Below, piece by piece: positions 1 to 64,000 of a DNA stretch of 64,000 nucleotides. This DNA is from an uncultured Rhizobium sp. GTDB taxonomy: Bacteria > Pseudomonadota > Alphaproteobacteria > Caulobacterales > Hyphomonadaceae. The notes beneath the pieces were generated by a model. The model saw only the letters and a list, made by a program, of their open reading frames with translations, made no database searches and was not told the origin of the DNA. The stretch spans positions 24,592 to 88,591 of the forward strand of contig CAZGWV010000001.1 in assembly GCA_964529555.1 (NCBI GenBank), read 5' to 3'. How positions within the stretch are numbered: position 1 is the first letter of the stretch; each line of letters begins with the position of its first letter. Made by a program: the position numbers and the translations under genes.

Positions 1-561
1 CTCGTTGGTGGTCTGCTGGGCCGATAGCGCGCCCTGCGCGCTGGCGCTTGCGTCGGCCAGCGCCTGCAGCGTGGTCTGGTCGGCGCGAAGCTGTTCCGTC
101 ACCTGGGCCTGGAGGACCAGAGAGGTCTGGAGCGCGTTCCGAGCATTGTCGATCTGCCGGGCGGCGGCCTGCGCGCGTGTGGCGACGTTGGTTCCGCGAT
201 AATCTCCCGTATATAAAGACTCCAGCGCCGCGCGCGTTTCGTTGACCTGAAGGGCGAGCCCGCGCGCCGCGTCGATCAGCGCGTCCAGTTCGCGAAGCTT
301 CGCCATGATGTCGGGGGCGAACGTCCGGCCGAGATGGGCGAGATTACGGGCGTCGTTCTCAAGCTGGCGGATCTGGTTGGTGATCTGCTGGACCTGATTG
401 TTGATCTGCTGGAGCGCCCGCGCCGCGTTGAGCGCGTTCTGAACCAGGTTGGACGGGTCGATCACCGTCATCTGGGCCTGGGCAGGGGATGGCGCGGCCA
501 GCGACAGCGCCATCGCGCCGGCGGTCAGCTTGAGAACGAGAGAAATGTAACGGGTAAGCAT
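1..561 (-). CDS. trbJ: TrbJ (VirB5-like) conjugal transfer protein; 3' end lies beyond the window edge
   Basis: Minus-strand frame is open from the window edge to an ATG at 561-559 (ATGA overlap with the trbE stop). My translation is MLTRYISLVLKLTAGAMALSLAAPSPAQAQMTVIDPSNLVQNALNAARALQQINNQVQQITNQIRQLENDARNL..., i.e. signal peptide plus coiled coil as in TrbJ. Synteny after trbE fits. It is not in the ORF track because it runs off the edge. Confidence 0.8.
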   Translation of the reverse strand, partial: MLTRYISLVLKLTAGAMALSLAAPSPAQAQMTVIDPSNLVQNALNAARALQQINNQVQQITNQIRQLENDARNLAHLGRTFAPDIMAKLRELDALIDAARGLALQVNETRAALESLYTGDYRGTNVATRAQAAARQIDNARNALQTSLVLQAQVTEQLRADQTTLQALADASASAQGALSAQQTTNE

Positions 562-3125
562 CAGACAGTCTCCAGGGGGCGGGATGAAGCAGGGGCGCTG
601 GCATGTGGGCCTTGGGGTTCGTCGAGCGCATCGAGCACCCAGGCGAGCTGGCGGGCGCGCAGAAACCGGCGCCAGAAGGGTGCCGGCGCAGCCTGCTGTT
701 CCAGCGTGGCGATCAGGTCGCGCGATGCCGGGTCGGACGCGGCGCAGAACGCAAGCGCGACCGGGCCGAGCGCCAGCTCGAACAGTCGCCTTCCCTTCGG
801 GCTGGCGTAATAATAGTGCCGCTTGCGCTGCGCGGTGGCGATCAGCTCGATCTCGGTCTCGTTGAGGCCGAACCGCTCATAGGCTTCGCGCTGCTGAGGT
901 TCGAACGCGCGCTCGTTGGGAAGGTAGATGCGCGTCGGACAGGACTCGATCAGGGCCGGGGCGATGGCGCTGTCGACCACATCGGCCAGCGATTGCGTGG
1001 CGAACACCACCGCGACGTTCTTCTTGCGGAGGGTCTTTAGCCATTCGCGGATGCGGGCGGCGAACAGGGGCGAATCGAGGAATAACCAGGCTTCGTCCAG
1101 TATTAGGAGTGTCGGCCGTCCGTCGAACCGCTCCTCCAGCCGGTCGAGCAGGTGAAGGAGAGCGGGCGCCGCCGCATTGGGGCGGGCCATGATCTCCTCC
1201 ATCTCGAACAGCACGACATCCGACAGGTTCAGCCGATCCTCGGCGCCGTCGAACACGCCGCCCATCGCGCCATCCTGTGTGTAAGGCAGGAGTGCCGCCT
1301 GCACCGCCGCGTTCTGTACCAGCAGGCGCAGGCCGGTGAGATGGCGCTGTTCGGGCGGCGCCGAGCGCAGGCTGCCGAGCGCGGACCAGACCGGCTCCTT
1401 GATCTCCGGCGCGTCGGTTAGCCCTTCCTGTGCGAGGATGGTCATCACCCAGCTAAGCGCGTCGGCCCGGCCCTGGGCGGTGTTGATCCTTGCAAGCGGT
1501 TGAAAGGCCGCGACCCCGTCACCGCCAAGGTCGATGGCGGTTCCGCCCATGCCAAGCACGGCGGCGCGGGCCGATCCGCCCTTGTCGAACACGAACACCT
1601 GCCCGCCCGCGAAGCGCCGCCATTGCAGGGCGAGGAAGGACAGGAGCACGGACTTGCCCGCCCCTGTGGGGCCGACAACCATCGTATGTCCCACATCGCC
1701 GACATGAAGATCGAGCCGGAACGGGGTGGAGCCGTCGGTACGGGCGACGGCCAGCGGCGGCGCATCGAGATGCCGGTTCCAGGCGTCTCCGGCCCATGCC
1801 GTTGAAAGAGGGGCGACGTGTGAAAGGTTCAAAGTCGATACCATGGGATGCCTGACATTGGCCCACGCATGGCCGGCGATACTGGAGAGCCAGGCTTCGA
1901 CCGCGTTCAAGCCTTCCGCCACGGTGACGAACCCGCGCGCCGCGATGATGCGTTCAGCGGCGCGGAGCTTCTCGTTCGCCTCCTCGGCGGTGGCGCCCAT
2001 GACAACCAGCGTCGAGGTGAGGAAACCGAACCCGATCAGTTCGGAGCCAAGTTCCTGTAGCGCCTCCTCGACCTCTTCCGTCTTGGCGATGGCGTCGGGG
2101 TTCGAGAAGGTCGCCGCCTCGCGGGTCAGCATCTCCTTGACCAGCGCGCCCATGGATTTGTGCTTGGCGAACCAGAGCCGGCGCCATTTGACGAGTTCGC
2201 GCTCGGCCTCTTCCTTGTCGAGACAAAGATAGCGCGTCATCCAGCGGTAGGTCATCGCTACGGCGTTCAGATCATCGAGTACGCCCGGATGAGTGAAGGG
2301 CGGAAAGCCCTTGAGGGTAAGGACGCGCAGGTGGCTATCGCCCAGCATGGGATGGACGCCGCCGACAAGCGGCGCATCGCAGAGATAGCCATCGAGGAAG
2401 GCAGGCCCGGCCGGGGCGCGAACATCCATCGGTTGGGGCGAGACCTGGCGCTTGAGGTAGGAAAGCGTCTCGTCATCGTCGAGCGGGCAGAACTCCGCGA
2501 CCATACCCTCGAACATTCCAAATGCGTGTTCGACGCCGCGCTGGAAACTCTCCAGCGCCTCATGGGCGACCTTTCTGTCGAGAGCGTCTCTCTCGTTCAA
2601 GCGTTCCGCCTTCGCGCGTTTGGCTTTCCCGCGCGTCTGATTCTTGTCTTTGCTTTTGAGGGCAGGCAGCTTCGGTTCGGCCAGCTTCCGTTTCTGGTCA
2701 GCCTCGAAGAAGAAGGCCGACGCCTTGCGGCTTGAATCCGCCTCGGGCGTCCATTGCAGTGTCAGATGATGGATGGTCTCGAACTGCGAGCCCGCCTGTT
2801 CGAACGCCGCGGCGCGTTCGGAGTCGACCAGTCGGGAGAGATCGTCCTCGAACGCGCCGTCCGGGTAGTCGGTGATCTCGCGCCGGTCGGCTTCGATATA
2901 GACCGCCCATCCGCGGCCGAGACGCCGGAACACATTGTTGGCGCGCGCCGTGAACGAGACCAGCTCTTCAGGCGTCGAGGACCGCACGTCCGGCCCCCGG
3001 AATCGGGCCGTTGCCTGGAAGGAGCCGTCCTTGTTGAGAACGACGCCGGGGGCGACCAGCATCGCCCAGGGCAGATAATCCTCAAGGCGGCTGGGCGTAT
3101 GGGCGTAGGGTGCAAAGCTGATCAT
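561..3125 (-). CDS. trbE: TrbE / VirB4-family type IV secretion ATPase
   Basis: 854 aa. TrbE-type N-terminus (MISFAPYAHTPSRLEDYLPWAMLV...DGSFQATARFRGPD), Walker A GPTGAGKS, Walker B-like LLILDEAW. Synteny trbD-trbE-trbJ. Confidence 0.95.
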   Translation of the reverse strand: MISFAPYAHTPSRLEDYLPWAMLVAPGVVLNKDGSFQATARFRGPDVRSSTPEELVSFTARANNVFRRLGRGWAVYIEADRREITDYPDGAFEDDLSRLVDSERAAAFEQAGSQFETIHHLTLQWTPEADSSRKASAFFFEADQKRKLAEPKLPALKSKDKNQTRGKAKRAKAERLNERDALDRKVAHEALESFQRGVEHAFGMFEGMVAEFCPLDDDETLSYLKRQVSPQPMDVRAPAGPAFLDGYLCDAPLVGGVHPMLGDSHLRVLTLKGFPPFTHPGVLDDLNAVAMTYRWMTRYLCLDKEEAERELVKWRRLWFAKHKSMGALVKEMLTREAATFSNPDAIAKTEEVEEALQELGSELIGFGFLTSTLVVMGATAEEANEKLRAAERIIAARGFVTVAEGLNAVEAWLSSIAGHAWANVRHPMVSTLNLSHVAPLSTAWAGDAWNRHLDAPPLAVARTDGSTPFRLDLHVGDVGHTMVVGPTGAGKSVLLSFLALQWRRFAGGQVFVFDKGGSARAAVLGMGGTAIDLGGDGVAAFQPLARINTAQGRADALSWVMTILAQEGLTDAPEIKEPVWSALGSLRSAPPEQRHLTGLRLLVQNAAVQAALLPYTQDGAMGGVFDGAEDRLNLSDVVLFEMEEIMARPNAAAPALLHLLDRLEERFDGRPTLLILDEAWLFLDSPLFAARIREWLKTLRKKNVAVVFATQSLADVVDSAIAPALIESCPTRIYLPNERAFEPQQREAYERFGLNETEIELIATAQRKRHYYYASPKGRRLFELALGPVALAFCAASDPASRDLIATLEQQAAPAPFWRRFLRARQLAWVLDALDEPQGPHASAPASSRPLETV

Positions 3126-3159
3126 TGGCGTATCTCGGAATAGTTCGTGAAGGGGGACG

Positions 3160-3432
3160 TCAGGTTTCCAGCCGATTAGGGATGCGCATGGCGCGTTTCA
3201 GCACGTCGATGACGTCTGGGTCGCGCCGCGCGAGGAAGACGCCGAGCGCATGTCCCGCGACGCCCAGGACGATCCCTGGTAAGACAGCGCCAGCGAAGGC
3301 GACGATCGCCGCCAGCGTACCGTTGAGGATGGCGTAGGACCGGGGCGCCCCGCCCATGAGGAGGGGAGCGACAAGCGCCTGCCGGGCCGGAGCCTGAAAG
3401 CCTGGAACGTCGCGGGGGTCGCGCATGATCAT
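3160..3432 (-). CDS. trbD: TrbD / VirB3-like conjugal transfer protein
   Basis: 90 aa with hydrophobic segments. It sits between trbC and trbE, as in trb operons. Confidence 0.85.
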   Translation of the reverse strand: MIMRDPRDVPGFQAPARQALVAPLLMGGAPRSYAILNGTLAAIVAFAGAVLPGIVLGVAGHALGVFLARRDPDVIDVLKRAMRIPNRLET

Positions 3433-3436
3433 TCCT

Positions 3437-3769
3437 TCACGGAATGACCGCGCCGCCGCCGCCCACGAGCGGCAGAAAGAAGCTGGTTGCCGCGAACACG
3501 ATGGCGAGGCCGAATAGGAGCTGGATGAGCTTCTTGAACCCCTGGCCGATGTCGCCGAACGCTAGTGTGAGGCCGGTCGCGACGATGATGAGGATGGCGA
3601 TGATCCGGGCGACGGGTCCGGTGATGGAGTCCATCACGGCCGTTAGCGGCGCTTCCCATGGCATACCGCTGCCGCCGGTCGCCGCGTGCGCGACTCCACT
3701 GGCGAGAACGGTCAGCGCCGACAGGCTGGCTATGCGTGCGATAATGCGTGCGGTTCGATTTAGTCTCAT
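3437..3769 (-). CDS. trbC: TrbC / VirB2-like conjugative pilin precursor
   Basis: 110 aa. Long leader ending ...ASGVAHA/ATGGSG followed by two hydrophobic helices, typical of TrbC pilin. 4-nt overlap with the trbB stop. Confidence 0.85.
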   Translation of the reverse strand: MRLNRTARIIARIASLSALTVLASGVAHAATGGSGMPWEAPLTAVMDSITGPVARIIAILIIVATGLTLAFGDIGQGFKKLIQLLFGLAIVFAATSFFLPLVGGGGAVIP

Positions 3770-4755
3770 TGCTCTGCTCCTGATGTGAGGACATGCGCGT
3801 CAACCCCTCGCGCGGCGGGTTCCTGCGTCAGCCGAAGCTTGGGCGCGAAAATTTCGGGGATGCGGCGTTCGGCAGGCCCGCCGCGTTCGATGAAAACGAC
3901 AAGGTCGATCGCTTCTGCGATTAGCGCGCGCGGCGGCGTCTCGCAGACTTCCATGGTGAGCTGTTCCAGCCGCGCCATGGCGGCTTGCGCCGAATTGACG
4001 TGCAGGGTGGCGATGCCGCCGGGATGGCCGGTGTTCCAGGCCTTCAATAGGTCGAGCGCCTCCGGCCCGCGTACCTCCCCGACCACTATGCGGTCAGGTC
4101 GCAGGCGGAGCGTCGAACGCACCAGATCGGAGAGATTGACCGATCCGGCCTGCGTGCGCAGCGCCACCACATCGTCGGCTGCGCACCGGAGTTCGCGCGT
4201 ATCTTCAAGGATGACGACACGCTCATGCCTTTGCGCGATCTCATGGAGCAGGGCGTTGGCCAGTGTCGTCTTGCCCGACCCCGTGCCGCCGGCCACGATG
4301 ATATTGGCGCGTTGGGCGATGGCCTTGCGGAGCTGGCCAGCCTGATCGGGCGTGATGACGCCGGAGGCGAGATAGTCCGCCAGCGTGAACACCTGGCTGG
4401 CCGGCTTGCGGATGGCGAAACAGGGCGCCCGCGATACGGGCGGCAGCACACCTTCGAACCGTTCGCCGCGTGGCGGCAGTTCGGCGGAGACGATGGGCCG
4501 GTCGCGCGTCACTTCCACGCCCGTAAGGGTCGCGACCAGCCGGATGACACGCTCGGCCTCGACCGCTTCCAGCCGGTGCGGCGTCGCGATCCGGCCCCTA
4601 CCGGCCTGTTCGAGCCAGAGCCGGCCATCGGGATTGGCGATCACCTCGATCGTGTCGGGCGCGTCCAGCATGGCGGCGACCGACGGCCCGAGCGCCGTGG
4701 CCAGCATGGCGAGGCCGCGCGAGGAATCGATGGCGGGAGAAGGAGTCGCGCTCAT
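3766..4755 (-). CDS. trbB: TrbB / VirB11-family secretion ATPase
   Basis: Tracked ORF 3766-5361 trimmed to the ATG at 4755 (MSATPSPAIDSS...), which overlaps the stop of the upstream RHH gene. Walker A GGTGSGKTT, plus VILEDTRELR, RLRPDRIVVGEVRG and WNTGHPG motifs typical of VirB11/TrbB. Confidence 0.9.
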   Translation of the reverse strand: MSATPSPAIDSSRGLAMLATALGPSVAAMLDAPDTIEVIANPDGRLWLEQAGRGRIATPHRLEAVEAERVIRLVATLTGVEVTRDRPIVSAELPPRGERFEGVLPPVSRAPCFAIRKPASQVFTLADYLASGVITPDQAGQLRKAIAQRANIIVAGGTGSGKTTLANALLHEIAQRHERVVILEDTRELRCAADDVVALRTQAGSVNLSDLVRSTLRLRPDRIVVGEVRGPEALDLLKAWNTGHPGGIATLHVNSAQAAMARLEQLTMEVCETPPRALIAEAIDLVVFIERGGPAERRIPEIFAPKLRLTQEPAARGVDAHVLTSGAEQ

Positions 4756-5207
4756 ACGACCGCCTCGCGTTGGGTGGCGCGCACCGCCGGCTGCGCGGAA
4801 GCGGCGGGGGCTCCGGCCAGAGCGTCCTGTAACGCGCCGCCGTCTGAACTGGACCGGGAGACAACAAGCTGGAGGATGTTGCGGAGTCGGTCGGCGCCGC
4901 GCGCGGAGAGAGCGGGGCGGTCGGACTCCGCGATTTCCGGAGCGATGCTGAGAAGGAAGCGCGATGTCTGCGTCGCGAACTCGAAATGCGTGTGCTGGCC
5001 TTTCTCGACGACACCAAGACGTCGGATGATCTGGTCGAGCCTTGCCATCAGGGCGGCATGCTCGGCCTCGTGGCCGGTATCGGTGAGGCGTCGCACGATG
5101 GCGCCCTCGATGATGTCGGAGATGCTGCGGTCCTCGATTGCGGCGACGCGCTTCAGCGTGTCCGCGATGTCGGGTGTCACGTAGGCCGTTATCTTGATGC
5201 GCGCCAT
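4752..5207 (-). CDS. Ribbon-helix-helix (CopG-like) protein between traG and trbB
   Basis: 151 aa. The N-terminus MARIKITAYVTPDIADTLKRVAAIEDRSISDIIEGAI fits a beta-strand/helix/helix RHH fold. This is a conserved position in Trb-type ICE transfer operons. Confidence 0.65.
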   Translation of the reverse strand: MARIKITAYVTPDIADTLKRVAAIEDRSISDIIEGAIVRRLTDTGHEAEHAALMARLDQIIRRLGVVEKGQHTHFEFATQTSRFLLSIAPEIAESDRPALSARGADRLRNILQLVVSRSSSDGGALQDALAGAPAASAQPAVRATQREAVV

Positions 5208-5218
5208 GGATAACCCTC

Positions 5219-7231
5219 TCAGTGCCCCGAGCTGTCGAAAACGTCTGGATCGAGCCCGAACTGGATGCGAAGCGGATCGGTGAACTCGACCGCGTTGAGA
5301 TCGTCGCGTTCCTGGGCATTGTCAGCCGGTGGTGTGCTTTGCGGCGTGCTGCTTCCGGCAACCGTTGTATGGAAATCGAACGCCTTCTGGTGTGCGCCGC
5401 CGCTGTTCGTGGGTGTCGGACGCGGCTGCGATCTAGCGGATTTCACCGCAGCCGGGTTCGCCTGTTTCGATGAGGCAGCAGGGGCGATGGAAGGCTGAGG
5501 CGGAGGGGTGACGCCATCCCACGCCGTGCGAATGCCGGCGCCGGTCTGCGGGATGAGCCGGACAGGCGGCCGCACGCGCGTCTTGAACGCCGGCTCTTCA
5601 AAATAGCGCACCTTCCTGGCGCGGATCGGCGGCGAGCCGCCGGTGAGGATCAGGGCCTCCGACGGCGGAAGCTGCATCACCTCGCCCGGCGTCAACAGCG
5701 GGCGCGGTACTTCCTGGCGCGAGACCATGGTATGTCCGAGCCAGGGCGCCATGCGCGAGCCGGCATAGTTCATCTGGGCGCGGGTCTCGGTGGTGACGCC
5801 CAGCATGTCGGAGACTCGCTTGGCAGTGCGTTCGTCATTGCAGGCGAAGGCGACGCGCACATGCGCGTTGTCGAGAATGGAGGAGTGTTCGCCATAGGCC
5901 TGCGCGATCTGATTCAGGGACTGCGCGACGAGGCAGGCTTTGATTTTATAGCCCCGGATATAGGCGAGGGCGTGCTCGAAGAAGTCGAGACGGCCCAGTT
6001 GCGGGAACTCGTCCAGCATCAGCAGGACGCGCCGTCCGGCGTCTTGATTCTGGGCCGCGATCTCGGTGAGGCGTTTTAGTATCTGGTTGAGCACCAGGCG
6101 CAGCAACGCCTTCAGTCGGGAAATTTCCTCAGGTGGAATGACGAGATAGAGCGAGACTGGCCGGGTGCCCGAGATGATCTCCTCGATCGAAAAGTCGGAG
6201 ACCTCGGTTGCGCGGGCCAGCACCGGATCGCGGTAGAGCGCGAGATAGCCAAGCGCAGTCGAGACGACGCCGGAGCGTTCGGCCTCCGCCATGTCGAGGA
6301 GCTGGCGCGCGCCAGCCGCCACGACAGGGTGGGGCGCCCCGTCCAGAATCGGCCGCTGCAACATCTCTTCCAGGAGATTGATGATGGGACGCTGCGGATC
6401 GGCCAGAAGTTCGGCAAGGCGCGCGAGAGTCTTGGTTTCCTCCACATAGAGCGTCCACAGGATCGCGGCGACCAGGAGTTCGAAGGCCCGCAACTGCCAG
6501 TGGCTACGCTCGCGCAGTGCGCCTTCGGGATCGACCAGCATGTCGGCGAGCACCTGTGCGTCGCGCACCTCGGCTTCGCCGCGCCGGATCTGCGTCAGCG
6601 GGTTGTAGCGATGGGCGCCTGCTTCGGTGGGGGCGAAGCGGAAGACGGGGCCGAACGAGGATCGGAGCCCCGACGTGACGGTCCAGTTCTCGCCCTTGAG
6701 GTCCAACGCAATGTAGGAATGCCGCCACACCAGGCCGGTCGGCAGCGAGACGCCGACGCTCTTGCCGGTATTGGTCGGTGCGACGACAAGAACATGCTCG
6801 TCGCCGTCATGGCGCAACAACTGCTGGTCAAACGATCCAAGCACAACGCCATCGCCGCGTGCGAGGTCGAGCTTGCGGATGTCGTGTGCCGTGGCCCAGC
6901 GGGCGGTGCCGTAGGTGTCAGTGTTCTTGGTCTCGCGCGCGCGCCAGAGCGAGAAACCGAACGCCACGATGACCGCGACACCGACGCCGGACAAAAAGAT
7001 CAGTCCGCCGGCCTGGAAAATGTCGCTGGCGTAAGCGTCATAGTAATACCACCACAGAAACAGCCTCCAGGGAGCGTAGAGGTTCTGGCCGAACAGCACT
7101 GCGTCCGGAGGTCCGAGGCGCTCCTGGTATCCCAGTGCATCCGCTGTCCACTGTGTCGCGGCGCAGGCCGCGAACGCGACGCTCGCGAGTACGGCCAGGA
7201 TCTGACCCCAGTAAACCCGTCCCGCACTCAT
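5219..7231 (-). CDS. traG: TraG / VirD4-family type IV coupling protein
   Basis: 670 aa. N-terminal TM segments, nucleotide-binding motifs VVAPTNTGKSVGV and LMLDEFPQLG. Located immediately upstream of the trb operon. Confidence 0.9.
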   Translation of the reverse strand: MSAGRVYWGQILAVLASVAFAACAATQWTADALGYQERLGPPDAVLFGQNLYAPWRLFLWWYYYDAYASDIFQAGGLIFLSGVGVAVIVAFGFSLWRARETKNTDTYGTARWATAHDIRKLDLARGDGVVLGSFDQQLLRHDGDEHVLVVAPTNTGKSVGVSLPTGLVWRHSYIALDLKGENWTVTSGLRSSFGPVFRFAPTEAGAHRYNPLTQIRRGEAEVRDAQVLADMLVDPEGALRERSHWQLRAFELLVAAILWTLYVEETKTLARLAELLADPQRPIINLLEEMLQRPILDGAPHPVVAAGARQLLDMAEAERSGVVSTALGYLALYRDPVLARATEVSDFSIEEIISGTRPVSLYLVIPPEEISRLKALLRLVLNQILKRLTEIAAQNQDAGRRVLLMLDEFPQLGRLDFFEHALAYIRGYKIKACLVAQSLNQIAQAYGEHSSILDNAHVRVAFACNDERTAKRVSDMLGVTTETRAQMNYAGSRMAPWLGHTMVSRQEVPRPLLTPGEVMQLPPSEALILTGGSPPIRARKVRYFEEPAFKTRVRPPVRLIPQTGAGIRTAWDGVTPPPQPSIAPAASSKQANPAAVKSARSQPRPTPTNSGGAHQKAFDFHTTVAGSSTPQSTPPADNAQERDDLNAVEFTDPLRIQFGLDPDVFDSSGH

Positions 7232-7586
7232 TGTTCGGCTGCCCCGTTTGAGACCCGGACGCGGGGCGCTGTCGCGAAATCACCGCGCGCCGATCCGGGC
7301 GCGTTAACCCGCTCGATCATTGGCGGCTCGCTATCGGCCACTGCCGGCAATGAGCAGGGCAGAAGACGGTTCTGTCGTTCTCGATGTCGTGCGCGGCCGG
7401 CTGCGGTCATGCTCAGACGGAGCGAAAAGCCGAGGCTGGTTCGCGCCTTGCATGGATAATGTCTTAACGGGGCGTGGGACCAGTCCATCGCGTAAGCTCG
7501 GCCAATTGATTGGTCTGGCTTAGGCGCAATGGCGTGGCGTTCGCTTCCCAGTTTTTTGGCCAAGGGGTCGCTGAAAAGGAACGAAC

Positions 7587-8546
7587 GTGGGCGGTGTGAG
7601 ACTCGACTGGGATCGGCTTAAGGTGTTCCAGACCATCGCCGGCAGCGGCAGCATCAATGCCGCCGCCAGGGTGTTGGGCCGCAGCTACGGCAAGGTGTCC
7701 AAGGATCTTGAAGAACTGGAGCACGCTTTGGGCCATCAGTTGTTCGGACGATCGAGCCGGGGGCTCCAACTCACCACAGTCGGAGAGGATATCCTGAGAT
7801 CGGCGCGCAACATGGCTGACTCGGTTCAGACCATCATCGAACGCGCGAGCGAAAGGAGCCGCGATCAACTCGTCATCTGCGCGCGCGACGGCATCGCTAC
7901 CTACTGGTTGGCGCGTCGCCTGCCGGAGCTTCTTCAGATCCAGCCGGAAGTGCGGGTGTTCCTGAAGGTCCTGCCGACGACGCCCAATCTGGCTGACGGA
8001 GATGGCGACATCGCCATCCAGTTCGAGCAGCCGAGCGCCGCAAATCTTGTCTCGCGGCAGTTGGGATGGCTCCATTATATTCTCTATGCTTCGCCAGACT
8101 ATCTCGCCCGGTACGGCGAACCCAAGGCCATGTCCGATCTGCAGGCCCATCAATGCCTGCGGCTGTCCGGCGAGGAGTACCAGCCGGACAGCTGGCGGCC
8201 GGCTGCGGCCGCCTGGGGAGAAATTCTTCCCAACACGATGGAAACCGATACGGGTACGGTGCTTATGGAGGCCTGCGCTTCAGGCGCGGGCATCGCGGCG
8301 CTGCCGAGCTATGTGGCCGAGTTCGAGGACCGGCTGTCGCCGCTGACCGACATCAAGCCACTCGCCACCTTGCGGTTCTGGCTGGCCTACACTGACCGCG
8401 TACGCAACATGAAGGCAAGCCAGCCCGTGCTTCACTGGATACGGTCGTGCTTTGATCCTGGACGTCATGCCTGCTTTCGAGAGCTCTACGTCCGGCCTGA
8501 GCGGAAGCTCTGCGAGCAAGGCGGATCAGCGAGAGTCATGTTCTGA
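7587..8546 (+). CDS. LysR-family transcriptional regulator
   Basis: 319 aa, GTG start. The N-terminal HTH LKVFQTIAGSGSINAAARVLGRSYGKVSKDLEELEHALGHQLFGRSSRGLQLT is the LysR signature. The rest is a C-terminal co-inducer-domain-sized region. Confidence 0.9.
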   Translation: MGGVRLDWDRLKVFQTIAGSGSINAAARVLGRSYGKVSKDLEELEHALGHQLFGRSSRGLQLTTVGEDILRSARNMADSVQTIIERASERSRDQLVICARDGIATYWLARRLPELLQIQPEVRVFLKVLPTTPNLADGDGDIAIQFEQPSAANLVSRQLGWLHYILYASPDYLARYGEPKAMSDLQAHQCLRLSGEEYQPDSWRPAAAAWGEILPNTMETDTGTVLMEACASGAGIAALPSYVAEFEDRLSPLTDIKPLATLRFWLAYTDRVRNMKASQPVLHWIRSCFDPGRHACFRELYVRPERKLCEQGGSARVMF

Positions 8547-8634
8547 GCTGGCGCGAATGACTCAATTTGCGCGATCAGCAGCGGCATAATGCCAGCCGGA
8601 CTGGCTGGCGCGTATATGGTGGCGGGAGCGAGAA

Positions 8635-9216
8635 TTGAGATTCTTCGGCATGAGCAACAAGGGCAGACGAAAATCGCCCGCCCGCGATCCCCTAGAGGCG
8701 TCAGACGCACGCATGTGCAGGCTCAGACCAGCCGTGATCGTGGGCATCACGGTGGCTGCGATCGCGATGCTCGCTGTTCCCGTGAACGCAGCTTCCGCGC
8801 GTCTTGTGTGGAATGTCAGCCCAAGTGCACCGGCCGGCCTATACGGCATCGAACACGACGAATGGTACGTGGGTGATCGCGTCGCCGTCCAACCATCCAC
8901 CTTGCTCGCCGAGGATCTTGACCGTCGCGGTATTCTTCCGCGCGGCAAACTCCTGATCAAACGTGTGGCTGCCGGGCAGGGGGATACGGTATGCCGCCAT
9001 GAGGCGAGCCTCACCGTAAATGGGGCATTGGCGGCTGTGGCCCGGAAGGCGTCAGACTCAGGGGAGAAGCTGCCCGATTGGCTGGGTTGTCAGGAACTGG
9101 GATCTTCGGACGTCTTGCTGCTTGGCGACACTGCCAATTCCTATGACGGACGATATTTCGGCGTGACATCCGCCCATGATATTCTTGGCCGTGCCAGAAT
9201 ACTGGTTCCATTTTGA
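8635..9216 (+). CDS. traF: TraF conjugative-transfer signal peptidase (S26 family)
   Basis: 193 aa. TM anchor, then S26 motifs NVSPSAPAGLY (Ser) and LIKRVAAGQGDTV (Lys). The true start may be the ATG at 8650. Confidence 0.8.
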   Translation: MRFFGMSNKGRRKSPARDPLEASDARMCRLRPAVIVGITVAAIAMLAVPVNAASARLVWNVSPSAPAGLYGIEHDEWYVGDRVAVQPSTLLAEDLDRRGILPRGKLLIKRVAAGQGDTVCRHEASLTVNGALAAVARKASDSGEKLPDWLGCQELGSSDVLLLGDTANSYDGRYFGVTSAHDILGRARILVPF

Positions 9217-9267
9217 GCAGCCCCCGGCGCGAGATGGGGTATTTCACTTCGCTCAATGCACCCTATG

Positions 9268-9284
9268 GCGGCGCGAAGCGCCGC
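9268..9284. terminator. GC-rich hairpin between convergent traF and the locus-A immunity gene
   Basis: gcggcgc-gaa-gcgccgc: perfect 7-bp stem with a 3-nt loop. There is no clear U-tract, so it is only a weak candidate bidirectional terminator. Confidence 0.25.
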
Positions 9285-9306
9285 TAACTCATTTCCGGCT
9301 GAACTC

Positions 9307-9756
9307 TCAGGAATCAATCTGAACAATTTGAAACGACCAACCAATTTTTGAAACATGATTGTTTTCTAGTTCAATAAAAACACGACCGTGGCCAGCCCCG
9401 TCATGACGATGGTATATCTCATAAAGTTCGTCGGCCTTGCACCCCAGTTCACCTTGTAGGCTGCTTTTGTGGCAGGCAATAGTCCCGGAAGATTCAAAAC
9501 CCTGTCGCGCCAGTGCATCGTTTGTAGTAATGTAATCGTCTCCTATCGTGACTCCGAACTTTGAGCCAGTCGATATGTATCCATAGTACGGCGTATCTGC
9601 TCCCAGAGGTATGGGTCGAGGCTGGCCGCAGCTTGGTATAGTTATGCAGACGAGAATAATTAAGACGGCCGCTGCGAGTTTTGTCACGGGCAAAACTCTG
9701 CGTCTATACAGTATGCTATGAGGTAAATCATAAACATATACGTTACCTTTCGACAT
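9307..9756 (-). CDS. Putative immunity lipoprotein for the orphan rhs-CT of locus A
   Basis: 149 aa, visibly AT-richer than its surroundings. Lipoprotein-type signal (...VCITIPSC/GQ). It starts 57 nt downstream of the orphan rhs-CT stop. The call is positional only; I recognise no family. Confidence 0.5.
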   Translation of the reverse strand: MSKGNVYVYDLPHSILYRRRVLPVTKLAAAVLIILVCITIPSCGQPRPIPLGADTPYYGYISTGSKFGVTIGDDYITTNDALARQGFESSGTIACHKSSLQGELGCKADELYEIYHRHDGAGHGRVFIELENNHVSKIGWSFQIVQIDS

Positions 9757-9813
9757 GCATAATGGATACTGCAGGAGTAACCGTCTGGAGATGGCGGTCG
9801 CGGCGGAGATGTT

Positions 9814-11940
9814 TCACGGCACTGGCAACCACGGATCGTAGTCCGGCCAAGGCTGCGACGGCGCCGTGCCGACTGAGTCTGGCCTACTCCAGCCCGGCGC
9901 ATAGCCATCTGGGCGTATGCCGTCATCATCGCTCGAGCCTGGCTGTGCCTCCTCCAAGACCCGTGCAGCACCGGCGTTGCTATTGCCATGACCTCTTCGG
10001 CTAAAGAACGCATCGTACTTTGTGGGTCCTGGATTCTCAGGCGTGCCAACAATCTCGTCCACTCGTTTTCCAGCACGGATGATTGCCTCGTCTGTGAAGC
10101 CTTTTCCCGTCAAGTCGACTTGATGAGTAATCTCTATTCTGCCCTTTGCCGCGTCCTGGTCATCCTTGTTGGTTGGAGAACTAGGGTCTCCTGCCGTTTC
10201 GACGAGTTGACCATGCGGGCCACTCCCGTACTGCGGACCATACGAAAACCGAGCACGCTCAGAACCGTCAGAGTTTGTTACGACTATGAAGCAGTGTTGG
10301 CCAAAAGTCATAACGGGCCTGCAGAGTAGAGTAGAATCCCGGCCGGTAGGATCCACTTTATTCATCGGATCGTTCCCGACATAGGCGTACAGGTTCATCT
10401 GGTCTTGCGTCCCGATCGGATCGGTCTGCATGAACCTGCCGAGGTCGGGATTGTAGATGCGGGCCTTGTAGTAATAGAGCCCGATCTCCGGCAGCCAGGT
10501 CTGGCCGGTGTACTGGAACCGGCCGGTGTAGGTTCCGCTCGGATTGCCGTATTCGTCATAGCGCATGTAGGTCACCGCCGATCCGGTGTCGGCGGCGATC
10601 ACCGAGCCGCGCTCGTCCTTGAACAGGTGGCGCTTGTCCGAGGTTCCCGCGCCCTCGAACCACACGATCGGATCGTCCACGCCCGGCCCATGCACATAGC
10701 GGCGCAGCAGCGTGTTCGAGCCGTTGTACTCCGCGATCAGCCGCGTCCCGTCATAGAGGAACTTCGTCGTCGTGCCGCCCTGCGCGATGGAGAGCAGCCG
10801 CCCGGTCGGATCGTAGGCGAGCGCCGCGCCGTTGGACGACGATGTCAGCCGGTTGGAGCTGTCATAGGTATAGGTCTTGGTCGTGTCGTTCGTCGTGTTG
10901 CCGCGGCCGTCATAGGCGAGGCTTGAGCCGGCCACCGTCGTGTACTGGTTGAGCCCGTTCACCGCATAGGCGTCGGTGAACGTCGCGCCATAGGTCCACT
11001 CATAGAGCGCGCCCGCCGCCGTCCGCGTCGTCAGCTGGCCCGCCGGGGAGTAGCCGAACGTGCGCGAGAGGTCATAGGTGGAGCCGCCCGTCACCAGATC
11101 ATGGCTCAGCCCGGCAAGCCGCGAGAGCGCATCATAGGTGTACGCCGTGCGCGCCACGCCCGAGGCGCAGGACGAAGCCGTCCCCGTCCCCCGGCACATC
11201 GACGCCCGCCGGCCCAGCTGATCGGCGTAATACGTCGCCAGCACGTCGGCCCCGGATGTCGCGCCGTTGAGCCCGATCAGCTTCAGCGATCCGTCGTCGA
11301 AATACTGGTAGTTCGTGTAGAACCCAGAGCCCGGATATGTCAGCTGCGTGCGCTGGCCCGCCGTGTCATAGGCGTAGGCGACCGTCCCGTTGGGCTGCGC
11401 CTCGCTCGTGACCCGCCCGAGCGCGTCATAGGTCCAGCTGAGCGTCGCGCCCGTCTGCGCCGCCGAGACCAGGTTGGCGAAATTGTCATACCCGTTGGTG
11501 ACGTCCAGCTCGGAGCCGGGCCTGTTGATGAAACGCAGCCGGCCCAGATTGTCGTACGTGCTGGCCACCGTCAGCCCGTCGCGCCGCCGCTCGGATGTCC
11601 GGTTGCCCGCCGCGTCATAGCCGTATTCCTCATAGTCCGTCGTCGAGCTTGTCCCCGCGCCAACGGCCGGCGAGGGATAACGCAGCCGCCGCAGCCTGTT
11701 GTGGCCATCATATTCATGGGTCGTCAGGTTGCCGGCTGCATCGCGCAAGGCGCCGACCTGTCCCTTGAGGAGATAAGTCATGGTCCGTTCGGCGCGCGCA
11801 TACGGCGTGCCATGGCCCGTGCGCAGCGTTTCAACGTCGCCATCGGCAAAATACGTCATATGCGTAATGCGATCCGCACCGAACGACCCGGCCGCGCTCT
11901 GCGTGCACGCGGCGGGAAGCGACCCGAACAGGGCGCACAC
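9814..11940 (-). CDS. Orphan Rhs C-terminal cassette (YD-repeat core fragment + distinct toxin tip), locus A
   Basis: 708 aa with no signal peptide or N-terminal domain. YD repeats throughout and a core-end motif ...[18 protein letters not shown] followed by a unique 175-aa tip (9814-10341). Its middle is base-for-base identical to Rhs A (see repeat features). Confidence 0.85.
10808..11686. repeat. Direct repeat copy 1 (orphan rhs), apparently 100% identical to 13540-14418
   Basis: Line-by-line comparison at a fixed offset of 2732 nt shows identical sequence. The antisense ORFs 11101.. and 13833.. in the track are identical for ~195 aa, which corroborates this. Weaker homology continues down to the DPxG motif. 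Confidence 0.85.
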
Positions 11941-11998
11941 CTTGCGGCCTATTCGTATTCGGGTTTCACAACCGTGACACCGAACGCGCCGGTTGAGT

Positions 11999-12517
11999 TT
12001 AGTCCCACCATGGAAGATCCTGCCCGAACGAAAACACGATCTTGTATGCTGGGACCGCTAAGCCTTCATTTTCAGGAACATCGAATACTCTCCGCTTAGA
12101 CAAAACACTTTTGTCGCAGAACTTCTTTTCGTACCCGACGATTGGCCAAATTGCTTGCACATCCACGTCGGTTGAATCCAGCGGGATCAAATCCCAAAGC
12201 GTGGATACGTTGTGCACACTTTGATCCCCAAAGCGCGCAACCGCCCAAAATGGGCCGACGGCTGAAATCGCACAAAGCAGCCTGCTGCTATCGGAGAGCA
12301 AATCCAGAAAGAACGCCGAATCGTTATTAGGCTCCGTCAGGTCTCGGACCCAAAACATCTTGAAAAGAAGCCGAGTATTATTATCGACCCATCCCCTCTC
12401 AAGGGTCCTCGCAACTGCGCGGAAATTCGGTGATCGAAGATCGCCGAGGCTTCTTTCAGCCTCAGACTCGATATCTTCAATTTGCGCAACTTTTCTCTGG
12501 TCCGCAGGGGTAACCAT
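11999..12517 (-). CDS. Putative immunity protein for Rhs A
   Basis: AT-richer ORF overlapping the Rhs A stop (12477). I prefer the second ATG at 12517, which is preceded by AGGAAG 6 nt upstream; the tracked start is 12535. Acidic cytoplasmic-type protein with no recognised family. Positional inference. Confidence 0.5.
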
Positions 12518-15500
12518 GGATTCTTCCTGAGGCATCTTCTACCGTTCTTACCGAAGTCTGAGACCCGCCATTAGGCCCGGTACCCGTTGCAACGCCGTAA
12601 GCCTTTTCACGGGCAATGCCACCGTTTGGATCGACACGAACAATTTGACCATTCGCTGCGGTGTCACGAGTAAGTTTTTCGCCCGAGCCAGCCCCAAAGA
12701 AAGTCGATGTCGGTTTACCTTGAGAAACGCGATTCACATTCTGTGGCGTACCCGGGATGTGACCAGCCTGCTTTTGCGCAGCAATAATTGCTTGACTTGG
12801 TGACTGCGGACCAAACGTCTTTACGGCAACAGCGCCTGCAGCGCCCACCGACACCGGATTTTCAGCGAGAGCATTCGCTGCAGTAGTAACTGCGGTCGTT
12901 GTCTGCGGGAACCTGGTTGCGAATGCGACAGCCACTCCCGGAGCCGCAACAGCGCCTACAACCGCTACCGCCACAGCTGCGGCTTGCGGTCCTTGCACGC
13001 GGTCATTCTGCACTCTGCGCATCATGAAGTCGGCATCCTGCGGATAGTGATAGCAGAATTCGCACATCCCCGTCGGATCCGTCTTGTTCATCGGATCATT
13101 CCCGACATAGGCATAGAGGTTCATGCTGTCCTCGTAGCCGATGGGATCGGTCTGCATGAACCTGCCGAGGTCTGGATTGTAGACGCGGGCCTTGTAGTAA
13201 TAGAGGCCGATCTCCGAGAGCCAGGCCTGTCCCGTGTACTGGAACCGGGGGACGGTCGAGCCGGTGATGCTCGGATTGCCGTACTCGTCATACTTGATCG
13301 TGGTGACCGATGAGCCCGTGTCGGCGGCGATCACGGAGCCGCGCTCATCCTTGAACATGTTGCGCTTGTTGGTCGTGCCCGCGCTGCCATACCAGACGAT
13401 GGGATCGTCCACGCCGTCCCCGTGCACATAGCGGCGGAGCAGGCTGTTGGAGCCATTGTACTCCGCGATCAATCGCGTGCCGTCATAGAGGAACTTCGTC
13501 GTCGTCCCGCCCTGCGCGATGGAGAGCAGGCGGCCGGTGGGATCGTAGGCGAGCGCCGCGCCGTTGGACGACGATGTCAGCCGGTTGGAGCTGTCATAGG
13601 TATAGGTCTTGGTCGTGTCGTTCGTCGTGTTGCCGCGGCCGTCATAGGCGAGGCTTGAGCCGGCCACCGTCGTGTACTGGTTGAGCCCGTTCACCGCATA
13701 GGCGTCGGTGAACGTCGCGCCATAGGTCCACTCATAGAGCGCGCCCGCCGCCGTCCGCGTCGTCAGCTGGCCCGCCGGGGAGTAGCCGAACGTGCGCGAG
13801 AGGTCATAGGTGGAGCCGCCCGTCACCAGATCATGGCTCAGCCCGGCAAGCCGCGAGAGCGCATCATAGGTGTACGCCGTGCGCGCCACGCCCGAGGCGC
13901 AGGACGAAGCCGTCCCCGTCCCCCGGCACATCGACGCCCGCCGGCCCAGCTGATCGGCGTAATACGTCGCCAGCACGTCGGCCCCGGATGTCGCGCCGTT
14001 GAGCCCGATCAGCTTCAGCGATCCGTCGTCGAAATACTGGTAGTTCGTGTAGAACCCAGAGCCCGGATATGTCAGCTGCGTGCGCTGGCCCGCCGTGTCA
14101 TAGGCGTAGGCGACCGTCCCGTTGGGCTGCGCCTCGCTCGTGACCCGCCCGAGCGCGTCATAGGTCCAGCTGAGCGTCGCGCCCGTCTGCGCCGCCGAGA
14201 CCAGGTTGGCGAAATTGTCATACCCGTTGGTGACGTCCAGCTCGGAGCCGGGCCTGTTGATGAAACGCAGCCGGCCCAGATTGTCGTACGTGCTGGCCAC
14301 CGTCAGCCCGTCGCGCCGCCGCTCGGATGTCCGGTTGCCCGCCGCGTCATAGCCGTATTCCTCATAGTCCGTCGTCGAGCTTGTCCCCGCGCCAACGGCC
14401 GGCGAGGGATAACGCAGCTTCTTCAGCCGCCCGAACCCGTCATACTCATAGGTGGTGAGATTGTTCTTCGCGTCCTTCACGCTCGCCGTCACGCCCGAGA
14501 GCGTATAGGTGAACGTCCGCTCGTTCCGCGCCAGCGCCGAGCCATGGCCCGATCGGATCACCGTCACGTCGCCGTTGGCGTTGTAGCTCGTCTTCACGAT
14601 CCGGTCCGGCCCGAACGCTCCCGTCGCCCCCGGCGAGCACGCGGGCGGCGGCGAACCGTAGATCGCCGGGTTCATCCGCACCGCGACACAGTCCACCCGG
14701 CTCATCACGTCATAGGAATACTGCGTCACCGCCTCGGGCTGGCCCGTGCCCACATTGATCGCATTCTCGCGGATCTTCCGGCCGTAGGCGTCGTAGGCGG
14801 TGGTGGATTTGGCCAGCACCGTCATGGTCGAGGCGCAGAAATTGTTGGCCGCCGAGCAGTTGGCCGGGGAGGACACCGTCCCTTGCTCCACCATCGTCAC
14901 CTGGCCGTCGGCGTTATAGGTCGTGCGCGTCGCACGGTAGAGCAGTGCGCCGCCGCCATCGGGATCGGGCGACACCACGACGCGCGGCTGGCGCATGGCG
15001 TCGTAATAGGTCCACACCTTGTCCGCCGTTCCGCTGAGCGGGCCGTCGATGCTCGCGATGTCCCCCTGCGGCGTGTAGGTCGTCGCAACCCGCGAATTGG
15101 TGGACGTGTACGCCGTCGCGTTGTTCCCGGCCCGCGTCACCACCAGCGTCGGGCGCCGCTTGGCGTCGTAGGTGGTCTCCACCACCGTCTCGTCCGCCGT
15201 TCCCGCGCAGGACGCCGTCGTCCGGCACGACTTCACCGTCGCCACCCGCGTGACCCCGCCCGATGTGGCGTAGGTGTAGCGCGTCTGTGGCTGGATCGCT
15301 GAATAGGGACCCGAGCCCGGCGCGACGCTTGTCGCCGTCAGCACCCCGCCATGACTGTAGTCGTAGGTGTAGGCCGTCGCGAACCCGCGCACGTCCGTCA
15401 CGCTGGTCGGCCGCCGGCACACCAGCGGATTGGACGTGCAGGCGGGATAGCTGGCGGATGTGACCGCGTTGGAAAACCCGAAGCCGGGCCTGGGCGAGCG

Positions 15501-16781
15501 CGTGATCTGGGTGACCACGCCCGTCGCCGGGCTGCGCGTAACAAGGATGCCGCCCCCCTCCGGGACGGAGCCCGAGACGAACCCCGATCCGTTCTGGACG
15601 GTGGTTCTCTCATATCCCAGGGGATTGGTGACGCTACTCATCTCCGTCAGGTAAGCGTCGTCTATTGGGCGATAGTCCCAGAAATACTTGTAGGCGGTCT
15701 GGCCGTTGTTCGGATCGGTGACGGTCGTGGTGAAGTAATAATCCTCCTCCGGATGGGGGCAGGTGATATGCGGCAGCGGCGCGCCCTGCGGTGTGGGTAT
15801 GCAATCCGACCATGCATAGCTGTACTGCCACGTCCCGAGGCCGTCCGTGGCGGAGGTCACCCGCCGGACACTGTCGGTGAGCATCTCGTGCGTATAGGAG
15901 ACCGATGCGCCGGACGTCTTCGTCGGCCGGGCCATCCCGATCAACTTGGAGGCTAAGGGCGCGTCGCTGTCATAGATGATCCGCGTGGTGCGGTTGAGCG
16001 AATCCGTGACGTGATGCTCGAACCCGACCTTCGAGAACGTCAGGCTGGGCCAGGTGATCGAATAGGTGCATGTCGCGGCGTTCGGCGCGCAGGGATCGAC
16101 CGCCGTGTCGAACGCCGTGACCTTGGTGAGCGTGGTTCCAGAATAGTCGAAATGCAGCTGGTAGCCGAGATTGTTGGCGACGGACCGGATATTGGAATCT
16201 GCATAGGTATAGGTGATGACCTCGCCGTCCGGCCTGGTGATCGACGTGATCAGGCCCTGATTGGACTGGTATCGCGAGCCCATGCCCGTCTTCTTGGTAT
16301 AGTCGTACGTGCCGATGCTCCCGTCCGGGGCGGTGTAGGTGAAGATGTCGCCGGACTTGGTGAGCGTCCCCAGCCCATCCATCAGCACAAAGGGGCCGCC
16401 GCAGCCATTGGGCTGGAAGATGTTCGACTTTCCCATAAAGGTGACGGTGTAATATTTGTAGCAATAGGGGTCGGACCCGACGGGCTTGTTGATGCCGCCC
16501 CAGTTGCTGTAGCGCCAATACCTGGCCTTGCTGTCCCAGGACGCCGCAAACGACAGCCCGCCATTGGCAGGATCGCCGACGCTGATGGTCGGGGACGAGA
16601 TCTGCACCGAACCGGACGACATATCGACGCCGAACCTGTCGACCGTCTGAAACGTCGGCGGCGGCTCGATGTCGGTCTGCGCAAACGCCGGCCCCGCGAC
16701 AAGGCCGATCACGCCGGCAGCCATGGCTATCGACACGCGGAATGCTCGGACAAAAAGCTCGCAGTCGAGTCTTTTGCGCAT
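12477..16781 (-). CDS. Rhs-family polymorphic toxin A, full length with Sec signal peptide
   Basis: Tracked ORF trimmed to the ATG at 16781, which follows GGGGGGA ([36 protein letters not shown]...). ~1434 aa with dozens of YD repeats (YxYDxxGR). Core end [12 protein letters not shown], then a 196-aa C-terminal tip. Confidence 0.9.
13540..14418. repeat. Direct repeat copy 2 (Rhs A core), identical to 10808-11686
   Basis: See copy 1. Identity ends abruptly at 14418/11686 (…aacgcagc | ttcttcag versus cgccgcag). Confidence 0.85.
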
Positions 16782-16813
16782 TGGTCCCCCCGATTCAGAT
16801 TGATTGCGCCGTC

Positions 16814-17098
16814 CTAGCTGCGCTTCTCGTAAGCGCGGACAACTTCCTTGCCCGACCCCGTGGCCTTGAACGGCGAGGTCAGCCGACCGTCGAGACGCGC
16901 AACTTCCCCCGTGACCGTGTTGACGACGATCTTGCGGCAGCGCATTTCGTCGCAAACCTCTCTCTCCGCCCAGGGATCGCTGAGCGTGCCTTCCGCAGAG
17001 ATCACGACTTCGCCCGCCTTGCCTGGAGTTCTCTGGGCGAGGGCCGCCGATGAGGCCAAGGCGGCGCAGACCGCCAGCCATGCTATCCTGTCAATCAT
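16814..17098 (-). CDS. Small secreted two-Cys protein, Rhs-associated family (copy A)
   Basis: 94 aa, signal peptide [22 protein letters not shown]. Shares G.VV....G.L..PW....C....C..I..N..TGE(V/I)AR..G..S.F...G.G.EV with ORFs 28080-28409, 36628-36963 and 43110-43415. Sits between the YD/cadherin gene and Rhs A. Confidence 0.7.
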
Positions 17099-17153
17099 GG
17101 CGCACGTCCCCTCCCGTCACGGATTGAGCTGAAAGTTCAGAAGGACCGACGCA

Positions 17154-17681
17154 TCACAGCCACTCATAGCATTCATCCGCAGGCTTGCACAAAAGGAACT
17201 CGATCGTCAGCGTCGCGGAAGATGTCTGATTGGTCGAATCCTTGATGGAGTACGTAAAGTTCTTGACGCCGGGCGTCGCCGTTCCAGACCACAGGAGCGC
17301 ATCCGCGCCACCCACGTTGACGATGGAGAGCCCAGAGCCGCTCACCGACGTTATCGAGAGAGTGTCCGCCGGCAGATCGGGATCGGTGTCGTTGGAAAGG
17401 ACGTAATAATAGGCCGTCACCGGATTTTTGTAGTAGGTGGCGTAATAGTCGTTGTGGGCAGTCGGCGGCGAGCCGCCACCGCCGCCCGCCGAACAGCCCG
17501 ACGCCGCCGAAACGCTCGTCCGGTTGTCGGCGCTGTCATAGTTATAGCAGACAGGCGTGCCCGAACTCGGCGTGACCTTCGTCAACCGCCCCAGCGCGTC
17601 GTAGGAATATGTCTGCGATACCTGCGCGGTCGCGCTTGACGTCAGCAGGGCCATAACAACGGCCACACCAAAGCAACGCAT
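17154..17681 (-). CDS. Secreted YD-repeat + cadherin-like/VCBS-type domain protein, Rhs-associated family (copy A)
   Basis: Tracked ORF trimmed to the ATG at 17681, after GGAGGGGG. Signal peptide MRCFGVAVVMALLTSSATA/Q, two YD repeats (YSYDALGRLTKV, YNYDSADNRT), a Gly linker, a VLSNDTDPDLPADTLSITSV cadherin-like signature, and a C-terminal C-x5-C. Confidence 0.7.
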   Translation of the reverse strand: MRCFGVAVVMALLTSSATAQVSQTYSYDALGRLTKVTPSSGTPVCYNYDSADNRTSVSAASGCSAGGGGGSPPTAHNDYYATYYKNPVTAYYYVLSNDTDPDLPADTLSITSVSGSGLSIVNVGGADALLWSGTATPGVKNFTYSIKDSTNQTSSATLTIEFLLCKPADECYEWL

Positions 17682-17752
17682 GCAGCGGCCCCCTCCCACG
17701 TGCAACAGCATGGGCTGCTGCATCCCTCGATCAGGAGCGTAGGCCGATCCCT

Positions 17753-17780
17753 GCGAGACTCGCAATCGAAAACTTCGCGC
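17753..17780 (-). promoter_or_regulatory. Conserved upstream element of the locus A operon (shared with locus B)
   Basis: On the minus strand this reads GCGCGAAGTTTTCGATTGCGAGTCTCGC, ~75-100 nt upstream of the YD/cadherin ATG. A near-identical CACGCGAAGTTTTTGATTGCGAGTCGCG sits at the equivalent place upstream of locus B. Confidence 0.3.
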
Positions 17781-17947
17781 AGCTGTGGAATTCTTTGTTC
17801 GCTGCTGGCAGGCGCTGGCGCGGCGACATGCACGTCGTTTGCCGTCTCATGAATACGCAGCGGTTGACGATCTCCTCCAGTTTTCCTCGGGCGCTCGTTG
17901 GAAAGAATCTCGGGAAGCAGCCGTCGAATTCGACATTGTGCAGACGG

Positions 17948-18490
17948 TTAGCTTTTGAACATCCATCCTAGGAGAATTGCCAATGCGATGTATGGCCCAA
18001 AGGCCACGCGCGCTCCTCGCATGCTTGTTCCGGACGCTATTGCGCCAATCGCGACGACCAGGAGCGCGCATGCCGACGCGATCAGCGTTAGGTGGGGGAG
18101 CCACTCCCAGCCAAGCCATGCTCCACCAGCTCCCATCAGTTTGGCGTCGCCCTGACCGAGAGCTGGTCGGCCAAGAATGCGCGTAAACAGATGACCGAGT
18201 GCGGTGAACGCTCCGTAGCCCAACGTCGCGCCGATCATTGCGTTCGGTAGCTCCGGCGCTGGCGCGTACGCGGCGCTCATAAGACCGACGATCAGGAGTG
18301 GGATGGTCAACAAGTTGGGCAGACTGAATCGGTCTATGTCGACCATCGTCGTCCACGCCAGCGTTGCTGACAGAAAACACCCAGCCGGCCAGCGCTCCGA
18401 GGGCGTCAACAACACGCACATGCCGAACGCGGCGGCGGCTAGCAATGCAGCCACTACGGCCTTGCCTCTGGGCAGGTAGAGCGCATGCAC
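17948..18490 (-). CDS. gspO: Prepilin peptidase (A24 family, GspO/PilD-like; no methyltransferase-size N-domain)
   Basis: 180 aa polytopic membrane protein with the two aspartate motifs MVDIDRFSLPN and GQGDAKLMGAGGAWLG. Confidence 0.8.
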   Translation of the reverse strand: MHALYLPRGKAVVAALLAAAAFGMCVLLTPSERWPAGCFLSATLAWTTMVDIDRFSLPNLLTIPLLIVGLMSAAYAPAPELPNAMIGATLGYGAFTALGHLFTRILGRPALGQGDAKLMGAGGAWLGWEWLPHLTLIASACALLVVAIGAIASGTSMRGARVAFGPYIALAILLGWMFKS

Positions 18491-18504
18491 GGGCGATTGC
18501 CTCG

Positions 18505-18945
18505 CTACTGCCTGAACATTTCGATGCGGCGTTCGGGAGGTCCTTCAAGCACCACGGCGGCGGCCTCAACCTTCAGCACTTTGCCGGCGGAGGTATCGTC
18601 GCCTTGTTTCACCTGCACCGATTGACCGCCAATCAGGAGGCTTGCCCGCAGCGATCCCCCCATGCGGCTGATGCCCGTCAACCGCACCTCGATCGGTGGC
18701 GGCGGAGGGGCCATCGATGCACTGCGGTCAAACGCGCTACGATCCGATGCAAACGGTGATCGCTCAAGAATCGATGGTCCTGCTTTCGGCTCGGTCGGCG
18801 GCAGTGGAGCAAATTGCGCGCGCAGAATGGCAGGCGGGTTCGCATCGCTCAACGTTACTTCGGGCGGCTCAAGCATCGGCGCCGTTGCCGCGGAGGCGGC
18901 GAGAGCGATCAGCACGATACCGGTGATGCGCAGAAACCCTCTCAT
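18505..18945 (-). CDS. Periplasmic T2SS accessory protein, GspC/GspN/PilP-like
   Basis: 146 aa. N-terminal TM anchor, Pro-rich linker, C-terminal beta-rich segment (VRLTGISRMGGSLRASLLIGGQSVQVKQGDD..GKVLKVEAAAVVLEG) resembling the PilP/GspC HR domain. Assignment rests on position and this pattern only. Confidence 0.35.
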   Translation of the reverse strand: MRGFLRITGIVLIALAASAATAPMLEPPEVTLSDANPPAILRAQFAPLPPTEPKAGPSILERSPFASDRSAFDRSASMAPPPPPIEVRLTGISRMGGSLRASLLIGGQSVQVKQGDDTSAGKVLKVEAAAVVLEGPPERRIEMFRQ

Positions 18946-19484
18946 GGCGATACCTCTACGGGACGCCAGGCGCGTCCGATCTGGGCTTTCACCGAGAGGA
19001 ATATGTCGGGCCGCGGGCCCTGGCCGGCTTCGATTTCCAGGCGCCGCACCATGAGAAACGGGCGCTCGGCGTCAAAACTCGAAAGGAATGCGACCAGCGC
19101 CTGCAGGTCGGCTGTGAACGTAAGGTCAATCCAAACACCCTGGCCGAAGCCGCCAAGATGCTCGGCGGCGAGCGGCTGCGTTGACTGAACGGCGAGACTT
19201 GCGCTGCGGGCCAAACGGTCAACGGCGGCCTGCAGGGCAAGTTGCGCCTCGGCAGTGTCAATGTGCGCCGCTGCGAGGTCGATGGGATTGTAGGCTGCAC
19301 CTGCTGGTGGAGATGACGAGGCGAGCGAGGCATAGCGTGCGAGGCGGTTCTCAGCCTCACTGCGCAGCGCCAGGGCGTCGACAAGCGGATAGCCCAGGGC
19401 CGAGACCGCAGCGCCGAGCCCGACCCCAAGGACTATGAGGGCGGCGAATTTTTGGAGGAGCGGGTGAAGTGTGCGCTGTTTCAT
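18942..19484 (-). CDS. GspM-like T2SS inner-membrane protein
   Basis: Trimmed to the ATG at 19484 (ATGA overlap with the upstream gene). ~180 aa, single N-terminal TM (FAALIVLGVGLGAAVSALGY), periplasmic remainder. Size, topology and position after the gspL-like gene fit GspM. Confidence 0.45.
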   Translation of the reverse strand: MKQRTLHPLLQKFAALIVLGVGLGAAVSALGYPLVDALALRSEAENRLARYASLASSSPPAGAAYNPIDLAAAHIDTAEAQLALQAAVDRLARSASLAVQSTQPLAAEHLGGFGQGVWIDLTFTADLQALVAFLSSFDAERPFLMVRRLEIEAGQGPRPDIFLSVKAQIGRAWRPVEVSP

Positions 19485-20440
19485 GGGGCAACCGTCTTGC
19501 GTTCGCGGGCGATGATCTCGAACGACTGGTAGCTGCCAGATGGTGCGGCATTGAGGGGGCCGGTAAGTTCGATGCTCCAGGCTTTGGCAGCATCGGATAT
19601 CTGCTTGATGGCCGCAGTAGCGTCGCCCGCCTGACCGGAGAGAGTAGTCTCCAGCGGAGTCCAGCGAATTCTCGTCCACCAGGCTGTGTTGGGTGTTGCT
19701 TCATTTAGTATGGCCAAGGTCCGCAGCGCGGTATCGGCGCGGCGGCTCATGAGTCCCCGTTCGACCAGTTGAGCGGAGACGTTGGCGTCGTTGCGCGCAG
19801 CTTCTGCCGCCACGGCGGCGCGGCGCAGAGACCGCTCCTCTGCGGCGAGCCGCTCGGTCTCGGTCTGGATGTGGGCGGTCCAGACCGAGACAGCGATCAT
19901 GGTCGCGACAATGACGCCGAGAATGATGAGCGTGTCTATGAAGAGGTTTCGCCGGGCTTTGTGTTCGGTATTCGGTGACCGTAGCTCTACGTCTTGTGCT
20001 TGCTCGACGACGAATGCGACTGATTGCGCTCCTTTGCGCTGCGCAGCTTGCTCAAGCTCGGTCAATCGATCTTTGCGCGCCATTGCGACGGAGTAAGTCA
20101 GCGATCCATCCGGCGCGCGCGCGGCTGCGCTCGCGACGATGCAGAGCGCCTGCGGGAGCGCTGGCGCAAGGTCCTGAATCTTAAGACCGAGCGCCTGTCG
20201 GTGCGCATCGGCAGCGCCTTTGGGTAGCCGCGCGGTCGCAGCGAACCCGTCAGTCTCGCCAAGGACGACTGTCACCTTGGAGGGAAGGCGCTTTTTGCTC
20301 GATTCGATATCGTCTACGGAAACCATCTTGCGAGCCGGGGAGCCGAACAGGGCGGTGATCTGCGATGTCCACCAGCGGACGGTGCTGGCGATAGGATTGA
20401 GGCGATCAAGGACGCTGGGCTGAAGACGAAGCTCTGTCAT
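19481..20440 (-). CDS. GspL-like T2SS assembly-platform protein
   Basis: ~319 aa from the ATG at 20440 (TAATG overlap with the pseudopilin gene). Cytoplasmic domain, central TM (LFIDTLIILGVIVATMIAVSVW), periplasmic domain, i.e. bitopic GspL/PilMN-like architecture. Confidence 0.45.
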   Translation of the reverse strand: MTELRLQPSVLDRLNPIASTVRWWTSQITALFGSPARKMVSVDDIESSKKRLPSKVTVVLGETDGFAATARLPKGAADAHRQALGLKIQDLAPALPQALCIVASAAARAPDGSLTYSVAMARKDRLTELEQAAQRKGAQSVAFVVEQAQDVELRSPNTEHKARRNLFIDTLIILGVIVATMIAVSVWTAHIQTETERLAAEERSLRRAAVAAEAARNDANVSAQLVERGLMSRRADTALRTLAILNEATPNTAWWTRIRWTPLETTLSGQAGDATAAIKQISDAAKAWSIELTGPLNAAPSGSYQSFEIIARERKTVAP

Positions 20441-20955
20441 TACCGGCACTCCAGCGTCACCGTATCGAACAGGCAATCGAAGGGAAGGTCTCGCCTGGGC
20501 ATCGCCATGGCGAGGGGCGTCTGTAAATTGGGCGCAAGGAGCACGATCAGGCCGCCTGGCCGCTGCTCGAACCTGGACCCCGTCGGGACGTAGATGCTTC
20601 TGTCAAGGCCGGCTGAGCGCCATTCCAGTGCCAGGCCGCTTGCGGAAGGCTCCAGACGAGCGCTCACCTGATCGGAGCCTATCTTTGCCTCGATCTGGTC
20701 AGAAGTCACAACGAGACTGCCGGCGTCCGCGCGTTCGAGCAGCGCCAGTACGCTTCCGATGGATCGGCTCGCGCGAACCTCTGTGACGGCTGTCCGGACA
20801 ACACCTGTCGTTTGACCATAGCGGTGGGTCAGCTCGACCAGGCCGACGATCAAGAGCGAGGCGACGAGAAGCCCCACGACAAGTTCCGTCAACGTGAACC
20901 CCGCTTCTGAATCTATGGCCGCCTTACGGCGCCGGGGCGATGCGATACGCTTCAA
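20440..20955 (-). CDS. Minor pseudopilin (GspJ/GspH-like) with prepilin-type N-terminus
   Basis: 171 aa. Class-III signal ...SEAG/FTLTELVVGLLVASLLIVGLV. Confidence 0.6.
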   Translation of the reverse strand: MKRIASPRRRKAAIDSEAGFTLTELVVGLLVASLLIVGLVELTHRYGQTTGVVRTAVTEVRASRSIGSVLALLERADAGSLVVTSDQIEAKIGSDQVSARLEPSASGLALEWRSAGLDRSIYVPTGSRFEQRPGGLIVLLAPNLQTPLAMAMPRRDLPFDCLFDTVTLECR

Positions 20956-21298
20956 GGCGCGTTACTCCCTTCCGGCCGGCCGCTTGCCAGGCAACTGCGA
21001 TCTCAACCTCAACCAATCCAGGCAATTCGATCTGCTCCTCGCCATAACTCACTGTCCAGGAGAGTTGCCTGTCTGAGCTGGCGCCCTGCCGAGGGGTTAG
21101 AACGATGTCTGGAGCCGCCAGGGCCTCGGCCAGCAAAACCTCGGCTTGACGCAAAGCTTGGGTGCGAACCTCCATCTCGAGTGTGCGTGACCTTGACGAA
21201 GCGAGTATGTTGATGAGCGCCGCAGCTGCGATGGCTGAAAGCGCCAAAGCTGCAATCGCTTCCACCAGACCAAAGCCGTCCTCGCTACTCCCGCGCAT
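20924..21298 (-). CDS. Minor pseudopilin (GspI-like)
   Basis: 124 aa. Prepilin-type N-terminus ...EDG/FGLVEAIAALALSAIAAAAL. The size fits GspI. Confidence 0.6.
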   Translation of the reverse strand: MRGSSEDGFGLVEAIAALALSAIAAAALINILASSRSRTLEMEVRTQALRQAEVLLAEALAAPDIVLTPRQGASSDRQLSWTVSYGEEQIELPGLVEVEIAVAWQAAGRKGVTRLEAYRIAPAP

Positions 21299-22485
21299 CA
21301 GAAGGTTCCCTCGCCGAGTTGGGACAAGCCCGTCAGGAACGCGCTCATAAGCCAGCCGGTAAACCCGCCCATGGTGAGAATCAGGATGGGACCGGCGGCT
21401 GCCGCGGCTCGATCAAGGCGGCGCAGGGCGCGCTCGATAGCGATATTGCCCGCACGCATTAGCATTTCGCCGAGTGCTCCTGATTCCTCGCCAACTCGCG
21501 CGAGACGATGAAGTTCAGGCGAGGCATTGGGGAGCGCGGCGAGCGAGCCCGCGATAGTTCGCCCATCTCGAAGGGCCCGACCGGCGGCTTTGAACCGTCC
21601 CCTCCAAATGATGTTGGGTGCTGAAGATGCGGCAAGATCGATAGCAGTTGCGGCCGGCGCGCCGCCGGAGATCAGCGCGCCGAGCGTGCGGGCAAAGGCC
21701 CCACAATTGATGTCGCGTACAATGCCGCTGAGGAATGGCATGTTGGCCCGTGTGGCTGCTAAGAGTTCACGCAGCGGCGAGCGTCGTGAGGCGACAATCA
21801 GGAGCGCGACCGCAACCGCCCCGCCAGCCAACAAGAGAAGGCCGTCTCGCTGCAAGGTCTCGCCAATTGCGAGGACGAGGGTAAGCCCCTCGGGCGGATT
21901 GGGCGCGTCTTCAAGGAGCGGCGCGATAGCGGGTCCGGCAAAGACGGTGAGCGCGATGATCGCGAATATGGAGAGAACCACCAGAAAGGCGGGATAGGCG
22001 AGGGCGTTACCGATGCGTTGGCCAAATTCTGATTGTCGGCGCAGCAGGTCAGCTGCAAACCGGAGCGAGTCTCCGAGCTTGCCGGATGCCTCGCCGGCGC
22101 GCGCCAGTTCGGAGGCAAAGGCCAGGTCACCGGTGTCCTCCAGCCGGGTTGCGCGCCCGAAATCGGATCCGACGTCAAGCCGTTCGGCCATAAGCCGAGC
22201 GAGCTGAGCCGCCCGCGGCGTGGAGGCGCCGGTTGAGAGGACGTCGAGCGCCCGCCTCAGAGGGACGCCGGCATCGTGCAGAGCAGCCAGATCCGCCAGA
22301 AATATTGCGAGCTCTGGTCGAGGTATACGACGATGCGAGAGGTTTGTTCTGGTCTTGCGGAGCTTGACTACCGTCTCGCCGCGCGCCGCCAAGGTGCGTG
22401 TTGCCTCAGTGATCGTCTCCGCCTCAATGAGACCGGTGCGCGCCTGGCCAGTGGGAAGTAGAGCGTTATACCGGTACATCGCCAT
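21298..22485 (-). CDS. gspF: GspF-family T2SS/T4P platform protein
   Basis: 395 aa. Duplicated GspF-type cytoplasmic domains and three TM segments. Located directly downstream of the GspE ATPase. Confidence 0.9.
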   Translation of the reverse strand: MAMYRYNALLPTGQARTGLIEAETITEATRTLAARGETVVKLRKTRTNLSHRRIPRPELAIFLADLAALHDAGVPLRRALDVLSTGASTPRAAQLARLMAERLDVGSDFGRATRLEDTGDLAFASELARAGEASGKLGDSLRFAADLLRRQSEFGQRIGNALAYPAFLVVLSIFAIIALTVFAGPAIAPLLEDAPNPPEGLTLVLAIGETLQRDGLLLLAGGAVAVALLIVASRRSPLRELLAATRANMPFLSGIVRDINCGAFARTLGALISGGAPAATAIDLAASSAPNIIWRGRFKAAGRALRDGRTIAGSLAALPNASPELHRLARVGEESGALGEMLMRAGNIAIERALRRLDRAAAAAGPILILTMGGFTGWLMSAFLTGLSQLGEGTF

Positions 22486-22488
22486 GGA

Positions 22489-24216
22489 TCAGCCCGCCAT
22501 GGCGCGCAAAACTTCAGCGGAGGTCGTAAGGCCTTGGCGTACTTTAAGGGCGCCATCATCCATCAAGTGTGAAGTGAGGCAGTTCGCCGCCGCTCGGTCG
22601 ACAGGCCCAAGGTCGCGCACCGCGTTGAGAAAGCCCTCCGACGCTTCAAACCCTTCAGCAATCGCGATCCGCCCGAGGAACCCGCTTTGCGTGCAGCGCG
22701 AACATCCGGCCGCATCGAATACGGCGGCGTCACTTGGCAGGCGAAAGGCCGTCTTCTCGGTTTCACTGGGCGTGCGCGGCCGGCGGCAGTGGATGCAAAG
22801 TCGTCGCACCAAGCGTTGCGAGAGTGCTCCGCGGAAGCAGGCGGCAAGCTGAAATGGTTCGACACCCATTTCAAGCAGGCGCGGTACGGCGCGTGGGGCG
22901 TCAATTGCATGAAGCGTTGCAAGGACGAGATGGCCGGTGAGGGCGGCCTGGACCGCTGCCTTCGCTGTCTCACTATCACGAATCTCACCCACCAGGATGA
23001 CGTCTGGGTCTTGCCGCAGGAAGGCGCGGATAGCTGAGGGGAAGGTAACCCCCGCCTTTGGCGCGGTCTGCACCTGGGTCACATGATCGAAGTGAAACTC
23101 GACCGGATCTTCGACAGTGAGCACCTTGCGCGGGCTCGTGCGCATCGCCTCAAGACCTGCGTAGAGTGTTGTCGTCTTGCCCGAACCCGTCGGTCCGGTC
23201 ACAAGAAAGAGGCCATGTGGCCATGCCAGCGCTCGATCAAGCAACAAACGTTCGTTAGGTGAGAATCCGAGCGCATCAAAGCTGAGCTTCACTTCGCTGC
23301 GGTCCAGGATGCGGATCACGGCGGACTCGCCATTGACCGATGGAACAATAGAGACGCGCAGGTCTACGGGGCGGCCGCCCACAACCACGGTTGTACGCCC
23401 ATCCTGCGCGGCGCGGCGATCGCCAAGGTCGAGATCAGCGAGCACTTTGATGCGGGCGATAACGGACGCAGCAGCGGCGAGCGGCTCTTCTGCAATCTTC
23501 TCAAGCACCCCATCAATACGGAATCGCACGGAGAGCGCGTTTGAGCGCGGTTCGATATGAACGTCTGAGGCGCGCCGGACGATGGCTTCGGTCAACCAAC
23601 CAGCGACACGTCGCGCCACCGGAGCGTCGCGATCAAACTCCAAGGCTGCTTCGGCGCGGTCTTCGTCGCGTTCGGCAACTTCTTGCGTCCAGGCTCCGCG
23701 AACGTCTTCGTAGGCTCCCGAGAATAGTCGCCGCTGCTCAGCTGCTCGGGCGATGCTGACAGTAACCGGCCGACCTGTGGCAAAGCGGACGCCACGCACC
23801 GCCTCGTCGTCAAATGGATCAACGAGGCCAAGAAGAACGTTCTGTCCGTCGCCTCGAAAGACCACGCACCGATGCGTGCGCATAAACGCAGGGGAGAGAA
23901 CGCTGGCGATATCCGGATCGACCTCGCCATCCGCCGCCGGCAGGCCAGAGACATACATGAAGGCCGCCTGCAGGGCGTCGTCGCTCACGGATCCAAGCCG
24001 GTTGAGAACTAGCGGCAAGGATTCGCGGTCGATGCCTTGAGCTCGACGCGCTGCGTTCTCGGTGCTTGTGCTCAACCCATCGTTCTCACGCAGCCAGGCA
24101 AGGACCCGTTCGTAGGAAGATGTATCTTCCACGGCATGAGGCGCAGGGTCCGTGACTGGTTCCGGAGTCACTCCGCGAGCAAGCACTTCATCTGGCTGAG
24201 CATCGCGCGGCGCCAT
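22489..24216 (-). CDS. gspE: GspE-family secretion ATPase
   Basis: 575 aa. Walker A VTGPTGSGKTTTLYA, Asp box, Walker B ILVGEIRD, His box ATLHA, and a tetracysteine motif (CIHC...CSRC). Confidence 0.95.
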   Translation of the reverse strand: MAPRDAQPDEVLARGVTPEPVTDPAPHAVEDTSSYERVLAWLRENDGLSTSTENAARRAQGIDRESLPLVLNRLGSVSDDALQAAFMYVSGLPAADGEVDPDIASVLSPAFMRTHRCVVFRGDGQNVLLGLVDPFDDEAVRGVRFATGRPVTVSIARAAEQRRLFSGAYEDVRGAWTQEVAERDEDRAEAALEFDRDAPVARRVAGWLTEAIVRRASDVHIEPRSNALSVRFRIDGVLEKIAEEPLAAAASVIARIKVLADLDLGDRRAAQDGRTTVVVGGRPVDLRVSIVPSVNGESAVIRILDRSEVKLSFDALGFSPNERLLLDRALAWPHGLFLVTGPTGSGKTTTLYAGLEAMRTSPRKVLTVEDPVEFHFDHVTQVQTAPKAGVTFPSAIRAFLRQDPDVILVGEIRDSETAKAAVQAALTGHLVLATLHAIDAPRAVPRLLEMGVEPFQLAACFRGALSQRLVRRLCIHCRRPRTPSETEKTAFRLPSDAAVFDAAGCSRCTQSGFLGRIAIAEGFEASEGFLNAVRDLGPVDRAAANCLTSHLMDDGALKVRQGLTTSAEVLRAMAG

Positions 24217-24218
24217 GG

Positions 24219-24698
24219 CTAGTCGGACCGGACGTCAGCGTCAGCGCCTTCGCCCCCTTCTTTTCCATCAGCGCCTAAGGACAGCACGTAGGGCGGCTGG
24301 TTAGCGACTTCGGAACGCGCGATGAGATATTTGCGCTCCCAGGGATCGAGCAAGGTCCGTTCGGACCGCACGTAAGGACCGTTCCAGACGCCAACGCCTT
24401 GCGGGGCCGCAAGCAGAGCATCGATGCCTTCTTCTGGCGTTGGATATCGGCCGACATCGATGAAGAAATCATCGAGCGATGCCGACAGCGTGTTGGCTTG
24501 AAGCTTTGCAGTCCGCGTCTGGGCCGTGTTGAAGCGCCCAAGGATCTGCGGTGTGACAGCAGCAGCGATCAACGCCAGCACGACGATGACCACGAGCAGT
24601 TCGGTCAGCGTATAGCCAGCCTCGGAGTGTTCACGCGTTTTGCGCAAGCTGGTGTCACGCTGCGCGATCCGCCTATGCGCGTTCTGCTTACGAGACAT
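24219..24698 (-). CDS. gspG: GspG major pseudopilin
   Basis: Start taken at the ATG at 24698 (the tracked start 24740 is also possible). ...SEAG/YTLTELLVVIVVLALIAAAV, then the GspG-typical ...GVWNGPYV...DPW...Y...LGADGKEGGEGADAD C-terminus. Confidence 0.9.
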   Translation of the reverse strand: MSRKQNAHRRIAQRDTSLRKTREHSEAGYTLTELLVVIVVLALIAAAVTPQILGRFNTAQTRTAKLQANTLSASLDDFFIDVGRYPTPEEGIDALLAAPQGVGVWNGPYVRSERTLLDPWERKYLIARSEVANQPPYVLSLGADGKEGGEGADADVRSD

Positions 24699-25395
24699 CG
24701 CATGGGCCTCCAGCAAGGCGGCTTGTCGGACGCCAATCAAGAATCTTGAAAGGAGAAGCAGGCGTTCGCGTGAGTAGAATCACCGCGCTGAGGCCGTCCT
24801 GTTCTTGACCAACGATAGCCAAGTCTACGGTCAACCGCGCGCCCGCACCCGGTCGCCCAATCTCCATGTCTTCTTTGGCGGCTGCCGGATCAAAGTCGGC
24901 GGCGCCCCCGAACGCTGTCAGATATGTGGTGAGGCAATCCTCAACCGACCGTTGGAGCCCGAGGTCTGACACCAACCGCATTGGTCCCTCTGAGGCGCGG
25001 CGGGTCAGAGCCGCCACGACGTCCTCGCGGATCGTTGCGTCGACGTTCCGCTCCTGGAGGAAGGCGCTAACAACAGATGGCTCGGCAAGGTTGATGTCGA
25101 GCTTGCGCGTTTCCCAGCTTATGCGCGCCGTCACCTGTTGGCCGAGCACGGGGAAGAAGGCTTGACCTTCAAGGTCGATCTGCCGACGTCGTGGCTCCAG
25201 CACCAGTTGTGTTCCCACAACGAGCAGGGCGGACCGCAAGAGGCTGGCCTGGGTTGCTTCCGCCTCTGCGCGCTTTGATGTGACAAGCGCACTGCTTGAG
25301 GCGCCAACCAGGGCCGCCGCGACGATGCTGATCGCCAGCAGCGAGCCAATGGCTGTGGCCAAGATATAGCCATCCTCGCGCGTTTGCCCCGTCAC
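24688..25395 (-). CDS. Short GspK-like minor pseudopilin
   Basis: 235 aa, GTG start overlapping the gspD stop. N-terminal TM ILATAIGSLLAISIVAAAL. The central WETRKLDINLAEPSVVSAFLQ...VVAAL...RLVSDLGL resembles the GspK (D/E)xxGKxNxN + helical region. Shorter than canonical GspK. Confidence 0.5.
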   Translation of the reverse strand: MTGQTREDGYILATAIGSLLAISIVAAALVGASSSALVTSKRAEAEATQASLLRSALLVVGTQLVLEPRRRQIDLEGQAFFPVLGQQVTARISWETRKLDINLAEPSVVSAFLQERNVDATIREDVVAALTRRASEGPMRLVSDLGLQRSVEDCLTTYLTAFGGAADFDPAAAKEDMEIGRPGAGARLTVDLAIVGQEQDGLSAVILLTRTPASPFKILDWRPTSRLAGGPCDVS

Positions 25396-27332
25396 CTCGC
25401 AAACTCCTCTTCGAGTTTACGAAACGCCTCTCGGAGTTGGTCGGTGGCGGCAACCGACGCTGGTCCGTCCGCAAGAATGCGAGGCGTCACAAATACGATG
25501 AGCTCAGTGCGTTCGGTGATCCGCCCATCGCTTTTGAACAGGCCGCCGATCAGCGGGATGTCCATCAGCAAGGGTATGCCCGTGACACTGCCGCTTTCGG
25601 TTGTCGAGATGAGCCCGCCCAGCGCTACGGACTGCCCCGAAGGAACCAGAAGTTTGCTTTCAATCTTGCGTTGCTGGATCGTTGGCGAGTCGATGCCGGA
25701 TGAAGTCGTGCGAGCAACTTGTGAAACTTCTTGCGCGATCTCAAGCTCGACCATGCCGCCGGCCCGTACACGGGGGACTACGGTGAGAATAACCCCGGTA
25801 TCGCGATAAACTGTCTGGTTAACGATAGGCGCGTTGGGGTCGGTGACCGATATCGCTGTTTGTGTCACGATCGGGACCTGATCGCCCACCTGCAAATTGG
25901 CAGTCTCGTTATTGAGCGCGACCACGCTGGGACGCGAGACGACTTTTACTTCGGTAATGCTCGACAGAACATTTAGCGCAGCATTGATATCCGTGTTGAC
26001 ATAACTCAGCGAAAAACCCGGAAAGCTACTGGTTACCTGGCCGCTCGGGGCGTCCGTGAATGTTCCAGTGAACCGATCTTCAATGCCCTTCCAATTGACT
26101 CCATACTGAAGCTCATTGTCGAGCGTTACCTCGATGATTGCAGCCTCGATCAGGACTTGTGGCGCGGGCTTGTCGAGCGCTTCGAGCAGCGCTTTGGCCT
26201 CGGCCAATTGTGTTGGCCCACCGCGCGCGATGACTGCATTTTGGCTGAGATTCCAGCCGACCGAAAGCGACTGTTCAGGGCCCGTTGTATCGAGTGTCGC
26301 CGGGTTGTTGGCGCCGAGTTGCGGCGCGCTTGCGGGGGGCGCCGCGGTACCAACGCCAGTTGCGTGCGCTCCTTGAGAGCCGCCGCCCCCGACCTCGCGC
26401 AGAGACTCGGCAAGCGTCTCCGCGCTAGCGTTAGTGGCGCGATAGATCAGAAGCCCAGGGCTCATTGCCGAACTGGAGACGTCCAGCCGTTCGATCCATC
26501 CCCGGATCACCGGTACAAGCTGAGGATCACGCGCCAGCACAATCAGACGCGACAGTCTTGGGATGGAGACAAGGTCGACCGAAGTTGTCGAAGGGCCCAG
26601 GATAGGCTTGAGTTCAGCGATCAGTCCGTCGGGTGTGACATTCTTGAGTTCGAAGGTTGCAACGGACACCTGCGCAAACCAGTCCACGTCGAACATGGCG
26701 GCAGCATCTGAGATTGCGGTGATGGAGGCTTCATCGCCTCGTACGAGCAGAAATCGCCGCCGGTCGTCGGTCTGAACGATTGTTGCGGAGGGGGCAAAGG
26801 GAGCAACCAGAGGGCCGAGCTGGCTCGGGCTTATGAAGCGTGGGGTTACCACAGCGACGCCACCACCGGGCGGTGAGCTCTGGCCTGGGCTGATGACAGC
26901 CGCCTGAACGGGCGCGCCTTGATCGCCAGCACGCGCGACGGCGACAAAGTCACCACGGTCGATGACGGCGATCCCCATAGGCCTGAGCGCTATGCGGACT
27001 GCATCAATAGCTGCGAGGCGCGAGCGTGCCTCCTCAATGCGCATGGTAACGACACCTGAAACATCGGGCGCGATAGAGTAATCGATCTTCAGAAACTCGC
27101 CGAGGATCTGGTTGAGGACCATGGCGATGTCCGCGCCAGCGTAGGTTGCCGAGAAGGGCTGCTCGGTCTCGAAGTCGACTGGGCTTGTTTGCTGTGAAGC
27201 GCTGCCGCTCTGGACGAATTGGCCGGGCCGGATGACAGACTGGTCGCTGGGCGGTTGCGCAGTCGCCAATCCACTCATGCCCGATGTCAGGAGGAGGGCG
27301 TACGCCGCAGTGAGCCTTTGTCCAGTGCGCAT
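25392..27332 (-). CDS. gspD: GspD secretin
   Basis: 646 aa. Signal peptide ...GLATA/QPP, N0/N1-type repeats, and a C-terminal secretin domain (VPLLMDIPLIGGLFK-type motif: GIPLLMDIPLIGGLFKS). Confidence 0.9.
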   Translation of the reverse strand: MRTGQRLTAAYALLLTSGMSGLATAQPPSDQSVIRPGQFVQSGSASQQTSPVDFETEQPFSATYAGADIAMVLNQILGEFLKIDYSIAPDVSGVVTMRIEEARSRLAAIDAVRIALRPMGIAVIDRGDFVAVARAGDQGAPVQAAVISPGQSSPPGGGVAVVTPRFISPSQLGPLVAPFAPSATIVQTDDRRRFLLVRGDEASITAISDAAAMFDVDWFAQVSVATFELKNVTPDGLIAELKPILGPSTTSVDLVSIPRLSRLIVLARDPQLVPVIRGWIERLDVSSSAMSPGLLIYRATNASAETLAESLREVGGGGSQGAHATGVGTAAPPASAPQLGANNPATLDTTGPEQSLSVGWNLSQNAVIARGGPTQLAEAKALLEALDKPAPQVLIEAAIIEVTLDNELQYGVNWKGIEDRFTGTFTDAPSGQVTSSFPGFSLSYVNTDINAALNVLSSITEVKVVSRPSVVALNNETANLQVGDQVPIVTQTAISVTDPNAPIVNQTVYRDTGVILTVVPRVRAGGMVELEIAQEVSQVARTTSSGIDSPTIQQRKIESKLLVPSGQSVALGGLISTTESGSVTGIPLLMDIPLIGGLFKSDGRITERTELIVFVTPRILADGPASVAATDQLREAFRKLEEEFAR

Positions 27333-27546
27333 AAGCCCCCCGCAGGCTGGGACGCGAGCGGTCGCCGCATCGCGTGCGCCACCGCTGCGCCCCTCTGTCT
27401 GTACTCAACGACATCGTGTCGCAACACGAAGGCGTGGGCAACATTGAACTGAATGGGCGTAGGGTTCATTTGTCGTCAGGACGCAGCGGGTGGTTGTGCG
27501 TCTTCCAGCGGCGGCGCCCGCTAGCGTGATAAGAAAATTCTATGCA

Positions 27547-27574
27547 CACGCGAAGTTTTTGATTGCGAGTCGCG
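27547..27574 (+). promoter_or_regulatory. Conserved upstream element of the locus B operon (shared with locus A)
   Basis: CACGCGAAGTTTTTGATTGCGAGTCGCG, ~75-100 nt upstream of the ATG at 27646. Matches the locus A element at 17753-17780 (minus strand). Confidence 0.3.
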
Positions 27575-27645
27575 TTGCCTTAGACCTAGGCTCACAACCC
27601 ATGTGCAGCGACGTCTGTCGATGCACATGGGTTGGGGGCCACTGC

Positions 27646-28083
27646 ATGCGTTTCCTGGGAGTTGGTGTCGCTGCCATATTGTTGGTGTCGAGCGCGACTG
27701 CTCAAGTATCGCAGATATATACGTATGGTGCGCTTGTGCGGCCTACGAAAGTTACGCCAAGTACCGGCACGGCGGCCTGTTACAATCATGATCCCACAGA
27801 CAATCGAACGACTGTGACGGCGTCAGATGGATGTACATTCTCTGGCGGCGGCGGAGGTCAGAATTCTCCCCCGCAGGCAGTGGACGTCTACGTGTTCATT
27901 CAAAGTCGGGAGTCAAGCTGGTCAGGGAGCTTGGGCGTTCTCTTCAATGACATCGACGCCGATCTGCCAAGCGGCACTTTGAGTGTAACCTCGGTCTCGG
28001 GGAGCTCTTATGCGACCGTCCAGCCTAGCGGCAGCCACGATCTACCTCTACATCGCCTACTGCAATCTGGAGTGCGGGCTTGA
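27646..28083 (+). CDS. YD-repeat + cadherin-like protein, copy B (shortened, probably decaying)
   Basis: ATG at 27646 after GGGGG. Signal peptide MRFLGVGVAAILLVSSATA/Q. The YD motifs are degraded (YTYGALVRPTKV, YNHDPTDNRT). The C-terminal ~35 aa seen in copies A/C/D are missing, and the conserved C-x3-5-C tail appears in another frame (...IYLYIAYCNLECGLEP, stop at 28088-28090). Confidence 0.55.
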   Translation: MRFLGVGVAAILLVSSATAQVSQIYTYGALVRPTKVTPSTGTAACYNHDPTDNRTTVTASDGCTFSGGGGGQNSPPQAVDVYVFIQSRESSWSGSLGVLFNDIDADLPSGTLSVTSVSGSSYATVQPSGSHDLPLHRLLQSGVRA

Positions 28084-28409
28084 GCCATAGCACGAAGCTT
28101 GCGGCGGTTGCTGTCGTGATGATCGCCATGATGGCGGCGTCACTTGCAGAGGCGCGGCAGTCCTCGGCTGCGGCTGGCGGAATTGTCGTGGCAGCTGAAG
28201 GCAAGCTCGTTGCCCCTTGGATCGAGAAGCAGGCCTGCGTCAAAGGCACGGCCACCTGCAAAACCATGATCGTCAACACAGTGACGAATGAGATCGCGCA
28301 GATGGGCGAGCAACTATCCTCCCGGTTTGAAAGAACCGGGAGAGGTGGAGAAGTGCAGCGTGCCGCAAGTGCGATGGACAAAGCATTGGGTCGCGTTCCG
28401 GAGCGTTAG
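28080..28409 (+). CDS. Small secreted two-Cys protein, copy B
   Basis: 109 aa (TTG start in the track). Signal-like KLAAVAVVMIAMMAASLAEA/RQ. Family motif ...GGIVVAAEGKLVAPWIEKQACVKGTATCKTMIVNTVTNEIAQMGEQLSSRFERTGRGGEV. Confidence 0.65.
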   Translation: MSHSTKLAAVAVVMIAMMAASLAEARQSSAAAGGIVVAAEGKLVAPWIEKQACVKGTATCKTMIVNTVTNEIAQMGEQLSSRFERTGRGGEVQRAASAMDKALGRVPER

Positions 28410-28619
28410 AGCGCGCCGGCAAATCTTGGGGTTGGGCAAAGTTGATTGTTGGTCCGAGGCAGCGACAGAGTTGAGAGCTGCCGACTGGCGGTCAACTTGA
28501 GGCTCTGGAGTACAATTCGAGCTAGGGGGAAGAGCTTGATTCCTACACGATTGAATGCGGCCAAATTTTGCACCGCAGAATTGATATCCCGCCGCGGCTT
28601 GCAGCGAGTTTGGGCTGTG

Positions 28620-31600
28620 ATGTCGTGGGCAGGTCGTGTGCTTGCGCTAACTGTGATCGCTATGCTGCTTTTGCCGATCTCCGCGCTTGCGCAGCAGGTT
28701 TCCGCTCCTCCCAACATCCAGCTCTTTGATGAGAACGGTGTGAGCCTGTCGAGCCCGCACATCCGAGTCCCCGAACCGGGGGTTGCTGTCGGCGTGGAAG
28801 GAGCCGGCGGCCTTTCATTTCAGAGAACGCGCCCCCTCAAGCAGGCAGCGTTTCCTGGCGGCATTGCGCCGCCGAGTGTGACGTGGATCACGAGCAACCT
28901 AGCTGGGTACGTCACGCTTCCAGACCCCACACCTTGGAAGCCTGAGATTGCTGGGATCTCGATCGTGTATGGAGGAGCAAGCGCGTCCTTCGCGCCGTCA
29001 GCGGACAACATAACCCCAATCAATCCAGGTCCCGCTCGCGATGGAAGCAAGTTGGAGCTGATATCCGGCAAGTACATCTTCACGGCTGCCGATGGCACGA
29101 AGGTAACTTTTGATACTGCAATCAATTGTCTTACGGGATGGCGTGGAGCTGACTGGACCGATCACATGGCGATGTACGGTCTAAACCCAGCACTTACAAA
29201 ATTCGGAGCTTCAATCACAAAAGTCGAGAAGCCCGACGGCGAGGTCATTGAGTGGCACTATGTTGAGGCAGGCCCAGTTGCAAGCGAGGCATGCGGCAAA
29301 GGTCAACGGTTGCAATCTGTGACCAACAATCTGGGGTATCAGATACACTTCAAATACCAGGCTGACTCGATCTCCGACTATAATAATTGGTCTTCAAATT
29401 GGGGGAGTATTGAGAAGGTTACGGCAATAGACAATTCAGTCTACGCCTGCGCTCCCACTGCGAATTCATGTTCCGACACGGGTGGAGGAAGCGCCTGGCC
29501 CACAATCACCTACGGCGCAGAGTCCGGCGGGACGACCTATACCATTGTCGATCGGCTGGGAAACGCCACCAGGTATATCTATGCGCGACAGGTCGGAATA
29601 TACATCGACATGCTCGATCTGGTTGCAGTTCGCAGCCCCGCAAATGGAGCAGTCAACGACATCACGCTATCTCGTACCATCACCGGTTCGGCAGGTTCCG
29701 TATCATTTGCAACGGCGTCGGGTACCTGGAGTTATGGCTATTCCGGGCCTATTCCAACAAGCCCGCCCTTCAGTGTGACGTCTGTTACTGGCCCGAACGG
29801 ATATACGCGGCAACTAACCCTTTATCCCACCAGTTTCGGCTCGCTGGTGGGACAGGATCTGGTGAACGGCTACCAGATGGACTACCTGCATGATGGGCAG
29901 GGGCGCATGACGCGCGCTACCTACCCGGACGGTCGTGTGTCGCACTTCGAGTACGATGTTCGGCGCAACGTTACTCGCGTCCGACATGTCGCCAAGCCGG
30001 GATCAGGTCTTGCTGACATCAATACTTACGCGACCTACCCCGAAAGCGGCAACACGGTCTGCACGAACCCCAAGACGTGCAACAAGCCGCTGACTACCAC
30101 GGATGCCCGCGGGTTTGTGACGACCTACACCTATGACTCTGGCCATGGCGGCGTGCTTACAGAAACGAAGCCTGCGCCTGGCTCCGGGCCCTATGCGTCG
30201 ATCCAGCCGCAAACGCGCTACACTTACGCTGTGTCGGGCGGGGTCACGCGCGTTGCGACAGTCAAGTCCTGCCGGACGGCTGCGTCTTGCGCGGGAACGG
30301 CGGACGAGACCGTTGTTGAGACGACCTACAATGCAAAGCGCCTTCCTTCGCTGGTCGTGACCCGTGCGGGCAACAACGCAACGGCTTACACCGCCACCAA
30401 CTCGCGTGTGTCCACTACCTACACTCCCCAGGGCGACATAGAGAGCGTGGACGGACCGCTGAATGGAACGGCGGACAAGGTCTGGAACTACTACGACACG
30501 GTGCGCCGGCTCCGCGTGACGGTAGCTCCTGACCCGGATGCTGGCGGGTCACTGCAGTATCGCGCCTCGCGCACGACTTACGATGCCGATGGCAATCCGA
30601 CCATGGTTGAACAGGGCAGCGTGTCCGCCCCAGCGAACTGCTCGGCGGCCAACAATTTCTGCGCATCGACGATGACCGTTCTGGCGAGATCGACGGCTGT
30701 CTACGACAGCTTCGGCCGGAAGGTGCGTGGGAATGTCATCAACATCGCAACCGGTCAGCCCGAGGCGGTGACGCAGGTGAGCTATGACGCCGCCGGCCGC
30801 GTGGAGTGTACCGCCACCCGCATGAACCCTGCGGTCTACGGCTCGCTGCCAGCCGCCTGTACGCAAAGCACCGCAGGTTCCTTCGGAGCGGACCAGATCG
30901 TTCGCACGACCTATACGGCTAATGGCGATCCCCTGGTGATCCAGTCGGGCTATGGGACGCCTCTGGTGCGCAATGAGCGGACATTCACCTATCTGGCGCC
31001 AGGCCAGACCGGCACAGTCAAGGACGCGGCCAACAACCTCACCACTTACGAGTTTGATGGGTTCAACCGGGCGAAGAAGGTGCGCTATCCGTCTCTGACG
31101 GCAGGGGCGGGGACAAGCTCCACGACCGACTACGAGGAATACGGCTACGACGCTGCTGGTAACCTGACGTCCGAGCGTCGGCGCGATGGGGCCATGATCT
31201 ACAATGGCTACGACAACCTTAATCGCCTGATCACTAAGGGCGGCTCGACGATCGCGGATGTAACGAATGGCTACGACAATTTCAGCAATCTGATCTCTTC
31301 CAGCCACGCGCTTGCGGCGGTCTCCTGGACCTACGATGCGTTGGGGCGCGTGCTGACCGAGGCCCAGCCCAATGGCACTGTATCCTACGCCTACGACACG
31401 GCGGGCCGTCGCACGCAGCTGACTTATCCCGGTTCGGGGTTCTACACGAACTATCAGTATTTCGACGATGGACGTCTCAAGCTCATCGGGCTCAACGGCG
31501 CGACCACCGGCTCGGATGTGCTGGCGACGTATTACGACGATCAACTGGGACGGCGCGCCTCGATGTGCCGGGGAACGGGAACGAGTTCGTCCTGCTCCAG

Positions 31601-33002
31601 CGTGGCGCGGACGGCGTGGAGCTATGACGCCGTTTCCCGGCTGTCGGGCCTGAGCCATGATCTTGTGACCGGCGGCGCCACATACGATCTGTCGCGAACG
31701 TTCAGCTATAGCCCAGCCAGCCAGCTCGTCACGCGCACGGCGGCGACGGCGCTTTATGAGTGGGCTTACGGAGCGACGTTCTCCGATGCCTATGTCGCCA
31801 ACGGCCTCAACCAGTATACCTCGGTGGCGGGTGTGGGGCTCACCTATGACGGCCGCGGCAACACCACCAACGACGCGACCAAGGGCTATTCCTACGATGG
31901 CCTCAACCGCCTGACGTCAGCCACGAATGGGGCCAGCCTCGCTTACGATCCCACCGGCCGCCTTATGTCGGTCACCCTTGGCGGGACGACGACAAAGTTC
32001 CTCTATGACGGAACGCGGATGATCGCGGAGTACAACGGGTCCAACAGTCTGCTGCGCCGCTATGTGCATGGCGATGGCGTGGATGATCCGATCGTGTGGT
32101 ACGACAGCTCCGGCACGACCAACAAGCGCAACCTGTTCAAGGACGAACGCGGCTCGGTCGTCGCCGCCGACACGGGCTCATCCGTGACCACCATCAAGTA
32201 CGACGAATACGGCAACCCCAGTGTCACCGGCTCAACCGTTCCGCGGTTCCAGTACACCGGCCAAGCCTGGCTCTCGGAGATCGGGCTCTACTACTACAAG
32301 GCCCGCATCTACAATCCCGACCTCGGACGGTTCATGCAGATCGATCCTATCGGCTACAAGGACCAGATGAACCTCTATGCCTACGTCGGGAATGATCCGA
32401 TGGGGCGCAGCGATCCCACCGGTCTGTACGGCAGCGGCTGCGAGGGCTTCATGCAGCGCGGTGGAAGTGCGTGCTATGACTACAGTGGCGGGTGGGATGG
32501 CAGAGCCGAACGAAGCACTTCGGTGACCCCCGCGCCGCCAGGCTCCCCAATCCATGAGCCGGGGTATCCTAGCAACGGAGGTCCACCGATCGAGGACCCT
32601 CCTTTTGGCGAGCCAGCAATCGATGTTCCGTGGCTCAAGTTGATTGCGAGGGGAACAGCCCTGGCGATCATTTGGGAAATAATTGATCGGCCCGGGGGAA
32701 GGGACACCGTACCAAAGGATACGGTAGTCATTGGCAGGGGCCAAGACGTGCTGAATTTCCGATTGAGTGAAAACGAATTCAGTTTGATGAACAAGATGGG
32801 AGATTATGGTGCCGCTGCGAATATGGAGGTCAATCGGACGGTCTTTAGTGCGCTTTTACAAAGAGGAGTTAGTGTCAGAGATATCTCGCCTGGAACAGCT
32901 CCGGCAGGCTCGTTTCTAGCCATGGAACGAGAGCTCTTGCAGCAGTTTGGATACGTTCGAGAGGCGCCCGGCAAGCCGTTTTGGCGCCCCTCCTACCGGT
33001 AA
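28620..33002 (+). CDS. Rhs-family polymorphic toxin B, full length with Sec signal peptide
   Basis: Tracked ORF trimmed to the ATG at 28620 (MSWAGRVLALTVIAMLLLPISALA/QQ). ~1460 aa with YD repeats and long runs of residues identical to Rhs A. Core end GNDPMGRSDPTG, then a 192-aa unique tip (32424-33002). Confidence 0.9.
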   Translation: MSWAGRVLALTVIAMLLLPISALAQQVSAPPNIQLFDENGVSLSSPHIRVPEPGVAVGVEGAGGLSFQRTRPLKQAAFPGGIAPPSVTWITSNLAGYVTLPDPTPWKPEIAGISIVYGGASASFAPSADNITPINPGPARDGSKLELISGKYIFTAADGTKVTFDTAINCLTGWRGADWTDHMAMYGLNPALTKFGASITKVEKPDGEVIEWHYVEAGPVASEACGKGQRLQSVTNNLGYQIHFKYQADSISDYNNWSSNWGSIEKVTAIDNSVYACAPTANSCSDTGGGSAWPTITYGAESGGTTYTIVDRLGNATRYIYARQVGIYIDMLDLVAVRSPANGAVNDITLSRTITGSAGSVSFATASGTWSYGYSGPIPTSPPFSVTSVTGPNGYTRQLTLYPTSFGSLVGQDLVNGYQMDYLHDGQGRMTRATYPDGRVSHFEYDVRRNVTRVRHVAKPGSGLADINTYATYPESGNTVCTNPKTCNKPLTTTDARGFVTTYTYDSGHGGVLTETKPAPGSGPYASIQPQTRYTYAVSGGVTRVATVKSCRTAASCAGTADETVVETTYNAKRLPSLVVTRAGNNATAYTATNSRVSTTYTPQGDIESVDGPLNGTADKVWNYYDTVRRLRVTVAPDPDAGGSLQYRASRTTYDADGNPTMVEQGSVSAPANCSAANNFCASTMTVLARSTAVYDSFGRKVRGNVINIATGQPEAVTQVSYDAAGRVECTATRMNPAVYGSLPAACTQSTAGSFGADQIVRTTYTANGDPLVIQSGYGTPLVRNERTFTYLAPGQTGTVKDAANNLTTYEFDGFNRAKKVRYPSLTAGAGTSSTTDYEEYGYDAAGNLTSERRRDGAMIYNGYDNLNRLITKGGSTIADVTNGYDNFSNLISSSHALAAVSWTYDALGRVLTEAQPNGTVSYAYDTAGRRTQLTYPGSGFYTNYQYFDDGRLKLIGLNGATTGSDVLATYYDDQLGRRASMCRGTGTSSSCSSVARTAWSYDAVSRLSGLSHDLVTGGATYDLSRTFSYSPASQLVTRTAATALYEWAYGATFSDAYVANGLNQYTSVAGVGLTYDGRGNTTNDATKGYSYDGLNRLTSATNGASLAYDPTGRLMSVTLGGTTTKFLYDGTRMIAEYNGSNSLLRRYVHGDGVDDPIVWYDSSGTTNKRNLFKDERGSVVAADTGSSVTTIKYDEYGNPSVTGSTVPRFQYTGQAWLSEIGLYYYKARIYNPDLGRFMQIDPIGYKDQMNLYAYVGNDPMGRSDPTGLYGSGCEGFMQRGGSACYDYSGGWDGRAERSTSVTPAPPGSPIHEPGYPSNGGPPIEDPPFGEPAIDVPWLKLIARGTALAIIWEIIDRPGGRDTVPKDTVVIGRGQDVLNFRLSENEFSLMNKMGDYGAAANMEVNRTVFSALLQRGVSVRDISPGTAPAGSFLAMERELLQQFGYVREAPGKPFWRPSYR
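31592..32390. repeat. Direct repeat copy 1 (Rhs B core 3' part), ~90-plus % identical to 33564-34362
   Basis: Same sequence at an offset of 1972 nt, starting ctgctccagcgtggcgcggacggcgtggagctatgac. Scattered mismatches. Ends near the DPxG core-end motif. Confidence 0.8.
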
Positions 33003-33007
33003 GCGAC

Positions 33008-33400
33008 ATGATGCAATACCCTTTTTTCACAAATTTTGCGGACACCGTCCGAGGTGTATTTTCATATTTGAAAGATTATAATTTTGTAGAAACCGCCGCG
33101 GATGAACGCAGAATAATTTATTCGAAGGCCAATTGGGTTATTTCTGTTTATTTTGTGCCGTTTGAGTACGAAATAAGCTTGTGCATTGCTTATTCCGAGG
33201 CGTGCTTTGAGATCTATTCTTTTATTGAGGCGCTTGACCCGGAAGAATTTGCAAAAACCTATGTCCTAACTGCACAGAATGACGACGAGCTACAAAGTTC
33301 GCTGGAGTCCTTGTCAAGCAGATTGCTAAAATTTGGGGCGAGAGCGCTCGACGGAGATCCAACAATTATGGAGTTTGTAGCTAAGGAGCTGTCAGGCTAA
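33008..33400 (+). CDS. Putative immunity protein for Rhs B
   Basis: ATG at 33008, 6 nt after the Rhs B stop (the tracked start 32981 overlaps it). Strongly AT-rich relative to flanks. 130 aa, no signal peptide. Positional inference. Confidence 0.5.
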   Translation: MMQYPFFTNFADTVRGVFSYLKDYNFVETAADERRIIYSKANWVISVYFVPFEYEISLCIAYSEACFEIYSFIEALDPEEFAKTYVLTAQNDDELQSSLESLSSRLLKFGARALDGDPTIMEFVAKELSG

Positions 33401-33440
33401 CGCGGTATACGAATTGGAGGGACTGTTATTTATGCACGGC

Positions 33441-33563
33441 CTGGAGAGGGTGATGGCCGGCCCCCATCGGCGCGTCCGGTGTCAATGTTAGTGCATTGAG
33501 GCCTCCCATTTCTGCAGACACGATGCGGCGAGCTGGCCAGGCGGGGATGACGATGGCCTCCGG
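33441..33563. mobile_element. IS3-family terminal fragment (IR-like end plus ~110 bp) abutting the orphan rhs of locus B
   Basis: tgatggccggcccccatcggcgcgtccggtgtcaatgttagtgcattgaggcctccc... aligns at ~85% identity with 35650-35760, the end of the IS3-family transposase remnant. Homology stops exactly where rhs homology starts (33564). Confidence 0.55.
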
Positions 33564-35010
33564 CTGCTCCAGCGTGGCGCGGACGGCGTGGAGCTATGAC
33601 GCCGTTTCCCGGCTGTCGGGCCTGAGCCATGATCTTGTGACCGGCGGCGCCACATACGATCTGTCGCGAACGTTCAGCTATAGCCCGGCCAGCCAGCTCG
33701 TCACGCGCACGGCGGCGACGGCGCTTTATGAGTGGCCCTATACCGCGACGTTCACCGACGCCTATGTCGCCAACGGTCTCAACCAGTATACCTCGGTGGC
33801 GGGTGTGGGGCTGACCTATGACGGTCGCGGCAACACCACCAACGACACGACCAAGGGCTACTCCTACGACGGTCTCAACCGCCTGACGTCGGCAACAAAC
33901 GGGGCCAGCCTCGCTTACGATCCCACCGGCCGCCTGATGTCGGTCACTTTGAGCGGGACGACGACCAAGTTCCTCTATGACGGAACGCGGTTGATCGCGG
34001 AGTACAATGGGTCCAACAGTCTGCTGCGCCGCTATGTGCATGGCGATGGCGTCGATGATCCCATCGTGTGGTATGGAAGCGCTGGAACGACCAACAAGCG
34101 CAACCTGTTCAAGGATGAGCGCGGCTCGGTCATCGCCGCCGACACGGGCTCATCCGTGACCACCCTCAAATACGATGAGTATGGCAACCCCAGTGTCACC
34201 GGCTCCACCGTTCCGCGGTTCCAGTACACCGGCCAAGCGTGGCTCTCGGAGATCGGGCTCTACCATTACAAAGCCCGCATCTACAATCCGGACCTTGGAC
34301 GGTTCATGCAGACAGACCCTATTGGCACAAACGACCAAATGAATATCTACGCCTACGTGGGGAATGATCCGATGGGGCTAGTTGACCCAACGGGACTTCA
34401 CAAAATATGTGGGGAAATGACGAGCGAAGGGATTCTCCCTTGCGTGTTTGTGGATGCCGACGGCGATGGCAGTGTCACGGACGATGATCTGACCAGTGAT
34501 CAAGCAAGTGCATTTGCTAAGAGTTTTGCGAATTTTATTCGCGACAATGCTGGGGCAAATCTGCGCAGATCGGGGTTGCAAGTTGTAGATCGGACCCAGA
34601 GCAACGGCGACTTGGCGAAAATGTTGCGAGTAAGCAGCCAGTTCGTCGGAGCTGCAAGAGATGGCGGTTGGGGGAGCCGAAGAACGAACGCCATCATAAC
34701 TATCGAATCAAAGGCAGCCTTTGAGGAGGTGGGCATGGGGGGCGCGCCAGAACATGTCTTGCTCCATTGGAATGACTACGACAAGTACGTGGACGAGTAT
34801 CGGTTTAGTGTCGGCTTTAGGGACCACTTGCTTATGCCTGGCAATGCAGCGCGCGCGATCATACACGCAGACCTGCATAACGAATGGGGAAAAGGTAGTG
34901 ATGAAAAATGGCGTCATTTCCGACTCGATCATGAAGCAAAATTACGTTTGAGAGACTACGGCCTCGCGAACGGCGGCTGCACTGGAGCGGGCGGATTCAC
35001 GGGATGCTGA
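33496..35010 (+). CDS. Orphan Rhs C-terminal cassette, locus B (start codons supplied by IS-derived sequence)
   Basis: 504 aa. From residue ~24 (SSVARTAWSYDAVSRLSGLSHD...) it parallels Rhs B. Core end GNDPMGLVDPTG, then a unique 204-aa tip (34396-35010). It has no signal peptide or N-terminal domain. Confidence 0.8.
   Translation: MRPPISADTMRRAGQAGMTMASGCSSVARTAWSYDAVSRLSGLSHDLVTGGATYDLSRTFSYSPASQLVTRTAATALYEWPYTATFTDAYVANGLNQYTSVAGVGLTYDGRGNTTNDTTKGYSYDGLNRLTSATNGASLAYDPTGRLMSVTLSGTTTKFLYDGTRLIAEYNGSNSLLRRYVHGDGVDDPIVWYGSAGTTNKRNLFKDERGSVIAADTGSSVTTLKYDEYGNPSVTGSTVPRFQYTGQAWLSEIGLYHYKARIYNPDLGRFMQTDPIGTNDQMNIYAYVGNDPMGLVDPTGLHKICGEMTSEGILPCVFVDADGDGSVTDDDLTSDQASAFAKSFANFIRDNAGANLRRSGLQVVDRTQSNGDLAKMLRVSSQFVGAARDGGWGSRRTNAIITIESKAAFEEVGMGGAPEHVLLHWNDYDKYVDEYRFSVGFRDHLLMPGNAARAIIHADLHNEWGKGSDEKWRHFRLDHEAKLRLRDYGLANGGCTGAGGFTGC
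33564..34362. repeat. Direct repeat copy 2 (orphan rhs B)
   Basis: See 31592-32390. Confidence 0.8.
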
Positions 35011-35534
35011 AATCTTTCCTGCATTACATTTTCGCTTCTTCCATCGCGTGGCTTTCGGCTTGCGAAACTCCTGACGTGCAAAAAGTGGAATATTGCCAAT
35101 CGGATAATTCGCCGAGCGATGTGGGTCGAACGTACAAGCGAATTTTTTTTCTCGATTTGGACTCAGTAGGTGGCAGCGACCTACTAATGCCATATGTTCC
35201 GATTGAACTGACGGATGGGCAAGCGATCACTTCCCCATATCCAATTTATCTTCCCCGGGCTGGAGCCTCTCTGACGGCGGGAATTAAGAGTGTTGAAGAG
35301 GTAGATTTTTCTTTCGAACAGATCTCCGCCAAAGACAATCTTTGGTATGTTGAAGCAAAATTTCGCGATTTGGACTCGTCGGTTTTCCATCGGGAAAGCG
35401 TTGTCTACATTTATTCAACTACTGAAGGAATACTATTTTTCAAAGCGGTCACTACATTTCTTCCCGACGGCCAATTGATAAGCCATAGCTTTCGTCGTTG
35501 CGACGAGCGGGTTCCTGGGCTTCGATCTTTCTGA
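35004..35534 (+). CDS. Putative immunity lipoprotein for orphan rhs-CT B
   Basis: 176 aa. The ATG overlaps the orphan stop (ATGCTGA). Lipobox ...IAWLSAC/E. AT-rich. Positional inference. Confidence 0.5.
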   Translation: MLKSFLHYIFASSIAWLSACETPDVQKVEYCQSDNSPSDVGRTYKRIFFLDLDSVGGSDLLMPYVPIELTDGQAITSPYPIYLPRAGASLTAGIKSVEEVDFSFEQISAKDNLWYVEAKFRDLDSSVFHRESVVYIYSTTEGILFFKAVTTFLPDGQLISHSFRRCDERVPGLRSF

Positions 35535-35595
35535 ACGGGGCAGTGGGGCTGACGACGAGATTGCCAGGTTAACCGGAACTTTTGATCCGCCGCCT

Positions 35596-35925
35596 TCAAA
35601 TGCGTCCAGCTGTGAAGTTATGTTGGACTGGATTTTGGAGGATTGACATTGACCGGCCCCCATCAGCGCGCCCGGTGTCAACGTTAGTGCATTGAGGCCT
35701 CCATTTCTTCTGCAGGCGCGCGCCTGCGAGGCGGCCAAGCGGGATGACGATGGTCTCCGGCGCAGGCGGTTGCCATCTCAGCGAGCTATGTGGACGCACC
35801 GCATTGTAGTGGCGTCGCCAGGAGCCGATCAGCACCTGCGCCTCCTTCAGGCTGTAAAAGATCTCGATGTTCAGCAACTCGTCGCGCAACTTGCCGTTGA
35901 AGCTTTCGACGTAGCCATTCTCCCA
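35596..35925 (-). mobile_element. IS3-family transposase (OrfB) 3' remnant with terminal IR-like sequence
   Basis: Translation ...LNGKLRDELLNIEIFYSLKEAQVLIGSWRRHYNAVRPHSSL..PPAPE is the conserved C-terminus of IS3-family DDE integrases. TGACCGGCCCCCATC at 35650 resembles an IS407-group IR. The 5' part of the gene is cut off at ~35925 by IS66-type sequence. Confidence 0.75.
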
Positions 35926-36031
35926 TGGTAACCGTCCGGTCTGAGCGACCTTACGGTGGCGGGGATAAGGGTCATTCTGGATGGATCGGGGCGGATCGTG
36001 TCCGCTTGTCTATCGTGGACGCGATCCCACC

Positions 36032-36355
36032 ATGTCCGACCATAAGCCCGTCAGGGTGCGCCGCAGCTACTCCTGTGCGTTCAAGCGTCAGCTGGTCGCC
36101 GAGACCCGTGAGCCAGGCATCTCGATTGCGGCTGTTGCGAGACGGCATGGGATCAACGCCAACGTGGTGTTCGGTTGGCTTCGCGATCCACGTCTTGGCG
36201 GCAACGTTGCGCCCGTGGAGTTCTTGCCGGTCGCCACAAGCCCCCCCCCCCCCATGATGGCGCCCAGCCCGGAGAAGTGGCCGGCCCCGCTGGGCCTGAC
36301 CGTCGAGTTTCCCGGAGGCGTGCGCGTCCATTGCATCCGGCGAAGGCGACCTTGA
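36032..36355 (+). pseudogene. IS66-family TnpA (accessory protein), C-terminally aberrant
   Basis: MSDHKPVRVRRSYSCAFKRQLVAETREPGISIAAVARRHGINANVVFGWLRD...FLPV...GGVRV matches IS66 orfA proteins. A GTAACCGTCCGG... IS66-like IR at ~35927 precedes it. It contains a C13 homopolymer (36241-36253) and ends prematurely in ...HCIRRRRP. Confidence 0.7.
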
Positions 36356-36360
36356 CGGTT

Positions 36361-36543
36361 CAGGCGCCACGGTTCCACGGCAACAGATCGTCGATCCTGT
36401 TGGCGGGATGATCCGCGATGCTGCTTATGACATTGGCGAGCCAGGCCTGCGGATCGACTGCGTTGAGCTTGGTGGTCTCGATCAGGGTGTAGCCGATGGC
36501 TGCGGTCTGTCCCCCGCCTTCAGAACCGGCGAAGCGCGGCCGG
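36361..36543 (-). mobile_element. IS66-family transposase (TnpC) C-terminal fragment
   Basis: My minus-strand translation RFAGSEGGGQTAAIGYTLIETTKLNAVDPQAWLANVISSIADHPANRIDDLLPWNRGA* is the conserved IS66 TnpC tail. An in-frame TGA lies immediately upstream, so only ~60 codons remain. It is in inverted orientation relative to the tnpA remnant. Confidence 0.65.
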
Positions 36544-36627
36544 CGAAGTCAAGTTCGCTACCAGACAGCGCGCCCCGGAAAAAACCCCATAGCCTACCGT
36601 GGCCCAGACGCTTTCGGGAGCAATCAG

Positions 36628-36963
36628 CTATTGCGTGGGTCCGGCTGAAAGCCGCGTCGCCTTGTCCATCGAGCTCTCAAGACGCCGGACCTCTCTGCCG
36701 TTGCCGGTGGCGGCAAACTTGCTCGACCATCTATCGCCAACGCGTGCGATCTCGCGTGTTTGGCTGTGGATCACAACCCATCGGCAAGTCTCTTTCCCTG
36801 TCGTCTCGCGTGAGCAGGATTTTCCTTTGGTCCAAGGCGCCACGATCTTGCCGGAAGCATCCATGACGATCTCCATTGCAGGCGTGGGCGATGGCTTGGC
36901 TTGAGGTTGGGCGAGGGCGGGGAGACCGAGGACGGCGACCAGGGCGATACTGATGTGTTTCAT
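36628..36963 (-). CDS. Small secreted two-Cys protein, copy C
   Basis: Start taken at the ATG at 36963 (MKHISIALVAVLGLPALA/QPQ), 5 nt after the stop of the YD/cadherin gene. Family motif ...EIVMDASGKIVAPWTKGKSCSRETTGKETCRWVVIHSQTREIARVGDRWSSKFAATGNGREV. Confidence 0.7.
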   Translation of the reverse strand: MKHISIALVAVLGLPALAQPQAKPSPTPAMEIVMDASGKIVAPWTKGKSCSRETTGKETCRWVVIHSQTREIARVGDRWSSKFAATGNGREVRRLESSMDKATRLSAGPTQ

Positions 36964-36968
36964 GACGC

Positions 36969-37484
36969 TCACCAGCAATCGGGCGGACAAGTGATGATGA
37001 TCGTCGGGATGATTTCGATATCGACCGAGGCTGTGGACGTCAGGCCGGTTGAATCCATCAATGTGTAGGTCATCGAATATATACCGGGACCTGCCGCGAA
37101 GTAGATCGACTGTCCTCCAGACTGAATTGTTGCATATGATCCATGCGCTCCGCCGACGGCGCTGATCGCTAACGTGTCAAAGGGTAGGTCGGCATCAGTG
37201 TCGTTGACGAACAAGTAGTAGGGGCCGGAGATGTCGATGCCGTAGTCGCTTTCTGCGAAGACATAATCGTAAATGGCTGATGGCCCCGACACCCCCTGTT
37301 TGACCCGCGTACGATTGTCGACGTTGTCGTACGTGTATCGCACGCGGCTTGACGTTCCCGAGTCGCGCTCGACGCGGATCAATCTGCCGAACTCGTCATA
37401 TTCGTAAGTGTAGGTGGTCTGTGCGCTTGCGGATTGCGCGCTCAGCGCCATTAACAACGCCACCACCAACGACGCCAATCGCAT
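36969..37484 (-). CDS. YD-repeat + cadherin-like protein, copy C
   Basis: Trimmed to the ATG at 37484, after GGGGGGA. MRLASLVVALLMALSAQSASA/Q, YTYEYDEFGRLIRV, YTYDNVDNRT, FVNDTDADLPFDTLAISAV, C-terminal TCPPDCW. Confidence 0.7.
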   Translation of the reverse strand: MRLASLVVALLMALSAQSASAQTTYTYEYDEFGRLIRVERDSGTSSRVRYTYDNVDNRTRVKQGVSGPSAIYDYVFAESDYGIDISGPYYLFVNDTDADLPFDTLAISAVGGAHGSYATIQSGGQSIYFAAGPGIYSMTYTLMDSTGLTSTASVDIEIIPTIIITCPPDCW

Positions 37485-37794
37485 GAGTGCAATCCCCCCT
37501 AGCCAAAGCCCGCATGCGCGCGGTCGCGTAGAACCCATTCGAAGTATGCCGTGCGCCAAGCCAGATGCAAGCGTCAAGCGGCTGTGTTGGGTAATGTGAT
37601 GGCAGTGCGCCCGACGATGCATGCGGGCCCAGATAGATTGTGCGTTGCGCAAGAAAAGTTTTGCGCTTGCCCAATCGTGGCGGCGTGGTCACGCTCTGCT
37701 TCGTGGTGAGAGAGCATGTGCTCGCGGTTGGGGCATCGCTTTCGCAAAATTCTTCATGGGACTGCGCGTCGTTGGCGCGCATCGGGGGACGAAT

Positions 37795-40700
37795 ATGGGG
37801 CTGCATGCACGAGGCGGGCATTGGCTTCGACGTTTCCGCAAAGTTGTATCTGCAGGAGGCGTGCTCGCAGCCAGCCTTGCCGCCGCTCCGCTTGGGTATG
37901 CGCAGGTGCAGACGGCAACGCCGCCCGTGTTCAGCGCGATCGATCATCTCGGTGTCGATGCGAGTACAGGTCAGTTCCATCTCTCGACCAGTGAAGTCGC
38001 CATCGGGCAGCCCGGTGCAGGCGGGATTGCATTTGGACGTGGCTGGGTCGCGTCAGGTTGGCGTGACTCCCTCGCCGGGACGATCTCCGTTTCGGGGGCG
38101 ATCTATACTGTGAGTTTGGGCGCAAGCGCTGAGACTTTCACGCTCTCCAGCGGAACATACACATCGAATCAGGCAATGGGTTCGACCCTGGCCTACGCAT
38201 CGAGCAAATACAGCTACACGCTGCGAGACGGCACGGTTGCAGAGTTCGACACGGCTACGGCAAGCTGTTCGGGCGTCACCAGCTTCTGGGCCTGCAATGC
38301 GGGCCTGATCACAAAGATGACGCGACCAGATGGCGAGGTCATCACCTGGACGTACTCGGCGGCGAGCGTCGGTGGCCAAAGCGCCATCCGGCCGCAATCG
38401 ATCTCGAACAATCTCAACTATCACATCCACTTCACCTACGCGATCAATGGGCCGAACAATGGCAGCGAGGTTGTCGGCGGCTATCTTGAGCGCATCAAGG
38501 TCACGGGGATCGATCGCTCGATCTACAATTGCTCGAACTCCACATTTATCTGCTCTGACAGCACGGGGGCCAACTGGCCGTATGTCGTTTATGGTGCTGA
38601 GAGCGGAGGAGTTCAGACGGTAACTGACAGGCTCTCGCAGACGACACGGTTTAAAGTCACCAGTGGAAACTTGACGGAAGTCAGATTGCCGACATCGAGT
38701 TCGGTCGCACGCACGTCGATTGCCTACAGCTCAGGGAAAGTCATCCTCGTTTCTACGAACATCGGCGGATGGTTTAGTACTGCCTACACCTACAGCGATG
38801 CTTCCGGCGTTCGTACAACGACAGCGGCACCATATTTCGAGGGTAACGCATCGATTACAAAAACCAATATCGCAAATGGCTGGGTGACCGAACTCTGGGC
38901 TGACGGCGCCGGCACGCGCAGGACGGTCTTGACACGGGACGGCTACGGTCGAGTAACGCGCACAACCCGCGCAGATGGCGACTACACAAATCTGACCTAT
39001 GACGCGCGTGGGAATGTCACACAGATCGTCGAAACGCCCAAGACGGGAAGCGGGCTCTCGAGCATCACGACGACCGCATCTTATCCGGGCAGCTGCTCCA
39101 ACGCCAAGACCTGCAACAAGCCGAACTCGACGACGGATGCGCGAGGCTATCGGACAGATTATACGTATTCTTCGACTCATGGCGGAGTGCTGACGGTCAC
39201 GCTTCCAGCGCCGTCGGGTTCAGCCCCGGTTGGCAGCGGAACGCGGCCGGAGATGCGTTACACCTATGCCGATGCCAGCACCGGCATCTACCGCGTGGAC
39301 ACGACAAAGTCCTGCGCTTCCGGTTCCTCTTGCGCCAACGCTGCAAATGAGACGGTGCAGGCGTTCACCTACGATTCCAAGCGGCGTGTTGTAACGACAA
39401 CCGTTCGCGCAGGGAATTCGTCGGTGATATCGACATCGAGCATCACCTATACTTCGCTGGGCGACATCGCGACTGTCGATGGCCCGCTCAGCGGAACTGC
39501 GGACACCGCGTATCTATACTATGACGATATCCGCAGGCTGCGCGCGAGCGTGACGCCCGACCCGGATGGCGGGGGATCGCTCCAGCATCGTGTGTCACGG
39601 ACGACGTATAACGCTGATGGTTTTCCGACCGTTGTCGAGGTGGGTCATGTATCCTCGCCTTCCAGTTGGGCGTCGATGACCGTTCTCCAGCGTATCGACA
39701 ACACGTATGAGCTCGGCCTTCCAATACCTTTCTCCAAGACCGCCCTGTCATCGGGCGGCACGACCTATGCGGTTCAGCAGTTCAGCATACACGAAAATCT
39801 CTTCGCGCGTTGCACGGCCACGCGCATGAATCCCAGCGAGTTCGCCTCGCTTCCGACCGGCATGTACGCCGCCTGTCAGGCAGACACCGCTGGCTCCTAC
39901 GGATACGATCGCATTACACTCACTGGCTATAACGGATATCGCGAGGGGACGAGCGTTGCCGACGGCGTGATTGGCAGCTTTGGGACGCCGAGGCGGCTGG
40001 TTCAGACTGTCTCCTACGATGCTTCGTCGGGAGAATCCGAATACTTGACCGATGCAGACGGCAACAAAACCAAATACGAGTATGATGGGTTCTCGCGGCT
40101 GGTGAAGACGATCTTCCCCAGCCCGACAACGGCTGGCAACCAGAACGCAGGGGACTATGAGCAGCTCACGTATGACGCCTATGGGCGCCTGACAGCCCGC
40201 CGCGGGCGAGATGGGCAGAGCTTCTCGTTCAGCTACGATAATCTTGGCCGCGTGACCGTGATCGACGCGCCGGGTTCGCAGCCGGACATCACCTACACAT
40301 ACGACAATTTCGGCCGCGTGCTGACGGCGGCCCAGTCCGGGCACACGCTCACCTACGCCTATGACGCCCTCAGCCGCCTGACCAGCGAGACGCAGGGTAG
40401 CCGCACGGTCAGCTACCAGTATGACGCGGCAGGGCGGCGCACGCGGCTGACCTGGCCGGACAGCTTCCATGTGACCTACGAGTACAATGCCGTGGGCGAG
40501 GTGACAGCCATCAAGGAGAATGGAAGCTCAGCGCTTGCGACATTCACCTACGACAATCTTGGCCGTCGCACGTCGCTGGCGCGCGGCAATGGCAGCACGA
40601 CAGGGTATGCGTTCGACGGCGGCTCGCGGCTGATCGATCTTGGGCTCGACCTGGGCGGTTCCTCGCACGATGTGTGGACGGATCTCAGCTACAACCCGGC

Positions 40701-42084
40701 CGGCCAGATCGTCTCGAAGACGATCAACAACACGGGCTACAACTTCACGCTGCCGGCCGCTTATGCCGACGCCTATGCTGATAACGGGCTCAACCAGTAC
40801 ACCTCCGCCGGGGGCGTGGCGCCGAGCTATGACAGTCGCGGCAACACGACGGGCGATGGGACGAAGGCCTACGCGTACGACTACAGCAATCGCCTGACGA
40901 GCGTGAACGCGACGTCGGTGCTCCTGAGCTACGACCCGTCTGGACGGCTGAGGGCGCTTGGCGGATCGGCGGTGGCCGACACGCTGTTCGTCTATGACGG
41001 TGTGGACGTGATCGCGGAATACAATCCGGGCGGCAGCCTCGTCCGCCGCTATGTGCACGGGCCGGGGATGGATGAGCCGCTGGTGTGGTTCGAGGGGGCA
41101 GGGCATTCGGGCTCGGGCACGCCCGACCGGCGTTATCTGTTCGCGGACGAGCGCGGCTCGATCATCGCGGTCGAGGGCGGATCGACGACGAAGAACAGCT
41201 ATGACGAGTATGGCGTTCCGGGGTCAGGTAATGCGGGACGATTCCAGTACACCGGCCAGATGTGGATGCCGGAAGCGGGCCTCTACCACTACAAGGCCCG
41301 CGCGTATAACCCCGAACTCGGCCGGTTCATGCAGCCCGATCCCATCGGCTATGGCGATGGGGTGAATATGTACAACTATGTCGCCGGTGATCCCGTGAAT
41401 TCGCGAGACCCAACGGGCCTCGTGGTCGTCGGGAATAGCGTGATTATTACTGGCGGCGTGGAGGATGGCGGCATTGCGTGCGGAAGAGATAATTCATTTA
41501 ACGAGTGCGAAGCATACCGGCAGTTTCTGCAACAAGGGGTAGAGCCGAGCATCATCTTTCCGAGTGAAATTGGGATGGATCAGGGCATTCTTACCAACCA
41601 GCCCACACCAGCTCCGCGGGGATGGACATGTACTAGTGGCGTGAACAAAAGCGGGTTTCCTAGCCCTACACTAAAGAGCTTGGGTTTCGACAAAGATGGA
41701 ATGAATCCCGGTCAATTCGCTCTGTGGAACCCCCTCGCCGCCTTTGCTGCGTACACAATCGCGCAAGACGCGGACTGGGAGACGCGTGTGTTTCAAGGCT
41801 TCTCGGGCATCCCAGCGCACAACAATGCTGCAGACGCCTTTCATCACGCCTACTGGAGTTATCGCATGCAGCAATTTTTTTGGTTTGATGGCGCCAAAGA
41901 CGTTGGCGATATTTGGGAGCGTTCCGAGCAGGGTATGCAAAACAGTCCTGGTGAACGACTAATGGATCTCTACAATAATATGGTAGGGCGGCAGCAGGCG
42001 AGTTTTGGGCCGACGTTTCCAAATGCATCGTCCGCTGTGCGAGATTTGATTAATAGAGATTGTCTGCGTACGTCGCCCTTCTAG
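37795..42084 (+). CDS. Rhs-family polymorphic toxin C, full length with Sec signal peptide
   Basis: Trimmed to the ATG at 37795, after GGGGGA. ...VVSAGGVLAASLAAAPLGYA/QVQ. ~1429 aa with YD repeats. Core end AGDPVNSRDPTG, then a 221-aa unique tip (41419-42084). Confidence 0.9.
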   Translation: MGLHARGGHWLRRFRKVVSAGGVLAASLAAAPLGYAQVQTATPPVFSAIDHLGVDASTGQFHLSTSEVAIGQPGAGGIAFGRGWVASGWRDSLAGTISVSGAIYTVSLGASAETFTLSSGTYTSNQAMGSTLAYASSKYSYTLRDGTVAEFDTATASCSGVTSFWACNAGLITKMTRPDGEVITWTYSAASVGGQSAIRPQSISNNLNYHIHFTYAINGPNNGSEVVGGYLERIKVTGIDRSIYNCSNSTFICSDSTGANWPYVVYGAESGGVQTVTDRLSQTTRFKVTSGNLTEVRLPTSSSVARTSIAYSSGKVILVSTNIGGWFSTAYTYSDASGVRTTTAAPYFEGNASITKTNIANGWVTELWADGAGTRRTVLTRDGYGRVTRTTRADGDYTNLTYDARGNVTQIVETPKTGSGLSSITTTASYPGSCSNAKTCNKPNSTTDARGYRTDYTYSSTHGGVLTVTLPAPSGSAPVGSGTRPEMRYTYADASTGIYRVDTTKSCASGSSCANAANETVQAFTYDSKRRVVTTTVRAGNSSVISTSSITYTSLGDIATVDGPLSGTADTAYLYYDDIRRLRASVTPDPDGGGSLQHRVSRTTYNADGFPTVVEVGHVSSPSSWASMTVLQRIDNTYELGLPIPFSKTALSSGGTTYAVQQFSIHENLFARCTATRMNPSEFASLPTGMYAACQADTAGSYGYDRITLTGYNGYREGTSVADGVIGSFGTPRRLVQTVSYDASSGESEYLTDADGNKTKYEYDGFSRLVKTIFPSPTTAGNQNAGDYEQLTYDAYGRLTARRGRDGQSFSFSYDNLGRVTVIDAPGSQPDITYTYDNFGRVLTAAQSGHTLTYAYDALSRLTSETQGSRTVSYQYDAAGRRTRLTWPDSFHVTYEYNAVGEVTAIKENGSSALATFTYDNLGRRTSLARGNGSTTGYAFDGGSRLIDLGLDLGGSSHDVWTDLSYNPAGQIVSKTINNTGYNFTLPAAYADAYADNGLNQYTSAGGVAPSYDSRGNTTGDGTKAYAYDYSNRLTSVNATSVLLSYDPSGRLRALGGSAVADTLFVYDGVDVIAEYNPGGSLVRRYVHGPGMDEPLVWFEGAGHSGSGTPDRRYLFADERGSIIAVEGGSTTKNSYDEYGVPGSGNAGRFQYTGQMWMPEAGLYHYKARAYNPELGRFMQPDPIGYGDGVNMYNYVAGDPVNSRDPTGLVVVGNSVIITGGVEDGGIACGRDNSFNECEAYRQFLQQGVEPSIIFPSEIGMDQGILTNQPTPAPRGWTCTSGVNKSGFPSPTLKSLGFDKDGMNPGQFALWNPLAAFAAYTIAQDADWETRVFQGFSGIPAHNNAADAFHHAYWSYRMQQFFWFDGAKDVGDIWERSEQGMQNSPGERLMDLYNNMVGRQQASFGPTFPNASSAVRDLINRDCLRTSPF

Positions 42085-42094
42085 AGGTGATCCA

Positions 42095-42475
42095 ATGAAA
42101 TTGAACAAATTTTGGATAGGGTCAGCGGCGGGGTTTGCTCTCGGTTTGTTATGTTGTTGGGTGACAGTATTTGTAACGGGAATGAATTCCACCGTTGTAA
42201 TATATAATTCGACGTCTGCGCAACTTGAAGAAGTGCGAGTGGGGCTAGATGATGAGGTCGTTTGGAATGGCCTTATCGAAGTTGGTGAGCATATCGACGT
42301 CCATCTCGGGTCGTCTCGTTCGGGCACTCTGTGGATAGAGAATATTGTGAAGTCTGATGTCGATCGTCGCGAATTAGCTTATGTAGCACCAATGATCGGC
42401 TACGATTTTTATGTATCGTTGAATTCAGAGCATGGGGTCACGTTGCAGACATGTCCTAAAGGCTCTCGCGGCTGA
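42095..42475 (+). CDS. Putative immunity protein for Rhs C (membrane-anchored)
   Basis: 126 aa, preceded by GAGGTGA. AT-rich. N-terminal TM (IGSAAGFALGLLCCWVTVFV). Starts 10 nt after the Rhs C stop. Positional inference. Confidence 0.5.
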   Translation: MKLNKFWIGSAAGFALGLLCCWVTVFVTGMNSTVVIYNSTSAQLEEVRVGLDDEVVWNGLIEVGEHIDVHLGSSRSGTLWIENIVKSDVDRRELAYVAPMIGYDFYVSLNSEHGVTLQTCPKGSRG

Positions 42476-42494
42476 TAAGAGACACTGCTCGATA

Positions 42495-42671
42495 ATGAAA
42501 GAGAATTTTATTATATCACAGGGCTTTTTGCTGGCGATTGTTATCGGAGCGCTGAGTGGATTCCTGTTGGTGGTGTTGTCAGCCGTTCCGCAAATTCCTT
42601 CATTTCCAGTCTTTGTCATCATCGTAGCCGCTTTTGTGCTAAGGAAGATATTTTGGAAGGGTGTCACTTGA
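42495..42671 (+). CDS. Small hydrophobic protein (two TM segments), function unknown
   Basis: 58 aa from the internal ATG at 42495 (MKENFIISQGFLLAIVIGALSGFLLVVLSAVPQIPSFPVFVIIVAAFVL...). AT-rich like the neighbouring immunity gene. Weak support. Confidence 0.3.
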   Translation: MKENFIISQGFLLAIVIGALSGFLLVVLSAVPQIPSFPVFVIIVAAFVLRKIFWKGVT

Positions 42672-43109
42672 CTGTATTGGCGCAAACTGAGTGTGTCGGT
42701 CAGATTGTGCCTAATTTGCAGTAGGGCGCGAAACATGAAGTCGGACTCTGTATCGCCTCTCGATTAGTGCGGGCCGGCTGCCTAGTTCAACAAGGATCCG
42801 AAGTGAGCGGACTGGATTCGAAGCGGCGTAAGCGGCACTAACGATCATCCGATAGCCGATTTCCTGGCAGGGCAAGTACAGGTGGATCGTTAGGAGCAGG
42901 CTCGCGCTGCCTGCCATGTGCTGCTCCGCTAGCCAGTCTCTCTCAGCGGGGGCCGGTCACCGCTCGGATACCAACAATGTCTGCTTCACGTGCTCAACGC
43001 AGGCCCGCCGGCGGGCGGGGCTCAGTAGTTTCCCGAGGCTGCTTCCTTCGGGGGGGGCTAGCGGTCTGTCACATGCCGCTTCAACAGGCCTGTCCTTATT
43101 GGTCTCTCA

Positions 43110-43415
43110 TCAATCGTCTTTGAGCCGATTGGCCTTGGCCGTCGCCGTCTCCTTGCGCCAGACTTCCTCGCCGCGACCGCTGCTCCCGAAGTCTGACGCC
43201 CATGTGTTTCCAAGGCGCGCAATCTCGCCGGTTTGGCTGTTGTAGATGATCGGTTCGCAGGCCTGAGGTTGCGTGCAGGCGCGCCCCTCCTTCCACGGAG
43301 CGGCGAGGGCTCCAGTGGATATCATAACAACTTCGCCTGAGTATTCTTTGCCGGTCTGGGCGGTCGCGCCCACAACTGTCGTTAAAGCTATGAGCAGGGT
43401 CAGGATAATGCGCAT
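43110..43415 (-). CDS. Small secreted two-Cys protein, copy D
   Basis: 101 aa. MRIILTLLIALTTVVGATA/Q. Family motif ...GEVVMISTGALAAPWKEGRACTQPQACEPIIYNSQTGEIARLGNTWASDFGSSGRGEEV. Confidence 0.7.
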   Translation of the reverse strand: MRIILTLLIALTTVVGATAQTGKEYSGEVVMISTGALAAPWKEGRACTQPQACEPIIYNSQTGEIARLGNTWASDFGSSGRGEEVWRKETATAKANRLKDD

Positions 43416-43416
43416 G

Positions 43417-43911
43417 TCAGAGCGGCGGCCCCCTCTCGCAGATCGGATTGCAGTAGACGACCTGCGCGGATATCTGCGCGCTCGATGTCGCTCCGCTGGC
43501 GTCTTTCATCGTATATGAGAAATTGTGCGTACCGAGGGGCGCCGCTGTTAGGCCAACGCCATTCGCGAGCACGCTCGCATAAACACTGCCCGTGGTCGAA
43601 ACCACCGACAACGTATCATCGGGCAGGTCGGCGTCCGTATCATTGGCAAGAACGAAAAGCGTTCCTGTCCATGTGCTTCCCGTCGTCATGAGGAAATAGG
43701 TGTCTGCCACCGCCGCCGGCGCAGCGTTGCCGCTCTTCACTTTGGTTCGGTTGTCCAGTGCGTCGTAAGTATACGTAACGACCTTGGTCGCGTCGCTCGT
43801 TTCACGAACCTGAATGACACGCCCAAGCGCGTCATATGTGTAAGTTGTCTGGGCGTTTGCCTGAGCCGCCATGACGAGCGTTGCGACGAGCAAGAGCAAC
43901 GGAAGCTTCAT
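43417..43911 (-). CDS. YD-repeat + cadherin-like protein, copy D
   Basis: 164 aa. [63 protein letters not shown]-terminal YCNPIC. Confidence 0.7.
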   Translation of the reverse strand: MKLPLLLLVATLVMAAQANAQTTYTYDALGRVIQVRETSDATKVVTYTYDALDNRTKVKSGNAAPAAVADTYFLMTTGSTWTGTLFVLANDTDADLPDDTLSVVSTTGSVYASVLANGVGLTAAPLGTHNFSYTMKDASGATSSAQISAQVVYCNPICERGPPL

Positions 43912-44201
43912 CAGTCGTCATCCCCCAATACGTGACGCGCACACGAAGCTATGCGTGAACAGGCGACAAGAGCAAGCGGGAATTCGAAAGAGTTCGGCAT
44001 CTCGTGATGCGCGATGGACTTTCGCTGGCAGGTTTTCTCGGGGCGCTAGATACCACGGAAGTTTTTTGGCTATCGGAATGCTCAGGCGTTTTTCATCGCG
44101 GATTTGTGCTTCTCGGCAAGCGCCGCCTCATTCGCCTTTTTGTTTGCCGAACGTGTCTGATGCTACTTCACTCTTCATCTGTCTACTTTGGGGGGAGACG
44201 C

Positions 44202-46720
44202 ATGCTCGAACATCTCATGTTGGCTTTGCGCACGCTGCAGGGCGTCAAGAGCGCCATTCGGCGAGGCGTGCTCGTGAGTTGTGCGCTCGCCGTCGTTGCG
44301 GCGCCGGCAGCGGCGCAAGTCCAGACTGTTGTTCCGCCGCTGTGGAGCTCGATCGATCATCTTGGTGTCGATGTAAGCACCGGAAAATACAATGCCGCTG
44401 TCACGGGAGTCGTTATTGGGCAGCCCGGCGCTGGCGGTCTTGCCCATGGGCGCGTCTGGATCGACACAGGCTGGCGCGATTCTCTCGCCGGCACGATCAA
44501 TTCCAGCGGTTCGATCTACACGGTCAGCCTGGGAGGAGCGTCTGAATCGTTCACACTCTCGAGCGGCGTCTACACGTCGAACCAGAGGATCGGTTCGACG
44601 CTGTCCTTCGCCTCAAGCAAATACACCTACACACTGGCTGAGGGTACGGTGGTCGAGTTCGATACCGCCGTGGCAAGCTGCTCGGGTGTTACCAGCTTCT
44701 GGGGATGTAATGCCGGCCTGATCACCAAGCTGACCCGACCCGATGGCGAGATCGTCACCTGGACATATTCTACCGCCAGCGTCGGCGGACAGACGGCGAT
44801 CCGTCCGCAATCTGTCTCGAACAATCTGAATTTCCACATCCACTTCACCTACGCGATCAACGGACCGAACAACGGCAGCGAAGTCGTGGGCGGCTATCTG
44901 CAACGGACCAAGGTCACTGGCATCAATCGCGCCGTCTACAATTGCACGAACGGGTCATTCACCTGTTCGGACAGCACGGGGGCGGACTGGCCCTATGTCA
45001 CGTACGGAACGGAGAGCGGAGGCTCGATCGAGACCGTGACGGATCGGCTGTCGCGGGTCATGCGCTACGTCTTTGCCAGCGGCAAAATGACAGGCATTCG
45101 GTTGCCGTCGTCATCCTCCACAAACCGAATCACGGTCACCTACGTGAGCGGCAAGGTGGCTGGTGTCACCAGCAGCATAGGAGGCAATGACGGGGCTACC
45201 TACTCGTATGTGGACAGCGGCGGAGAGCGCGTCACGACCATCGACCCAACGGTCCACGGCGGCAACAAGGTCGTCGTCACGAATCTAGCAAACGGATGGA
45301 CCACGGAATTTACGGACGGCATTCTCGGCGTGAACACGACGGTGTTGACGCGCGACGCCTACGGGCGCGTCACGCGCACAACACTGGGGCTCGGCCAGTA
45401 TGCCGACTACACATACGATGCGCGCGGGAACATCACGCAGACCATATTCACCCCCAAGACCGGCTCTGGGCTTTCGAACATCACGACATCAGCGTCGTTC
45501 CCGGCGAACTGCGCCAATCCCAAGACCTGCAACAAGCCTGAATCGACCACGGACGCGCGGGGTTACCGTACGGACTACACGTACTCATCGACCCATGGTG
45601 GGTTGCTGACTGTAACTTCGCCTGCGCCCTCGGGTTCGGCGCCGATTGGCAGCGGAACGCGACCTCAAACGCGCTTCACTTACGCTGACGCCAGCACGGG
45701 CATCTACAGGCTGAGCGGAACATCGTCGTGCGCCAGCGGGTCTTCGTGCGCCAACGCCGCGAACGAGACGGTGCAGTCGATCACCTATGACAGCCAGCGG
45801 CGCGTAGCCTCTACCACGATCAGGGCAGGCGATTCATCGATTACCGCAACCTCGTCCGTCACCTATACATCGCTGGGCGACATTGCGACGATTGACGGGC
45901 CCCTGAGCGGAACTGGCGATACGACGCGGTTCTATTATGACGGCATACGCCGGCCGCGTGCGGTGGTTGGTCCCGACCCGGATGGTGGTGGGAGTCTTCT
46001 CCATCGTGTCGCCAAATCGGACTACAATAGCGATGGCTTGATCACGGCGGCGCAGCTGGGCGCCGTGTCTTCGCCGGGAAGCTGGGCCTCGCTCACCGTG
46101 ATGCAGCAGCAGGATCTCGTCTACAACGCCGCCGGCCTCGTAGCGACGGCGAAGCTGGCTTCCCTCAGCGCCGATCCTCCACATGCGGTTGCGCAGTTCG
46201 ACTATCTGGCAGGCTCCAACGTAACCTGCTCGGCTGTACGAATGAATCCCGCGACGTTCGCCTCGCTGCCGGGGTCGGCTTGCGATGCGGCGACGGCAGG
46301 CTCGTTCGGGCCGGACAGGCGCGCACAGCCAACGCTCAATGATCTGGGCGAGCTGACGGAGATGCAAGAAGCCTATGGAACGCCGCAGCAGCGCAGCGTG
46401 GCGAAGATGGAATATCTTTCGTCCGGCGAGCTGCAGAAGATAACGGACGCGGAGGATTTCCGCACAACTTATCACTACGACGGATTCAGTCGTCTCGTGA
46501 AGACAAACTATCCGCATCCTTCGTGGGGCAACATCAGTTCCTCGACGGACTATGAAGAGCTGACCTACGATGCGTATGGCCGGCTGACGGCGCGGCGGGG
46601 CAGGGATGGGCAGAGCTTCGCCTATTCCTACGACAATCTCGGCCGGGTGACGACGGTAGATGCGCCTGGCTCGCAGCCGGATGTGAGCTACACCTACGAC
46701 AATTTCGGCCGGGTGACGCA
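44202..46720 (+). pseudogene. Rhs D, 3'-truncated (no core end, no toxin tip)
   Basis: ATG at 44202 after GGGGGGAG. Signal peptide ...ALAVVAAPAAA/QVQ. Closely parallels Rhs C up to ...DAPGSQPDVSYTYDNFGRV (about 46715). Thereafter the open frame is merely the antisense of imuB. Confidence 0.8.
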
Positions 46721-47108
46721 GGTCATCCAGCATTGCCGCTTCGCCGCCGAACAGGTGCGCGACGCCACTCCCGTCAAACACCAGTCCGTCGGGAAGATCG
46801 ACCGCGACATGCGGGGAATAGCGCCGGATGATCCACAATCCGAGGCGTTCCAGGGCAGCCACATCCTCTTGGGGATCGGCGAGTTTTGTTTCGAGGCCCG
46901 GAATCAGGGACTGTGCCTGGGTGGCTGGCATACCGGTGCGGATTCCGGCCTTGCGGGCAGCGCCGTTGGCGGCATGGATGATCTTGGAGCGGCCATCGGA
47001 GCCGACCAGAACGAGCGGGCGCTCACGAGGCGGCGCGGTATCGGGATGCGTCCTGTAATAGCGATCCGTTGGCCAGGTCGGCAGGAAGAGCGAGACGACC
47101 TTTTTCAT
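46715..47108 (-). pseudogene. imuB: imuB (Y-family polymerase-like mutagenesis protein), only the N-terminal ~130 codons remain
   Basis: MKKVVSLFLPTWPTDRYYR...RPLVLVGSDGRSKIIHAANGAARKAGIRTGMPATQAQSLIPGL...LFGGEAAMLDDL is an ImuB-type N-terminus. Downstream of ~46715 the frame becomes the antisense of Rhs D YD repeats. Confidence 0.75.
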
Positions 47109-47775
47109 CACACGCCTCCACGATGAAGTCTGCACATTGTCCGGCCTGGCTCCTGATAAGCTCGACGAGCCAGCGTGGCCGGCCGACGCCAGGAACAGGG
47201 AGCGGTGAAGAGGGAAGGGCGGTGACGCGCCAGCGCGTCGTCGTTGCAGTCGGCTGCCCGAAATCGAATGTGTCGCGATCGCGCTTCCAGCGGCGGATTG
47301 CGAGCGCCAGCGTGCCGGACGTCTCGGCGGCGAGCTTGAGACGGCGCGATGCGGTCATCGAAAGCTTGGCGATCTCTCCCACGACGGCGCCCAAGCCGTC
47401 GTGACGAAGACCTTCCTCGCAGCAGGCAAGCGGCGAGGCTTCATCGCCAGCCTCGACGATGATGATGCGATCAGGGTCGAGACCAGCCTGCGAGAGTGCG
47501 GGGGCAAACAGATCCGGGCGGGTGATGCACCACAGGATCTGTCCCCGGGTGCGGGCGGCTATGCCTGCAGCGAAGAGGATGGTGGCCGCGCCGTGGATTG
47601 CGCCGGACGCGCCGCCGGCTATCTCGTGCAAGCTGTCCAGCGCCAAGCCGCCGCCCGGAAGAATTCTATCAATTGAATCAATACCGAAGGCGAGCGCATG
47701 CGTCTGCGCCCGGCTGCTCAACCCGAGCCGTTCGATATCCTTTCTGAGGCGCTGAAGAAGCGCTTGATCCTGCAC
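47023..47775 (-). CDS. imuA: ImuA (RecA/SulA-like SOS mutagenesis protein)
   Basis: 250 aa. ...IDRILPGGGLALDSLHEI...GAATILFAAGIAAR...ILWC...DLFAPAL...GLDPDRIIIVEA... pattern typical of ImuA. Sits directly upstream of imuB and overlaps it. Confidence 0.8.
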   Translation of the reverse strand: MQDQALLQRLRKDIERLGLSSRAQTHALAFGIDSIDRILPGGGLALDSLHEIAGGASGAIHGAATILFAAGIAARTRGQILWCITRPDLFAPALSQAGLDPDRIIIVEAGDEASPLACCEEGLRHDGLGAVVGEIAKLSMTASRRLKLAAETSGTLALAIRRWKRDRDTFDFGQPTATTTRWRVTALPSSPLPVPGVGRPRWLVELIRSQAGQCADFIVEACDEKGRLALPADLANGSLLQDASRYRAAS

Positions 47776-47789
47776 ATAAGCCTCCCAAA

Positions 47790-47804
47790 GTTCTTGATTT
47801 GTTC
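47790..47804. promoter_or_regulatory. Alphaproteobacterial LexA (SOS) box GTTC-N7-GTTC upstream of imuA
   Basis: gttcttgatttgttc lies 15-29 nt upstream of the imuA ATG (47775). It is an exact match to the direct-repeat GTTCN7GTTC LexA operator of Alphaproteobacteria. imuA-imuB cassettes are classically LexA-regulated. Confidence 0.6.
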
Positions 47805-47963
47805 CAAACGGGCGGTAGAGTCAAATCGGGGCGTTTGCGTCTACGTTTTGTGCGGATCTGAACGCTGCCTGTCAGCACTGCAGCGTGCGGTTTGCGCTGA
47901 ACATCTGGCATCGGGTAACTTGGGCTATTCGCATCGGCATTGATTCAATGGAGACCTCTTTAA

Positions 47964-50900
47964 GTGTCTGAGGAGCCTGCACCGGACACAAGTCCGCGGG
48001 CGTCCGGGCCTGCCGGGCCACAATTCGAGGTCAAGGTCGCGACGCACTATGCCTTGGCGCTCCTTGCGGAGTCGGAGGCGTTCGGTCTGCCAGGAGCGGT
48101 GGTCGAAGCGCTGGAGTTCCAGCGCGCCGGCCAAGGCCATCCCCTGGACGACATCATCGTCAAAGGAAAGAGAACCGACGGGTCGGAGCGTTGCCTCGAG
48201 GTCCAGACAAAGCGCTCGATGTCGTTTACCGAGGCCGACACTGATTTCGCGGCTGTCGCAGCTGGAATTGCCAAAGGGCGCCGGATTGACCCCGAACGGC
48301 GGTTTGCCGTCGCTATCGAACGAACGACGGGCGCGATCGAAACCGGCGTGCAGGAGGCGCTCGAACTCGCCCGGAATACGGTGGATGCATCGGAGTACTT
48401 CAAGCTTCTCAATACCAAAGGACGCAGCAACGACGCGATGCGGCGGTTTGTGTCCGCGTTCAGGAAGCACTTGGATGCAAATGGTGTTGTCGGCGACGAC
48501 GCCTTGTTCGACATCCTGAATCGCTTCGTGGTTCTGGTCTTCGACTACGCGCGTCCTGCGTCGATTGCGGATCATCATGATCGTGCCAGGGCAAAAAGTG
48601 TCCTTGGCTCTCCCGACGCAACACATCCATACGACACGTTGCTCGGCCTCATCTTCAGATCCGATGCGATTGGCGGACAAACCAATCGTGCGCACCTCGT
48701 CGCCCAGCTGAATGAATTGGGACTGCAGACCAAGCAAAGGCCCAGCCTCGTAAAAGCGCGGAGCCGCATCGAAGAGATGAGCCGGTTTGCGCTTGCCGAA
48801 ATCTCGACGGATGTCGCTGGCCATCAGATACTCAGGGGAAAGCGCCGCGAAGCGCTCGCCGATGGGATCGCTGAAGCACGATCCGGCCACCGCATCGTCG
48901 AAATCACGGGACCCGGCGGCGCGGGCAAATCGGCCTTGCTCCGCTGGGCAGCCGACGCGTGGGGCGCATCGTGCCGCGTTATGGTATTTTCGCCGTCCCG
49001 AGTCCCACAAGGTGGTTGGCCTGCGTTACGCAGCGCATTTGACATCGACGCGACCGCCGAAGTCTTCCTCGCCGATCTCGTTTGCGATGGAGGTGGTCTC
49101 GTCTGCATTGATGGACTCGACCGTTTCAGGAGTGAGGGCGAGCAGAAGACAGTGTCGGACATTCTGCGTTCGGCGCTTGCGACCCAAGGTGCGTGCATCC
49201 TTTTTACCGCTCGCGACGGTTGGGAAGAGGAGGCTACCTGGCTCCCGTCCGACATTCTCGAGGCGCTGAAGCCTCGCAAGACTCTGAGGGTCGAAGGCCT
49301 CAATGATGAGGAAGCGAGCGATTTGGCAGGCCTGGCGCCGAACCTGGCTCGATTACTGGCCCCAGATCATCCCGCCCGGTCGCTCACGCGCAATCCGTTC
49401 ATTCTAAAGCGCCTGATCCGAAGCCGGCTCGATGCAAGCAAGCCAATCAGCGAGGCGGCGCTGGTCAAGGACTGGTGGACGTCAGGCGGTCATGGCCTGA
49501 CGCATGCCATCGGCGTGCAACACGCTCGGAGGCGGGTGTTGCTCGCCGTTGCCAAGTCGATCCTCGCGGGCGAGAGCCTCGCTGATGTCAGCGGCGAGGA
49601 TTCTGAAGCAGTTGCAACACTCTTGAGCGATGGGGTCATCGTCGAAGCCAATGCAACAGATCGAGTGAAATTCAAGCATGATCTCTTCGCCGATTGGGCG
49701 CTTGGATGTGCACTCGCCGAAGACATGGGTTCTTTGGGTCTTGATGCGCCGCCTCCGTTCTGGTTGAGCCGCGGCTTCGAACTGTCATCTTCCCTGCTAG
49801 CAGAGAAGGATGATCCAGCAGAATGGGCCAACCGCGTTCGCACGCTCATGCAGGAAGGCGTGCAGAGCGGATGGGCAGGCTTGGCTGTTCTGGCGCTTGT
49901 GCGCTCGGAAAACGCCGCAGAGCTGCTCAATCGGCACAGCGCCGCATTGCTTGAGGAAAAGGATGCCATTGCCGCAGTGCTGATCCGGCGGACGATCGCA
50001 TCGCACGGAACACCTCTTGACCAGGTGCTGGGCGGTGTTCTTCCCCCGGGCACGCAGATTCCGCAGGGACTGATTGTACCCGATGTACGCCGGTGCATGC
50101 CATTGGTGGCTTGGTGTGCCGCGCGCTTTGACACGCTGCCATCTCTGGCTCTGGCGGCCGCGGTCGATATCTTCGAAGCGTGGCTGATGCTGATGACCTT
50201 CGGAGAACGAGCAATCTCTTCGATCCTGCTCGATCGGTTCGCCGACCTCCTGGTTGCTCATCTGGAAGATCGCGAACTTCGCACCAGCTATCGTCCGGGA
50301 GAGAAGCTTCCAGTCATCCGATACCCACTCGGCAGTGATGGCGTTGAGGCGGCCCGGCTTCAACTCTCATTGCACGCCACACACGTGCCTGACGCAGCCG
50401 CGCGCTACCTTGACGCCATTGCCAAGTCGCCGCGTGCAGAAGACGAATTGACCCGCGTCCTGGAGTTTCCGGGCTCACTGGCTTCCGCTGCGCCTCAATC
50501 GTTCGCACTCGCCTTGCGGCGAGCGGTCCAGATCGAGCGGGACTACGCCAAGAAACACGCCCGCCGGGGCCACATCGAGCCGCGCTTTGGCCGGCTGGAA
50601 CACCCATTTGTGCTTGGCAAAGCAGGATCAGGCATTTTCGCAGATCTGCTGGAGAAAGACTGCGATGTAGGCGTTGCACTGATCCGTGACCTGGTCGCCC
50701 ACATTGAGGATGGTCACACAGACGAACACGCCTTCGATCTTGTGTTAAGCGGCGACAAGAAGCGTGTGACGTCGCCGTTCAGTTATGGTTGGTCGCGCGG
50801 CCAGAGCCCTTCAACGATCCTCGCAAAAGCTCTTTCGGCGCTGGAGCATTGGGCGCATGCCCAGGTAGAGAGCGGGCGTCCCATTGGTGAAATCGTCGGC

Positions 50901-52070
50901 AAGCTCGCGAGCGGAGACTCGATCAGCGGCGCGTTCCTAATGATCATCGTTGATGTGGTTCTGAGCCACTCAAATCTGGACGGACCCGAACTCATCGATC
51001 TGGCGTCATCGCCCGAGACACTGGCGTTGGACGCGCACCGGGCTCAGCTGGACTATGTGGAGCGGGCAACAGGTCGATCGCTTTCGATTGGTCTTGGGGA
51101 AAGCCGCCTTCAGAAAGATCGTGAGATTGAGGCTTCGCTGTCGCAACGCACGTCGCGGACGGTGCCGCTTCACAGCGCGCTGTCGCAAATGACCATGTGT
51201 CAGAACGATGAGGCGATCGCTGAGGTGCAAACGCGGCTACGACGTGAAATAGACCGGCTCGGCGCGTGGGCGGACGAAGTCGTGAACTTGACGTCACGCC
51301 AGTTCATGGCGTCGCACGCGCTGCTTCTTTCCGACAAGAACAACTACACCCCCGTGTCGGAAACAGGGGCTGACGGCATCACGAGGTCTGGCTGGCAGTT
51401 CAAGATGCCGGAAAATCAGAATCGCTGGCTCGAATCGCAATCCGCCCAGACGACAGCTGAGACGATGTCGTTCAATCGTGCGCTTGCGACGCGGTTGTCC
51501 ATGAACAGCGGCAAAGGAGCAGCGAGAGCCAGCGTTGAGGATGCACTTGCGGTCCTCGCGGAAACCGCAGGCGCCAGTCCCGGCGAGTCCAAGGAGCTGC
51601 ACGATCCAACGGATCCTTGGGTGGCTCGGGTCGGCGCCGCAGCCTACATCGCACGCTTTGGCGACGCGGCCGCTTTGAAAGCGCATCGCGTGGAGATTGA
51701 AGCCTGTTTTGACACCGCGCTCGGTCCTGAGATCAAGGCCAGACAGAACTATCGATACGACGTCATGTATGATCCCGTGGCGCTCGCGATCACCGGACGT
51801 CTCTATCTCGCGACACGCGGCAACGATCCACAGATCGACACGCTATTCGACGCCATACGGAGATTCCCCCAGAGCGCCGCTGCGGCTTTCACCTGCCATG
51901 CGAACGCGGCGGCCACCCTTGGCGAAGCGATGCTCGCTGCGTGCATTAGAGTGGGTCTGCAGTCCTGCATTTTCCGAGGCGCAAGGACTATGACGAGTCC
52001 GATGAAGTGTTCGAGCAGCGGCGGACGAACTCGGATGAGCAACGCGCAAAACGGGTTGCATCGGAGCTAG
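47964..52070 (+). CDS. Giant STAND/NACHT-like NTPase with N-terminal Cap4(DUF4297)-like PD-(D/E)xK domain; candidate defence protein
   Basis: 1368 aa, GTG start after GGAGA. aa ~18-84 GPQFEVKVATHYALALL...LDDIIVKG...CLEVQTKRS (nuclease-like D...QxK pattern). Walker A ITGPGGAGKSALL (nt ~48906), NACHT-style Walker B LVCIDGLDRF. ~950-aa helical C-terminal region. Confidence 0.7.
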   Translation: MSEEPAPDTSPRASGPAGPQFEVKVATHYALALLAESEAFGLPGAVVEALEFQRAGQGHPLDDIIVKGKRTDGSERCLEVQTKRSMSFTEADTDFAAVAAGIAKGRRIDPERRFAVAIERTTGAIETGVQEALELARNTVDASEYFKLLNTKGRSNDAMRRFVSAFRKHLDANGVVGDDALFDILNRFVVLVFDYARPASIADHHDRARAKSVLGSPDATHPYDTLLGLIFRSDAIGGQTNRAHLVAQLNELGLQTKQRPSLVKARSRIEEMSRFALAEISTDVAGHQILRGKRREALADGIAEARSGHRIVEITGPGGAGKSALLRWAADAWGASCRVMVFSPSRVPQGGWPALRSAFDIDATAEVFLADLVCDGGGLVCIDGLDRFRSEGEQKTVSDILRSALATQGACILFTARDGWEEEATWLPSDILEALKPRKTLRVEGLNDEEASDLAGLAPNLARLLAPDHPARSLTRNPFILKRLIRSRLDASKPISEAALVKDWWTSGGHGLTHAIGVQHARRRVLLAVAKSILAGESLADVSGEDSEAVATLLSDGVIVEANATDRVKFKHDLFADWALGCALAEDMGSLGLDAPPPFWLSRGFELSSSLLAEKDDPAEWANRVRTLMQEGVQSGWAGLAVLALVRSENAAELLNRHSAALLEEKDAIAAVLIRRTIASHGTPLDQVLGGVLPPGTQIPQGLIVPDVRRCMPLVAWCAARFDTLPSLALAAAVDIFEAWLMLMTFGERAISSILLDRFADLLVAHLEDRELRTSYRPGEKLPVIRYPLGSDGVEAARLQLSLHATHVPDAAARYLDAIAKSPRAEDELTRVLEFPGSLASAAPQSFALALRRAVQIERDYAKKHARRGHIEPRFGRLEHPFVLGKAGSGIFADLLEKDCDVGVALIRDLVAHIEDGHTDEHAFDLVLSGDKKRVTSPFSYGWSRGQSPSTILAKALSALEHWAHAQVESGRPIGEIVGKLASGDSISGAFLMIIVDVVLSHSNLDGPELIDLASSPETLALDAHRAQLDYVERATGRSLSIGLGESRLQKDREIEASLSQRTSRTVPLHSALSQMTMCQNDEAIAEVQTRLRREIDRLGAWADEVVNLTSRQFMASHALLLSDKNNYTPVSETGADGITRSGWQFKMPENQNRWLESQSAQTTAETMSFNRALATRLSMNSGKGAARASVEDALAVLAETAGASPGESKELHDPTDPWVARVGAAAYIARFGDAAALKAHRVEIEACFDTALGPEIKARQNYRYDVMYDPVALAITGRLYLATRGNDPQIDTLFDAIRRFPQSAAAAFTCHANAAATLGEAMLAACIRVGLQSCIFRGARTMTSPMKCSSSGGRTRMSNAQNGLHRS

Positions 52071-53086
52071 ACTGGTTGGCTAGCAAGCAGACTGAGCTGG
52101 GCTGGCCGACTCCTCCGCCACGTCGCCAGCGCAAACAACCGGATGAAGCTCTGGTCCCGCTTGAGCCCGGGAAACCGCGGCGGAGGAGAGCGGCGCCAGA
52201 CATGCCGGACTTCTACTTCGATGATCACACCGCCGCGGTCTGGCTCAGACTGGTGTCGAGAACGACGACCCTCGCACCGAGCAAGGTTGCTGACCTCGTC
52301 CGCGCGAACCAGGAATGGCTGCTCGATGTCAACGGTCCGCCTGCGAGCGATGAAGACGACCGGGATTTTGAGAAGTCCTGGACGCGCGGGATCCTAGAGT
52401 GCGCGGCCAGATGCGCGAAAGCCTGGACTGCCAGCGAGCGCGACCATCTGATCTTCGACATGCTCGCGCGGTTTTCGGATCAGGCATTCATCAGCGCAGC
52501 GGCCGCCTTCCTCGTCCAGGCCGACCTTCATCACATTGAGGGAACGGCCGATGACACCGCGTATCTCGTTGAAATTCGAGAGCGTCTATGGCCTCGGCTC
52601 AAGGAAACGCTCCGATGGAAACAGCACCTGTGGTCGTCGTCGAAGACGGGGATGGAGTACAACCTCAAGGAGATCGTTGCCGGCTTCTTCCTTAAACGAA
52701 GTCGCGGGTTCGAGGGCGCGACCAGCTATACCAAGGGGCTGAGCGAGGAGCAGCTCACGCCATTCCTTCCACTGATGACGGAAATTTCCGTTGCCGCGGG
52801 TGCTTGCTCGACGATCACGCTGTTCTTTCTCGACATCCTGGAGATCGTCTCGCCTTCGGCGGCCGCTGGACCACTTCTTGCGGCTGCTACAGCCTGGGAA
52901 AGGGATGCCGAGGGCAGCTTCTGGTCGTCGTTCAGCATTGGCGCTCGCGTTGGCCGGCTGGCGAGTCAGTTCGCAATCGAACCTCAAGACATCGGGTCAT
53001 GGATTCGGATTGCAGACGCTATCGCGTCCGCTGGTGTCGTTGAGGGTGAGCAACTGAAACGAAAGCTTCAACAAGCTGACCGTTGA
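52007..53086 (+). CDS. Partner ORF of the NACHT-like protein (or its frameshifted C-terminal extension); helical, no recognised domain
   Basis: 359 aa, GTG start. It overlaps the upstream stop by 64 nt, and its frame is open from 51950. The composition looks coding (Trp/Leu/Glu-rich helices). Confidence 0.5.
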   Translation: MFEQRRTNSDEQRAKRVASELDWLASKQTELGWPTPPPRRQRKQPDEALVPLEPGKPRRRRAAPDMPDFYFDDHTAAVWLRLVSRTTTLAPSKVADLVRANQEWLLDVNGPPASDEDDRDFEKSWTRGILECAARCAKAWTASERDHLIFDMLARFSDQAFISAAAAFLVQADLHHIEGTADDTAYLVEIRERLWPRLKETLRWKQHLWSSSKTGMEYNLKEIVAGFFLKRSRGFEGATSYTKGLSEEQLTPFLPLMTEISVAAGACSTITLFFLDILEIVSPSAAAGPLLAAATAWERDAEGSFWSSFSIGARVGRLASQFAIEPQDIGSWIRIADAIASAGVVEGEQLKRKLQQADR

Positions 53087-53478
53087 GCGAATACGCTGGG
53101 CAGCAACGCGATCTCACGCAAATGTTCACACCTCCGGTGCGAAGTGTGTTGAAGTTCATCGAACGCCGCGTTTAATGTGCAGGCTTGGCCCGTCCCCCCA
53201 ACCCAGGGTCAAGCAGGAGGGGCGTCGGGAAGCCGGCGCCCTTTCCGTATCTGCGTCACGCGGATGCTGCGTTGGACGATCTCCGAACTCTTTGCCGACG
53301 TTCGCGTTGCCGGTCCGCTTGCGCGTGCTCGTCGATCGCCTGCCGCGCTCACCGGTCAAGGGACGCTGACGCTCTTCGCCCTTGACCGGCGAGCTCACAC
53401 GGCAGGCGTTGTCGGTCTGGGTCGCGCAAGCGGCCCCGGCTTCGCATTCTGCCGCCGGGAAGCTCATCGGAGCATCCC

Positions 53479-55407
53479 ATGTCCGTTCAACAACAAACGA
53501 TCCTGTTCATTCCGCTCAACAAGCTTGGCGTTTCCACTCGGAACGTCCGGCGCAAGGATCGCAAGGCCGACATCGAAGCGCTCGCCGCGTCGATTGCATC
53601 ACGCGGTCTGCTGCAGAATCTCTGTGTCGTGCCCGGCGAGAGCGACCGCTACGAGGTCGATGCTGGCGGCCGGCGTCATGCCGCGCTGAAACTGCTCGCT
53701 AAAGCGGGCGTGATCGAAAAGGACTGGCCGGTCCCCTGCAATGTCGTCGCCCGTGAGGACGGCGTCGAAGTGTCTCTCACCGAGAATGTGCATCGCATCG
53801 CGATGGACGCGATGGACGAGGTCGATGCCTATGCGACTCTCATCGCTGAAGGAAAGACCTCGGACGAAGTGGCGCGGCGCTTCGGCGTTGAGCGCCGGCA
53901 TGTCGATCAGCGTCTCGCGCTGGCTGGATTGTCGCCGAAGATCAAGTCCGCTTGGAAGCGGGGCGACGTCAGTCTTGATGCCGCCAAGGCATTCTGTCTG
54001 GTGGAAGATCATGCACAACAGGATGCTGTCTATCGCAGTCTCGGCAAGCCGGTGACGTCGGCGTCGTCGGTCCGAGCGCGGCTGATGGATGGGCGCATGC
54101 GTGTGACTGACCGCGTGGCGCTGTTTGTTGGCGTCGAGACGTATGAGGCGGCTGGCGGAAAGGTGTTGCGCGGCCTGTTCGATACCGATGCCGTTTTCAT
54201 TGAAACGCCCGCGTTGCTGATGAAGCTTGCGGAGGACAAGCTTGGCGCATCGCGGGACGAATTGTTGGCGAAGGGGTGGAGCTGGGTCGACCTCAATCTG
54301 GGAACCGGCCGGATCGAAGGTCTGTCGCCTACGCGGCTGCAGCCGGAATGGCGTGATCCGACAACCGAGGAACAGGCCGAGCTCGATCGCATCTCGGGAG
54401 AGATCGAGGCGCTCGATGCGGCTCTTGAATCCGACAGCGTGGAGGACGATCTCCGCTGGACGCAGCGCGATAGTCTTGAGGCCGCTTATGAGACCATTCG
54501 ACAGAACGGGCGGCACTGGACCGGGGAAGTTACGGCGCTCTCCGGCGCTGTGCTGTCGATCAGTCATAACGGCGAAGTCAGCGTGACGGAAGGGTGCGTG
54601 CGAACGGAAGACCAGAAGCGCGTCGATGCTTACCTCAAGCTGAAGCGGGCAGGGAAGAACAGCGAGGTCGACGAGGGCGCAGATCGTCCTCCAGCGCGTG
54701 TCAGCGCATTGCCCAAGGCAGTCAATCGCGATCTGACGCTTGCGCGTACGCGCGCGATCCGTCTTGCGCTCTCGGGCGATCCGGATGTCGCTCTGGCATT
54801 GTGCGTCGCGGCGATGGTCGCGAGGAGTGTGCACCGGATCGAGATCACTGGCGTTGCGATTTCGGCGCAGGTGCGCCCGGTGGACGATCTTCCCGCCCTT
54901 GATGAAGCGCGCGCTGAGCTTGAGGGCAGATTGCCGTCCGACGAGTCCGCGCTTCTCGAATGGGCGCTCGACCTCTCGCGCGAACGACTGCTTGCAGTCC
55001 TCGCTGTTCTAGTTGCAGGGAGTATCGACCTTGTGCATGACGACACGACGCCCAATGACCTTTGCAAGCAAGCGCTTGCAGATCGGCTGGCGCATCAGCT
55101 CGATATCGACATGACGAAGTTCTGGCAGCCTGACCTCGACTACTGGATCCGGTTGCCGAAATCGGCGCTCATGGCGGCGATCGCCGAATCGCCAGGCATG
55201 GTCGAGCGAGGAGAGCGTACGCGGGCTGACCTCCTGAAAGCACACTCGAAACTTCGGAAAGACGACCTCGCTGCGAAGGTTACGGCTGCGTTCGATGGCG
55301 CGGGCTATTTGCCAGAGATACTGGCAACACCCGTTGTTGCGGGCGATCTCGTTATCACGCCTGAGGGCGTCGCCGCAATTTCAGTTCCAACAATGGCGGC
55401 GGAGTAG
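53479..55407 (+). CDS. ParB-like N-terminal domain protein of conjugative elements
   Basis: 642 aa. ParB/Srx N-domain: IPLNKLGVSTRNVRR...LAASIASRGLLQNLCVV...YEVDAGGRRHAAL (GxRR arginine patch), followed by an HTH-like region (SDEVARRFGVERRHVDQRLAL) and a long helical tail. Confidence 0.85.
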   Translation: MSVQQQTILFIPLNKLGVSTRNVRRKDRKADIEALAASIASRGLLQNLCVVPGESDRYEVDAGGRRHAALKLLAKAGVIEKDWPVPCNVVAREDGVEVSLTENVHRIAMDAMDEVDAYATLIAEGKTSDEVARRFGVERRHVDQRLALAGLSPKIKSAWKRGDVSLDAAKAFCLVEDHAQQDAVYRSLGKPVTSASSVRARLMDGRMRVTDRVALFVGVETYEAAGGKVLRGLFDTDAVFIETPALLMKLAEDKLGASRDELLAKGWSWVDLNLGTGRIEGLSPTRLQPEWRDPTTEEQAELDRISGEIEALDAALESDSVEDDLRWTQRDSLEAAYETIRQNGRHWTGEVTALSGAVLSISHNGEVSVTEGCVRTEDQKRVDAYLKLKRAGKNSEVDEGADRPPARVSALPKAVNRDLTLARTRAIRLALSGDPDVALALCVAAMVARSVHRIEITGVAISAQVRPVDDLPALDEARAELEGRLPSDESALLEWALDLSRERLLAVLAVLVAGSIDLVHDDTTPNDLCKQALADRLAHQLDIDMTKFWQPDLDYWIRLPKSALMAAIAESPGMVERGERTRADLLKAHSKLRKDDLAAKVTAAFDGAGYLPEILATPVVAGDLVITPEGVAAISVPTMAAE

Positions 55408-55473
55408 CCGTATGGATTCCCCACGCGAGTTCATGCTCGCGTGGGGAGTTCTGCAAGCTTCAGCAAAGGCGCG

Positions 55474-58400
55474 TCATTCGTCCAGGATTTCACCTTCGCG
55501 TACGGACTTTTCGATCTCTTGCTCCGCCGACCGGTGAAGTTTGGCGTACAGCGCATGCGCCGGCGACGTTTTGGGTACCGTGACCAGCGCCTCACCGGAT
55601 TTGTCGCGTTGCTGGACGTCCTCTGTCATCGGCTGACCGACGGTTCCGCTCCGCATACCTGAGACAGCCGACGCATAGAGATCGGAAATCATGTCGCTGG
55701 TCGTCAGTACCCCGATAATAGCGCAACGCTCGAGCAGCTGCTCCACGAAAGCCTTCTCGTCGTAGACAAACGTGCGCGGCGCCTCACGCAAAAGCAGGCC
55801 TATCAGCTGCAGGTCATCTGAACTTGCCGTAGGAATCTTAGTCTTGAAGAAGGCGGCCGCGCGCCCAAATGCACCCCTAGCAAGGCCCTCGAATACGCTG
55901 CCGACATGGTTGGTGAAATAGAAGTCGTTGCGCTTCGGATGCGCTCGCATCCACTGCCAGGTCCGTTCGAGAAGCTCTGTCGATCTTGACGTTTCGAATA
56001 CTTGGACATTGGCGTGCGTCCAGGGCCCGTAGTTGATCGGCCGGTGGTCGAAGGACTGCAGTTCAATGGCGTCATCGAGACGTGTCAGGACGAAATCCAG
56101 AAACTGGTCGGAAAACGCGGTCGACACATAGGTGAGGAACCCCTCCAACCATGCGCCGTCGAGTGTGGGCAGCGGTCGGAGTATGGCGAGAAATCTGACT
56201 ATATCGTCAGATGTCAGGAGCTCGCGCTTGCCGCTCTTCTGATCGGCAAAGAACAGGAAGAGATCGTCAGCCAGTCTGGGGGAGGCATGTATTTCCGCTG
56301 ACGACAAGAGGTCTATCGCCTGTCGAGGCGTCAGGCCCTTCCACTGCCAGATCGTTCGAATTGCGCCTACCACCGCCGAAGGATTTGCAGATGCGATCGC
56401 CGCCTGAAGGAGGGCGATGTCTTCACGATCTGCCTGCCGTCCGGTCCATCCGAGCGCGCTGGCGGCTGCCTGCGCCAACACGTGTTCCGGGCGCTGCAGG
56501 AATCGCAATGCGAACGCTCGGCCTTCCGCCGGGTCGGCAGCCATGATCTTGCCGAGCGCCGTGGCGGCGAACTGGCTGGTGATGGAGGCGGGACCTGCTT
56601 CGGCGTCTGTCACGATCGCACGTGCGAGATCGATGTCGGTGTCGAGAAGCGGGAAGACGATTCCTCCGCCGTTCGAGATGTTATCGCCGGCGGTAGCGAG
56701 TTGGCTCAGCGACTCGTCTAGCACATCGCGCAACGCGGCGCCGGAAAACTGGGCTCGGAGGTCGGTTGTCAAACTACGAAGCCATTCTTCCTGGCGCTCG
56801 AACCACCCATCGGCAAATGGACGACCGGTGAGCAATGCTTCGCCGCCGCCACTGAGCGCGGTTAACAGGCGAAACTCCATGGACTTTGGCGTTGCTCCAA
56901 GGACCTTGATGGCCGCCAACTTCAGAGCGCCGGCGCCATACTGCGCGTGCCACAGCACCGACCTTGAGATTCCTAGCGCCGCAATATCCGTTACGGCCCC
57001 GGACTCAAGAAGAGCTTTGAGCGATTCCATCGTGCCTTGAAATTCACGCCGGTACTTGGCCAAGAGCGTGCGGCTGGTGGCATTGTGAGGCCGTCTCAGC
57101 GCCGATTGCATCGTCGTGGCTGCCCGAGAGACCGCTTTCGGCGAGGGACTGACGAGCAGTTGAAGCAGTTTCTCGATCAGACGCCGTCTTAGCGGCGCCA
57201 CGACATCGTAGTTCACGAGAAACTGGGTGATCGAGAACTTCCGGCCGTGATCGCGGGTCGTTGACCCTTCGCCGCTCAGAACAGGTCGCACAATATCGAG
57301 GGGAGAGTAGTGGTGGTCCCACGCGCCGGGTCGATCCATAAGCGACAAGCCGAACTCAAACACACGTTCGCTGAAGACGAGCGGCTTGCGCTCCTCGAAA
57401 CCGCAAAGCTCACTGAGGACTCTTATCGCGTGTCCCGGGTTCGGACCCGTTTCGCGCTTGTCGTCTCGGCCCAGGCTCCACAGCAGCTCGCAAACTTCGT
57501 CGACGAACTGGAAATTGTAGCTGACATAGCGAAGTGTCGTGCTCAGACGGTCAAATGTTTTGCCCTCGCGGATTCGCGCCGAGACGAAATCGAGCGCTTG
57601 TCGCGGTTGATAGACGGCGACCGCCTCGATTGCTTCCAGGCGGGGGTCATACGGGTTCTCGATATCCGACAGTCCGTCCCAGACCTCCTGCAGCAGCGTG
57701 CTGTCAGATGGGTTTCCGCTTCTGAGGCGCCAGTCCATGCGGCAGAGATTGATGAGCAAGTTCCGCAGGTACCCTGTCTTCACCTGCGAGAAGGCTTTCA
57801 GAGCGAACGGCGCCAACCTGCCGGTCGCGGTGAGGCAGCTCTGTTCGATAAGATAGTCGCCCAGCAGGTCCGGCATCAGTCGATACTGGTTGCGCCTTCC
57901 GTAGATGACCCCGCCTTCCGCCAGAAGCTTCAGCAGGCGTGGCGCGTCAACGGGATCGACACCGGTCAAGACATGAAGGAGTTCATGAAGTCCGGGATCC
58001 TCGATGTGGAATGGCTGCACGAGAGCAAGGACATACAGGACTTTCCTCATTGGGCCGTGGTCTTCCTGACCACCGAGGTGCTCGACGCTGGAAGTTGCAA
58101 ACTTCGCGAGAATCATGCCGCGAAGCTCGTCGCTGTTCTTGGCTCGCTCGAATGGCCACTTTTCTTGCGCGACGATCTTCCCCGCCATGACCGTCACCAA
58201 CGGACAATCCAGCGTCGCTCCAACGATGCTGTCGCTGAGCGCGGCCGGAGCGCCGAAGTGCGTTAGAGCTTGGATGGCAAGATTTTGCACAGCCTCCGGC
58301 GCCAGGCTCTCCAGTTTCAGCACCACAGGATCGAGTACGGAAAGCTGCGCAGCTTCCCGACGAATGCGGGCGAGCGCGTAGGGGCGCGTCGCCAGGACGA

Positions 58401-59502
58401 GCGTCGCGTTGTTTGCAGCTGTACAGGCAAGCTGGATGAGATCCGCCAGTCGCTCGCGGTTGTGGGCATCATCCACAACGAGGATCTTCTTGCCCTTCCC
58501 GAGGGCTTCGAGACTCTTGGGTACTGGATCGCCATTGGGAGACAGGAATCGGGTCAGGGTCTTCCCGTCGCTGGGAGCAACCTGGCCAGTCGCTTCCTTC
58601 AAGAGCCTGGATTTGCCGGCGCCGCCAGGCGCCACGAGGATGATTATCTTCTTTTTGTCGTCCGCAATTGCCTGGCCGAACGCCGCAAGCTCTGCATCTC
58701 GTCCCGTCAGTAGCCATGAATGGCTCAGAGCGACGTCCTTACCTTCAAAGGGTGCGAAAAACTCCGCGCTCGTCATCCAGGGACTGGCCTCCGTGCGGCC
58801 GAGCAGGGCGAGGCGCTGTCCGGCGAAGAAGATGTCGACCAGACGATCCTGCTGATCCTCGGTCAAATCCATGCGCACGATGCGGGAGAGGTCGTTCCTG
58901 TCGAGGATATTCCACCCCGGTGTCGATCGTATCAGGTTCGCGGTTTGCGGACTCGCGACGCGGCTGAGGACAATGTGCTTGCGATCCGCGAGCGCGATAT
59001 GAGCCTCGATCGCGTCGCGAGCGTCTCCGGGCCCAAACTGCTTCACGCGTTTGCACTGGAAGCTGAGCACTTGTCCGTCGGCGGTGTCGACGCGGATGTC
59101 GAGGCCATCCTGCGTGTGACCAGACGTTCCCGCACGCCTGACGGCCTGGTCGCCAAACTTCGCATGCAGAACGTATTCAATGAAGCTTTCAAATGTGTCG
59201 GGATCGAGCTGGTCGACCGGGAACGGCTTTGCGAAACTCAAAGTCGCTGGAGAAGAGGTGCTGTGGCCGAGCGCGGCCGACAGATCCTGGGGGGCGATAT
59301 CGAGAAGTCGCGCCAGTTTCGGGAGTTGCGCAGGCCGGGGCTTGGTCGCTCCAGACTCCCACCGCCGCACGGAATCTGCGGAGCAGCCCATAGCCTTGGC
59401 GAAAGCTTCTTCAGTCTGAAACCCCGCTGCCCGTCTCGCCGTTGCGAGATAGGTCGCGGGGTCGAATTGGTCTTGGTCCTGATTCACGGTCGTCCTGTGC
59501 AC
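55474..59502 (-). CDS. Giant HTH(XRE) + Mrr-like restriction-endonuclease-fold + P-loop NTPase + helical-repeat protein; candidate defence protein
   Basis: 1342 aa. aa ~25-75 EEAFAKAMGCSADSVRRWESGATKPRPAQLPKLARLLDI (XRE HTH). aa ~100-160 FESFIEYVLHAKFGDQAVRRAGTSGHTQDGLDIRVD...LSFQCKR (Mrr_cat-like D...QxK). Walker A IILVAPGGAGKSRLL, Walker B KILVVDDAHN. ~900-aa HEAT/ARM-like tail. Confidence 0.7.
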   Translation of the reverse strand: MHRTTVNQDQDQFDPATYLATARRAAGFQTEEAFAKAMGCSADSVRRWESGATKPRPAQLPKLARLLDIAPQDLSAALGHSTSSPATLSFAKPFPVDQLDPDTFESFIEYVLHAKFGDQAVRRAGTSGHTQDGLDIRVDTADGQVLSFQCKRVKQFGPGDARDAIEAHIALADRKHIVLSRVASPQTANLIRSTPGWNILDRNDLSRIVRMDLTEDQQDRLVDIFFAGQRLALLGRTEASPWMTSAEFFAPFEGKDVALSHSWLLTGRDAELAAFGQAIADDKKKIIILVAPGGAGKSRLLKEATGQVAPSDGKTLTRFLSPNGDPVPKSLEALGKGKKILVVDDAHNRERLADLIQLACTAANNATLVLATRPYALARIRREAAQLSVLDPVVLKLESLAPEAVQNLAIQALTHFGAPAALSDSIVGATLDCPLVTVMAGKIVAQEKWPFERAKNSDELRGMILAKFATSSVEHLGGQEDHGPMRKVLYVLALVQPFHIEDPGLHELLHVLTGVDPVDAPRLLKLLAEGGVIYGRRNQYRLMPDLLGDYLIEQSCLTATGRLAPFALKAFSQVKTGYLRNLLINLCRMDWRLRSGNPSDSTLLQEVWDGLSDIENPYDPRLEAIEAVAVYQPRQALDFVSARIREGKTFDRLSTTLRYVSYNFQFVDEVCELLWSLGRDDKRETGPNPGHAIRVLSELCGFEERKPLVFSERVFEFGLSLMDRPGAWDHHYSPLDIVRPVLSGEGSTTRDHGRKFSITQFLVNYDVVAPLRRRLIEKLLQLLVSPSPKAVSRAATTMQSALRRPHNATSRTLLAKYRREFQGTMESLKALLESGAVTDIAALGISRSVLWHAQYGAGALKLAAIKVLGATPKSMEFRLLTALSGGGEALLTGRPFADGWFERQEEWLRSLTTDLRAQFSGAALRDVLDESLSQLATAGDNISNGGGIVFPLLDTDIDLARAIVTDAEAGPASITSQFAATALGKIMAADPAEGRAFALRFLQRPEHVLAQAAASALGWTGRQADREDIALLQAAIASANPSAVVGAIRTIWQWKGLTPRQAIDLLSSAEIHASPRLADDLFLFFADQKSGKRELLTSDDIVRFLAILRPLPTLDGAWLEGFLTYVSTAFSDQFLDFVLTRLDDAIELQSFDHRPINYGPWTHANVQVFETSRSTELLERTWQWMRAHPKRNDFYFTNHVGSVFEGLARGAFGRAAAFFKTKIPTASSDDLQLIGLLLREAPRTFVYDEKAFVEQLLERCAIIGVLTTSDMISDLYASAVSGMRSGTVGQPMTEDVQQRDKSGEALVTVPKTSPAHALYAKLHRSAEQEIEKSVREGEILDE

Positions 59503-60580
59503 ATTCGGGTTTAGTCAGCGTCGCATCACACCAAATTATCATTCCTCTATCGGGTTGTGAGGGCGGTCGAGGTGTCGAGATCAGACTGACACAGGGTGTT
59601 GCCGCGAGAATCCTGTTCGTGACGTGCAGAAAGCTGCCTTGCGTCGGCGGGCTTGCAGGAGTTTGTGGCCCCGAGCTGACGCCGCCTGCTCCGGCAAAAA
59701 GGTCGAGAACATTGCTTCCCCTGACGCCGCCTTTCATTTGCTTCGAAGTTCTTTGGCGACCCGCTACGCGGCCGGGCTTTAGGCTTCGCCCCGAGCCAAG
59801 GCGTCTCGGCCCTGCGGGTAACTATCCCTGTCGCGATTTTCTCACGAACCATGGAGCACCCAGGCGCCGACACCTGCCGCAACGACTGTCGCTATGGCCG
59901 CTATCGTGGCAACCGCGATGGCGCTAGATCGGTTGATCTTCGCCACCTCCACGGAAGCTTCCGCCTCCGTCAGGGGAGGTGGTTTGGGAGGCGGTGTGGT
60001 GCGCTTTCGCCGGCTCATCGTGTCGTCCCTTGGACGTCCCGGCCAGTGATTCGGCCGAACGTCTGCCTGAGTGTCCCCCCGGTTGAGGGGGACGCGGATT
60101 GACGATCGGACCTTGGCCGCTCGATCTCCACGCACCGGATCGTGCAGGTGAGTCGCGCAGGCGCTGCTTAGCGGACCAATCGCTGCTCCAGGCATTCTGA
60201 CCCGCGATTTTGAGACGGGGATAAGCTTACCCGTCCACCGGCATAACTCTCGACCGCATCTACGATTTTTGACGATTCTCGAAGTATGTTCGCGGCGGCT
60301 GGCGAATTTCGAAAGCGGCCACAATCCGCCGTTCATATGATCGACGCCCAGAGCGATCTTCGCTCACCAACGCATCGCCGCCGGGGTCACGCTTGCTTTT
60401 GACGCCCATCACGCGGCCGGCGCATGCCCGCTCAAGGGGCCGAGGCTTCGCGCTGCGCGCTGCAGGCCGCACCAACCCCTTGCGCGGTCACCGCTGCGCT
60501 TGCTTTCCGGCCGCTTCCGAGGGGCGTCGCAAGCGCGACCCCGGCGGGGCTGATCCTGCGGGAGAGCAAGGAAGACCAAG

Positions 60581-61000
60581 ATGGACCGCGCCTCATTTGA
60601 ACTCATCGGCAATGTCGGCAAGCTCGAGATCAAGCCGACCAAGGGCGACAAGAAACTCGCAATCATCTCGATCGCCACGTCCGAGCGCTGGAAAGCCGAA
60701 GGCGGCGAGTGGACCGAGAAGACCTATTGGCATCGGGTCGTCGTTTTCGCCCCGGCGAAGGTCACCCTGATCGAAAAGGCGGTCCAGAAAGGCACCCGCC
60801 TCCGCCTCGTCGGGCAGATCCGTCCCGGCTCCTGGGAAGATGAGCGCGGTAATACCCGCTACTCGGTCGAGTTCGTGGTGTCCGGCTTCGGCGAGGTCGA
60901 GATCATCGCGCGCGGCAAGCCGAAGTCCGAAGAGGCCCCTGCCGAAGAGGCCGGGGCCTCTGCGAAGGCCGGCAAAACCTCCCGGAAGAAAGCGGCCTGA
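60581..61000 (+). CDS. ssb: Single-stranded DNA-binding protein (OB fold)
   Basis: 139 aa. FELIGNVGKLEIKPT...AIISIATSERWK...TEKTYWHRVVVF...KGTRLRLVGQIR...W.D..GNTRYSVEFVV is an SSB-type OB-fold pattern. Acidic/Lys-rich tail. Confidence 0.85.
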   Translation: MDRASFELIGNVGKLEIKPTKGDKKLAIISIATSERWKAEGGEWTEKTYWHRVVVFAPAKVTLIEKAVQKGTRLRLVGQIRPGSWEDERGNTRYSVEFVVSGFGEVEIIARGKPKSEEAPAEEAGASAKAGKTSRKKAA

Positions 61001-61072
61001 CCGCCGGGCCGGCGGCCGAGGCCGCCGGCCACTCCTTCCTTCAATCAGCTCCATTTTTTCAGGGAGGTCGCC

Positions 61073-61981
61073 ATGACCGCCAACGCCAACCTGCAATCTC
61101 TTCACGACACCGTCACCGCCCGCATCATCGCAGAACTCGAGCAGGGCCGCTTCCCCTGGGTCCAGCCCTGGACGTCGTTCGGAACGACGCCACTGGGATT
61201 GCCGGAGAATGCGTCAACCGGCCGGTCCTATTCCGGGATCAACATCCTGCTGCTCTGGTCTGCAGCCATTGAACAGGGAAGGCCGTCCCAGCGCTGGTTG
61301 ACCTTCAAGCAGGCGCTCGCCATGGGCGGGGCGGTGCGCAAGGGCGAGAAGGGGACGATGGTCGTTTATGCCGATACCTTTGTTCCGAAGGCCGAAGCGG
61401 AGAAGGCGGCTTCGTCAGGGGAGGAGGCGCGGCGCGTCGGCTTCCTGAAGCGGGTCGCGGTCTTCCATGTCGATCAATGCGACGGCCTTCCCGTCGGTCC
61501 CGATCCTGTGCCGCTCCCTGGCCGGACCGAGGTCCTGCCGCATGTTGAGGCCGTCATCGCGGCCACGAAGGCCGACTTCAGGATCGGCGGGGATATGGCG
61601 TTCTATTCGCCATCTCACGACTTCATCCAGGTCCCGCCGCAGGAGGCCTACTTCGAGCCGATCAACTGGTACCGGACCAAGCTTCATGAGCTGGGTCACT
61701 GGACCGGTCACGTCTCTCGCCTCGACCGGAATTTTACGGGCCGGTTCGGTAAGGAAGCCTACGCACGTGAGGAGCTCGTCGCTGAACTCTGCTCGGCATT
61801 TCTGTGCGCCGAGTTGGGCATTGCTCCGACCGTCCGTCATGCGGACTATCTCGGCGCATGGCGGGACGTCCTGAAGGGCGACAACCGGGCAATCTTTCAG
61901 GCTGCGTCACTTGCCTCGAAGGCGGCCGATTTCATTTCCGGTCGGCAGGCGAGCGAGGGAAGGGCGGGGGGCGCCTCCTAA
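61073..61981 (+). CDS. ardC: ArdC-like antirestriction protein (ssDNA-binding N-domain + zincin metalloprotease)
   Basis: 302 aa. N-terminal ...GRFPWVQPW...YSGINILLLW (ArdC_N/DUF1738-type) and a C-terminal HELGHWTGH zinc motif. Typical neighbour of ssb/parB in ICE leading regions. Confidence 0.85.
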   Translation: MTANANLQSLHDTVTARIIAELEQGRFPWVQPWTSFGTTPLGLPENASTGRSYSGINILLLWSAAIEQGRPSQRWLTFKQALAMGGAVRKGEKGTMVVYADTFVPKAEAEKAASSGEEARRVGFLKRVAVFHVDQCDGLPVGPDPVPLPGRTEVLPHVEAVIAATKADFRIGGDMAFYSPSHDFIQVPPQEAYFEPINWYRTKLHELGHWTGHVSRLDRNFTGRFGKEAYAREELVAELCSAFLCAELGIAPTVRHADYLGAWRDVLKGDNRAIFQAASLASKAADFISGRQASEGRAGGAS

Positions 61982-63021
61982 GGCGCCACGTCAATAAGGG
62001 CCGCATAGAGCGACGCCACAACCTGATCGCCCGCGGCGTACTGTCGGTTGCGCCCTGTGGGCTTGTCGGCGCGCAGCACGCCGGCAGTCTCCAGGCGTGA
62101 CAGCTGAGTTGAGACCGCTCCGGAGGCAAGGTCGGTGGCCTCAGCTATTGCGCCGGAGGCCACGGGTAAGCCTAGCCGGATGGATTCGGCCCAAACCAGC
62201 CGCGACTGCGGCGCCAGGCCAGCAAGCGTTTCGGACAGGAATGGCGCCGCGAACTCGGCCGTCCAACGAACGAGGTCGGCAAGTTCGCTATCAGGGTCGG
62301 TGGCGAGTGCGGTGGCGGCGGCATCAATCAGCGCCGGACGCCCTTCCCAGGTCGCTCGCAGAGCCTGCAGGGTTGAGAGGCTTACCTTGTTGAGGGCAAG
62401 CCGAGCTCCCAGCGATGCAACACCTTCCTCTGTGTAGCCCCGAGGTATGAGGCGGCGGAAGAATTCGTAGAAGGCCGCATCCCGATCCGGACGCCAGGTG
62501 ATGGAAGCGGTCGCAATGAGCGCGAGGGGTTGGGTTTGCAGGATGTTGCGGAAGGCCCAATGATCGTCTGGCGGCAGACCGGACACCAAGCGATCCAGAT
62601 AGGGAACGAGCAGTGTTAGACGGCCATGCTTTTTGAATGTCTCCCGCATGAGATCGTCAATCTCATCTCTCCACACGGACGAGGCGTAAGAGCGGCGACG
62701 CAGGTTGAGGTCGGCCCGCCCCAGACCGTGAGGGGCTCCTGAATTGCCTGCGGCCGATAGAATCGCTTCTGCAAGAGATGGCCAGTCGGTGATGCTGTCA
62801 GGGCGATACTGCAGACGCGCCGTTGCGCCCCCCTCGTTCCGTAGGTCTCGGTAGATCACGTCAAGCAGGCGTGCGGCGCCGTATCCGGGTTGGTCATCGA
62901 TCACGACGCCCTGAATCGGCGCCGCCGCGGACGACTCATGGCGCCGGATGATCTCCATGAGGCGCGCAGCCTCATGTTGCCAAATGGAGCCGCCAGTCAG
63001 GGTGGATGCGCGGCGGCTCAT
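61978..63021 (-). CDS. Degenerate ATPase-like protein with C-terminal winged-HTH
   Basis: 347 aa. The stop overlaps the ardC end convergently, and the start overlaps the upstream ATPase stop (ATGA). No intact Walker A (VVIDDQPGYGAARLL). C-terminal GAIAEATDLASGAVSTQLSRLETAGVLR is ArsR/MarR-type wHTH. Confidence 0.5.
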   Translation of the reverse strand: MSRRASTLTGGSIWQHEAARLMEIIRRHESSAAAPIQGVVIDDQPGYGAARLLDVIYRDLRNEGGATARLQYRPDSITDWPSLAEAILSAAGNSGAPHGLGRADLNLRRRSYASSVWRDEIDDLMRETFKKHGRLTLLVPYLDRLVSGLPPDDHWAFRNILQTQPLALIATASITWRPDRDAAFYEFFRRLIPRGYTEEGVASLGARLALNKVSLSTLQALRATWEGRPALIDAAATALATDPDSELADLVRWTAEFAAPFLSETLAGLAPQSRLVWAESIRLGLPVASGAIAEATDLASGAVSTQLSRLETAGVLRADKPTGRNRQYAAGDQVVASLYAALIDVAP

Positions 63022-64000
63022 GACTTGGATGATCCAGCATAATCGAGCTGAAGCTTGCGTCTTACTAAGCCTGTCAAAGGCTGTAGCGAGCGCGGAGTTA
63101 TGAATTGCAGGAAACTGAGCGTGGCGAGTCTTTGGCCAGCTCGTGCAAAGTCATGTTCAGCAAGGCGGCCTGAAGATCGGTCGGACGCCTCGGTGAGCGT
63201 GAGTTTGTTGGCTCCGAGGCCAAACGCGTGAAGGAGTTGTCGAGCTGCGTCGAATTCGCGCGACGACACGACTTCCTTGACGCGCTTCTCGATTGGCTCG
63301 GGGCCATACATTCGCAAGGTCAGGTCATCGAGAACCCGTTCAATGCTTGTTGGCGAGAGATCGCCGAGCTGGTCGATTGCAAAGAGTACTGACAGGACTT
63401 CATAGGGCCAGGCGGGTGCGAGCAGTTGCGCCAAGGTTCGTGGAAAGTCCCCGTCAGTGTACCTGTTGGTTGGAGAAGTGTTTCGAATGAACGTCTCGAC
63501 GATGTCGGCGGGCCAAGGGGCGAGGTGCAGGACGCGGTAGCCCGGGAAGGTTCGCGAAGGCGTGGTGTTCGAGTTGTCGGCAATACTCAGGGCCGCAGGG
63601 TCGCTGCAGAGTACGAGAGACAGCTTCGGGCGAGACGATTGGAGGATACCTAAGAAATGCGTCCAAAAATCCCCGTCGCGTCCTATCGCGAAGTCGAAGT
63701 CGTCGATGAATAGGACGAACGCTTCCTCCGGGAACACCGCGTCGATCGCTTCGCGAAAACCCTCTTGAATGTGGAATAACGTCGAGCGCACCTGACGTTC
63801 GACGGCAGCGTCAGGCCGCGGCTTGGTGGAAGCGATTATCCTAAGGAGATCCCACACCTCCATTCTGGCGGTCATGCTGATGATGGTGTGGTCACGCTGG
63901 CATGCGTTCGCGATCGCCCGCATCAGCGTCGTTTTGCCGGAACGGCGTGGTCCCAGGATTAGCGCGCTATCGCCTGCCTTGATGGTCGCGAGACCGTCGG
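63018..64000 (-). CDS. P-loop ATPase (archaeal-ATPase/ORC-like), 5' end beyond the window edge
   Basis: The frame stays open upstream of the tracked Met (63923) to the window edge. My translation of 63924-64000 gives DGLATIKAGDSALILGPRRSGKTTLM (Walker A). Walker B-like VLFIDDFDF lies further on. Confidence 0.65.
   Translation of the reverse strand, partial: DGLATIKAGDSALILGPRRSGKTTLMRAIANACQRDHTIISMTARMEVWDLLRIIASTKPRPDAAVERQVRSTLFHIQEGFREAIDAVFPEEAFVLFIDDFDFAIGRDGDFWTHFLGILQSSRPKLSLVLCSDPAALSIADNSNTTPSRTFPGYRVLHLAPWPADIVETFIRNTSPTNRYTDGDFPRTLAQLLAPAWPYEVLSVLFAIDQLGDLSPTSIERVLDDLTLRMYGPEPIEKRVKEVVSSREFDAARQLLHAFGLGANKLTLTEASDRSSGRLAEHDFARAGQRLATLSFLQFITPRSLQPLTGLVRRKLQLDYAGSSKS

Follow-up and report, generated by a model that had tools for sequence, protein, structure and literature searches.

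The stretch of DNA analysed here (the window; 64,000 nt) carries two overlapping ORFs that a first-pass annotation had read as a giant nuclease-STAND protein followed by a separate helical partner, together forming a candidate antiviral module. The question raised by this locus is whether it represents a two-gene defence system or a single gene. Both ORFs, and the motifs quoted for them, are real: ORF1 (47964 to 52070; GTG start preceded by a GGAG Shine-Dalgarno sequence at 47950-47953) encodes 1368 aa, and ORF2 (52007 to 53086; GTG start) encodes 359 aa and overlaps ORF1 by 64 nt. (All features of the gene lie on the + strand.) We consider it probable, at roughly 0.78, that positions 47964 to 53086 make up one Avs-type gene of ~1,707 aa, related to Avs4 and equipped with a Cap4-type nuclease, that lost its function recently through a 1-nt deletion.

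A reading frame split by a 1-nt deletion

The homologues of this locus encode what ORF1 and ORF2 encode together. In particular, ~120 homologues of 1695-1745 aa are each a single protein and cover 95-100% of the conceptual fusion, and in an exhaustive search of 1.84 billion representatives, ORF2-like sequence formed the C-terminus of all full-length matches (~residues 1340-1710). The closest intact gene, in a locus that we refer to as L001, is 89% identical to the window at the nucleotide level over 5.1 kb. Over that distance the sole uncompensated indel in the coding frame is found at 51970 to 51973, where the junction alignment places a run of four Ts in the window against five in the intact homologue. 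With the frame restored, alignment to L001 and to the other homologues delimits a disrupted gene of ~1,707 codons (47964 to 53086). Three-frame translation against the homologues identified positions 51975 to 52070 as out-of-frame read-through, comprising 31 aberrant codons and the TAG that ends ORF1; the C-terminal 31 residues of ORF1 (RGARTMTSPMKCSSSGGRTRMSNAQNGLHRS) are the product of this read-through. Intact homologues read '...LQSCIFPRRKDYDESDEVFEQRR...' uninterrupted across the junction, which is in frame and read continuously in P0001, P0002, P0003, and P0012. Note that the ORF2 frame is open already from 51950, before the GTG at 52007, and that the 370 codons of the distal sensor tail (51974 to 53086), which contain ORF2 from this internal GTG, are collinear with aa 1338-1705 of the same four homologues. 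Loss of a single nucleotide has severed the C-terminal 370 residues from the rest of the protein, and these are what had been taken for a partner ORF.

We regard it as very improbable that the locus is instead a two-gene system in which the 1,368-aa STAND protein works with a separate 359-aa helical partner. The possession by each ORF of its own GTG start, the 64-nt overlap, and the existence in metagenomes of a few proteins of 320-400 aa that begin near the start of ORF2 would fit such an arrangement, but homologues, close and distant alike, are fused, the split amounts to one nucleotide relative to an 89%-identical gene, ORF1 ends in out-of-frame residues, and neighbour clustering across 28 loci revealed no conserved partner gene. 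Moreover, some of the short proteins that were checked had scrambled C-termini, and of the two candidate stand-alone ORF2-like genes that were checked, one was a fragment at a contig edge and the other a remnant of decay. The fused homologues and the 1-nt deletion essentially refute a module of STAND protein plus partner. Slightly less probable still is programmed -1 ribosomal frameshifting, or another form of recoding, at TGC-ATT-TTC-C that would provide a regulated low level of the full-length protein. If the ribosome slipped by -1 once past the TTC codon, the ancestral ...CIFPRRK... would be restored exactly; however, the site lacks a canonical X_XXY_YYZ slippery heptamer, a run of four Ts is too short for transcriptional slippage, and every homologue encodes the junction in frame, with none frameshifting here. 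The sequence of the site led us to reject this explanation.

It is also unlikely, if less so, that the organism carries an intact gene, the frameshift being a homopolymer error of sequencing or assembly. A single-base change in the length of a T-run is a classic error of this type, the tail is free of decay, and the MAGs that supply several of the frameshifted homologues may be long-read assemblies. Against this, the T-run is only 4-5 nucleotides long, and the same sequence was assembled independently: Logan contigs of SRR16798011 and SRR16797981 encode the identical 1,368-aa product in DNA that matches the window at 100%, and the frameshifted sequence is also that of an NCBI contig. The two runs probably sample the same population and are thus not fully independent. 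The dN/dS ratio is 0.175 in the tail vs 0.125 in the body, and the tail contains no extra stops. Because the tail is undecayed, the window copy looks like a recent and genuine pseudogene. Its product, truncated by 370 residues at the distal end of the sensor, is most likely non-functional. Given this frameshift, protection of the host by the window copy, as proposed earlier, is doubtful. (Decay is frequent in the family: of ~33 loci that could be assessed, at least 8 show it.)

Domain organization of the intact protein

The family is mostly marine and alphaproteobacterial and comprises a few hundred sequence clusters. Conservation figures given here come from an alignment of 44 sequences, whereas the search for related loci was built on 17 closer sequences.

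The effector domain (aa 1-275; 47964 to 48788) was delimited with AF2 and Foldseek. In the AF2 model (pLDDT 86.6) its core is arranged as alpha(19-35)-beta(42-51)-beta(64-69)-beta(75-83)-alpha(93-108)-beta(113-118) and is followed by a helical sub-domain. The best 17 matches to this model in a Foldseek search of the PDB were all Cap4-type (LmuA 9hr5, SeAvs3 8dgc, and Cap4 6wan/7yib/6vm6/6vm5), with a probability of 1.00 and moderate TMq values (0.41-0.52), and scores dropped sharply after them. These findings support a Cap4-type PD-(D/E)xK nuclease fold for the modelled domain. Eight N-terminal domains matched no Pfam family, not even DUF4297 (PF14130), at E values up to 10, and comparison of the N-domain sequence profile with PDB sequences retrieved no nuclease, the one match being a spurious hit to the designed helical protein 6egc (E 0.0098). 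Because DUF4297 went undetected, the assignment holds at the fold level only; of the Cap4/DUF4297-like nuclease proposed earlier, the fold was recovered and the Pfam family was not.

Conservation, together with strand positions in the model, outlines a putative catalytic motif (48147 to 48212) consisting of D62-D63 (48147-48152), which precede beta2, and E79-V-Q81-T-K83 (48198-48212), at the end of beta3. D62, D63, Q81, and K83 are invariant, E79 is at least 90% conserved, and so is the nearly invariant E22 (48027-48029) of helix 1. The N-terminal motifs quoted in the first pass, G18-P-Q-F-E22, Y29ALALL34, L61DDIIV66, and L78EVQTK83, are all present. The PD-(D/E)xK topology suggests that D62/D63/E79/Q81/K83 may be catalytic. 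Of note, the ExK position is occupied in all members by Q81 rather than by D or E, such that the motif reads Q81-x-K83 with E79 two residues upstream. Since glutamine holds this third catalytic position throughout, nuclease activity is assumed only, and we refer to the N-domain as a putative DNase.

The central part (aa ~276-640; 48789 to 49883) had been proposed to be a STAND NTPase, and AF2 modelling, Foldseek, and profile comparison support this assignment, resolving NBD, helical, and winged-helix sub-domains. When a model of aa 1-640 (pLDDT 90) was searched with Foldseek, Avs4 (8dgf) was the first match (4e-12), followed by NLRP9, NLRP1, CED-4, and NLRC4, and the family profile matched the 8dgf sequence with an E value of 2.7e-14. 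The Walker A motif or P-loop, G316-P-G-G-A-G-K322-S323 (48909 to 48932), aligns to GEGGVGKT of Avs4, and its residues G316, G321, K322, and S323 are invariant. Walker B, L379-V-C-I-D383-G-L-D386 (49098 to 49121), aligns to VIVVDSAE of Avs4; D383 is invariant, D386 is at least 90% conserved, and I382DGLDRF388, as quoted earlier, is present. In the winged-helix sub-domain, conservation and the Avs4 alignment identify H572-D573 (49677 to 49682) as an 'HD' counterpart of the STAND/NB-ARC MHD histidine. H572 is invariant and D573 at least 90% conserved, and the pair aligns to T-H469-D470 of Avs4, itself invariant in an Avs4 alignment. The invariance of the quoted nuclease and NTPase motif residues is far more than expected by chance. 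Pfam NACHT (PF05729) scored below its gathering threshold (23.2 vs 26.7 bits) and matched the P-loop only (aa 311-337).

The proposed Avs-type layout of effector, STAND NTPase, and sensor was borne out, and direct homology to Avs4 extends well into the C-terminal part. Using full-length Avs4 sequences taken from plasmid records, hhalign aligned the family to Avs4 with a probability of 99.8% (E 8.4e-28) over 1051 columns at ~14% identity; the alignment spans family residues 166-1313 and Avs4 residues 71-1202 of 1571, and thus the NTPase and ~700 aa of sensor. Matching stretches in hmmsearch were 276-769 and 869-1052. The proximal C-terminal sensor (aa 641-1337; 49884 to 51974) is collinear with the Avs4 sensor to ~aa 1313. 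For the final ~390 aa, ORF2 included, hhalign gave no Avs4 counterpart, and the trigger of Avs4 is therefore not transferable to the family. To this extent the earlier remark that the tail is without a counterpart in Avs proteins stands, but Avs4 has an unaligned C-terminal remainder of its own that is of similar length. The NCBIfam equivalog for Avs4, NF041815, reached 36.2 bits against a cutoff of 1500 (E 1e-9) over aa 259-581 only. On these comparisons the intact protein is a distant, uncharacterised relative of Avs4.

Related systems and genomic context

The family shares with Avs4 (EcAvs4, 8dgf) a nuclease of the PD-(D/E)xK superfamily, a STAND NTPase with Walker A, Walker B, and winged-helix HD motifs, and a large helical sensor, and its length (~1,707 aa) is close to that of Avs4 (1,587 aa). 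Avs4 is its best PDB match by sequence and by structure, and members of both are single genes on conjugative elements adjoining integrases. They differ in nuclease, which is Mrr-type in EcAvs4 and Cap4-type in the family; with the N-domain alone as the query, 8dgf fell outside the top 50 Foldseek matches. In its effector the family is closer to SeAvs3 and SeAvs7, in which a Cap4-type nuclease likewise stands at the N-terminus, ahead of the STAND NTPase and a TPR-like sensor; the N-domain of SeAvs3 (8dgc) was the third-best structural match, with the joint-highest TMq (0.52). The NTPase and sensor of the family are akin to those of Avs4, however, and not to those of Avs3 or Avs7, to which NCBIfam and PDB-sequence profile comparisons gave no match at the sequence level. 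Cap4 of CBASS and LmuA of Lamassu have effector domains with the fold of the family N-domain, in which acidic and lysine residues are conserved at the putative PD-(D/E)xK positions; comparison at the Pfam or profile level revealed no similarity. Regulation sets the three apart: the family has a fused STAND sensor, Cap4 a SAVED domain, and LmuA the SMC-like LmuB/C complex.

Among defence-database profiles, the nearest is PDC-M54A of PADLOC, whose length (1,621-1,657) is similar to that of the family. Its matches (15-71 bits) span the N-terminal domain and the NTPase (~aa 18-620), and these low scores argue that the two are sister families and not one. PADLOC's Avs4 model did not match the window protein and gave 16-29 bits for distant family members. 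The 'M' in PDC-M54 is presumably PADLOC's label for multi-gene systems. None of the neighbours tested matched the PDC-M54 partner profiles, nor did the upstream gene of a Paracidovorax homologue or the adjacent giant genes. A literature search found no publication mentioning PDC-M54 by name, and in the accessible portion of the supplements to a 2026 STAND survey (~90 clusters), six homologue accessions and their host genera did not appear.

The first-pass annotation had also placed the locus in the cargo of an ICE, which agrees with the conjugation and maintenance genes in the window (VirB4/TrbE, TrbB, and TraG of a T4SS, ParB, and ArdC). Element boundaries and an integrase were not located within its 64,000 nt, and megablast of the region against plasmids returned only a 480-bp, 74% match over an imuA-like gene. 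Neighbours in other loci include an integrase, BrxR, a helicase, DUF4357, and ARPP-1/VWA/PP2C (L001); ResIII and SNIPE/T5orf172 (L002); ParB-RadC-ArdC, AbiE, AAA_21, and an integrase (L003); and a relaxase and TraG (L010). Mobile-element markers lie within 10 kb in at least 14 of ~27 loci. Homologues reside in defence islands, mostly on ICEs or beside integrases. A second, unrelated giant STAND-type gene accompanies the family member in ~12 of 28 loci, in three lineages only 12-21 nt downstream and on the same strand; in the window, a gene of this kind (HTH-Mrr-nSTAND5-HEAT) occupies 55474 to 59502. By analogy with paired plant NLRs, the recurrent pairing might constitute an ICE-spread sensor/helper module, an idea to which we give little credence. 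Of more modest reach is the alternative in which the ~390-aa tail, peculiar to the family, would confer a trigger specificity other than the portal sensing of Avs4.

We think it similarly improbable that the intact family serves the mobile element, for instance by detecting the entry of plasmids or of rival ICEs, or through addiction or exclusion, rather than acting against phages. Such a role would be in keeping with the strong association of the family with ICE backbones, where members lie between ParB/ArdC and an integrase or between a relaxase and TraG, and with a C-terminal ~390 aa unrelated to the Avs4 sensor. Yet EcAvs4, whose anti-phage activity is proven, is also found on conjugative plasmids adjoining an integrase, classic anti-phage neighbours such as AbiE and BrxR occur in several loci, and the sensor is homologous over ~700 aa to that of Avs4, which senses the portal.

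Proposed mechanism and implications

The mechanism and the exchangeable effectors of Avs3, Avs4, and Avs7 have been described (10.64898/2026.01.04.697583, PMC11897194, 10.1101/2025.11.14.688446), and in SeAvs3 and SeAvs7 the active Cap4 nuclease forms when the trigger induces tetramerisation (10.64898/2026.01.04.697583). By analogy, the family is likely to employ the same mechanism. Reasoning from SeAvs3, EcAvs4, and SeAvs7, we propose that the ~1,070-aa helical C-terminal sensor of an intact member would bind a conserved phage protein, upon which the STAND NTPase (K322, D383/D386, H572) would drive ATP-dependent oligomerisation. This would bring the N-terminal Cap4-type nuclease domains (D62/D63, E79, Q81, K83) together, and the assembled nucleases may then cleave DNA indiscriminately, aborting the infection. 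The whole would constitute a single-gene system that moves as cargo of ICEs and integrative islands.

In this respect the intact protein would be an ordinary representative of an already described class of bacterial immune proteins, and it raises no new mechanistic question. What appeared to be a new module of STAND protein and partner is corrected to a single frameshifted gene, another instance of ICE-borne defence cargo and of how often such genes decay. The analysis also defines a sister family of Avs4, as yet uncharacterised, in which an Avs4-like NTPase and proximal sensor occur together with a nuclease of Cap4 type and a distal sensor of the family's own. With no significant Pfam match, a score below the NCBIfam cutoff for Avs4, and weak matches to PDC-M54A, this family is a candidate for addition to the profiles of defence-finding tools.

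A single gene interrupted by a frameshift

The first-pass annotation assigned window positions 47964 to 53086 to a giant Cap4-like nuclease/NACHT-like NTPase protein followed by an overlapping partner. Both reading frames are present, ORF1 (47964-52070, +; 1368 aa) and ORF2 (52007-53086, +; 359 aa), with a 64-nt overlap, and the quoted motifs are found in ORF1, their key residues being invariant in an alignment of 44 homologous sequences. This observation is confirmed in part only: the two-ORF structure is an artefact of a frameshift in one gene, and the homologues are single proteins. In particular, the ORF2 frame is open already from 51950, ahead of the ORF2 start, and the 31 residues at the end of ORF1 resemble out-of-frame read-through. 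When ORF1 aa 1-1337 are joined conceptually to the second frame, the fused sequence retrieves ~120 proteins of 1695-1745 aa, with 95-100% of its length covered; the best match, P0001 (90% identity), and three further homologues (P0002, P0003 and P0012) are continuous across the junction ('...LQSCIFPRRKDYDESDEVFEQRR...'). Moreover, comparison of the window with L001, the locus encoding P0001 (89% DNA identity over 5.1 kb), reveals a single uncompensated indel within the coding frame, one T being missing (TTTT at 51970-51973 versus TTTTT in L001).

An exhaustive phmmer search of 1.84 billion representative proteins with ORF2 returned 179 matches. In all of the full-length ones (~1,660-1,760 aa) the aligned part lies at approximately residues 1340-1710; the shorter ones reach the C-terminus of the protein, as contig-edge fragments would, and include some with scrambled C-termini and one internal-deletion chimera. 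The two cleanest candidates for a stand-alone ORF2 gene were rejected, one being open to the contig edge and the other a 3' remnant that has stops upstream and retains residual homology. Clustering of all flanking ORFs at 28 loci revealed no conserved neighbour gene.

A protein identical to the truncated 1,368-aa product is found in the public protein collection (NCBI and Logan), from three contigs. Two Logan contigs (SRR16798011 and SRR16797981; separate assemblies) share 6.8 and 5.7 kb with the window at 100% identity, and both contain the T4 junction. This identity between assemblies of two runs argues against the idea that the frameshift arose in sequencing or assembly, and a systematic error is less likely in a run as short as T4/T5; we thus consider such an artefact improbable and a genuine mutation more likely. 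Relative to L001, dN/dS is 0.125 in the body of the gene (before the frameshift) and 0.175 in the tail (after it), and the tail is without any further stop in 368 codons. Judged by these dN/dS values and the lack of added stops, the mutation is recent. The window copy, without the distal sensor residues, is probably inactive.

Decay is frequent in this family, with frameshifted, internally deleted or remnant copies at no fewer than 8 of ~33 assessable loci. Decayed copies in reference genomes are those at L020, L023, L025, L039, L040-L042 and L044. The L020 frameshift (~aa 1305-1313) lies near that of the window; others fall at ~aa 150 (L023) and ~aa 700 (L025), an internal deletion in L039 joins aa 1-66 to 1421-1708, and N-terminal remnants of 30-105 aa also occur. 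(Note that some decayed copies may be long-read errors.)

Domain architecture and relationship to Avs4

The N-terminal domain (aa 1-275) has no Pfam match. Its AF2 model (pLDDT 86.6) has the alpha-beta-beta-beta-alpha-beta core of PD-(D/E)xK nucleases, with D62/D63 preceding beta2 and E79-x-Q81-x-K83 on beta3; D62, D63, Q81 and K83 are invariant in the 44-sequence alignment. In keeping with the proposed Cap4-like nuclease, the 17 best PDB matches of the model are all Cap4-type (probability 1.00, TMq 0.41-0.52), namely Lamassu LmuA (9hr5), the SeAvs3 N-domain (8dgc) and CBASS Cap4 (6wan, 7yib, 6vm6 and 6vm5), after which scores collapse.

The central region is, by its predicted structure, a STAND NTPase, as had been proposed: the model of aa 1-640 (pLDDT 90) best matches the antiviral STAND protein Avs4 (8dgf, 4e-12), followed by NLRP9, NLRP1, CED-4 and NLRC4. 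Walker A residues G316, G321, K322 and S323 and Walker B D383 are invariant in the same alignment, and both motifs, together with an invariant winged-helix H572-D573, align with the corresponding Avs4 residues. Against PDB sequences, Avs4 was the sole match of the family profile (E 2.7e-14), extending well beyond the NTPase. Profile-profile comparison with four full-length Avs4-type proteins taken from plasmid records aligned family positions 166-1313 with Avs4 71-1202 of 1571 (probability 99.8%, E 8.4e-28, 1,051 columns). Thus, at the level of sequence profiles, homology to Avs4 spans the linker, the NTPase and ~700 aa of sensor sequence, which bears out the suggested defence layout of nuclease, STAND ATPase and sensor. 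Neither the nuclease core nor the C-terminal ~390 aa, within which ORF2 lies, could be aligned to Avs4 in this comparison.

Genomic setting and neighbouring genes

The window carries VirB4/TrbE, TrbB and a TraG coupling protein (561-7231), a ParB-family gene (53479-55407) and ArdC (61073-61981), and a conjugative-element setting, suggested earlier as ICE cargo, is therefore supported. The family occurs chiefly in marine Alphaproteobacteria, and some members come from Desulfobacterales, Gamma- and Betaproteobacteria and Myxococcota. Intact homologues occupy defence islands and mobile elements, and mobile-element markers are present within 10 kb at 14 or more of ~27 loci. Neighbours include an integrase, BrxR, DUF4357, a 1,699-aa helicase and ARPP-1/VWA/PP2C (L001); a ResIII helicase and SNIPE/T5orf172 (L002, Phyllobacterium); and ParB-RadC-ArdC, AbiEi/AbiEii, two AAA_21 genes and an integrase (L003, Breoghania). 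The homologue at L010 lies between relaxase and TraG, as, by BLAST markers, do those at L018 and L027.

Separated from the target gene by 2.4 kb and only the ParB gene lies another candidate defence gene of the STAND type (55474-59502, -), whose intact 1,342-aa product has HTH_31, a weak Mrr_cat restriction-endonuclease match, nSTAND_NTPase5 and HEAT repeats. A further giant gene, P-loop or STAND-like and encoding 1,060-1,530 aa, adjoins the homologue at ~12 of the 28 loci (for example, L009:15109-18846, L012:15109-18852 and L025:15108-18851; L007:15184-19062 and L014:15195-19052; L010:15244-19662, L018:15295-19662 and L006:16076-20623). In one lineage it follows the homologue in the same orientation after just 12-21 nt. 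These genes form three or four families between which BLAST shows no relationship, one with an LmuA-like N-terminus and nSTAND5 and another with nSTAND3 and HEAT. That this recurrent adjacency to an unrelated giant STAND-type gene, represented in the window by the one at 55474-59502, reflects a paired function seems to us very unlikely.

Elsewhere in the window, a type II secretion cluster (secretin, GspE, GspF and GspM-like; 18.9-27.3 kb) is surrounded by at least seven RHS/YD-repeat ORFs (9814-17765, 28446-35010, 37621-42084 and 43417-47126), one of which has DUF6973 at its C-terminal end. ORFs 17154-17765 and 12477-17081 (-) share a frame with a stop between them, which suggests a nonsense-split RHS gene. 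At positions 45834-47775 (-), an imuA-imuB cassette appears to have been cut short by the RHS region: downstream of an ImuA-like gene (47023-47775; NCBIfam ImuA 62 bits, below the 150 cutoff) comes an ImuB/Y-family polymerase ORF in which only the N-terminal ~140 residues of the IMS domain are kept and which is overlapped on the opposite strand by RHS ORF 44004-47126.

Placement among known systems and proposed mechanism

The target protein misses the NCBIfam Avs4 equivalog cutoff widely (36 versus 1500 bits). PADLOC candidate PDC-M54A is a distant relative of it (15-71 bits), and the PADLOC Avs4 model is a distant relative of the family (16-29 bits in distant members). We place the protein in a sister family of Avs4 that bears a Cap4-type effector. 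This combination is unsurprising, because SeAvs3 and SeAvs7 are established carriers of Cap4 effectors (10.64898/2026.01.04.697583) and Avs4 homologues have exchangeable effectors, either a PD-DExK nuclease or a trypsin-like protease with Pepco or MBL (10.1101/2025.11.14.688446). The first-pass interpretation is thus partly supported: nuclease, STAND NTPase, defence layout and ICE cargo hold, but the partner ORF does not.

Conjugative plasmids are the usual carriers of EcAvs4 itself (26 of the 38 matching records; IncI and IncHI in the two that were examined). Its position in E. coli pA117-CTX-M-8 (L049, 3431-8194), two genes downstream of a site-specific integrase and immediately before AbiGi, gives it a mobile-element setting that parallels that of the target family. 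A Hymenobacter aerilatus plasmid (L052, 3095-8134) encodes a 1,679-aa hypothetical protein, close in length to the target family, that shares 28% identity with the NTPase region of EcAvs4 and may be an intermediate between Avs4 and the target family.

A model for the mechanism can be drawn from Avs3, Avs4 and Avs7 (PMC11897194; 10.64898/2026.01.04.697583). By analogy, the sensor would bind a conserved phage protein. The portal protein is a possible trigger, since the proximal sensor is Avs4-like; the distal ~390 aa are unrelated to Avs4, so this assignment is uncertain. The NTPase would then swap ADP for ATP and oligomerise, and the Cap4-type domains would assemble as an active dsDNA nuclease, leading to abortive infection.
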